Notes: a model not told the origin generated them from the letters alone. A stretch of 52,355 bases of DNA, filler included, from Jimgerdemannia flammicorona (GCA_003990765.1; 2 parts of 2 records of this genome joined end to end with filler, not necessarily neighbours in it), one strand, 5' to 3'. Positions 1 to 52,355 are shown, numbered from the whole stretch's first letter. Program-made: numbers and translations.

Positions 1-310
1 TATTTGAGGAGGGGCAGTGGCTGGGGCTAGGTGCGAAGGTGTTACGGTGGGAGGAGCTGGTGGGGGATCTGCTGACCGGATGGTGGGTGGGTTGGGGACC
101 TCAGGGAGGACGACGTCGAGGTTTAGTGTTGAAGATCTGTGAGCAGAGTGGTGGGAGGGTGGGGATAGTGTTCGACAGAGTGGTCTTTCACAGGGAAGGG
201 GTAGGGGGGGAGGGACCCCCTAGAGGGATTGGATAGGGGGTGGGATTGTTGTAATTATATAGAATAGATCGGTAATAAAGGGCAGTCCAAGTGACTATAA
301 AAAAAAAAAA
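1..310 (+). mobile_element. LINE copy A: 3' end of L1/Tx1-type non-LTR retrotransposon (ORF2 C-terminus, 3' UTR, poly(A)), cut by the window edge
   Basis: ORF 39-236 matches the ORF2 C-termini of copies B and F (DLLTGWWVGWGPQGG...PPRGIG*). AATAAA at ~274 is followed by the family terminus AGTCCAAGTGACTAT and poly(A) 299-310. Confidence 0.93.
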
Positions 311-638
311 GAGCTGAATAGAATAGCCTCTGCCACCTCAAGAAGAATGACAGGCGAAAAGAAAACTCTCATCAAAGTACATTATAGTAGATAGGGTCTA
401 GTTCTCTCAGATGATAAATCTATTCTGTCTTCTGTTAGCTGGTTGGGAGTTTTTCTTTATCTCAGGCCCTTGTTTGGAGTTTGGGGGGCTATTCCTTATT
501 CAGTTCCAGTATTGCTAGATCTAATATATAGGTGTACTCTTGTATATAGTCACAATAATCCAGCCCTGGTAAACAGACAAGTCTAGTCTATATAGTGGGA
601 GTTGATATATCTGATATATATATATAATAGGAATGATG

Positions 639-655
639 GAACTGTAGGATAATTC
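639..655 (+). repeat. Candidate target-site duplication of LINE B (partner 6552-6568)
   Basis: GAACTGTAGGATAATTC before the 5' end vs GAACTTTAGAATAATTC right after poly(A): 15/17 identical, in the expected positions. Confidence 0.6.
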
Positions 656-744
656 CTGGAATCACCTTTCTCTGGTACAATTCACGTTACACAAAACTTC
701 AAGCAAAGGTTTTCGACACAACGAGGAGAAAAGGTACTATCAAC

Positions 745-2769
745 ATGTCTTCAAGCAAGGGTTCTGATGGGTGTACTGGGTTGGGGGGAACTGGGGCCTT
801 TGGCTGGCAGAAGGTGGGGAGGGGTTATGGCCTGGGGATGGGGGCCTTTGGAGGGTTGAAGGGCAGAGAGGGCTCTGGAGGCAGACCAGTGTCAGGTGGT
901 AATGGGGGAAGGACTGGCCCCTCCAGCTTTGCTGACAAGGTGAAGGGGAGTGGATGGCCAGCCGGAGACAGGGCTGGTGCTGCTGTGGGGAAGGGCAAGG
1001 CGAGCCTAGGGAGGGGGGGAGGTCCTCAGGTTGGAGGTATGAGCATAGGGTCTGGAGGAGCTGTGGCTAGGGGTGGGACTGCTGATGGAGGTGTGACGGC
1101 GAATCAGGAAAAAAAAAGAGATGTGACGGCTGATGGCCAGGGGGGGCAGGGGTTCCCGATGTGGGAGGGGGATCTGGTGGATGATGTAACGGGGCTAGCA
1201 GTGGCCCCATTGCTCAAGAAGTCAATTTCGGAGTTTGTGGTCACCTTGTGCTTCCGGGGCTTGGCAGTGACGGCAAGGATGGTTCTGGGGCTGATTTTGA
1301 AGCAAGTGGCGGGGGCAGCCTTGGTGAAGTTCTTGAAGGGCTTGGAGGGGGTTGAGGTGGGTTTTGAGGAAGCGGGCCCACTGGATGAGGCCCTGAAGAC
1401 TGGAGTTGTAGTTGGAGAGGTAGTGGTACCCATGGTGTGGTGCTTGGGGTGGGACCCCAGGGTGGTGCAGCTTCTGGTGAGGGGGGTGCCCACAGTGACT
1501 AAGGAGGAGACTAGGAAGAGAGTGGAGGAGGTGATGATAGAGTACAGTGACGTGGTGGATGTTGGATTTCAGGTGTGGGAGGGGACTACGTTCAGGACAG
1601 GCGATATCAATGTCAGGATCCGGCTGGCAGGGAAGGAGGCCACGGAGAAGATGAGTGACTGGCCCTCAGTGCTGATGTGGGGGGCATTTGTCTGTAAGGT
1701 GTCAAGGGTGAAAGGGAGTGATGAAGAGGAGGACCTTTTGGAGGTGCTGGAGGAGTTGGGTGGTGCTGTGGAGAGAAGGACGAAAGTCTGGAAGCTTTAT
1801 GAGGAGTTGACACATCTGGAGGTTGTGGATGGAAAGCGTGTACGTACTGATAAGAAGCAGTGGGAGAGGGCCCAGGGCTGCAAGAGGCAGAGGGAGCTCT
1901 TGGCAAGTATGACAGGAGGGGAGAAGAGGAAGGTGGATGGGACTGAGGAGTCTGGAGGTATCAAAGCCAGTGTATGGGCTGGCGAAGGAGGAAAGGAGGT
2001 GGTGGTGACAGAAGAATGGGCTGCGAAGGTGCTGGGCAAGGATCCCTATGCCGATGGTACTTTTGAGGTTTGGGAGGAAGAGTCTGATAGCACCCCCCCC
2101 CCACTGGTCAGGAGGGGCCCAGTGGGGCGGAGAGTGGCGGTGGAAGATGTACAGATGCAGGGGGCCCAGTGTGTTACCTTTGGGGTCCCAGATGTGGCGA
2201 AAGGGGGCCAGGTGGTGGCAGTTGGTGAGGATGAGCTGGTGGACGTCCCTGAGGAGGCATGGGATGAGGCTGCCAGTGTAGGTGCTGACACCACGATGCT
2301 GGATGCTGGGTGGCTGGGGACTCTGGGAGGGAAGGAGGTGGGAAACTTGCTATAGATGAGCAAGGTGATGGATAACCTCATGGCTGAGGCATTGGGGGAA
2401 GTGGACCTACAGGTGATGCCTGAGGAGCACTGGGCGAGTATTCTGTGTGAAGATGGAGTGATGGAGGCGCTGGGGGTGGAGATTCTGGCAAACCTCTTGG
2501 AGGAGGAGGGATATGAGGTTGATGAGGTGAGGAAGGCAGAGCTGGTAGTGGTTGCAGGTGAGCGGGCAGCCTACTGTTGGGCTGAGCATCGTGGGCTGCA
2601 GTTCTGGTGGGAGGCTTGCCTGGAGTATTATGAGGACTTTGAGGAGAAAGAAGATGGGGCAATGGTAGAACTTCTGAAAGGGTTGGAGGCATGGGATGCT
2701 GGGGAAAGGGAACTAGCTGCTGAGCATAACTCGGACTTGGCGCAGGAGGAGCAGATTGTGGACTTGTAG
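745..2769 (+). pseudogene. LINE B ORF1 (Gly-rich N-terminus, probable RRM-like core, acidic C-terminal region), one premature stop
   Basis: ORFs 745-2355 and 2356-2769 are in frame and collinear with the intact 676-aa ORF1 of copy F. The TAG at 2353-2355 replaces Trp (GNLL*M vs GNLLWM). Confidence 0.9.
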
Positions 2770-2801
2770 ATGATGGGATTGCTTTTTCAACATTATTCCT
2801 T

Positions 2802-5800
2802 ATGAACAGTACAACTAACATTTTCTCGTTGAATGTGAATGGGTTGCAGGGATCTGGGTGGCATAAAAACATTTTTACTTGGCTCAAGGGATTGGAGGCT
2901 GATCTCTTTTTACTACAGGATGTTCAGTGTGAGGATGAGGATGATCGTGTGGAGTGGACTAGGGAATGGGGAGGGGCTACTGCTTGGTTTGGAAAAGTGG
3001 CGATTCTGGTGAGGAAGGGTAGAGGAGACTTGGAGGGAATCAAGAACTGGGGTAATCGTTTGGTCTGGGGTGATTGGCAGTGGCCGGGGTGGGAGCCGGT
3101 GAGGGTTGGCTCTTGCTACTGCCCTGCGGTTAGGGGTGAGAGGACTGTGTGGATTGAGGAGCTAATGGTGGAGGGTATTCTGTTGGAGGAAGGGGTTGAT
3201 GTTCTCAGTGGGGACTTTAATATGGTTCCGGATCAGCATCTAGACCAAACTGATAGAGGGAGGAGTGCAGGGGGGAGAAGTGGGGGTCTGGATGCATGGG
3301 AGGAGGTGGAGAGGTTGAGTTCCTTAGGGGATATGGGCAGATCTAGGTGGGGCGACACCAGGGTCTACACACATTGGGTGAATGGCTTGGGTATGAGGAT
3401 TGACTGGATTCTGACAGCCGAGTGTTGGGGTACAGATGTTTGGAAGACACTGGGGGTGGAGTGGTGCCCATGGTCTGATCACTGGGGACTATTGGGGCAG
3501 GGGCAGTTTGGGGGGAGTGGAGATGGACCTGGACATTGGCATCTTAACTCCTCCTTGCTAGCTGAGAAGGGGTTGTGGGACTCATGGGTGGAGGACATTC
3601 AGGCGAAGGTTCTTATTTGGAGGCATGAGGGTTTGTCAGTGGGTGTCCGTTGGATAAGACTGAAAGAGGCTGCAAGGGTCTATTGGGGCGGGGCTGGTAA
3701 AGATGCTGAGAGGCAGAGGAAGGAGCACACGAGGTGTGCTTCTAGCAGGCTGAGAAGACTGCAAATGGATTGGGCAGGTTTACTTGCTTCTGATGGGGTG
3801 GAGGATTGGAGGTTAGAGCAGGTTAAATTGGAGATAGTGGAGCTGAAGCAGGTGTTGAGAGATGAGGAGGAGACTCATATGTGTGGTATGGCTGCTAGGC
3901 TATGGTGGCAGGGGCTTGAGGAGGGTGAGAGGCCTACTAGGTACTTATCAAGACTCCTTCAAGCTAGGAGGATGCGACATCAGTGGGAGGGGATCTGAGA
4001 TGCTGAGGGCGACATGGTGCATGGCACACAACAAATCTTAGGGGTATTGAAGGAGAGATGGCAGGGTTTGTGGAGCAAGGGAGAAGGGGGTGCTGATGGG
4101 GAGGTGATAGCAGATACACTAGGAGAGTGGGGGCTGCCACAAGTAGATGGGCTGGGTGACTTGATCTTACCGGCGCAAGGAGAGGAGATCCAGAGTGTCC
4201 TTGCGGCCACTAAGCTTGGAATGGTGCCAGGGGAGGATGGGTTACCATGGGACTTCTGGAAGAAGATGGTAAAGGTCCCTGGCATTTTGGGTGAGATGGC
4301 TGCTCTCTGTGACCATGTCCTTCAGAGTGGTGAGTGGGTTGGAGAGCAGGACCTCAGGCTGATGGCCTTATTGTACAAAGACAAGGGGAGGAGGGAAGAT
4401 TGGAAGAACTGGAGACCAATCATGCTGCTGGATATGGACAGGAAGATGGTGACTAAGGTGATTGTTGCAAGGCTGCAGAAAGTTGCCCAACAGGTGCTGG
4501 GGGAGGAGCAGCGAGGCTTTGTTGGAGGCAGGCTTATAAGAGATGGGACTGCATGGGTGCATGGTGTCATTGAAGGGACTCGGGCTTGTGGTCTGGATGG
4601 AAGGTTGGTCTTTTTGGATCAGGAGAAGGCCTATGACCGTGTACGATGGTATGGCTGGGCAAGGTGTTGGATCGAATTGGTGTTCCACCAGGATTTCAGA
4701 CTTCTATGTTGCATTTGCTGGAGAGTAGTTGGGCGGCACTGATGTGTAATGGTCACCGAGGTCTGGCATTTCCCTTGGATAGAGGAGTTCCTCAGGGGGA
4801 CCCTCTGTCCCCTATTCTCTATGCCCTTTCGTTAGAGCCATTGATGGATAGGATTCGCCGGAAGGTGGCAGGGCTCTCTATATATGGTATAGTGTAGAAG
4901 GTGGGGGCTTTTGCTGATGATATAGTGGTTGGACTTGGGTCTGTCACAGACGTTGAGGCTCTCAAGGAGACAGTGGAATGGTATGAGGTGCACTTGGGGG
5001 CAAAGCTCAACTGGCATAAGTGTGAGACAATGGTGCTTGGAAATGGGTTAGTGGGTGGGGATGTCATTGGAACAATTGTCCCCACAGGTGAGGTGGTGAG
5101 ATACCTGGGCATCTTCCTGTCTGTATATGGTTCTGTCTTGCCATGAGAGTAGTGGAAGAGCAGGGTGACCATTTGGGGGGAGGCCCTTCGAGGCTGGGGA
5201 GGCCACTGTATCTCTCTGGCAGGAAGGGTGTCGATTCTGAATGTGTACTGGTTCCCCAAGCTGTGGTATGTGGCCTATCACCTAGACTTCCCAGCTTGGG
5301 TGGTGAAGAGGCTGACGAAGATGGCAAGAGATTGGATTTGGGCAGGGAGGAGGTCCCAGATTGGTTGGGATACTCTTGCAACACTGGTGGTCAGGGGGGG
5401 TCTTGGCCTTATAGATTTCCCTGCGAGATTGCCCTGCTTGCGAGCCTGGTGGTTGAAAAGAGCTGCTGAACTGCAGGGTGGGAGTTGGGTGCCACTGCTG
5501 CAGAAGGTGTGGGAGATGAGGACCTCCCCTTGAGGGTCCTCCGGAGATCTGCTCTCTCTGGTAGGGCTGAATGGAAGTAGGAGGCTGCAGTTTAAGGGCT
5601 TTTGGTGGGGGGTGGTAGATAGTGCCCACCGGATTGGTCTGCACTGGCAAGGCAATGAGGGGAAGGTTGTGTGGGGGCCTGATATGTGGCAATGGGATAG
5701 ACTGCTCCTGGGGGGTGCTCTGGTTGAAACATTTAATCTTGGAGATAGAGTGGAGTGTCAGCAGGGTCTTGGCCAGGATCTTCGGCCAAGTGGCTGGCAG

Positions 5801-6460
5801 GGGGCAGGGATCAGCGAGGAGTGGGACTGGGCAGGTATCTGGTCTTGGAGTGCTGAGGTGCAGAGATGGCTTCCTCCCAAGTACTGGGTAGTATGGTGGT
5901 GAATGCTGCAGAGAAATGTCATGCTGAATTTTCGCACTGGGCATCTGGTGGATGGTGGCCATTTTGATTGTGAGGAGTGTTACAATGTAGAGCAAGCTGG
6001 GGGATTTGTGCAGATGCCAGAACATTGGCTGGGGGAGTGTGAGGTATTGGGGGATTTTTGGGTAGAAATAGGAAATAGACTGGGTGTAGAGCAGAGGCCG
6101 GCAGGTGAGAGAGACCTCTGGGAGGACTTGAGATCTCGGCTTGTGGGGGGGGTGGGTGATAGTTGGCTCACTGTAGGGTGGGTGTTGGCGGTGTGGGTGG
6201 AGATGGCGGGCCATTGGCTTTTTGTATTTGAGGAGGGGTGGCAGATGGGATGCTGGGAGATGGTATTATGGTGGGAGAAGCTGTTGGGAGATCTTTTGAC
6301 TGGATGGTGAGTGGGCTGGGGTCCTCAGGGTGGATGCCATCACAGTTTGGTAGTGAGGATCTGTGAGCAGAGTGGAGGGAGGGTGGAAATGGTATTAGAC
6401 AAGGTGGTCTTTCATAGGGAAAGAGTAGGGAGGGGGGGCTCCCCTAGGGGGATCAGATAG
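2802..6460 (+). pseudogene. LINE B ORF2: APE endonuclease - reverse transcriptase - CCHC knuckle, disrupted
   Basis: EN motifs FSLNVNGL, LLQDV, GDFN, RIDWIL, SDH. RT motifs PGEDG, NWRPIMLL, LDQEKAYDRV, GVPQGDPLSP, FADD, YLGI. CEEC..H..C knuckle. Several nonsense codons and a 1-nt frameshift near 4646. Confidence 0.95.
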
Positions 6461-7124
6461 GGGGTGGGATCACTGTATTTATATGGGATAGATGGGCATA
6501 ATAAAGGAAGAGAGTCCAAGTGACTATAAAAAAAAAAAAAAAAAAAAAAAAGAACTTTAGAATAATTCAGTAGTCTAGGTTAATAGAAGAGTGATGTCTG
6601 GTGGGTGGTGGGAGAGGGTTTTGATCTATATAGTCTAGGTTCTCTTCTAATAAAATCTGTGAAACTCTGAGTCTATAAAATAAAAAATTAAAAATCTATA
6701 CATAGTAGTAATTTTTATCAATAGACTGAGACTCTATGCAGAATATCAACATCTTTTAAAAATTATATTTATCAATAAGTAATAAGTATTTCTTATTTAA
6801 TATATCTTTTTATGAACTTCAAACTATATTAATACTATATCTCAAAATGATCTAGAGATGAAGAGAATGTAGTAAGAGAGCTTGAGTAACTATTTGAAAA
6901 TAATACTGGTAAAATCTTGACTAATGAGCAATATGAGGAGATAATAGATGAGTAGCATAAACAGAAAGACAAGTATAAAGTCAATATAGAGAATCTTATT
7001 AAAATTTAAAGTTCTAAGATTATTGACCTTGAGATCCTCAATAATTTCATTATACCTATGTATAATATTCTAGTTAATAAATATTCCAACATTATGTAGT
7101 AAAATACTATAGCTATATTTAAAT

Positions 7125-7126
<2 letters not shown>

Positions 7127-7161
<35 letters not shown>

Positions 7162-10100
7162 GTCACTTAAACTCCTTTATTACCTAAGAATATCTAATAT
7201 AATAACAAACCCCATGCCATAACTACTATATAATAATGTATAAAGAAAAGACCTCTTAGCTAACCTTCTGTCAACCCACTCTAATTTTCCACTACATCCC
7301 ACCCTCACCTAGTACCAAATGACTCTGACTCTCAGAGACAATATCTTGCACCTTCTTCACTACCCCCAACTCCCACTGCCTCCTTTGATATTACTATCCC
7401 TGTACTATCTCCCTCATAAGCTATTGCTAGTACTCCACCAAGTCTCTGATTTCCATCCAGCATTCACCTTCAAAGATCCACTACCAGTATAATGCCATTA
7501 AGACTCATACTTCTAAAATCTACCCAACACTCCCCCAAACATCACCAATATTCCCTACCAGTCTCCTCTGGGTGATTATACTGATAGAATCTCCTGGCCA
7601 CTCTCTATCAGAACCCCAATATTTCTCCAAGGTCTGCCAATAACCTTCTACCCCAGAGCAGGCTACCAAGATATGCTCTAGTCTCTGAACCACCTCTCCA
7701 GAAATTTCAGCACACCATTCACAATTTTGGTACCCATCAACCACTATCCAGTTAGTTCAGTAGTTCAACATTACATTTCTTCTCAAGAATTGCCACCACA
7801 CTACCCAATATCTAGGGGGCATTACTTTATTCAATATAGCTGCCCAGTCCCAAACTCAACTCCATTCTCATATCTCCCCAATTCCAGCCATCTACCATCC
7901 AACTGGCCACCTCTTGAGAGGGCCTATCCTGGTCCATTCCATAGCCTCTACCAAAGAATAGTCCTTCAACTCCCTCTCTCCTACTCTAAGCAACTCTAAC
8001 TACCACCACTATTACTCTGGGTCAATACTCTCCTCTACTACCTCCACCTCAGGCTCTGTCAGTTCCATGACTAGCCAGACCTCTATAATGCTCTATCAGA
8101 ACTCTTTATATTGCATTATGTCAACTGATCCAACCTGAAGTAACTCTCTCAAGTCCTTTTGCTCCTCACTCTGAGAGTAGAACCTGATATCTCAATTGTC
8201 TATCACTAGTCTGCCCCAACTTCCTTCTCCTAGCTCCATAAGACAGTAACTCCATCAGTCTCTAAGGGCCTTTAGCTATCACCAGAAATCTACCAGTTCC
8301 AGACCCCCATCCATAATTAGCAGCACCAATGACTCCCAATCAATCTGTGGCTACCTTCTCTACCAGAGCCATCCTTCAATAGTCTTCTTCAGCTGCCATA
8401 CTACCTACCATAGGAAATCCAAGTGGTAATCTAGATACTACAACTTTGGCAACCAATATATATTCAAAACGACCACTCTCTCCATCAGAGAGAAGTTATA
8501 ATCAGCCCAACCTGTCAGCATGCCTTCTCATTTTAGCATTATTGCACTTTACCACTCTCTTGACAAAACTGTCACAAATACTGAAAACCAGATGCCCAGA
8601 TACCAGACAACCTCCCTATTAGGTACAACTCATCCAAATCCTCTTGCAGTCTCCATAACTGCACTAAGCTTCAAAGTCTCACATTTTCCCCAATTTAACT
8701 TTACACCTACCAATCCCTCATACTGTTCAATCTCCTCATATAAAATGTCCACATCTGTTGCACTACTTAGTTCAACCACTATATCATCCACAAAAGTCCC
8801 AAGCTTCCCAACTACCTCTCTCATCCTCAGTCCAGTCAGCCATCCCTTCAGCCAGGCCAACACCAGCTCCAATGAGAGAATATAAAGAAAGGGGGAGAGG
8901 GGGCCCCCCTGTAGAACTCTCTTATCCAAGATAAACTCTGGACTATACCAACTATTCATCATAACTGTCCCCTCTATAGCTATACACTAATCTCATCAGC
9001 CTTTTAATCTCTTTGATATCAAATCTAACTCTCCATAATACAGCTTCTAGATAGTACTATTACACCCTATTATATGCCTTCTTCTGATTTAAAAAGACTA
9101 TCCTCCCATTGACCTGACAGCTCCTACAGCCCTTTAAGACATTTTGCACCCAAGCAGTACTATCTCTGATCTGCCATTTCTTTACAAAACCCCTCTACTT
9201 CTTTTTTACCAGTCTATCAATCTACTACTGCAATCTTCCCACCAAGACCTTTGAAACCAACTTCCTATCCACATTCAACAGTATTATTGGCCTCTAGTTA
9301 TGCTATACTCTCCTGTTACCTTTCTCTTTATATAATAAAGAAACCAGTTCTAAGTTACTATTACCAACCCACTGACTCTCTTTCAGCACATAGTTGACCA
9401 TCTTAACAAGCCAAGCCCCAAACTCAGTCTGGAACTCCTTCCAAAACTCCTAAGAGAGCTCATCCTCACTAGGTGACAAGTCATCAGATACCTTCTGCAG
9501 AACCCCTAATACATTCTCTAAAGATACTCTACCTATTACAGAAGCCCCATCTCTGACAGTGATACTACTGATCAATTTCATAATAATGGCATATCTGCAA
9601 TGTCCAATAAACCATTCCCCCCTCCCCCACCCTTATTACTCCAAAGGATCTACCATTGCCCAGAGATCTTTTTCAACATATCTGCTACACTAGAAACTTC
9701 AACTCTATTCTCTCATAATACTGAAGCCCAGTTGTATCATACCTTTCTAGCTTTCAAGACACCAGATAAATATTTTGTTGGCTCTTCACTCTCTTCTAGT
9801 TACTGTGCTCTCAGGCATACCAGAAGGCTATCTATCACTCTATCCTCAGCCTCCCTCATATCTGACTGCAGATCTACCACCTCCTTAGCCAGCCAGTACT
9901 GCTCTTCCCCTGCTAGTGTCTGTCTTCCAATAACTTCAGTCTCCACCTCAAACCCCTCTCAACTCTCCTTTCTTTGTCCTTTTGCTCCTTTCTAGTCACC
10001 TCTCCAGCATCCCACTAATATATATCTGCTAAGTATTTAAACCTGCTCTACTATTCAGCAATAGATAAATCATTAGTCACCCACCTTCCCACTTCCTGTC

Positions 10101-12838
10101 TGGCTAAGAAAACAATTGCTCTCTTTCCACCAATTACTAGATCAGGGCCACATTAAGATGTCAATATCCTTCACCACTACTAACTGCCTGAAATCTTCCA
10201 CATACTTCAACACCCCAATGGTCAGACTATGGGCACTACTGTACCTTGATAATATCCAATATATTATCCCAATGTTCAGCTACTAGCACTCAATCAATCT
10301 GCATCCCCACCATCCTATCACCCACTGAATACTATCTAGTGAAGAGCCCTGACTTATCTCCAGCCCTTAGTCATATACTATCTACCAGTTCTATACTTTT
10401 TTCTATCTGAAGCCACTGAAACAGCCCCTGAGAGATAGCTTCCCATATCATATTGAAGTCTCTTCAGAATGTCCAATCCTAGAGCTGCCCAATCCTCCTA
10501 AGCCAATCACTCTTCCACTCATTGCTTTCACTCTCTACCAACTGCCAGTAGATATATAGAGCTTATCAAAAGTCCATCCCCATTATCTCCTTTCAGCCTT
10601 CCCTATATCAAATGACTACCAAAGGGTTTCAGATCAACTAACTCATCCTTTTCAACTCTAACTAGAATACCAACTTGCTTATTCCACCCTATACCTCCAA
10701 ATTATTCCTTACTCCACAACTCATAGTCCTATACATCATAAGCCCAAACATCCTGAAGAAACACTACATCATACCTCTGGACCTTCAGCCACTGAAAGAG
10801 ATACCACTACTTAACTCTATTATATAGACTATTGATATTGATCAATAAAATTTATAGATTGTTCTTCATCATAGATAATGAGTTTAGATATCTACTGCCA
10901 CTGCTACTATCTTCTCAGCTCTACCCTTGATGATGTTCTGATGCTCCTCACAGACTACTCTCCAAATACACTCTCTATTGACACTATCACAGAAGAGGTT
11001 CACTCATTCTGATGCCACCTTTCTGATATCTGCCATCTGGGCTTCATCCACCTCATACCCTTCATCCTCCAGAAGAGCTACCACCATAGTGATCACCAAC
11101 TTTAGTCCTTACAATACCACTTTAAGAAATCCTTTCCACACCTATAGAGAATCCTGAAACACATCTACTTTCTTAATGTCTTCCTCTGAAAGCTCCTCTA
11201 GGACAGCCTGGAACTAACCATCTGCTATCATTACTAGTAGCTCTGGAGTTGTGGGCCTAGGGGTCCTGTATAGCTCCTGAAGCAATTCTCTATCTCCAGA
11301 CACATTGGAAGAAATCTCCACCAGATTATCCTCCTCTAAGACTTTGTCTAGCCACACTACCTCCCCAGCCTCAGGATATTTCCAGTACACATTCACTGAC
11401 CTGACTATTACCATATCCTCTACCTGAGTCTCTGGGACCACCTCAACATTCCCTTTGAAGCCTGCTCCCCTCTCTTCCTCACCATCAGCCCACTTCCCCT
11501 TCACAGATGTACATATATATGAAGTCTCTCACCCCCTCCAGCTGCAAGAAGGATACTTCAGCTGCCTCCACCCCTTCTATTCAATTCTTGTCAGTCATGA
11601 CCCTCTCAGCCTTCTCCTCAGCAGACCCTTGCAACACTGTCTACAACTACTTTCAATTCATCTTATACTATCACCTCCTCTTTCCATCTGCCTCAATTCA
11701 GATCCAGTTCTTGGCAAACTCCTCCTATTTTCTCTTCCACAGAGCCTTTGCTTCATTGCACTCCTCCAGGACAATCAGCAACTCCTTCTCTTTCTACTCT
11801 GAGTCTTTTCTCCTCCAAACTCAATACTCCTATTCTCCAACATGAATGATCTCAGACCAGTCCCACTCTAACCCAGTTGCCTCCTTCTCTTCCAACTATA
11901 CCATCACCTTGCAGTTACCATTTCTCAACTTTGTGCTCTCCCAAAACATAAACTCAAAATCCACTATCTCACTAAAACCCTCCAGAGCCTTGGCTACCAC
12001 CATCTTAGTCTTCTGTCTGCTCAGCATTAGCAGTCCTTCAACCACCAGTCTCACTACATGTGGGTCCCATCTTAAGTACCTCATCATCTCTACCTTGATA
12101 TTCTTGACCATCAGCCCCTTCTTCAGGGCTCTCACCATGGCCTCCTCCTCTATAAAGTCAACCTCTACTGTCTCTGCTAAAGGAATGAAACTCAGTGACT
12201 CTGCCCCTGCAACCTCCTTACCCACTAGTTATAGAACCTCCTTGGCTAACAGACCAAGGTCCAGGAAATTGGTGGAGACTGCCCATATCAATACCAACTT
12301 ATGAAAGAATGGATGCACCACCAGCTCACCAGTTCTCATAGCCAGAGTGGTCTTGCTCTTACTCTCAGATATATTAGCCACTACCTCTCTAAGAACTACT
12401 GTACCACCAACCATCACACCACAGCCACTAGTCCAGCCCTAAGAAAGCCAGTTTCAGCAGTCCCACCCCCTGACCCTGACCTCTGCTGAGCCTCTGACCA
12501 GTCAGCTGATCAGTTACCTGATGCCCCCTCCTGTCAACACTATGTCCCCCCTGCTCTCTCACTATAGACCTAGAGGCCACCCTCCTGTTCCCCACTATTG
12601 TATACTAGATATCTACTCCAGTTACCAGCCCCTGACCACCTGCCTGCCTTCCTACCTCACCAGCTCCAGCAGCCACTGCAAAACTCTTAAAGAGGCCCAG
12701 ACCAGGTCTCCTCCTCTCTAAGCACTCTGAGCTCAATGAACCTTAGGTTACCATTATACTGAAACTTGATGAATTTTGATAAAACTTATTGTAAACTATT
12801 GCCAGGCTCCTGCTGCATCTAGTATACTAGTATAGGCA
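7127..12838 (-). mobile_element. LINE copy C: full-length, heavily mutated, divergent subfamily
   Basis: Poly(T) 7127-7158 followed by the reverse complement of the family terminus. Knuckle CEWC..H..C (7520-7744). RT relic VLQGGPLSP/FVDD (8630-8962). EN start ~10870. ORF1 relic WDPHVVRL (11896-12225). Degenerate 5' motif ending ~12838. Confidence 0.9.
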
Positions 12839-13462
12839 AAGTAAAAACTTGAAAATGTATTGCTTTTCACAAAAAGATTCCCATGTGGCTTAGTATGCTC
12901 TGAGTGGTTTGAGTAAAAGAAGTCTTCTATATAAATAACATCTTATCAATCTCTATATTATAACCCTCTTATCTCTACCAACTTATAACTAATCTGTACT
13001 TTTATCAAAAAATCAGAACTCTAGAGATAGCTGATCTCATATTCAGTCTAGAGTATTTTGTCAACTCAGCTTTATATAAGGAAGCACTTATACAAGTCTT
13101 TCAACTTAGTCTAAAAATCAAATATATGGCAGAAGTTACTGAGTTCTATTTACTCAATATGGAGAAGAAGTAGTAATAATATCAATTATTCACAAACTTT
13201 TAACAATAAGAAAAAGATCAGATTAATATATTATAGTATAATAGAAATATAGTATTTATTTTTAAAATAAATCTTATACTATACTTGTAATTATAAACCT
13301 CATTCTATATAAATGTGGGACTGTAATTGGAGTGCATTATTCTAGATAAGTTGCAGAGATAAGATAATGTTTTACAAAATAATACAGTAGTAGAAGGTGG
13401 GACTATTTGCCTTTGATAGAGACTTAGTAATATAAACAGATCAGTATCATATCTGGCCCAAT

Positions 13463-14216
13463 AGAAGTACTACTCTATTGATATGCTATCATTAGTAATC
13501 TCAGTAATACATTTAGTATAAAAGGCAATATAGTAGTCAAGAAGAGTATACCAAACCAAGATCACTATAAGAGAGATGCTGTCAACAATATAGGCCAGAA
13601 AAGCAGTGGGCTCTATCAGCCTCAGATAGATATCATGAAAAATACTGAAATATATAAGCAGGTTAGAGATAAATATAGATATGTCCAGGAGGTCCTTGAC
13701 CTCAATCTATAAAAATAATATAGTAGAGAAGTACTACTCTCTTAATATACCATCATTAGCAATCTTAGTAATATATTTAATATAAAAGATAATATAGTAG
13801 TTAAGAAGAGTATATCAAACCAGATCACCATAAGAGAGATATAGTCTAGGCTAGGAAAGTGGTGGGCTTTATCAGCCTCAAGTGAGTATTGTAAATAATG
13901 CTGAAATATGTAAGCAGGTGAGAGATAAATATAGATATATCCAGGAAGTTCTTGATCTTATTCTATAAAAATAATATAGCAGAGAAGTATTATTCCATTA
14001 ATATGCTATCATTAGCAATCACAGTAATAAGTTTAGTATAAAAGATGATATAGTAGTTAAGAAGAGCCTGTTAAGCTGAGATCACTATGAAGGAGATATA
14101 GTTTAGACCAGAAAAGCAATAGACTCTATCAGCCTCAGGTAGGTATCATGAATATACTAAAATATATAAGCAGACTAAAGATAAATATAAATATATCTGG
14201 GAGATCCTTGACCCTA
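13463..14216. repeat. Tandem repeat, three diverged ~256-264 bp units
   Basis: Units start AGAAGTA(C/T)TA at 13463, 13727 and 13983 and share internal blocks (TATCAGCCTCA, TAAGCAG, GATAAATATA, CTTGA). Confidence 0.9.
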
Positions 14217-15095
14217 TTTATATATATAAGCTGCTAGCTCAAATAAAGGTTCTTAGGAGATATCAAATAATTAAGTAGCTAAAACTAGCTATATCTAATT
14301 TAGTAGTTATTCTATAGAGGAAGAATGTTCTGATATAAACATCTCACCTTAGCAACTAGCTTCTACTAATGGCTTAATGACTATCTTTATTCAGTTTAAA
14401 TATTTATACTATTATTGTTATTATTTGACTTATGGCCTACTATATTTAGTTATTATAGTCTGTAAGTCAACTTTGATTATGATATATATAATTATGATAT
14501 CTGAATATATTGTGTTTTGATAGTATGTATTAGTAGTCAATGAACTTGAAATTTCTGATATTTCAAAAGCATGTCATAGTTAAAAATAAATAGAATAAAG
14601 TTGGTTTGTAATTACTAGTAAGAAAATTAAATCTTCTCATATGAGAAAAGTTATTCTCAGATGGGAATCTCATCTTTGGATCTGATATTAGATAGCAAAT
14701 TTTAAGATCTTCCCCATATAGCACTCTGGGTTCTTGTCTAATAAATTTACTACCAGTTCAACCATGAGGTGGGTGGGATGAAGTTGTAGTCCCTCTTCTC
14801 ATATATTCAGATCATTATCTATGACACAAGTACTGACTATATGAGCTGAAGTTTATTAAAAAGTATCTTTATACTATCTAATATCTTTTTGAAAAATTTC
14901 ATCTTATATTTATATATATTTCTTAGAACCACCACTCTTGTTTCTAATATAACTCTCTATTATATATCTACTATATTTATAATAACTCTAATGACTATCC
15001 AGTCAGCTTCTGCCTTCATCTTCTATATCTTTCTCCTCACTTATGCTCTCTAGATCTCCATCATTAACCTCAGCAGTATTGACTTATGAACTACT

Positions 15096-15147
<52 letters not shown>

Positions 15148-18100
15148 GTTACTTGGACTTCTACTTTATTATCATCCAATCTATATTATACTAATATATG
15201 TAAATCCACCCCTCATTCAATCTCACAAGGAGCTTCTCCCCCCCCTATCTCTACTCCTTTCCTTCTTCATTTCTTTAGAAAGTCACTATCTCCCCAGCTA
15301 CCCCAATCCTCTCTCCACTCTGTCTGTAAATTGTTTCTACCAATCTCCTATGGGGCTCCCCTCCAGATCTCTACTCCTTTCACCAGTCATTTCATAGGTC
15401 CAGCATTAGCTACTTCTATCTTATAATCTATAATCCAAGTGCCAACCACTGTCTACTCTCAAATACATATAGCTAATGTCTGGTAAGCCCAACCCAAATA
15501 GCTAGAGTCCATCTAATAGTTAGCTACTCATCACTAACCCCTCCCACCAGTCTCCTCCAAAGATTACCCCACCTCTCTCCCACTATGAGTCCTAGTGGGC
15601 AGACCCCCAAAAGACTCTCATCACCTCACACTCTCCCAACCAATGCTCAGAGATCTGTACTATTCCCTTTTCCTGTCTGACATTGAGACACTCCTCATAC
15701 TCCAATACTCTCCCATCTACCAAATATCTTGACCAATAATTCAACATCACATTTTTCTATAAAAATCTCTACTATACTATCTAGACCTTAGGGGAGATCT
15801 ACTGCACCACCTGCTTACTCTACAACTAAACCCCATTCTAGTTCCACTCTTTACCAATCTCTACCCCTTGTTATACTACAGACTACAGATATTGCTCATG
15901 CTCCTGAAGATACTCCATATCATCCTCCAAACTAAAATTGTCTACTGATATACTATCTAATAGAAGGTAGTCCCATCTCTATATCCTGAATCTCCAGTCA
16001 AACTTCTCCTTACTACCCTACCATCTAATGTCAATTCAATATGTATTATCAACACTCTCTATCAGAATCTCTTAAAGTACATCTTCTGGCTTTTCTCTAG
16101 TACCACTAGAGAAAGCAGATTACCAAATATACTATGGAGAGAGAACTATATCTTCCATACTCTCTATATAAGGGGTACTCTCTTAACTCACTAGCTTGCT
16201 TCAACCACTATACTCTCAAGTAATATATATACTTAATAAAGTCTATCAGACTTAGTTCTCCTCAGTCTACTGGTAACATTATCACCTTTTAGCCAATCTA
16301 ACTCCTCTGTCCTACCTATATCTAAAATCTAGTCATTTTCAATAGCCTCTTGACCACCTATTCTGGGAAATCCAAGTAGTATCCCAGATACTACAACTTG
16401 AGCAGCCAGTATATATTTAGCACTATCACCCTTCTAGCTAGGGAGATATATCAGCCACTCTACTCCAGAAGAGTATTCTTCTACTTAACTAACTGTTGCT
16501 CTCACCATTTTTGAAGCAGCAGGACTAATATACTGAGAAGTAGATTCTTAGATAACAGACAGTCTCTCCTACTAAAATAACTACTCCAATCATATCTTTT
16601 CCTATTATTTCTTCTTCTAACAATAGGATGTTATACTTATACCAGTTTAGCTTAATACTGGAGCACTCTTCATACCATTTCATAGCTCTCTTCAGTACAG
16701 CCATGACTTCTACAGAGCCCAGCCCAACCACTATATTATCAGTAAAGGCTCTCACCTTTCAATTCACTCTAAGAATATTTAACCCCCCCATCTTTCACCT
16801 AATCCTATCTAATAGAGGCTCCAGAGAGAGAGCATAAAGAATCAGTGACAGCAGATCTCCTTACAGTACTCCTCTACCTAGGGGAAATGAAACCCTCCTA
16901 TATTTATTTACTAACATTACTGCCCAACTTCTCTCTAACAGCCTGATCAATGATTATCTGAACTCTAGAGAGACTCTCATATACTTCAACACTCCCACCA
17001 GCTATACTTACTGGACCCTATTATATACCTTCTCTTGGCCCAAAATGACTAGCCAACCATCTATCTCTGTCACCTATACTCCTTCAATGATACCATACAT
17101 CCAAGCTATCTTATCTCTTATTAAGTATTCTCCAATGAAGCTCTTCTATTCTGCCCCCAGTATCTACTGAGTCACTCCTTATAGTCTAGTCACCAATATC
17201 TTTATAACTAGCTTGTAAATCATATTCAAAAGTATGATTGGCCTCCAGTTCTTCCACTCCTCCTATCTTCTCTTATTCTTATACAACAGAGCTACTAGTC
17301 CTAGTCACTATCTCCCAATCTACTCTCCTGATCCAATAATCTCATTATATATCTGTATCATCTCCTCCAAAGCCAACTCCACATCTGTCATCTTCTTTCA
17401 GAAATCCAAAGATAGACTATCCTCTTCAGGAGCTGTTCCAAGACTTATCATTACCAATACTCTACATATGTATCTCTCCACCTTGAACAGATACTCTAAG
17501 ATCTCTAAGGTCTTCTGCCAGATCTAGGTACTAATTCTCCAGATACCATTCAATATCTAGGACATCTTTTCCACCTTTCTTCTCACTTTACAAATATCCC
17601 CACCTTGAGCTCAACTGGTCCAAGATCTCTGGGGTTCCAACCACCATCTCTCTAGCCTCATCCAATACTCTCTTCCACTGTTGCCTCACCCTTCTTACTT
17701 GAAGAAGCCTTGATAAGAACTTTATAGGTCACTCTTCCTCTTCTATTCCCTGCCACCTCAGTAGACTACTATATCCTTTATCTATAGATTTTCCTCCTGC
17801 CTCAGCATCTCCTTCAGCTTCTCTATCTCAAGTCAGACTCACTGAACCCTCTAATCTCCCTCCTTCTCATTGTTCAGTAAATTAGCCCAGATTATTAATA
17901 ACTTCTCTAATCTCTAAGAGAGATTTACCTTAATTAATTTCATCTCTCATTGTCCCTTACCTTCCCTGTCTTCCCTCAGAACCTTTGAGCAACTGATTTC
18001 AAATATCACTATCAGTTCTCTATCTCTAGCCCCCTTGTCCTCTAGCTAAGAACTTATATATATCTACCACTTATATCTCTTATAATAAGAGCACTCCCAG

Positions 18101-20027
18101 CAATGAGATATTTAGATACTAATGTCCAGACCCCTCTCTACTTCCCCTGAACCTCCCACAACCCCACAGACCCCAATGGTCAGACTACAGATATCAGATT
18201 ATTTCCAGAAGACTCCAGACATCCTCACTCCAGCACTCTGCTATTAAGATCCAGTTGATCCTCAAGCCCAACTCTGCTACTCAGTGAGTATAGACTCTAT
18301 AGTCCCCCCACCCAAGTTGCTCTGCATCCACCAAAGAGCTCAATCTTTCTATCTTCTTTCAACTTTCTACACTTCTGCTTCTATTAGTCATTCTCCTCTC
18401 TCCATTAGTCCTATCTAATAGCTCATCTCAAATCATATTGAAGTCTCCACCCAAACAGTCAATTCTCACCTCAGCTATTACTCCTATATCTCCTCTTATC
18501 TGCTCTATTTACTCTCCTTTCTACTGGGTAATAACAAGACTCAATAGTTAAGAGGCTCTAGCCTGGCCTCTGCCAAATCCCCCACATTACTCTATCTCTC
18601 TAATGTCTAATGTCTCTAATATCTCCTTTACTCTGCCTAATTAAAATATCCACCCAGCCCTATCAAACAGCCACTCTATCCCATTCTCTCATCCAGTTCA
18701 GTATGTCTAAGTCTATATCATATCTAATATCCTACAGCAGAAATAGATCTGCATCCAACCCCTTTAATTAGCAGAAAATATTCTAATATCTTACTATACT
18801 CTATAATCTATTGATATTCATAGATAAAATTCTAGTTATATAATAATTGTTATAGAGAAAGTTGTCCACTCTATAATTCCATACTTACTGTATTACTAGT
18901 AATATTCAGATTCCTCTTTACCTTGAGCTCCTCAGCACCCCCCTGATAGATATCTAGAGCTATCAAGATCTCCTGATAGTTCTTACTATACATAGCTTCT
19001 ATGTTCAATTAGTACTCCTCACACACTATCTGCCACTTTGCCAGTTCCTTTCTAGGGCCCCACAGATAGGCTGTATAGTCATTCACAATCTCTGAAGTAC
19101 TACCTCCCTATTGTCATCTATCTCATACTCCTTGGCCTTATAGATCTATTATTAGCTTATTTTAAAGCTTTCATACCATCTCTTCTCTTTGCAGAATCTC
19201 TCCCCAGTATCTCTTACTAATTACCTAAAAGTTCACCTCACCTGGCTTATCTGCTGCAATATTTGTCAATGTCTTTTACAACTATCTCTCCTCTCCAATA
19301 ATCTCATCCACTCCTTAGACCACCTCTTGCCCCCCAGCTCCTTGACTGCTATCAGCATCTGCTCTCACCAATCATTCTAGTTCTCTTTCAGCATATTCTA
19401 CAGCTTATCATTTCTCTTTCCCTCAATGGGTAGACTATACTGAACTTGAGTCACCTTTACTATTATCTCATCCTCAACCACTGTATCTTACCCTGGGTCT
19501 CTCTTTTCTATCAGAGTCACCTTCATCACTATCTCCTTCTCTCCTGCTCAAGTACTGGCTCTTAATCTAACTTCATTAGTAGTATTCCCCCCCCTCTGGC
19601 TGCTCTCCCAACTTTATCAGTAAATTCTTCTGATGCTACCTCCCTTGTACTCTCTCCCAGGCAGTCCAATCTAGCTATACTCACTTGCCATTCACTATCT
19701 CTACTACAATCTTGACCTCAAACTCCTTCCAGATCAATCTTTGCTTCTCAACAGCTCTGGCCAGATCCTTCAATACATTCAGCAAGTCCTCTTCCTCCTC
19801 TGGTATCTCTTTGACCCTCAAGACCTTGTACTTCACTAATTCTCACTTAAGTACTACTGGTCAATTTCTTTCTTTTCCAATATTCTCCTTATCTGCCAGC
19901 CTTACCCTGATATTCATATCTCTAGTCCTGAACTCTATATCTTTCCAAATCTGGAAACCAATATCTATCACATCTCTATACTCTTTGATAATTTGACAAT
20001 CAGCTCCCTAGTCTTCTCCTTCTTCAC

Positions 20028-20043
20028 TATAGATATATTTGCT
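20028..20043 (+). repeat. Target-site duplication of LINE E (partner 25829-25844)
   Basis: TATAGATATATTTGCT is identical at 20028-20043 and 25829-25844 (the last T overlaps the poly(T)). Confidence 0.95.
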
Positions 20044-23000
20044 TTTTTTTTTTTTTTTTTTTTTTTATAGTTACTTGAACTTCTCTTTATTACTGCTGTC
20101 TATAATAATAATGATACAATACGACCCCATCCCCTCAACCAATATTCCCCAGAACCACTCCTCTCCCCTCTATGCCTCCCTGCCAGAGGACAACCCAGTT
20201 GCCTACAATCTGAATCCTCCCACCACTTTTCCGAGAGATACACTATACCAAACCCCTGCAACTCTCCCCACCTGGCCCCCACCCTCACCACCAGCCATTC
20301 AAAATATCCAGCAATAACTATTCCCAATGTACTACCCTATCCCCAATCCCAACCCACTGGCCCTCCTCAAATACATATACCCAATGCCCAGCCATCCCAA
20401 CCTATATGGCCAGAGCCCAACTGAGGGTCAGCCATTCATCTCTAACCCCTCCAACCAGCCTTCAGCAGAGCTCTCCCCATCTCCCCCCTTCCCCTCCCTC
20501 CAGGACTTATAGCCCTAACTGGTCTGCAATATACTGCCAAAATACCCCCAAAATGTCACACTCACCAAGCCAATGTTCAGGCATTTGTATCACTCCCCCT
20601 TCCTGTCTAACATTGAAATATTCCTCACACTCAAACATGCCACTGGCCACCAAGTGCCCAGACCAATAGTTCAACATCACATTCTACTGTAGAACTCACC
20701 ACCATACCACCCAGAACTTGGAGGGCAGCTACTGCATCACCTGCTTGCTCCAAAGCCAGATACTATTCCAGTCCCACTCCTTACCAATACCAACTCTCTG
20801 CCAGGCTTCAGGCCAAAGATCTCCACCCAAGCTCCACAAATACTCCATACCATTACCAAGCTGGAAGTCCACCACTAAAGCACCACCCAGTAGTAGCCTG
20901 TCCCATCACCACATCTGCAGACCCCAATCCTCCCCTCCTTCATCACCCCATCACCAAAGTCCAATTTTCTTAGCACCATCCACCACCCCCCACCAAAGCC
21001 CTTGTACTGCATCCTCCTGCTCCCATCTATGGCCACCATCACAAGCAGGTCACCAGAAGCTCTACAAGGGGAATACCAGGTCTTCCACACCCTCTGCATG
21101 AGTGGCACCCACTCCTGGCCCCACAGCTTGCTTGCCCTCCTCAGCCACCAGGCTCTCAAGCAATGAAGCCATTTGGTAAAGTCCACTAAACCCAGCCCAC
21201 CTCTTTCCACTGATAGGGTAAGAACCTCCCAACCTATCTGACTTTGCCACCCTCCCCAGATCCACGATCTCACCATCTTCAACAGCCCTCTGATCACTCA
21301 AGCCGGGAAGTCCAGATGATACCCCACATACTATAGCTTCGGCAGCCAATACACATTCAGCACCATCACCCTTCCTGCCAAGAATATATGCTGATTACCC
21401 CATTGCAGAAGCACTTCTCCCCACTCCAGAAGTTGATGGTCCCACCATACATGGGGGAGAAGTGACTCAAACACCAAGAAGTAGATCCCCAGATAATGCA
21501 CTGGCTCTCCTGCCAGCACCATTATCCCAATCATATTGCCACCAACAATTCCACCACCTAGCACCAGAGTCTTGCATTTGTGCCAATTGAGTTTAGTACC
21601 TGATCCTCTCTCATACCACTCAACAGACCTTCACAATTCTCCCACATCTGCCAACAAGCCCAGTCTAATCACCATGTCATCTGCAAAGGCCCCCACCTTC
21701 CAATTTATCCCTAGAATGTCCAATCTCCCAACTCAATGCTGGATCCTGTCCAGTAGGGGCTCCAGGGAGAGGGCATATAAGATGGGTGACAAAGGGTCAC
21801 CTTGTGGCACCCCATGACTAAGAGGAAAAGCTACCCCACTGTGACCATTGACTACCAATACTGTCTGACTGTTTTCCAAAAGGCCAATCAATGACCCATG
21901 GAACCCTGGGGGAACACCAATCTGTTTCAACACCCCCTCTAACCAGATCCTCCTCACTCTATCATATGCCTTCTCCTGATCCAAAAAGACCAATCGGCCA
22001 TCCACCCCTGCAGCCCAGGCCCCTTCAATCACACCATGTACCCAAGCTGTCCCATCATGGATCAACCAACCACTGACAAATCTCCATTGCTCCACACCAA
22101 GTACTTGCTGAGTGATTCCCTGCAGCCTCATCACCAATATCTTTGTCACTAGTTTGTGGTCCATATCTAGTAGCATGATTGGCTGCCAGTTCTTCCAATC
22201 TTCCCATCTCCCCTTATCCTTATAGAGCAAGGAGACCAGCCCTAGGCACTGGCCCCCAATCCAAGTTCCAGACTGAAGAACCTCACCATACATATCTATC
22301 ATTTCCTCCAATATCTTGCCCACCCCAGCCATCTTCTTCCAAAAGTCCCAGAGAAGTCCATCCTCCCCCAGAGCCATCCCCTTACTTATTATAGCCAAAA
22401 CCTTGCAAATTTCCTCTCCTCTCACTGGGTCCCCCAAAGTCCCCAGACCTATAGCAGGGTCTGGATGCCAATCCCCCAGCTGTCTCTCAATATTCAAGGC
22501 ATCCTCCCCCCCTTCCTCCTTGCTCCACAGATCCTCCCAACAGATCCTCAGCAATCCCAGAATTGCCGGAGTCCCCACCACCATCTTCCCATCCACACCC
22601 AGGACTCTATCCCACCACTGCTTTACTCATCATGCTCATAACATCCATGATAAAAACCTAGTAGGTCTCTCCCCCTCCTCAAGCCCCTGCCACCACAGCC
22701 ATGCCACCATCCCCTTCAGCCTAACCTCCTCCTCCCTTCACAATACTTCCTTAAGCTCCTCAACTTCCTTCTGGATCCTCACAATACACCAGTTGGTCAC
22801 CTCCTTCTCTTCTAGCACCCCTGCCCACCTTCCCATGAGCACTGCCAATTTCTGCAAGGCCCATAGTACCCTCTGTCATCATTGGGCACATCTTCCTTTC
22901 CCTGCTTCTCTCCAGTACTCCTGAGCACTCACCTTCAGCCTCCTTCAGTAGTCCCCAATCATCAGGCCCCAGTCCTGCCACCTCCCAATATTCCCAATAA

Positions 23001-25828
23001 CCTCCTTTTCCCAGTCCACCCACAAATCCCCATCCTCCAACAAAGAAGAATTGAGTCGCCAATGTCCAGATCTGTCTCCACTTCCCCCAAACCTCTCCCC
23101 TCCTAACAGACCCCAGTGATCTGATCACAGACACCAAATCATCTCCAGCATTGTCCAGACATCTGCTCCCCAGCAATCTACCATCAATATCCAGTCAATT
23201 CTTGAGCCCAGCCCTGCCATCCAGTGAGTATAAATTCAATGATTGTCCCAAAACTGTCACCCTGAATCAACCAAAGAACTTAGCCTCTCCACCTCCAACC
23301 AGTCATCCAACCCACCACTCTTGCTCCTCATTTCTCTCTCTCCATCTGTCCTATCCATCCCCTTATTCTATACCATGTTGAAGTCACCCCCCAGGTAGTC
23401 CAACCCCACATCGCCTAAGACACCCACCTCTTTCAAACTACGAATCCAATCCACCCATTCCCCTCTCTCTGCCAGGTAGTAACATGACCCAACTGTCAAT
23501 GGGCTCTATCCAGGCCTCTTCCACACTCCCCACACCAACTGAGACCCCCAATGTCCAATGTCCCCAATGTCCTCCATCCCTTTCTGAATAAGGATACCCA
23601 CCCTCCCTGTCCATACCACAGCCCCCCCCTATTCCTTAGTCCAATCCTGTAAGTCCACATCTACCTCATAACAGACATCCTGCAACAAGAAGAGATCTGC
23701 ATCCAGTCCCTTTAGTCATCCAAATATGTACTTCCACCTAGCCGCCCCCCACAACCCATTCACATTCAAAGAGAATATTCTAGTTGTACTGTTCATATTG
23801 AAAAAATGTTTGAATTTGAGATCCCAGCCTAGTACTCTATACTCATCTCATCCTCAGCCAGATCCAAGTGCCGCTCTGCTTCCAAGTCACTCTCTGCAAC
23901 AGCCTGAGCATCCAATGCCTCCAAGATTTTCTGACATTCCACCCTATCCACCACCTCCATCTCCAACCAGTAGTCTGTGCAGACTGCCCTCCACTTCTCC
24001 AATCCCTTCCTTGAGCCCCACAAATATGCTGTCCAGTCATTCACAATTCTCCTAAGTTCCTCCTCCTGCTGATCATCGACTTGGTATTTAACTGATTCTA
24101 AAAGAACTGCTAGGATCTCATTCCTCACCTTCCTCAGTACCTCCTCACCCTGAAGGATTTCCTCCCAATACCTCTCTTCCATAACCCAGAAGTTCTCTCC
24201 CCCCAGCTCCTCTGCTACTACCCCTTCCAGAGTCTTCCACAGCCACTTCTCCTCATCCACCACCTCCGCCACCCCCTGGGCAACCTGACCACCCCCCACC
24301 TCTGGGTCCACCAAAGCACTCCTCCTCACTGACTCATCCCACTCCTCATCTGGTATATCCAGTAACTCCTCCTCCCCCCCTGCCCCATCTGGAACACTGT
24401 ACTGAGGGTGTACTCCTTCACTAATTTCTGTATCTGCCTCCACACTGCCTACCCTCTCCTCTCTCAATCCATCCTGTGCCCCACCTTGGGCCATCTCACT
24501 TCCCCCCACCCAGGCACTCTCCCACAATCCTGCCTTCTCATCCCCTGTACCACTGCCTGCCCCACCACTGCCCAACTTCACCAGCAGCTCCTTCTGGATT
24601 TTTCTCCCCTATATCTTCTCCCAGGTTACTCAATCCATCCTGACCCTCTTTCCATCAATGACTTCCATCACCATCCTGGCCTCATACTCCTTCCAAGCCA
24701 ATCTCCTCCTCTTGACTGCTTCTTCCAGATCCTCCAAAGCCTCAAGTAGATCTTTCTCCTCCTCCAGAGTCCCCTTCACCCTCATGACCTTGCACTCTAC
24801 TGGTTCCCACTTCAGAGTTGCCAGCCAGTCCCTCATCTTCCCCATGTTCTCCTTTCCAGCCAGCCTCACCCGGACATTAATGTCACCAGTCTGGAGTTCC
24901 ATATCCTCCCAGACCTTGAACCTGATATCCACAATCTCCCCATACTCCTTGACTGCCCCCACAATCAACTCCTTAGCCCTCTCTCTTGACACCATAGGAA
25001 GATCTAATACCATTAACTGTACCACTCAGGGGTCCCAGTGCATATACCTGGCCATAGGGACCACAACCCCACCCACTGTTACCCCCTTCTCCATGGCCAC
25101 CAGCAGTGCCTCTTCTTTCTCAAACCCCACCTTGACCCCTTCTTTCCTCTTCAAAAACTTCACTGATGCTGCCTCTTTCACCTTCTGTACCATCAGCCCC
25201 AAGATCATCCTCACAGTCACCACCAAGCCTCTGAAACATATTGTGATGGTAAATTCTGATCTCTATTTCCTGAGTAATGGTGCCAACACCATCCTGTCAC
25301 CCCATCTGCCAGGTCCCTGGGCCTTGAGCCCACCCCCTGTCCCAAACCAGCCACCACTATCACATCTGGATTTTTGCCAGATTCCCAGTCACAGCTCCAT
25401 CAATAGTCACATCTCCAGCCCCTACTCCCCCCTCTCTCCTACCACTGGACACTCCTCTGGGCACTCCTCCCAGTCCCCCAGCAGTAGCTATCGATGCCTT
25501 CCCCAGACCCAGCCAACCATCCAGACTAGAGGCCATTCTCTCCATCTTATTCTTATCAGCAAAGGTCAACCTCTCCCCTCCTTGCTGCCTCAGGCTCCCC
25601 TCCCTCCACCACCAGAGCCTCAGCCAGCCATCAAAGCCCCTGACATCCCCAAACCATCTCCCCTCCTCTCCACTTGCTGCCAGCCAAAGGCACCACTTCC
25701 CCCCTGGCCAGTACTCTCACCAGTTCGATCATTGCCATCTATGTTGATAGTTGTCTATTACCAAAAACATTGTAAAAAGTATTGTCTGAGTCTTGTATCA
25801 TCTGAATGTTACTGGTGAAAGGTTGGCA
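20043..25828 (-). mobile_element. LINE copy E: full-length, nested in D, inactivated (ORF1 ~25742-23829 with ATG->ATA; ORF2 23796-~20140)
   Basis: Poly(T) 20043-20066. RT segment 21733-22596 (LDQEKAYDRV, GVPQGDPLSP). EN NILFECEW-region reads LNVNGL/LLQDV on the minus strand near 23680-23790. Conserved 5' motif CCTTTCACCAGTAACATTCAG. Perfect TSD. Confidence 0.96.
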
Positions 25829-26130
25829 TATAGATATATTTGCTACCACCAGCTATATAATCCAAGAGTTCTAGCATAAATAATGAGTTATAGAAATTAC
25901 TATCTTTTCTACTATCACATCTTTCTTTAATACTCTCAATATTAACTCCTTCTTCTTGAATTTCACCTCTATTCCCTCCAGCCTCTTAAAGAATTTTACT
26001 AAGACAATCTCTTTTACCTCCTAGATCAGTAGCCCCAGAACTATCCTTAGTATAACTACCAAGCCCCAGAAGCACAATATGATAGCAAATTCAGACATCA
26101 ATTTCTTAAGTAATGGTACTGTCATCAGAC

Positions 26131-26230
26131 NNNNNNNNNNNNNNNNNNNNNNNNNNNNNNNNNNNNNNNNNNNNTTAATTAATTAANNNNNNNNNNNNNN
26201 NNNNNNNNNNNNNNNNNNNNNNNNNNNNNN
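26131..26230. other. Artificial assembly linker (44 N + TTAATTAATTAA + 44 N)
   Basis: A six-frame stop linker centred in an N run, total 100 nt. Sequence composition changes abruptly across it. Confidence 0.97.
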
Positions 26231-26530
26231 CCTCCGCAATATAGTAACAACAATTTGCATGCTCAGGATAGGTATACCAATCATCCAAATCAACAAGTAG
26301 ATTCAATCCAACCGATGCAATACGGTCACGCCAACAAGCCTGATCAACCAGACAACAGCCCCGCTCCCCGGGGTGATCTTCACCGGCGTACTGGAGACTA
26401 TCAGGCCGGGTTTAGCCAAAGCGCTTCCACGAATGAGCCGAGGAACAGTTATTACGACACACCTAGCGATGAATTGCAGTCACCGCACGAAATTGATGTG
26501 GGGACTGTAGGAACATGGGGAAATAAATAG
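26231..26530 (+). CDS. 3' end of a probable host protein-coding gene (polar, low-complexity C-terminus; product unknown), 5'-truncated by the gap
   Basis: Frame is open from the first base after the gap for 99 codons to TAG (PPQYSNNN...EIDVGTVGTWGNK*). CpG content is normal, unlike every repeat in the window. No family recognised. Confidence 0.6.
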   Translation, partial: PPQYSNNNLHAQDRYTNHPNQQVDSIQPMQYGHANKPDQPDNSPAPRGDLHRRTGDYQAGFSQSASTNEPRNSYYDTPSDELQSPHEIDVGTVGTWGNK

Positions 26531-27941
26531 TGATGAAAGGTTGCTAATTAAAAATATATAGTCATCTTTCCAATAATAATCGGATCCGCGATTAATACAT
26601 TAATTGGCGGTGTATTGTAGTACGATGAGTGGCATGAGATGCGCAACGGGCAACGGGGCGCTATGACGCAGTGGGACAAATATGAAGGGCAACAGTGATG
26701 GGCAATAAGAATTATTGGTATGTGATGTCCAACCTTTGTACAAAGGCTGCAAATATAATGTGGCGATGAAACCTGATGGGGATACTTACGAGGGACGAAA
26801 TCCCACCCCCCCCCCTTTTTTTTTTCGATGCCCATGGGAATTTACCCGGACCATTTCTTGATTACTGTGCAGCATCCATTCTTACAGGGAAACCTTCCTC
26901 CTAACGTTTCGCCGCACCTCGAATCTTTCGTCATCACTTCTGTATGGCCTCTCATCTATAATACGCATCCTCCAAGACCTCGGTAAATATGTACCACAAC
27001 AAGCACCTGAGTCAGCTGGGAGTGGACAGGAAGTAGTTTATCTTATGTTTGCTGGACAAACACCTGTCCCTCTTGGCCTCCCAGTGTGACCACCTAACCC
27101 ACACCTGTCTGGTGTGCAAGGATTTCATTCGAGTTCATGAACAAAGCATGGTTGAAAGTTGTGATGTGATGTTGACAAGCAGCACAGGCCCCATGCCATA
27201 TCTGTGACTCAACCAACTTCCACACTCACCCACACAAAGCCATGCAAAATAAAAGTACATGTCACAATTTCTCCCATAAGGTTTTGGTATCAGACAGCAT
27301 AGACTGTGGAAAAGACATTGAGGGAAGGAGGAGGTGGTGAAGAATTTTGTGGCCAAGTGAGCCCAATGAGTAGCTATTGGTAGAGATACGAACAACTCTG
27401 ATGAACTTTTAATCTCATGCTAATGGACTTTATACTCTGCACCATCACAATAATGAATCTACACTAGCCAACTCAGTCCTCAAGATCTGTTCATCTTCGA
27501 CAATGCTTGAACATTATTATTATACATTCTTGCCAGAGATTGTGCGGCCCTCAATACCCTCCCACAGACCTGTCTATCTTCATGCTCCTCATCATCTCTG
27601 ATGACTGCCAAGTTCCCCTGTCCTCATCACCACTCCTCATGCCCTCACCTGTTCCTTCAGACTCCATCTCTACTCTGAGAATCAATCTCAATGACCTCCT
27701 CTTCACTCCATATGAGCCACATATATTGATGTTGGGGAGGCTTCCATTTATATGGGCTTTGTTGGTGATAGAAGTAATGGAAATAGTATGAGGTAATCTT
27801 TTTTTTTTTTGGAATATGATGATGAAATCATGTATGGCAAAGAGCTCATGAATAGCAAGACAGCAATGATCTAGAAAAATTCTGTCATATCTGAAACCCC
27901 ACCCTATGAACCAATTTCTCATCGAAGCCTTCGCACACTAC

Positions 27942-28026
27942 TGTGATGAGTGAATACTACAGTATAGCCAAGATGACATACAAAGAACACATAGTATAGT
28001 TACCCTACATAGTTACCCATATACAC
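27942..28026 (+). repeat. LTR stub of element X (partner 39517-39603)
   Basis: ~85 bp direct repeat starting with TG. Differences from the partner are mostly C->T/G->A. Confidence 0.75.
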
Positions 28027-28056
28027 TATGGTGGTAATCTTTTGACTGGGGTTGTT

Positions 28057-28470
28057 GGTTGATCCAAACCCTTTCTTGTCATGATCTATCTGAGAGAGCT
28101 CAGAGACTTCTTCAATAGTGAGATCTTGACAGATTTCTTCAATAATTTCCTGGGCAATTCTTTGGCCTGCTTTGACTTCAAATGAGGTGTCTTCAAAATT
28201 TTGTAAGATGATATAGATTTCACTAGTAAATCCTTGGTCAACTACTCCTCCTCTTAGCCCAATGTTGAATTCTTTGACCAGGCTACTTCATTCAATAAGA
28301 TGGATATATATTTCTTTGGGGGCTTATATTGCAATTCCAGTACATACTATAGTATTGGTACTTGGTGAAATAGTGAGGTCTTGGCTACTACAGAGGTCAT
28401 ATCCTACATCAGTAGAATGGGCCTTAGTGGAGATAGTAGCCTTATATAATATCTTCTACACTTTGATGAT
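28057..28470 (-). pseudogene. dut: dUTPase (trimeric family) of element Y
   Basis: Manual translation shows all five motifs: VGYDL, IE*SSL, GGVVDQGFTSEI, GQRIAQ, KKGFGST. Confidence 0.92.
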
Positions 28471-30428
28471 ATTCTTAAGATTCTTCTTTCCTGGACCTTC
28501 TCCAATGACTGTGATGTTCTAGTTACTGGGTTTGTCTAATCTGTTTCTCTTCTCAGAGTATCTGACTGAGATGTATCCTACCTTCCTATAAATGAAGTAC
28601 AATCCTTTTTTATAAAGTTGCTTCTTTTTATCCTCAGTAGAGAATCTTGGTCCTCTGGAGTTTCACTTCTTTTAATTATTTCTTTGATCATTTCTTTGAT
28701 CATTCTTTTGATCATTCCTCTTGGTAGGATTTCTTTTATCTTGGTTATTCTTCTTATGTTCTAGATTTCATAGGGCCTATATAGTAAGGATTTTACAGAC
28801 TCTTCTTTGTACTTGGGCAAAGTATTATAAGTAGTGAGGACATCTTAGGGAGAGGTCTTGTTCCTTAATCTTCTGGGTGAGTCAGTCTGATAGGGCCAAA
28901 GAGATGGTTAGCTCTGATACTATTAATGACCAAATTGTTTTTCTTCAACAGTTTTGAGGTAGGCATCTATCCTTATGACAAAGGTTTCTAGGTCCTCCTC
29001 ACCATTCTTGTAGAACTTCATCTGGACTAGTTTGTTTCAAGTTTCTTATATATAGGCTACATTTCAGAATTTGGTCAGTAGTAGGGCCTTGAGTTCTGAG
29101 CCTATTGCATAATCATCTCAATCTGGTCTAGTATGGCCAAGTACTTGGCCTGCAACTTGAGAATAGTCTTCCCAGATTACTGGGTATTCTTCTATAGTAT
29201 ATATACCAGAACTTAGTTGCTGTTTTAGTAAAGAATATTATTATTGTTTCCACTTATACTGCTAATATAGCAAATAGCTGGTAGAGAGTATTGTCTTGAT
29301 TATTGGTGAGTATTCCTATAGGTACTTAGTTATTATTCTATTAGTTTGCTCAGTATTCTATATCAACTATATTGATAAAGATTTCAATATTACTGTTTTT
29401 TCCACTAAAAGTGGATATTTGCAAGGTTTGGGTTAGTTTGTTCTGTTAAGCAATTCATCCTACTATATCTACTAATGTGGTTAGCTAGATAGTCAGTGCT
29501 GCAATATTGATATCTACTATTATATTGATTATTAGTAGTAGTCCTATAAGGGTAGATTCTCTTGAAGATTATTCTATCTAATAGGATTATAGTGCTGTAT
29601 AACTTGGGGTTACTTGATTCTCAGATATTAGATCAAAAAGTCCTGTAAGAGATAGTAAACCAAACCTCTATATATGTGGCTAGATTGGTTCTAAGGTCTG
29701 GTCTTCTTGATCTGTGGGTTCTTGGTAAATTCCTAGGCCTGCTGTTTCTTATTGGCTATTATCAGACTAATATCCTATAGAGTCTTCATCTGACTCCCTT
29801 TCCTGATGAGATAGTGCATCCTCATACTAACTAGGTCCTTCAAAGAGGATATCTACTTCTGGTAGGATAAAGGGACCTGCTTCTTGATTAGCAGTAAGAG
29901 ATAGATGGTCTGCTTACTTGTTCTCATATCTTGTTATAGTAAAGATATAGTAAACAACTAGTCTGTAGTAGAGGGAGGTCCTGGTAGGAGTATGATGATA
30001 TCTGTCAGATGCAATCTACTTGGCAGCTGCTTCTCTTATTACAGGGGGTGAGATATAATCTAGAAATTCCTAGATAGCTATAACAGTAGATTCTTGAGTC
30101 CTGGTGGTTCCAAGATGACTATAGAGAAGAGTGTAGAACCTATAGTGGCTGACTATATTTCTAAGACCTGGGTGAAAAGTTCTAAAGGCCTGATATAGAT
30201 CTTTATATGTCTGATCAATTACAAGGTAATGAGTCCCTGGGTCTGTAGTTTTCTAGTACCACCTGGTCCTAATGACAAGGGCTTGTCTGACTCTAGTTTG
30301 GGAATTTGTTTCTAGAGAATCTACAGTTAGTTCTGGGGATTACTCCTGTCCAAGGTTGGCCTTATTCCAACTTCTCAGAAGTATGTTCTTGATATCTTCT
30401 TGGCTTGATAATTCTACTACTACTAAGT

Positions 30429-31200
30429 TATAATAACTCTTATTTCTACCCCTCTCTTATTCTTTGAATAATTAGGGAAATAAGATATTACTTAGGAACT
30501 TAGTACACAATGTGTACCAAGAAGCCTTCAGTATGAGGAAGTGCTTGCTTGAAAGTAGTTATAGCAGCAATACCCTTCTTATTAACTATAGTTATAAGGA
30601 ACTTATTCTTTATTGTACACAGACTAAATTCACTTTGAAATTCAGATTTAATGGGTTTACTTAAGTCTTTGGGATTTATATACTAGTCTCAGTTCTGGCA
30701 AAAGTTAGCTAGGCTTCTGGAGTTTAGTCAGAAATACTAAAGTTACTTAGATATTATTACTAAGACTCAGGGAAATATATATGTGTAGAGAAAACTTGAT
30801 TCTTATATTAAGGACTGAATTAAAACTGTCTTTATTTCAAATAGAACTGAGGAGTATTTATACAAGTTGGTCTACAATTTCTGACTAAATATAAGTAACT
30901 AATTTGGTAACTATAGTGAGGTTTGTAATTGTAATCTTTGTCAGATAGTTTGTAATCAGGAATACTTTGTGATTAAGATCTCTATTGCTATAGTACTAAT
31001 TGCTGGAAATAAGCTAGATATTATTTTTGCATCATTTGTATCATTCATTATATTTATTATTTATATATTATATATAACACTCAATTGATGATAATATCAT
31101 TGTCAGGTTATATAATTACTCATTATATATATATTATATCTCATCTATTCATTCTATTACACTATTTATCTTATATATAGATATCTTTAAGATAGTCTCA
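30429..31200 (-). repeat. 5' LTR of element Y (~770 bp, strongly TA-mutated)
   Basis: Bounded by the PBS on one side and by the abrupt start of X RNase H sequence (GAVLI*EG) at 31201. It ends ...CTCA, which is TG on the minus strand. No second copy is in the window. Confidence 0.65.
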
Positions 31201-32224
31201 GAGCAGTTCTAATCTAAGAAGGATCTGATCAGTAGTACTATATAATAGCTTATACAAGCAGAGCTACTAATAAGTAGTAGGCTAACTAGAGTAATATCAA
31301 ATTAAAATATCTTATAGTTATATAGATAGTTACTCTGTTTAAGTATTACTTTATTAAAAAAAGATTCACTCTCATAACTAATCATATTACTCTCAAATAG
31401 CTATTCTATTATAAAAAATCTACTGAAATTCTTATCTACTAGATTCTAATCCTATAAGATTACAAAATTACTATTATCTATAAAGCAGAGAAAGTCTACA
31501 ACAATATCAATGTACTTTCTTATCAAATCTAATAAACTAAAAGAAGAGTGTATTCTAGAATTACATTTAAAAGAAAATTTCTGTAACTACTAAGGAGCAA
31601 GAAGACCTCATCTGATAAGAACATCAGAAGACCTACTAAGAATAAACAAATATAGAAGAGAAGCTTCAAAGAACATACCAATACTGACCCAATCCTAGAG
31701 CATAAGTCAGAGATATATGTACTATAAAGATATAATATCTACTAGAAGTATTAAAAAAAGAAAAAATCATCAAGCACTATTATAACTAATTATACTATCT
31801 ATTCATATCTTCTAAAGATAGAGAGTAGATATTATCAGACTTCTGTCAGTTATATTAAGAAGAAGCAAATATATCTTAATATTTATAAAATATCTGATCA
31901 AATGATCTAAAGCTTTCTCAATAGAAACTACTGATACCTTGACTATTATTAGCCTCTTTTATAGTCTTATACTTAGATATGGACCTCTAGAAGAACTAAT
32001 CTCTAAATATAATATAGAATTTATTAATAAGTTAGTTATAACTTATATATAAATTCACAAGATTTATCTAAAAAAGATCATATCACACTACTCTCAAATC
32101 AATAGAATGATAGAGTAAATAAACCAGACTATTAAAAAAGAACTTATCTGAGTCAATTCTACCAACTGAGATCTCTGCTTATCTGTAATTCTATGGAAAA
32201 TTTAGAATATCTCTATAATCTTTA
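31201..32224 (+). pseudogene. Element X pol relic: RNase H and integrase core
   Basis: IIAYTSRATNK, LFKYYFIKKRFTLITNHITLK* (RNase H). RYGPLEELISKYNIEFIN and SQINRMIE*INQTIK are mutated integrase D..E motifs. Confidence 0.85.
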
Positions 32225-33706
32225 TGTAAGAGGGTTGCTTTTAGAGTAACTGTTATATAGTTCTGAAAGAGTTTTCTGGAAGTTCTGGATATTCTGGAAG
32301 ACTATTTTCTTATGGTCAAGATTAATTTCATATAGAGTATGTCCTCTATGCTTATTGATTTCAAGATTGAGTTGATGTCTCAACCAAAGTCCTTTTTGGA
32401 CTAGTTCTGGATGTTCAGGATTTTCTGTATTTCAGAAAGTTCAAGAAACTAAGACCAGCTTAGTTGAATTGGCATATCACTGCAGACAATACCCAATTAG
32501 GAAATTTCATGATGGGGTTAGGAGTGGGACCTAACAGGGAGTGAATTTACTTAAGAGTGGTTTGTGGGTTATTAAATAGGTTTATTCACTATTCATGATA
32601 TTGCTATACTAGGAGTAGTTGGATGAAGGGATATTATAGGGAAGGGCTCAGGAGTTATGTTTGGATTGTTCAAGTCTGAGATTCTGAGGTCTGGGAGAGG
32701 GGATATTTATACTAGTGAGGGGCTATCTGGACTATACTAAATATGGATATAGCACTACATGCCTTGCTGAGTCGGAATGCAGTCATATAGTACAAGAGTG
32801 ATCTGATATGTCAAGAGATCATCTGACTGCTGAGTCAGTTCACAGTCATATTGTACAAGACTAATCTAACTATACTATGACTGCTAAGCTATTTATAGGT
32901 TTAGACACTGTCTGGGTAGTCTTTGATAATATTACCATTGATGACATCATCTCTGACAAAGTCTGAGACTTCTGACATCATCAGTTTCAAGGTGTCGTCA
33001 CTTCTATCTCTTGCAAGATTAAGGCTATCCTTGGTGACAGTGGTTGTACAAGGATAACAGGTCTTGGTTCTCTTTTTTTTTTAGTCTGCTGGTGCATTTG
33101 CGAGGACTGGCCATTCTTGTCTAGGGTGAGGGCTCCCAATGTCATGGCTGGGGGTTCAAACCTCTTGGAAATGATATTTTCTATAATCCGAGGCAATTTC
33201 TAGTAGTAATATCTATCACATAGATAGCTTGAGATTGGTTTTGACATTGTTGGCTTTCTTGAGTTCAGATGAAGCATCCATCACTCTCCAATGGAGGTGA
33301 CACAGATAGAGTGAATAGAGTTGTTCAAATGCATTTTGCTTCTGCTAAGTAATAAGATCTTATATAGTCATAGTGTATCTTGGTCTTGAGTTGATAAGTG
33401 CAGTTCATGAACCTTTTAGTAGATGAGATAGGGTTTTTCTTGTCTTAATTTGAGTTTGGTACTTTTGGTTTTCTTTTGTAATAGTACAGTACACCAAACT
33501 AGTTATAGTGGTTCAGAGTTAGTCTTATGGTTGTAGTACTTCTTCTAGTATTCTTGTATCTTAGCAGTGGGTTCTCATGCTTGCTGGCATATTTCGTGTA
33601 ACCAGATGATCTCTTCAGTAACTTGTTTTATAGTCTCGCATGTGGTTTCCAAATTAGTTCTGAGGATGCCATGCAATTTTGGTGGCTTAGAGGTTGTGTG
33701 CTTACA
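32225..33706 (-). repeat. 3' LTR of element Z
   Basis: Collinear direct repeat of 37101-38582. Terminal inverted TGTAAG/CTTACA. Confidence 0.96.
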
Positions 33707-33707
33707 A

Positions 33708-33720
33708 CTCTCCCCTTCTT
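33708..33720 (-). other. Polypurine tract of element Z
   Basis: AAGAAGGGGAGAG on the minus strand, 1 nt upstream of the 3' LTR. Confidence 0.88.
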
Positions 33721-34664
33721 AGCTTTCGATATCCTCATCAGGGCCTTCTAATTTATTCTGGTATTATTGTACCATTTGGATGGTTCTTGTGGCTGTGTTT
33801 GTTGAGGATTTGTTTAACTTTGTATTCTTCTTGGTCATTAATAATGACAGGTGCAGGTGGTTCTATAGTTTGGTTCAGAAATGTGTCTCGGAATTTCTAG
33901 AGTAGTGGTCTGACATGGCTGTCAACTTTGGAAAAGTCTTCTTCAGTATTCTTGGGTTCTCCTTTGGATGGATGGATGGAGATTGCAAAGAGAGGGCATT
34001 TCTTGGTCAATTTCTTGAGTTATAGCTTATTGATGTGGGTGATCTTTGGTCCAGGGTCACTAGAGTTGAGTGGGTCCTTTTCACCTTACAGTTTGAAGTT
34101 GTGGTGTCCTTTCTTGATGGTCAGAGAATGGTTTACCCAATTGATCATGGGGTTCTCTTGTTTTAACCATGGAGTTCCAAGGATGATTTCATTATCAGGG
34201 AGTGGTACAATCTGGAGGGTAATATGTACTCAGTAGTCACCAATTCGGAAGAGTAGATTGCAGACTTCCTTGCTAATAACATGTGAGGTTCCATCAGCTG
34301 TGGCGACTGCCTGAGTTTGTTGTACCAGAGAGGTGAAGACCTTGAGTCTGTTGGCTGTTTCTTCATTGATGAAGTTGCCTGAGGCACCACTGTCTATCAT
34401 AATCTTGACAGGTGCTCAGTTGACAAAAGCTTTGAGTATAAGCAGTTTGTCTGATCCAATGGTAGTGATTTTGGTTATAGGAGCTTTCCTTCTGTTGGTT
34501 CTTCTTTGAGCCAGTTCATTGATACAAGAGAAGCAATTATCAATCATTTGGGAAGAGTATATTCCAATATCATGAGGGCATCAGCCACTTGGTACATATC
34601 CGTCTTCAATCTTCTTGTAGAATTGTTCTTCTTTGCTCATGGTAGGTTGGGCTGGGGCCTTGTT

Positions 34665-35070
34665 TGATGAGCCAAATCCTTTGAATCCTCAGATGGTAGG
34701 TAGTAGTTCAGGGATTTCCTTGACTATCAGAGTTGACTCAATTTTTTCAAATAGAATCTGGGCAATGCAGAAACCAATGGGGATCTTAAAGGATATCCAA
34801 CTGTGGTTTTGGATGAGGACAATAATTTCGCCTATATAATCCTCATCAATGACTCCTCCTTCTACTGAGAGTTCTTTCAATGCTAGACTGCTGTGACAGC
34901 ATATTCTTCCAACATGTCCTTCAGGGATTTGGATGCTGATTCCTGTATAGACTTGCTTGACTTCTCAGTTGGAAACTGTAGTTTCTTTGGCTGCATACAG
35001 ATCATATCCAGCTGCTTTTTGACTTCCTTTGGTTGGGGCCTTGGCAGTTTGCCTTAACTTGACAAAGTCT
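34665..35070 (-). pseudogene. dut: dUTPase (trimeric family) of element Z
   Basis: FVKL...APTKGSQKAAGYDLYA, GRICCHSSLA, GGVIDEDYIGEI, IAQIL, *GFKGFGSS. Confidence 0.96.
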
Positions 35071-37084
35071 AGTGTTCTAGTGGTCAGGTTGTTGAGGTAG
35101 TGCAGAGTGGTAACAGTTGCTCATGTTGCTGTTCAGGGTTTTTGGTTAGGGCAGGCACTGGCTATGTGTCCTGTCTTTTGGCAATAGAAGCATGCTCCGC
35201 TTCTTCGAAGTTCATTCCTTTCTTCTTCAGTGAGTTTCTTGAAGGTACTCAGCTGGGTTGGTTCATGATTTCTGGGTGTCCATGAGGTGAATGTGGAGGG
35301 AGCTCGAGATGCTTCATGCTTGGGTTCTTCTTTCTTGGTCCAAGTCTTTTCCTTATTGTTGAATTGTCTTCAAGGCAGAATTGGTCCAGCTGTTAGGATT
35401 TGCTTGACCATAGTCTTGATTCTTACCAGGCACCATTGTTGGTGATCACAACCAACTGGGTGACCTTGTTCTCAGATTTTTCTAGTAAGCCATTCAGGCA
35501 GGGCATCGAATAAATGGTCTGCTCTTGTACCATTTCATGCTTCATTATTGGCAATATATCCTAGGCCAACAGTGTTCAGGAGTGACTCAAGTTTTGTACA
35601 GAAGGTTTCGAATTCTTCTTTGCCATATACATCAAATTTGAGGTTGTGGAGTTTTACTCGAGATTCGGCGATCATGGTTTTGCTACAGTATTGGGCAATC
35701 ATGAGTTGTTTGAGTCCAGGGGCTGCAGGGTGGGCTCCATATCCTGGGGTATTGTTTGCTGCATTTTGGGTAACTACTACAGGTTGGGTGTCCCATGTGA
35801 GGGGTTTTTTTAGGAAGGGTTCACCACCATTCTTCAGCAGGTCCTTGGAAGAATGTAACAACTTGGCAGACATAGGCTATAGTTGTAGCGAAAAGTTGTT
35901 CCAGAGTGTGGTCTTGATTGTTTGTCAGAATGCGGTCAGCAACTTGCTCATTGGTCCATTGGTTGGCTTCAAAGTTGGTGTCAACTATACTAATGAAGCT
36001 TTGGACTTCTTGTACAGTACCATTGAAGGTAGGTAGGCTCAGATTTTTTGTAGGTCAGGTCTGTTCAGCTAGAGCAGTAATGGTTGCTACCATTATTGCT
36101 ACTTGGGCTGTGAGGTCTAAAATCTGTTGGTTCACCATGTTGTTTACTGGAGGTGGTTGGACTGCTGATAGTAGTATTACTGATACTACTTGAGGTACTG
36201 GTGTAGAGTGTGAGAGTGTTCTTTGGGTCTGTGTAAGTTGCTGGAGTAGTAGTTATGGGTCTGGAGTGAGGGCTTGATAGATAACTGTTTGTTGTTGTGT
36301 AGGTGTGTTCTGGCCTGATGGAGGTGCATCTCCTTCGGTGGTGTATCCGAGATCGAATTCACTGAGATACTCCTCCTTCTCTTCAGTTTGGTCTCTGTGT
36401 AATTGGGTTTGCTTGGTGTCGAAGTAGACGGAATCAGTTATATATCTGATTTCAGATAGACTTAATTCAAAGTCAAGTTCTGGTTTGGTATTGGTTTCAG
36501 ATTCGGGTAGAGCTGTAGTAGGGCCTGCTTTGGGTTTCAGGTCAGGTAGTTGATAAAGGATTTCTCTTGCTTCTTCTTTAAGAATATGGTGGGCCTTACT
36601 GTTCTGGAATTGGTAGTATAGTGTGGTCTTGGTCCTGGTGTGGTAAAAATTGGTAGAGTTGAGCTACTTGGCTACAGAGACCTGGGCTTCATGAAAAACT
36701 AAGGCTAGAAAGACTGCTGCTGGTTATCCTAGGTCACTCGGATTTGTGAAGCTGACAAAACTCTTGTTGAGAAGAGTAAAGAAGGCTTCTATAAGACCTT
36801 CTTCATCTTGACTTACTGGGTGTAGTGTAAGGAGTTCAGTGAATAGGATTTTGCCTATTTGCTGATTTAATTGGAGTACTTCTTTCTTTGAATGAAGTTT
36901 GTCCCACTTGTTGCAGATGTGGAGGTCAAATTGTCCTTATATGTCAGGTTTAATTCTAATCAGATTGTCAGATGGTTCAGGATAAATTCCAGTTCAGAGG
37001 TTAGGTTTTATACCAACTTGTAGGAATTTGCAGAGGGGTTTGTAGCAGAGTGAGGAAGCATCTTGAAGCAGAATTGGATTGTAA

Positions 37085-37097
37085 ACTGCTGCTACTA
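37085..37097 (-). other. Primer-binding site of element Z (mutated TGGTAGCAGCAG, initiator tRNA-Met-like)
   Basis: ACT-TAGTAGCAGCAGT immediately after the 5' LTR on the minus strand. TAG for TGG fits the G->A decay. The tRNA identity is inferred. Confidence 0.7.
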
Positions 37098-37100
37098 AGT

Positions 37101-38582
37101 TGTAAGAGGGTTGCTTTTTAGGGTAACCATTACGTAGTTCTGGAAGGGTTTTCTGGAAGTTCTGGATATTCTGGAAGACTGTTTTCTTATGGTCAAGATC
37201 AATTTCATATGGAGTATATCCTCTATGCTTATTGATTTCAAGATTGGGTTGACATCTCAACTAAAGTCCTTTTTGGACTAGTTCTGGATATTCAGAATTT
37301 TCCATATTTCAGGAAATTCAAGAAACTAAGACCAGCTTAGTTGAATTGGCATATCACTGCAGACAATACCCAATTAGGAAATTTCATGATGGAGTTAGGA
37401 GTGGGACCTAACAGGGAGCAGATTTACTTAAAAGTGGTTTGTGAGTTATTAAATAAGTTTATTCACTATTTATGATATTGCTATACTAGGAGTAGTTGGG
37501 TGAAGGGATATTGTAGTAAAGGGCTCAGAAGTTGTGTTTAGATTGTTCAAGTCTGAGATTCTGATGTCTGGGGGAGGGGGTATTTATACTAGTGATGGGT
37601 TATCTAGACTATGCTAAATATAGATATAGCACTAAGTACCTTGCTGAGTCAGAATGCAGTCACATAGTACAAGAATGATCTGATATATCAAGAGATCGTC
37701 TGACTACTGAGTTAGTTCACAGTCACATCATACAAGACTAATCTAACTATACTATGACTGCTAAGCTATTTATAGGTTTAGACACTATCTGGGTAGTCTT
37801 CGATGACATCACCATCGATGACATCATCTCTGACAAAGTCTGAGACTTCTGACATCATTAGTTTCAAGGTGTCATTACTTCTATCTCTTGCAAGATTAAG
37901 GCTATCCTTGGTGGCGGTAGTTGTACAAGGATAACAGGTCTTGGTTCTCTTTTTTTTTTGGTCTGCTGGCACATTTGCAAGGACTGGCCATTCTCGTCTA
38001 GGGCAAGGGCTCCCAATGTTGCAGCTGGGGATTTGAATCTCTTGGAAATATATTTTCTATAATCTGAGGCAATTTCTAGTAGTAATATCTGTCACATAGA
38101 TGGCTTGAGATTGGTTTTGATATTGTCAGCTTTCTTGAGTTCAGATGAAGCATCTATCACTCTCTAATAGAGGTGATACAGATAGAGCGAATGGAGTTGT
38201 TCAAATGTATTTTGCTTCTGCTAAGTAATGAGGTCTTGTATAGTTACAGTGTATCTTGGTCTTGAGTTGATAAGTGTAGCTCATAAACCTTTTGGTAGAT
38301 GAGATAGGGTTCTTCTTGTCTCAATTTGAGTTTGGTACTTTCAGTTTCCTTTTGTAATAGTACAGTATACCAAACTAGTTATAGTGGTTCAGAGTTAGTC
38401 TTATGGTTGTAGTACTTCTTCTAGTATTCTTGTATCTTAGTGGTGGGTTCTCGTACTTGCTGGCATATTTTGTATAACCAGATAATCTCTTCAGTAACTT
38501 GTTTTGTAGTCTCACATGTGGTTTCCAAATTAGTTCTGAGGATGCCATGCAATTTTGGTGGCTTGGAGGTTGTGTGCTTATA
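37101..38582 (-). repeat. 5' LTR of element Z
   Basis: Direct repeat of 32225-33706. The terminal TG has mutated to TA. Confidence 0.96.
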
Positions 38583-38960
38583 CTTTACTAAACAAAAGCT
38601 ATTCAAAATAATGTTCACTAAAAAAGCTAGAACTGCTGACTATAAAAACCTTGGATAACTCCTAAAAAAGACAGAATAATTATAAAATCAAACCTGAGCT
38701 CAGATAATCAAGACTCAAGAAAAGTAGAAGAAATATTTTAATCAAAAATAGAAGGATCAAAAGTTCAAGATTGGAGATCAAGTTCTTGTTTAGAGAAATA
38801 TAATTAAAATAAATTTGCTGCCAAATTAGAATCCAAATGAGAAGAATTTATATCTTATGTATAATATCAAAGAAATAAATATCTATATAAAAAGTATAAA
38901 TAGATATACCCTAAGGATCTCAGTCTATATCAATTGTCTCAAGAAATATCTACTATCTAT
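38583..38960 (+). pseudogene. Element X integrase C-terminal relic, continuing after the Z insertion
   Basis: FKIMFTKKAR, KFKIGDQVLV, KFAAKLESK*E (GPY/F module region). It resumes at the CTTTA target duplication. Confidence 0.8.
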
Positions 38961-39617
38961 ACTATAAACCAGAGAATTAATCATTATCTCCAGATCCTCA
39001 TTCTTAGCTTCTTCCAGACCCTGCTAGTACTCCTAACCCCAGTTCTGTAAAATCAATGAGATCTATCTTTAGTAGATTTAGATATACTAAGAGAATTTCA
39101 TTTTAGCAGAATATCTACTGCAAATCTACTAACTATAGATCTACTATATAATTAGTAAACAACTATAAGACCTCTCAGCTTCAGAATAGACCTATATCTA
39201 CAACATTACTAATCTATCTAGAAAAAATACTACTACTGCTGACAGACTTTATATAATCTATAAATGAAATATTACAGTACTAATATAAACCTAATTCTCT
39301 CTAAGTAATATATAAAAAATAAACATAGCTACCTATCTAAGTATTATTAGCTAGATTGAAGTTCTGTTCTCTGAGAAAGAAAATAAACCTCTAGAATAGA
39401 GTAATCTAGATATAAAAGAAGATAATAATATAGATATTAATGTAGAAGATACTTATAATTATTAGAATAATTATTAAAAAACAGTCTGAGATAGACTATT
39501 CTTTAGTAGAGACTAATATAATGAGCAAATACTATAGTATAGCCAAGATAACATACATATAAAGAATATATAATATAATTACTTTATATAATTACTTATA
39601 TATTGTAATGGTGACTC

Positions 39618-40712
39618 CAGAATAATGACATCAGCATAGAAGACAGTCTTTTCTTGCAAATCACCAGATTAGAGCATAAGAAGATTATACAGCATACATA
39701 TGAGATGAGTAATGATGACCAACTGTGAGTCATTGTGACCATAGTTGAGTATCTTGAGGAATATAAAAGAAGGATCAAGGAACTGCAATAGCAGCAACCA
39801 ACAAAACCCACCAATTCCAAAATAGCTCAAAGACTTACTATAAATGAAATGCCTGCTATTCACCAAATCTCAAGATCAAGGAACTATCAAGATATCTCAG
39901 TTGAAGAAAGAATGTTCTAAGACATCAGAAGAGCTATGAGAACTCACTCAAGAAGGACTCCTAGTGTCAACCTGGGTACTGCAGATCCTTATTACTTTAT
40001 CCTCTACTACTGTGAAATGGAAACAAGAATCACTATTGCTACTGAATGCCTCCAAATATGGCAGAAGTATAAAATAGGAAACCTCCTCTGCTGGGAGTTC
40101 CTACAGGTCAGCACTCAAGAGCTACAAGATACCACTCCCATAGATATATGTGAAACAAGAACAGTTAAGAAGATCCATCAGATCTTCAGGCATACACCAT
40201 GATCGATCCTCAACTTGGAGTATGTTAGAGTCTCAGATTTCAGAGATCTGTCATCCTGCTGTATCAATGAACTAGAAGCCAGAGTGGCTACAGAAGCCCA
40301 GTCCACTATTACTCTCAATAGTGATGAAGTAGAAGACTTCTAGTATTCCATTCTCCAGGACAACCCAGATCAATTCCTGTAAGGATTGATCTCAGTATTC
40401 CAAGGCCCAAGTATCCAGGTTAGACCTCTCTAAGACCCCACATTTGTTTCCTATTTTGTAGAAGAGAACCTCATAGACTAGAGAGCTCCAGATCTCCTTA
40501 TTCCTACCACTGCCACTACCAAATGTGATGATGTCATCAGCAATGACATCATCCCATGTGATATATGCAAAGCATATGAAGTATGCAAAACACATGACCT
40601 ATGTAATGATAATAATGAGACAGATGAGATGTTTGTGGACCTCATCTCCTTCAAAGACATCCTGACCTCTGATGAGGATAAAGCCCCTATGGTCTTGAAC
40701 ATTCTGCTCTAA
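39618..40712 (+). pseudogene. ~365-codon single-frame ORF relic inside the LTR of W, product unknown
   Basis: One frame (containing ORF 39936-40202) reads through with only stops explicable as CAA/CAG/CGA/TGG transitions and no frameshift. Confidence 0.7.
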
Positions 40713-40724
40713 GTTCCTTGGTTA

Positions 40725-40848
40725 TACTGAATAATGCCAGCACTGGTATTTTGATATAATACTGAATTATACCAGCATTGGTATTTTGATATAACACTGA
40801 ATTATACTAGTACCAATATTTTGATATAATACTGAATTATACCAGCAT
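40725..40848. repeat. 35-bp tandem repeat (~3.5 units) in the LTR of W
   Basis: TACTGAATTATACCAGCATTGGTATTTTGATATAA units at 40725, 40760, 40795 and 40830. Confidence 0.92.
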
Positions 40849-41218
40849 CCTGAATCTATACAACCATCAGTGCTGACCCTGGAACTTAGCAGTTTTTCCT
40901 GTCCTAGTATTTTATTTTAGTTATTGGAATTTATATTTAGCTTTATATCTTAGCAACCATTGAATTATATTTTGTATAAATATCCCTCTTATTTCTTCTG
41001 AAATAAAGTCAGTTCCTCTCAGTGCAATATATACACTTCCTTGCAAGCAATCTAAGAGATAACAAGACAGTTTAAAGATAAGAAGTTTGAGGACTATAAG
41101 ACCTTGAAAAGGCACTCCAATAAGAACTTGCTTATAATAAACTTGAGTTAGTCTAAGAGATATACCTTGAAGAGAATCTGGCATATTTGAAGGACTCAGC
41201 AACCACTATATGACAACT

Positions 41219-41233
41219 TGGTGCCCATTGACT
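41219..41233 (+). other. Primer-binding site of element W
   Basis: TGGTGCCCATTGACT starts 3 nt after the LTR-terminal CA and precedes gag. The tRNA was not identified. Confidence 0.7.
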
Positions 41234-41271
41234 GGTGATTCAAGATGAATCCCTCACTTTCAAGCTAAAAA

Positions 41272-43068
41272 ATGAACAACCCCCACAACAACTACCCTGA
41301 CTATAAGAGTCACCCCTGCAAGAATTCAAGACAAGATGGAAATGTATCCCCCCACATTCTATAGATATACTACTGAAGAGTCAATCCTGATCTTCATTGA
41401 AGACTTTGAACAATTCGCCACCATATAAGCCCTTGGTGTAGATGCACAATTGGCCCTTCTACCAGTCAGCCTCAGAAGACCTACCAGGGATAAGTTTAAT
41501 GCAGTCACTATTGCTGATAATGGTGTAGCCAAACTTGCCAATATGAAGGCCTTCCTCAGAACAACATACTATACTGAAGAGATCAAGCAAGCTCTCAAGA
41601 ATCAACTCAATACTATCTGCCAGAGACTTAGTGAAGATCCCAACTCATTCTATACTCGAATCTGCCATCAGATTATCTTGGCTAGCTATGATGATACCCT
41701 CAAGGAACAAATAGTAGATTCAACCTTCCTCAAAGGAGTTCACCCTAAAATTGCCCTAGCAATCTGGTTGACCCCAGCTGCACTGACCCTTGATCAGAAA
41801 GTGGTCTTTGCACAGAGATATTGAACTGCCAGACACCCTGCCAAACATTCAATGGAGAAAATAACTGGCATCAAGATGGAGCCATCAAAGTCAACTAGTA
41901 TCATACCTGCTACAGTTATAAACAGACAACTAACCCCATCTACCCCCAAGGCAGCCAAAGCTGACCCAGTAGAGAAACTTACCAAGCAGTTCACTGAGAT
42001 GACTGCACACCTTGGTGATATTGTTAGAGAAGTCCAAAGTGCCAACAGGAGACCAGTACAGAGATTTGTAGCTGCTATAGAAGAATGTAATATTACATGC
42101 TTCAGATGTAGAGAAAAAGGCCACTATGCAAAGAATTGCATGACCAAAACAAGATACAAAGTCCAACCAAGCAATGTTAGCAGAACCAGAGAACAAACTA
42201 ATGCAGTAGTCATTGAGGAGATTAGTGATACTGATGATGAAGAATACTATGAGGAGCTTGAATTCTACCTTGCTACTGAAGGTACCAGAACCCAGTCCAA
42301 GCCCTATGATAAGAAGAGCAACAGCAAGCCAGTTGGAAGACCAAAGAAGACCCCAGCTATCACTATTCAAAGTAAGACTCAACCTGAGAAGATTGATCAA
42401 GACATGAAGTTAGATGAAGCTGTCTACCAAATCATTGAAGGCACTACTCCAGTCTCAGGAGAAAGCAAAAGCAAGAAGGAACAGAAGCTGTACAAGACCA
42501 AGATCCACCAGTATGATATCTACAAGGACCTCAAGGAACAGAAGGTCAATGCTACTTTTGGACAGCTAGCCAAAGTCCCCACCTTCAGACAGCAGTTGAG
42601 AGTAGGACTTATAACTACTACCAAGAATCAAGAATACAAGATTGTAGAAGCTCACAATGCACAGGAAGAATCTGAAAACTTAGGTGAAGAATCTGAAGAC
42701 TAGTGCAAGACATCAGCCTATACTTTATATCAGATCGAAGACTATATCTTTGATGCCATCATTGATACTGGTGCTAGAGGATACCTCATGAGCAAGAAGG
42801 CAATTGACCACCTAGGTTGGGACATTGAAGAGTCCACCAAGATGGTCTATATCACAGCAGATGGTATATGAGCTACCCCCTTTGGCAAAATCCAAGAAGT
42901 CTCCATTAAGATAGGAGGAGCTATCATCCCAGTAGACATGATTGTTACAAGCACCACCAACTATGACATCCTTATTGACAACCAATGGCTTCACAAGGCC
43001 AAGGCTATCATTGATCTCAATGCCCAGAAGATGCAGATCAATTATAGAGGAAGAAAGGTATAAGTCTC
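41272..43068 (+). pseudogene. Element W gag - aspartic protease relic
   Basis: PPTF..FIEDFEQF, QRLSEDPNSFYTRI, FLKGV (Gag). CFRCREKGHYAKNC at 42098-42139. AIIDTGA at ~42755-42775. YDILIDNQWL. A few in-frame stops. Confidence 0.92.
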
Positions 43069-43150
43069 TTTTTTTTTTTTTTTTTTTTATAGTCCCTTGG
43101 ACTCCGTCTTTATTACCAGTCTATGAATAAGTATACAATATTACCACCCA

Positions 43151-46100
43151 CTATCCGATCCCCATCGGGGGGCCTCTCCCCACCTCTTCATATATAAAGA
43201 TCACCCTCTCACCAACAACTCCAACTCTCCCACCACTCTGACCACAGATTTTCACCACCAAGTGGCACCTCCGACCCCCCTGCAGCCCCCAACCAAGCCA
43301 CCAGCCTGTCAAGATATCCTCCATAAGGCACTGCCACCGTGATAACCTACTCTCCAAGCTCTGTCACCTCTCCTCCTCAAATACAAATAGTCAGTGACCA
43401 GCCAGCCCAACCCAAATAGCCAACACCCAGCCTAAAGTAATCCACTCCTCCCCTACCCCTCCTACCAATCGATCCCTCAGGTCCTCCCACCTCCCCTGTA
43501 CATTATCTCCCCTATGCCTCACCCCCAAGCAGTCCCCAATGGCCTGCCAAAAGTCTCCCAACACCTCATACTCCCCTAGCCAATGTTCTGGCATCTGTAC
43601 AAATCCCCCTTCCTGCCCTACATTATGACACTCCTCACAGTCAAAACAGCCCTCTACTACAAGGTGTCCTGAGTGGAAGTTAAGCATTACATTCCTCCTC
43701 AGCACATGCCACCAAACCACCCAGTACTTTGGCAGCATCCAATTTTTCACTGCGGCACTCCAGGTCCAAACCCCATACCAATCCCACTCCTCACCAATTC
43801 CAACTCCTTGCCAACCACTAGGCCACAGATCCTGGCCTGGTCCCCTTTGGCATTCAACTCCATCACCAATATTGAACTTAAGTAAAGGCACACCTCCCAG
43901 AAGGATGCCATCCCATCTCCACATCGCCGGGCCCCAAGCCCTCTCCCCCTCATCCCCTCACCAGCGAATACCAATGCGGTGTGCCCCCTCGGCTATTCCC
44001 CACCAGAAGCCTTTATATCTCAGTTGGGCAGTGTTCCGAAGCCCAACTAATGAAAGAAGATCACCAGTCAAGCCTCTTGGCAATGACCGCCTCTCCCAGA
44101 CCTTCTGCAGCAGGGGAACCCAGCCCCCTCCACACAACTCCACCACCCTCTTAAGCCACCATGCCCTTAAGCAGTGTAGTCATTTGGGGAAGTCCACCAG
44201 CCCAAGACCACCCCTCGCCACCAGTAGGGACAAAGTCTCCCAACCAATTTGACTCCATCTGCCAGCCCAAATCCATCCTTTGGCCACCTTCACCAATCTC
44301 TTCACTACCCAGACTGAGAAGTCCAGATGATAAGTCAAATACCACAGCTTCAGCAGCCAGTATACATTCAAAATCGAGATCCTCCCTGCCAGAGAGAAGT
44401 GTCTTCCCCCCCAACCCTGTAGGTCCTCCTCCCAAACTCCAATCCTCTGCTCCCACCACAGCCTGGACAGAACAGACCCATAAACTGACAAATAGATGCC
44501 CAAGTACCGCACTGCCTCTCTGGTGGGGACAATTGTTCCAATAACCTCTCCGCCCACAAGGCCGTTGTCCAGCACCATTGTTTCGTACTTGTGCCAATTC
44601 AGCTTTGCCCCAGAGTTCTCCTCATACCACTCCACTGTCTTCTTGAGCTCCTCGACATCAGCAGCCACTCCCAAACCAACCACCATGTCATCTGCAAAGG
44701 CTCCAACTTTCCAGCCAATTCCATAGATAGAGAGCCCCACTATCCTCCACCAAATCCTGTCCATTAGAGGTTTCAAAGAAAGAGTATACAAAATGGGGGA
44801 CAGTGGGTCCCCCTGGGGCACTCCCCTACCCAGAGGGAACACTACCCCTCTATACCCATTACACATGAGTGCAGCCCTACTCCTTTCCAGTAGGCTGACC
44901 ATCGCTGACCGAAATGGGACCAGAACTCCAATTCTATCTAATACTTTCACCAGCCAGACTTGCTGCACCTGGTCATAAGCCTTCTCCTGGTCCAAGAAGA
45001 CAAGACGCCCATCCAGTCCACAGGCTCGAGCACCTTCAATAACTCCATGTACCCAGGCTGTGCCATCTCTAATAAGCCGACCCCCTATGAAGCCCCTCTG
45101 CTCAGCACCAACAATTTGCTGGGCTACCTTCTGTAGCCTCATGACCACCACCTTAGTCACCAACTTTCTATCCATATCTAGCAACATGATCAGCTGCCAA
45201 TTCTTCCAATCCTCTCACCTTCTTTTGTTCTTATAAAGCAGCATCACCAGCCCAAGATCCTGCTCCCCCACCCATCTCCCTGACTGCAATATAAAGTCAC
45301 ACAGTGCTGTCAACTCCCCCAACATGCCCGGGACTCCAGCCATTCGCTTCCAGAAGTCCCAGGGTAGGCCATCCTCCCCAGGCACTGTACCTGAGGTTAT
45401 CGCAGCAAGAACCTGGTGGATCTCGTCCTCCTTTACAGGCAACCCCAGGTCCCCTACTCCCTCAGCTTGCGGTGGGTGCCAATCTTCTAACGTTTGGTCA
45501 ATGGCTGTAGCATCTGCCCCACCCTCCTCCTCACTCCACAATTCACACCATCGCGCCTTCAGCATTCCAAGGATATCCTGTATACCATGCACTAGTATAC
45601 CATCCAAGTCAAGTACCCCTTCCCACCACTGCTGAACCCTTCTCGCTCGAAGTGTCCTCATAAGAAACTTGGTAAGCCTCTCCCCTTCCTCCAGCCCCTG
45701 CCAATGCAGCCTTGCCACCAGGCCTTGTATTCTCAGCTCTTCCTCTTCCTGCAGCACTTGTTGCAGTTCCCCAACCTCCATCTTTACTCTCGTTGTTCTC
45801 CAATCCTCTTCGCCCTCCACTACTACCAGTCATGCCCACTCCTCCAGGAGCCTAGCCAATCTAGTAGAAGCCCAATATACTCCCCGCCTTTGCTGCTTCC
45901 CAGCCACTCTGCCAGCCTCACTCCAGTATAACCTGGCCATCTTTTTCATCCTCATCCACTGAACCCCAATTGTGGCCCCTTCCTGCCGCCACTTCTCCAC
46001 CTTCAGCTGAATGTCTTTCGCCCACTCCTCCCACCAGGACTCATCATCCAACAAGGAGGAATTTAGGCACCAATGTCCAGGCCCCTCACCACTTCCCCCA

Positions 46101-46807
46101 AAACACCTCTGTCCCAAAAGACCCCAGTGATCTGACCACAGATACTATTCCACCTCTAGCACCTTCCAAACATTACGGCCCCAACAGTCAGCCATCAGAA
46201 TCCAGTCAATTCTTATCCCCAGCCCTCCAGCCCAATGCATATATACCTTCTTGTCCCCCCAGTACTCCCTACCAGCATCCACCAGTGCTCCTAGCCTTTC
46301 AACCTCCTCCCATATTGCCAGCCCCCCACTCCTGCTCTCAGCACCCCGTCCTCCATCAGTTCTATCCAGCTATATATCTCGAATCATATTGAAATCTCCT
46401 CCAAGCATATCCAACCCAGCTTCAGCAAGGATCCCACTCTCCAGGAGCCCTTTCACCCAATCCACATGCTCTGCCTGCACAGTAGGGCAGTAATAGGAGC
46501 CAACAGTAACTGGCTCCCAACTGGCACAAATCCACTCACCCCAGACCAGTCTCTCCCCCCAGCTCCTCACATCCCTTATCTCCCCTCTGCCTTTCCTAAC
46601 CAGAATCCCGACCTTGCCATTCCAAATCGCCCTGCCACCCCATTTCTTAGTCCATTCCATCCTATCAGAATCATCCTCGCACCTGACATTCTGCAAGAGG
46701 AAGAGATCGGCCTCCAATTCCTTCAACCAAATAAAAATGTTCCTGCACCTAACTGTGCCCCTTAGCCTATTGATGTTCAAAGAAAAAATGTTGGTTGTAC
46801 TGTTCAT
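43151..46807 (-). pseudogene. LINE F ORF2 (EN-RT-CCHC, ~1218 aa), nonsense mutations only
   Basis: All seven listed minus-strand ORF2 segments between 43151 and 46834 lie in one frame. Motifs GDFN, PGEDG, LDQEKAYD, GVPQGDPLSP, FADD, CEEC..H. Confidence 0.95.
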
Positions 46808-46837
46808 AATAAAATACTGTTTGTTCTCAATCAATCC

Positions 46838-48868
46838 CTACTGCTCCATGCCTATCCCCTCCTGTGCCATGTCCAGATTATGTTCAGCCATCACCTCCTC
46901 CTCTTCAGCCCTCTGAGTCTCCAATCTAGCCAACAGCTCATTCATCTCCTCATCAGCCTTCTCCTCAAACTCCTCTCTGTACTCGATGCAAGCCTCCTGC
47001 CAAAGCTGCAACCCATGATGCCTGTTCCAACAGTACTCAGCCTTCTCCCCAGTGACAACTGCCAACTCTGCCTCCCTCTCCTTGTCTACCTCATACCCTT
47101 CCTCCTCCAGATACACTGTGAGAATTTCCACCTTCAGCGCCATTGCCACTCCTTCCCCCTGCAGAATTCGTGTCCAGTGCTCATCACTCATCCCTTGCAA
47201 GTCCACCTCTCCCAGCTCTTCCGCCACCAGGTTATTCATCATCTGGTACATCCAAAGTAGGTTCCCCACCTCCTTCCTGCCAGGGGTCGCCAGCCTCCCT
47301 CCATCCAGCATCGTGGTGTCAGCTCCGGCACTTGCGTCCTCATCCCACACCTCCGGGACATCCACCAGTTCCTCCTCCCCAGCCGCCACTTCTTGGTCCC
47401 CATTCATTATCTCCAGAACACTGAATTTCACCTGCTGGGTCCCCAGCATCATCACGTCCTCCCCAGACTTGTTTCTGGAAGCCGGGCTATGTCTGATAAG
47501 AGGGGAAGGGGTGGGGGAGTTCTCCCAGACTTCATCCCAAACCTCCAAGGTGCCATCAGCATATGGGTTGCTAATCCTCACCTCTTTTGCCTTCCCTGCC
47601 TTCACCCCATTATTCCCACTCCTCTCACCAGCCCAGACACTCGCTCTGGCCCCTTCTGCACCCAGCTTCATGCTCTCATCCTTCGGTAATCTACCCCCCA
47701 GTTTAGCCAGCAGATCCTTCTGCCTCTTCTGCCCCTGAGCCCTTTCCCACTGCACCTTGTCCACTCGAATCCTCTTTCCATCCACCACCTTCAGGTACGT
47801 CAACTTCTCAAAAGTCTTCCAGGCCTTAGCTCGCCACTCCACAGCCCCATCCAGTTCTTCCAGCACTTCCAATAAATCTTCCTCCTCTTCTTCACTTCCT
47901 TTCACCCACGTCACCTTGCACAGGAATGCTCCCCACACCATCACTGAAGGCCAGTCCCTCACCTTCCCAGTAGCCTCTTTCCCAGCCAGCCGAATTCTCA
48001 TGTCCACATCTCCAGTCCTGAGCATGGTCCCTTCCCAGACCCTGAATCCAATATCCACTACCTCCCCGTACTCCGCCATGACATCCTCTACTCTCTTCCT
48101 CATCTCCATCATTGTCACCATGGGTACTCCTTTTATCAACAATTGGACCACCCTCAGATCCCATTTCAAACACCTCGCCATCGGAACACACACCTCCCCA
48201 ACCACCAACCCAACCTTCAGTGCCTCCTCCAGCGGTTCAACCTCCTCAAAACCCACCTCCACCCCCTCCAGCCCTTTCAGAAACTTCACCGAAGCTGCTC
48301 CTGCCACCTGCTTAGCGATAAGCCCCAACACCATTTTCACCATCACTGCTAATCCCCAGAAGCACAGCATGACTGCGAATACCGAGATTGACTTCTTGAG
48401 TAACAGAGCTACCGCCAGTTCTGTTACACCATCTGCCAGGTCCCCAGGCCTCATGCCCTTCCCACCGCTTGGCTCACTATCAGCAGTCCCATCTAGATTT
48501 TTTTCCAGATCGCCTGTCACACCCCCATCAGCAGTCCCTGCCCCAGCTGCTACCCCCCCAGCTCCACTCCTATGGCCCTCCAGAGAGGTACCCCCAAGAG
48601 GTTGCTGCCTGGTAGTCTTCACCGGTACCTTCCCCCCTCTCAGCCAGCTCTCCAGTCCAGCTCCCTGCCGACCCCCCTTCACCTTCTCTGCAAAGCTCAC
48701 TCTGTCAGACCCTTGACCTCCAGCTCCACCCCTTCCTCCACCACAGCCTCCCGCCAGCAGGCCCCTCATACTTCCCCCGAAGCCAGGGTCTCTCCCAACT
48801 TGCTGCCATTCAAATGCTCCAGGGCCACCCTGCCCAGTATGCATCTCCGGATGCTCGTTGGTTGCCAT
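46838..48868 (-). CDS. LINE F ORF1 protein, open 676 aa
   Basis: Uninterrupted ORF collinear with the ORF1 relics of B, C, D, E and G. Lies between the short 5' UTR and ORF2. Confidence 0.92.
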   Translation of the reverse strand: MATNEHPEMHTGQGGPGAFEWQQVGRDPGFGGSMRGLLAGGCGGGRGGAGGQGSDRVSFAEKVKGGRQGAGLESWLRGGKVPVKTTRQQPLGGTSLEGHRSGAGGVAAGAGTADGGVTGDLEKNLDGTADSEPSGGKGMRPGDLADGVTELAVALLLKKSISVFAVMLCFWGLAVMVKMVLGLIAKQVAGAASVKFLKGLEGVEVGFEEVEPLEEALKVGLVVGEVCVPMARCLKWDLRVVQLLIKGVPMVTMMEMRKRVEDVMAEYGEVVDIGFRVWEGTMLRTGDVDMRIRLAGKEATGKVRDWPSVMVWGAFLCKVTWVKGSEEEEEDLLEVLEELDGAVEWRAKAWKTFEKLTYLKVVDGKRIRVDKVQWERAQGQKRQKDLLAKLGGRLPKDESMKLGAEGARASVWAGERSGNNGVKAGKAKEVRISNPYADGTLEVWDEVWENSPTPSPLIRHSPASRNKSGEDVMMLGTQQVKFSVLEIMNGDQEVAAGEEELVDVPEVWDEDASAGADTTMLDGGRLATPGRKEVGNLLWMYQMMNNLVAEELGEVDLQGMSDEHWTRILQGEGVAMALKVEILTVYLEEEGYEVDKEREAELAVVTGEKAEYCWNRHHGLQLWQEACIEYREEFEEKADEEMNELLARLETQRAEEEEVMAEHNLDMAQEGIGMEQ

Positions 48869-48952
48869 AATACTAGTAGCTTTTCTCCAGAAACTGTGTC
48901 GAAAGTGTTGCCAAAGGATCGTGTAACCTGAATGTTACTGGAGAAAGGATGC

Positions 48953-50208
48953 CCTGGGCATCTTTCTCTTGGTATATGGTTCTGTCTTATCACAGGTGTG
49001 GTGGGAGAAGAGGGTAGCCATGTGAGGGGAGGCTCTGAGGTGCTGGGGAGGTCACCACATCTCCCTAGCAGGCCAGGTATTGATTCTGAATGTCTACTGT
49101 TTCCCAAGCTGTGGTATGTTGCTTATCATTTAAACTTTCCAGCTTGGGTGGTGAAAAGACTGATGAAACTGGCTAGGGATTGGATTTGGGTAGGAGGGCG
49201 GTCCCAGATTGGTTGGGACACTCTGGTAATACTGGTGATTCAGAGAGGGCTTGGACTAGTGGACCTTCCTAAGTAGCTGCATTGTCTGCGAGCTTGGTGG
49301 TTGTAAAGGGCAGTGGAATTGAGGGGAGAGGGCTGGGTATCTCTGATGCAGAAGGTGTGGGAGATGAGATTCTCCCCAAGAGGATCCTCAGGTGATTTAC
49401 TATCTCTGGTGGGTCTGGATGGAAGCCAATGGCTATGGTATAAGGGCTGCTGGTGGGGAGTGGTGGATGGAGCACACCGGATAGGCCTGCACTGGTGAAG
49501 CAATGAAGGGGAGATGCTGTGGGGCCCAGCAATGTGGCAGTGGGACCGACTGCTTCTGGGGGGTGTTTCACTTGCTGAGTTTGATATTGGTGATGGAGTG
49601 GAATGTCAGTGGGGTCTTGGACAGGATCCGTGGCCAAGTAGCTGGCAGGCAGTGGGGATCAATGAGAAGAGGGACTGGGCAGGAATCTGGTCATAGAGTG
49701 CTGAGGTGCAGAGGTGGCTTCCCCCAAAGTTCTGGGTAGTATGGTGGAGGATGTTGTGGAGGAATATCATGTTGAATTTCCATGCTGGCCATTTGGTGGA
49801 TGGTGGTCAATTGAATTGTGAGGAGTATTATAATGTTGGGCAAGTTGAGGGTTTTGTGCAGACATTGGAACATTGGCTGAGAGAGTGTGAGGCGCTGGGG
49901 GACTTTTGGTTAGCAGTTGGGACTAGGTTGGGTGTGGCAAGGAGGCCAGATGGAGAGAGAGAGTAGTGAGAGGATCTGAAATCTAGGTTAGCGGGAGGTG
50001 TAGGCAGTGGATGGCTCACTGTAGGATGGGTTTTAGCTGTATAGGGCTGGCTGGACATTGGCTCTTTGTTTTTGAGGAGAGGTGGCAGTTGAGTATACAG
50101 ATGAAGTTGTTGAGATAGGAGGGGTTGATGGGAGATCTGTTGACTGAGTGGTGGGTTGGTTGGGGGCCCCAGGGTGGGCAACATCATCAGTTGGTAGAAG
50201 GGATCTGT
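48953..50208 (+). mobile_element. LINE fragment H: 5'-truncated ORF2 3' portion, interrupted near its end by G
   Basis: Collinear with B ~5103-6367 (LGIFL, FPKLWYVAYHL, CEEY..EHWL, GWGPQGG). Confidence 0.9.
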
Positions 50209-52204
50209 GGACATCTTTCTCTGGAACCATTCAGGTTACACAACCTTTGGAAGGCACTTACAACATCGTTTTTGGAGAAAAGAGACTAACAACATAGTGA
50301 CTGACAGGCAATCTGAGGTGTGTACTAGGCAGGGCAGCCCAAGCGCTATCAAATGGCAGCAGGTGGAGAGGGGCCTGGGCCTGGGGGGGGTATGAGGGGG
50401 CTGCTGGCAGGAGGATGCAGAAGAGGTGGAGGTATTGGTGGCAGACAAAGGTCTGGGAGAGTGAGCTTTGCAGAGACGGTGAAGGGGAGGCAGCAGGTAT
50501 CAGGGCTGGAGGGTTGGCTGAGGAGGGGCAAGGAGACCGAGAAGGCAGTGGCATGTGGGGGAGTAGCCCTTGGAAAGGGGGGCAGTGGAGCTGGGGGAGT
50601 AGCAGCTGGGAGGAGTGTGACTGCTGATAGCGACAAAACTGCCAATCTGGAAAAAAATCCAGATGTGATAGCTGTTGGTGAGGCTGAGCAGCTGAGGCTT
50701 GGAAGACAAGGAGATTTGGTGGATAGCGTGACAGGCCTGGTGGTGGCCCTGTTACTCAAAAAATCTATCTCGGCATTTGCGGTTACACTGTGCTTCCAAG
50801 GCTTAGCGGTGACAGTGAAAATGGTGCTGGGGCTTATCGCTAAGCAGGTGGCAGGAGCCATGTCAGTGAAGTTTTTGAAGGGACTGGAGGGTGTGGAGGT
50901 GGGTTTTGAGGAGGCTGAGCCACTGGAGGAGGCATTGAAGGTTGGGTTGGTGGTTGGGGAGGTGTGTGTTCCGATGGCGAGGTGTCTGAAATGGGATCCG
51001 AGGGTGGTCCAACTGCTGGTAAAAGGAGTGCCCACAGTGATAGCGATGGAGACAAGAAAGAGAGTTGAGGATGTCATGGTGGAGTATGGAGAGGTGGTGG
51101 ATATCAGATTCAGGGTCTGGGAAGGGACTTCACTCAGAACTGGGGACATGGATGTGAGGATTTGGCTGGCTGGGAAAGAAGCTACTGGGAAGGCAAGGGA
51201 CTAGCCTTCAGTAATGGTCTGGGGAGTGATCTTGTACAAGATGATAAGGGTGAAAGGTAGTAAAGAGGAGGAAGAGGATTTATTGGAAGCACTGGAAGAA
51301 TTGGATGGTGCTGTAGAGCAGCGAGCAAAGGCTTGGAAGGCTTTCGTGGAGTTGACACACCTGGAGGTGGTGGATGGAAAGAGAATTCAAGTCGACAAGG
51401 TACAGTGGGAAAGAGCTCAGGAGTGTAAGAGACAGAAGGATCTGCTGGCTATACTGGAGAGCAGACCACAGGAGGATGTGAGTAAGATGACGGGTGTGAA
51501 AGGGGCCAAAGCAAGTATCTGGGCTGGCGAGAAGAGTGGGAATGCCAGGGAGGAGACAGGGAAGGTGAAGGAGGTGAAGATTATTGACCCATATGCTGAT
51601 GGCACCTTGGAGGTTTGGGATGAGGTCTGGGAGGATTCCCCCACTCCTTCTCCTCTTATCAGGTGAGGCCCAGCTTCCAGAAACAAGATAGTGGAGGATG
51701 TGACAATGCTGGGGACCCATCGGGTGAAATTCAGCATTCCAGAGGTGATGAATGGGGGACATGTGGTGGCGGCTGGGGAGGAGGAACTGGTGGATGTCCT
51801 GGAGGTATGGGATGAGGCTGTGAGAGATGGAGCCAATACCACAATGCTGGATGGAGTGAGGCCAGTGACCCCTGGAGGGAAGGAGGTGGGGAACCTACTT
51901 TGGATGTGCAGGATGATGAATAACCTGGTGGCAGAAGAGTTGGGGGAGGTGGACTTATGAGTGATGGGGGATGAGCACTGGGTGTGGATTTTGCAAGGGG
52001 ATGGAGTGATGATGGCACTGAAGGCAGAAATTCTTGTAGTGTATCTAGAGGAGGAAGGGTATGAGGTGGACAAGGAGCAGGAGGTGGAGATGGTGGTTGT
52101 TGCTGGGGAGAGGGCTGAGTACTGTTGGAACAAGCGACATAGATTGCAGCTTTGGCAGGAGGCTTGCATTGAGTACCGGGAGGAGTTTGAGGAGAAGGCA
52201 GATG
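50209..52204 (+). mobile_element. LINE copy G: 5' end and nearly all of ORF1 (ATG->ATA at 50294, stops, one frameshift), nested in H
   Basis: 5' motif CATCTTTCTCTGGAACCATTCAGGTTACAC. ORFs 50353-51204, 51214-51666, 51691-51960 and 51961-52221 are collinear with F ORF1. Confidence 0.93.
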
Positions 52205-52355
52205 TGGGGAGAGGCTGGTAGGGAGGCGGGGAGGAAGAGAAGGAGGCGCACGAGGTGTGCTTCCAGTAGGCTGAGGAGACTGCGAGTTGACTGGGCAGAT
52301 TTGCTCGCTATTGTAGGGGTGGAGGATTGGAGGTTGGAGAGGGTGAAACTGGAGA
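52205..52355 (+). mobile_element. LINE fragment I: ORF2 post-endonuclease linker, running off the window
   Basis: WGEAGREAGRKRRRRTRCASSRLRRLRVDW..EDWRLERVKLE aligns to B 3684-3835. Confidence 0.85.

What the first reader, a model, noticed from the sequence alone, without database searches (positions are those of the whole stretch)
29800..37260. Unrecognised conserved domain upstream of Gag in both dUTPase elements, with the frame starting inside the LTR
Seen: in Z, ~370 codons in frame with the Gag start MVNQQ (36138) extend back through the PBS into the 5' LTR (ORF 36994-37260), broken only by transition-type stops. The matching region of Y (~29800-30400) shares ordered motifs: QVGIKPNL/EVGIRPTL, LLTLHP/FRTFHP, FFTLL/FYTLL, AK*LNSTNFYHTRTKTTLYY/AK*IASDRYHHTPTRTSLYY (36613-36670; 29965-30025) and KAGP/EAGP. 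Protein-level conservation between elements with unrelated LTRs implies selection. I recognise no family. Candidate roles (matrix-like, targeting or anti-silencing accessory domain) are speculation.
Basis: partly seen in the sequence, partly recalled or inferred. Interest (0 to 1): 0.78.

Follow-up and report, generated by a model that had tools for sequence, protein, structure and literature searches.

The report
Extra coding region before retrotransposon Gag
Two decayed Ty3/gypsy-type retrotransposons that carry a dUTPase share about 300 protein-coding codons in front of their capsid gene, most likely a fast-evolving N-terminal extension of Gag with one conserved 25-residue motif and no known relatives: a modest curiosity, not a new kind of system.

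Summary
The core observation holds. In element Z (minus strand) the 320 codons between the 5' LTR and the Met of MVNQQ (36138) are coding-like in the Gag frame. They have 5 stops against 18 and 21 in the other frames. G counts at codon positions 1/2/3 are 80/28/24, and codon usage resembles the rest of the element. Element Y shows the same periodicity (79/38/33).

Y and Z are significantly alike there only in that frame (local score 79 against 36±6 for shuffles). Nearly all of that comes from one 25-residue block (Z 36678-36610, Y 30030-29962). The other listed motifs are not significant alone, though they lie weakly on the same diagonal. The region is the least conserved part of the polyprotein.

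Nothing matched in Pfam, PDB sequences, 1.84 billion representative proteins or prokaryotic genome contigs. The structure prediction failed (pLDDT 38).

A start inside the LTR is not shown. There is no ancestral in-frame ATG, and a 1-nt difference between the two LTRs decides the frame.

Best reading: a lineage-specific N-terminal extension of Gag (hydrophobic region plus acidic linker) ahead of capsid, zinc knuckle, dUTPase and protease. In position it resembles retroviral MA/p12 or the Cer1 Gag N-domain. Interest is low to moderate.

The parts
37101..38580 (-). Z 5' LTR (1480 bp). A TATA-like GTATAAATACC lies at 37589-37579. The tail 37305-37101 is open in the Gag frame apart from one stop.
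   Evidence: Repeat pair with 32225-33704, 91.6% identity. Tail alignment. TATA position.
37086..37100 (-). Z primer-binding-site-like sequence directly after the LTR end (...TTACA). It is read through by the frame.
   Evidence: The same 15-nt string recurs in Y with 2 transition differences, directly after Y's ...TTATA. No tRNA in the window to test it against.
36529..37098 (-). Z N-region of the extension (190 codons, 36% ILVFMWY), coding-like in the Gag frame.
36610..36678 (-). Z conserved block (SVAK*LNSTNFYHTRTKTTLYYQF), the only strongly conserved piece.
36148..36528 (-). Z acidic, polar linker (18 D/E against 6 K/R in the 110 residues counted). Coding-like, but not significantly similar to Y.
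35800..36147 (-). Z Gag core part A. It holds the Met at 36138, a hydrophobic helix-like stretch and the LPTFNGT... capsid-type start.
   Evidence: 35% identity to Y over 116 gapless residues; codon-position identity .58/.61/.36.
35130..35846 (-). Z Gag core part B in the +1 frame, with a CCHC zinc knuckle at about 35195-35145.
34665..35045 (-). Z dUTPase domain.
   Evidence: Pfam PF00692, 1.7e-28.
34104..34466 (-). Z retroviral-type aspartyl protease. The element then breaks off near 33879, where reverse transcriptase should begin.
   Evidence: Pfam PF13975/PF08284. Alignment with sister copy P0003 ends there.
32225..33704 (-). Z 3' LTR.
30414..30428 (-). Y primer-binding-site-like sequence after the LTR end (...TTATA at 30429).
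29530..30426 (-). Y extension (299 codons, 15 stops) in the frame of Y's Gag core.
29962..30030 (-). Y conserved block (AAAK*IASDRYHHTPTRTSLYYRL).
28057..29529 (-). Y Gag core (part A 29529-29182, part B 29225-28947 in another frame), a decayed zinc-knuckle remnant at 28599-28558, and dUTPase at 28440-28057. Y is truncated after the dUTPase.

Best explanation
The stretch is the N-terminal part of the Gag polyprotein of a lineage of Ty3/gypsy-type (Metaviridae) retrotransposons. Their order is: extension, capsid-type core, CCHC zinc knuckle, dUTPase, protease (then RT, as the sister copy P0003 shows).

The extension has a hydrophobic N-region of about 190 residues holding one conserved 25-residue motif. 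An acidic linker of about 110-130 residues follows.

Shown:
- It is, or was, translated in the Gag frame in both copies.
- It is homologous between them at the same distance from the primer-binding site and from the capsid core.
- It evolves much faster than the rest.

Inferred:
- It is made as one chain with Gag from the genomic RNA, starting at or just after the LTR/primer-site border.
- It plays the part that MA/p12 plays in retroviruses, or the large N-domain in Cer1 Gag. That is, it places or times particle assembly or docks a host factor, and the protease probably cuts it off.
- The conserved motif would then be a docking or cleavage site.

Both copies are dead. Z lost RT to integrase, and Y is truncated and heavily transition-mutated.
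For: Coding in the Gag frame:
- Stop counts, G periodicity and codon usage.
- Periodicity holds through the linker (28/8/6).
- It also holds through the 38 codons between the last stop and the Met at 36138 (7/1/2, p=0.015, no stop). There is therefore no non-coding gap before Gag.

Homology between the copies:
- The protein similarity is frame-specific.
- Within the block, codon positions 1 and 2 are more alike than position 3 (.60/.64/.48), as in the Gag core (.58/.61/.36).
- Spacing is kept. From primer site to block is 140 codons in Z and 132 in Y. The distance from the block to the Gag core differs by 30 nt, a multiple of 3.
- Alignment A1 spans 200 columns with 4 gaps.

Extra to a normal Gag:
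- From the Met at 36138 to the zinc knuckle is 314 codons.
- That is comparable with a third element in the window, whose Gag starts 5 residues before its PTF motif and runs 254 codons to its knuckle.
- So the 320 upstream codons come on top of a full-size Gag.

Precedent: in the passages read of PMC10309623, most Ty3/gypsy Gag proteins begin with the capsid domain, but Cer1 Gag has an N-domain larger than retroviral MA.

No RNA-structure signal in the block (z +1.35 and -0.21).
Against: - Only two decayed copies were available, and no intact one.
- No intact start codon exists upstream of 36138 in Z, and none at all in Y's frame.
- The Met at 36138 lines up with ATA in Y. It may be a conserved initiator, which would make the upstream part a separate reading frame.
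- One Z stop (36255) lies between the extension and that Met.
- Y's own stop count is not significant.
- The function is inferred from position and composition only. No fold could be predicted (pLDDT 38.1) and there is no similarity to MA or any Gag family.
Confidence: 0.55

Rival explanations
1. A separate accessory reading frame lies upstream of gag and ends at a stop shortly before the Gag initiator (MVNQQ). It would be expressed by leaky scanning, reinitiation or a shorter transcript, like the small ORFs upstream of gag in MDG1-group elements or the additional ORFs of plant elements.
For: - The Met at 36138 aligns with ATA in Y, where every in-frame ATG has been lost.
- From that Met on, Gag is already of normal length.
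- Z has a stop at 36255, and Y has three stops 17-23 codons before the aligned codon.
- Accessory ORFs upstream of gag are known (passages of 10.1101/2025.03.14.642691, and of PMC7264820).
Against: - The same frame as Gag is used in both elements.
- Coding periodicity continues without a break up to the Met.
- With 5 stops in 320 codons, one falling in the last 39 codons is expected about half the time (my arithmetic).
- The MDG1 ORFs have about 70-110 codons, not about 300.
Confidence: 0.22
2. The reading frame begins inside U5 of the 5' LTR and reads through the primer-binding site. From recall, Ty1 of yeast is arranged this way; no call checked that.
For: - The frame is open through the primer site in the same phase in both Z and Y.
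- In Z it is open for 53 codons into the LTR. The stop at 37263 is a sense codon in the 3' LTR, which would give 68 codons back to an in-frame ATG at 37305.
- G periodicity leans the right way from about 37190 (9/2/6, 10/5/2 in 45-codon windows).
Against: - The ATG at 37305 reads ACG in the 3' LTR, a CpG site in DNA where CpG is almost gone. The ATG is therefore more likely the derived state.
- The LTRs differ by one base in an A-run near 37120. With the 3' LTR version the tail is out of frame and closed.
- Periodicity in the tail is not significant (13/7/9, p=0.33).
- A second frame of the tail has only 1 stop, and the tail holds repeated TCCAGAA-like words. An open stretch there is cheap.
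- Y has in-frame stops at 30474 and 30459.
- Y-Z similarity does not reach upstream of about Z 37030.
Confidence: 0.13
3. A non-coding leader carries a conserved cis-acting element (packaging, dimerisation or priming signal), and the frame is open by chance in A-rich, G-poor DNA.
For: - Only about 70 nt are clearly conserved. The next best stretch is around the primer site (76% over 34 nt).
- A small hairpin (GTTGG...CYAAC) is kept in both, at Z 37017-37000 and Y 30371-30355.
Against: - Strong three-base periodicity in both elements.
- Stops 5 against 18 and 21.
- Codon usage like the element's own genes.
- Similarity is seen only in one frame pair of nine.
- No unusual folding energy.
Confidence: 0.05
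4. The shared in-frame TAG inside the conserved block is a real stop that is read through, so the block would be a read-through signal dividing two products.
For: Both elements have TAG at the same codon, inside the best conserved stretch.
Against: - Protein similarity runs on both sides in one frame.
- TpG-to-TpA and CpA-to-TpA changes are the commonest differences between the two LTRs (76 of 118 transitions). Parallel decay of one Trp or Gln codon is therefore likely.
- There is no stable structure downstream.
Confidence: 0.03

Closest known systems
N-terminal domain of Cer1 Gag (C. elegans Ty3/gypsy element; PMC10309623, passages read)
   Same: A large region ahead of the capsid domain in a Ty3/gypsy Gag. 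It has no likeness to retroviral MA, and its proposed role is in placing capsids.
   Different: No sequence relation was tested, because no Cer1 sequence was in hand. Cer1's region is described as a long coiled coil; here no fold could be predicted. Cer1 has no dUTPase in the passages read.
MA-p12 type N-terminal part of retroviral Gag; betaretroviruses also place a dUTPase between nucleocapsid and protease (the latter point recalled, not from a call)
   Same: Order: N-terminal region, acidic or polar linker, capsid, zinc knuckle, dUTPase, protease.
   Different: No Pfam Gag_MA, Gag_p12 or other Gag family match even at E up to 10. No PDB sequence match (best E 0.36). No N-terminal Met-Gly. 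The sister copy's reverse transcriptase matches Pfam RVT_1 (PF00078); calling it Ty3/gypsy-type rather than retroviral is my reading of its motifs, not a call result.
dUTPase-bearing fungal Gypsy elements such as PosPlaTy3-3 of Postia placenta (PMC2864245, passages read)
   Same: A dUTPase at the amino end of Pol, next to the protease, in a Gypsy element. That paper also draws 'additional ORFs of unknown function' in some fungal elements.
   Different: Those elements are chromoviruses, and no chromodomain was detected here. Their Gag N-termini are not described in the passages read. The supplement with the structures is an old .doc and was not read.
sORF1/sORF2 upstream of gag in MDG1-group elements (10.1101/2025.03.14.642691, passages read) and upstream additional ORFs of plant elements (PMC7264820, passages read)
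   Same: Extra coding sequence between the 5' LTR and gag, on the sense strand.
   Different: Those are separate short frames of about 70-110 codons. Here about 300 codons lie in frame with Gag, with coding periodicity up to the Gag Met.
Ty1 of yeast: gag start codon inside the 5' LTR, with the primer site inside the reading frame (recalled, not from a call)
   Same: The frame is open through the primer-binding site in both Y and Z.
   Different: A start codon inside the LTR is not shown here. Ty1 is a copia-type element.

Membership tests
Ty3/gypsy (Metaviridae) LTR retrotransposon | Two long terminal repeats flanking an internal region | tested here: met
   Z: 1480-bp pair, 91.6% identical. 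Y: only one LTR end seen and the element is truncated.
Ty3/gypsy (Metaviridae) LTR retrotransposon | Gag with CCHC zinc knuckle followed by a retroviral-type aspartyl protease | tested here: met
   Z: zf-CCHC 3.5e-05; PF13975 1.2e-09 and PF08284 2.7e-09. Y: only a decayed knuckle remnant, and no protease left.
Ty3/gypsy (Metaviridae) LTR retrotransposon | Reverse transcriptase of the Ty3/gypsy type, followed by RNase H and then integrase | tested here: inconclusive
   Absent from both Z (deleted) and Y (truncated). Sister copy P0003 is 89% identical to Z over 304 residues and continues into an RVT_1 domain. Integrase was not seen anywhere.
Chromovirus (chromodomain-bearing Gypsy) | Chromodomain at the C-terminus of integrase | tested here: not met
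   No Pfam match in three frames of 33640-33960, even at E up to 10. An EEYKVKQIL-like remnant is only my reading of the sequence.
Known Gag N-terminal families (retroviral MA, p12, p10, TYA, Retrotrans_gag and the like in Pfam) | Sequence match to the family model | tested here: not met
   No such family at E up to 10 for either extension. The PDB profile search found nothing below E 0.36.
Known Gag N-terminal families (retroviral MA, p12, p10, TYA, Retrotrans_gag and the like in Pfam) | Fold match | tested here: inconclusive
   AlphaFold2 on the two-row alignment gave mean pLDDT 38.1 and pTM 0.32. No fold search was run on so poor a model.
N-terminal extension of Gag in one chain with capsid (Cer1-like arrangement) | Same reading frame as the capsid core, with no non-coding gap | tested here: met
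   Same frame in Z and Y. Periodicity continues to the Met. The length difference between block and core is 30 nt.
N-terminal extension of Gag in one chain with capsid (Cer1-like arrangement) | Uninterrupted frame from a start codon into capsid in an intact copy | not testable with these tools
   No intact copy was found. Eukaryotic genome DNA is not among the collections.
Separate accessory ORF upstream of gag (MDG1 sORFs, plant upstream aORFs) | Own stop codon before the gag initiator, conserved among copies | tested here: inconclusive
   Stops lie before the aligned Met/Ile in both, but both copies are littered with decay stops.
Ty1-like layout (start codon in the 5' LTR) | In-frame start codon in U5 that is ancestral to both LTRs | tested here: not met
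   ATG 37305 reads ACG in the 3' LTR. A 1-nt LTR difference decides the frame.

The most novel reading that the evidence does not exclude
The extension is a selected accessory domain of its own, peculiar to a dUTPase-bearing Metaviridae lineage. It is translated from a start within U5 through the primer-binding site (a Ty1-like layout in a Ty3/gypsy element). Its conserved 25-residue motif docks a host factor for targeting or for escape from silencing.
Probability: 0.1. Interest if true: 0.55.

Novelty: new variant of a known kind. Interest (0 to 1): 0.3.

Why it matters
Most Ty3/gypsy Gag proteins begin with the capsid domain (PMC10309623, passages read). A second, unrelated case of a long pre-capsid region would add to the evidence that retrovirus-like N-terminal Gag modules arose more than once. 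This one sits in an element that also has the nucleocapsid-dUTPase-protease order. If the conserved motif binds a host factor, it could say how such elements choose where to assemble or integrate in a repeat-swollen genome. As it stands, the evidence is two dead copies and one short motif, so the practical weight is small.

Tried and rejected
SEARCHES THAT FOUND NOTHING USEFUL
- HMMER search of Z 37260-36400 (stops as X) against 1.84 billion representatives gave one hit at E 2.9e-4. It is a 754-residue tandem-repeat protein matched in 8 weak stretches, judged spurious.
- Word-indexed search of extension plus Gag core, near lengths: 0 of 4744 candidates.
- Z Gag-to-protease frame, longer proteins: 1 of 6086 candidates, a copia-type protein matching the dUTPase only.
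- Same query, near lengths: 5 of 8000 scored. Only P0003 is a true relative, and it does not cover the extension.
- Pfam at E up to 10: nothing on either extension, nor on the capsid core.
- PDB profile searches with A1, A3 and A4: only weak zinc-knuckle hits.
- Prokaryotic genome contigs: 77 pattern matches, none confirmed.
- tblastn of both extensions against the window: no third copy.

OTHER ATTEMPTS
- AlphaFold2 on A1: pLDDT 38.1, so no fold search was made.
The Atlas stayed unchecked.
- Extension as a duplicated capsid or other domain of the element: 10 comparisons, z from -0.7 to 2.2, rejected.
- RNA element in the block or after the primer site: z from +1.35 to -0.81, rejected.

LITERATURE
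- Three full-text searches turned up no description of this region. The family has no name to search by, so this is weak evidence.
- E. muscae proteomes are reported as enriched in the same Pfam set, dUTPase plus retropepsins (10.1101/2023.09.13.557621, passages read). This is a lead on the kind of host only and was not tested.

NOT SEARCHED


Full report
SETTING

The window is repeat-rich eukaryotic DNA. No tRNA or Rfam family was found. LINE-like elements with an endonuclease and a reverse transcriptase lie at both ends and in the middle, with extreme G/C skew.

Element Z lies on the minus strand between 1480-bp LTRs, 38580-37101 and 33704-32225, 91.6% identical. Its internal part is only 3396 bp. 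It reads:
- the stretch in question;
- a Gag core;
- a CCHC zinc knuckle;
- a dUTPase (Pfam 1.7e-28);
- an aspartyl protease.

It then breaks off where reverse transcriptase should begin. A database protein, P0003 (537 residues), is 89% identical to Z over 304 residues and continues into a reverse transcriptase.

Element Y is also on the minus strand. It keeps an LTR end at 30429, the same primer-site-like string, the stretch in question, a Gag core and a dUTPase (7.8e-23). It is cut off near 28050.

Y and Z are distant relatives, about 60% identical in DNA even in the Gag core and dUTPase. Their LTRs cannot be aligned.

IS THE STRETCH CODING?

In Z the 320 codons from the LTR end to the ATG at 36138 hold 5 stops in the Gag frame, against 18 and 21 in the other frames. 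Base shuffles give 16.5±3.7.

G is concentrated at codon position 1, as in the element's recognised genes:

| Region | G at positions 1/2/3 | p |
|---|---|---|
| Z extension | 80/28/24 | 7e-12 |
| Y extension | 79/38/33 | 2e-7 |

A codon-usage score trained on the Gag-to-protease parts of both elements favours the Gag frame. In Z's N-region it is +18.4 against -15.8 and -1.9. In Z's linker it is +9.0 against -47.3 and -14.9. The periodicity persists through the linker and through the 38 codons between the last stop and the Met (7/1/2, p=0.015).

Y alone is a poor witness: 15 stops against 21.5±4.2 expected.

IS IT CONSERVED BETWEEN Y AND Z?

The local protein alignment scores 79 in the Gag frames, against 36.1±5.9 for shuffles (0 of 1000). 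The other eight frame pairs score 31-37.

Broken down:
- The 25-residue block carries the signal: 60 against 17.9±4.0.
- The 140 residues before it do not beat shuffles in a free local alignment: 26 against 25.7.
- The part after it barely does: z 1.4.

If the diagonal is fixed by the block, the flanks show weak colinear similarity. For Z residues 25-80 at offset 9, z is 3.6. For residues 80-140 at offset 8, z is 2.5. A MAFFT alignment runs 200 columns at 23% identity with 4 gaps.

In the block, codon positions 1 and 2 are more alike than position 3 (.60/.64/.48). The Gag core shows the same pattern (.58/.61/.36).

The spacing is kept. The block lies 140 (Z) and 132 (Y) codons after the primer site. 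The distance from the block to the Gag core differs by 30 nt.

Against the rest of the polyprotein the stretch is poorly conserved:

| Region | z of Y-Z local score |
|---|---|
| N-region of extension | 6.4 |
| Linker | 1.2 |
| Capsid part A | 30 |
| Capsid part B | 19 |
| Zinc-knuckle region | 14 |
| dUTPase | 31 |

The likeness there is at DNA level and coincides with a small hairpin kept in both.

THE STOPS AND THE DECAY

Of 124 differing columns between Z's LTRs, 118 are transitions. Of those, 76 lie in CpA/TpG contexts. CpG is nearly absent, with observed/expected of 0.16 in Z and 0.0 in Y.

Where P0003 overlaps Z, 7 of 7 Z stops lie opposite Arg or Gln. The stops of the extension are therefore most simply decay. 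The TAG shared by Y and Z in the block is most simply parallel decay of one Trp or Gln codon.

By the same comparison Z is only about 11% away from a better copy. The failure of database searches is therefore not due to decay of the query.

WHERE DOES THE FRAME BEGIN?

The frame is open through the primer site in the same phase in both elements. In Z it is open for 53 codons into the LTR. The stop at 37263 is a sense codon in the 3' LTR, and an in-frame ATG sits at 37305.

Against a start in the LTR:
- That ATG reads ACG in the 3' LTR.
- The two LTRs differ by one base in an A-run beside the LTR end, which decides whether the tail is in frame at all.
- The tail has no significant periodicity (13/7/9).
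- The tail is also nearly open in a second frame.
- Y has two in-frame stops just upstream of its primer site.

Both elements have ATA at a shared place, Z 37011 and Y 30365. That place is one base out of Y's present frame. It could be a decayed initiator, but this is conjecture.

The start is unresolved. The coding signal begins about at the LTR/primer-site border.

WHAT IS IT?

No family matched: Pfam, PDB sequences, 1.84 billion representative proteins, the word-indexed protein set and prokaryotic contigs. It is not a duplicate of another part of the element. The predicted structure was useless.

By composition it has two parts:
- a hydrophobic N-region (36% ILVFMWY);
- an acidic, polar linker (18 D/E against 6 K/R in Z, and similar in Y).

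Next comes a hydrophobic helix-like stretch starting at the Met, and then the capsid-type core.

From that Met to the zinc knuckle Z has 314 codons. A third element on the plus strand starts Gag at 41336, five residues before its PTF motif, and has 254 codons to its knuckle. The 320 upstream codons are therefore extra to a full-size Gag.

The nearest described thing is the large N-domain of Cer1 Gag, set against the rule that Ty3/gypsy Gag begins with capsid. Separate small ORFs upstream of gag exist in MDG1-group and plant elements. dUTPase next to the protease is known in fungal Gypsy elements and in rotifer elements.

VERDICT

This is a real, once-translated, lineage-specific stretch ahead of the capsid core. 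It is most likely an N-terminal Gag extension (0.55). Less likely it is a separate upstream frame (0.22).

Its only firm conserved feature is a 25-residue motif. Its function is inferred from position alone. A start inside the LTR is not shown. It is a new variant of a known kind, and interest is low to moderate.

Noticed in passing
Z 35846-35800 and Y 29225-29182 (minus strand): Both elements need the same +1-nt change of frame inside the capsid core. It falls between a conserved FF...W in one frame and a conserved TW(D/E) in the next. The interval is 58 nt in Z and 61 nt in Y, both 1 modulo 3. Z has an A7C4 run there. By my rough estimate, coincident independent indels have about a 4% chance. 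A homopolymer assembly error or an ancestral feature cannot be told apart with two copies. Y shifts back further on, and Z does not.
   Followed up: partly
Z near 33879 (minus strand): Z lacks everything from the start of reverse transcriptase to near the 3' end of pol. The alignment with sister copy P0003 stops at KFRD(T/I)F, and a short EEYKVKQIL-like remnant follows before the 3' LTR. No Pfam chromodomain match.
   Followed up: yes
1-6550, about 20040-25830, 43070-52355: LINE-like elements (Exo_endo_phos plus RVT_1) at about 53% G+C with extreme G/C skew of about ±0.46-0.54 and little A/T skew. Their coding strand is very G-rich and C-poor, the opposite of the A-rich, G-poor LTR elements beside them.
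   Followed up: no
Z LTR pair 37101-38580 / 32225-33704; Y 28000-30430; 38600-41800: Decay is almost purely by transitions: 118 of 124 LTR differences, 76 of them in CpA/TpG contexts. CpG is nearly absent (observed/expected 0.16, 0.0 and 0.03). This looks like a RIP-like or methyl-cytosine deamination process.
   Followed up: partly
41336-43000 (plus strand): A third LTR-element Gag-protease without dUTPase. Gag starts at Met 41336, five residues before its PTF motif. The CCHC knuckle is at about 42098 and the protease from about 42730. It serves as an in-window example of a Gag without an N-terminal extension.
   Followed up: partly
31194-31463 (plus strand): An RNase H fragment of yet another retroelement (PF17917, 8.9e-09). 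It lies between Y's LTR region and Z's 3' LTR, on the opposite strand.
   Followed up: no
13463-14229: Tandem repeat with a period of about 256-264 bp, three copies about 75-84% alike.
   Followed up: no
26131-26174 and 26187-26230: Two 44-base runs of N (masked or gap) next to the non-repeat-looking DNA at 26230-28000 that abuts Y's truncated end.
   Followed up: no
Z 37017-37000 and Y 30371-30355 (minus strand): A small hairpin-forming word (GTTGG, 7-8 nt, CYAAC) with an ATA in its loop is kept in both elements. It lies 83 nt (Z) and 57 nt (Y) after the start of the primer-site-like string.
   Followed up: partly
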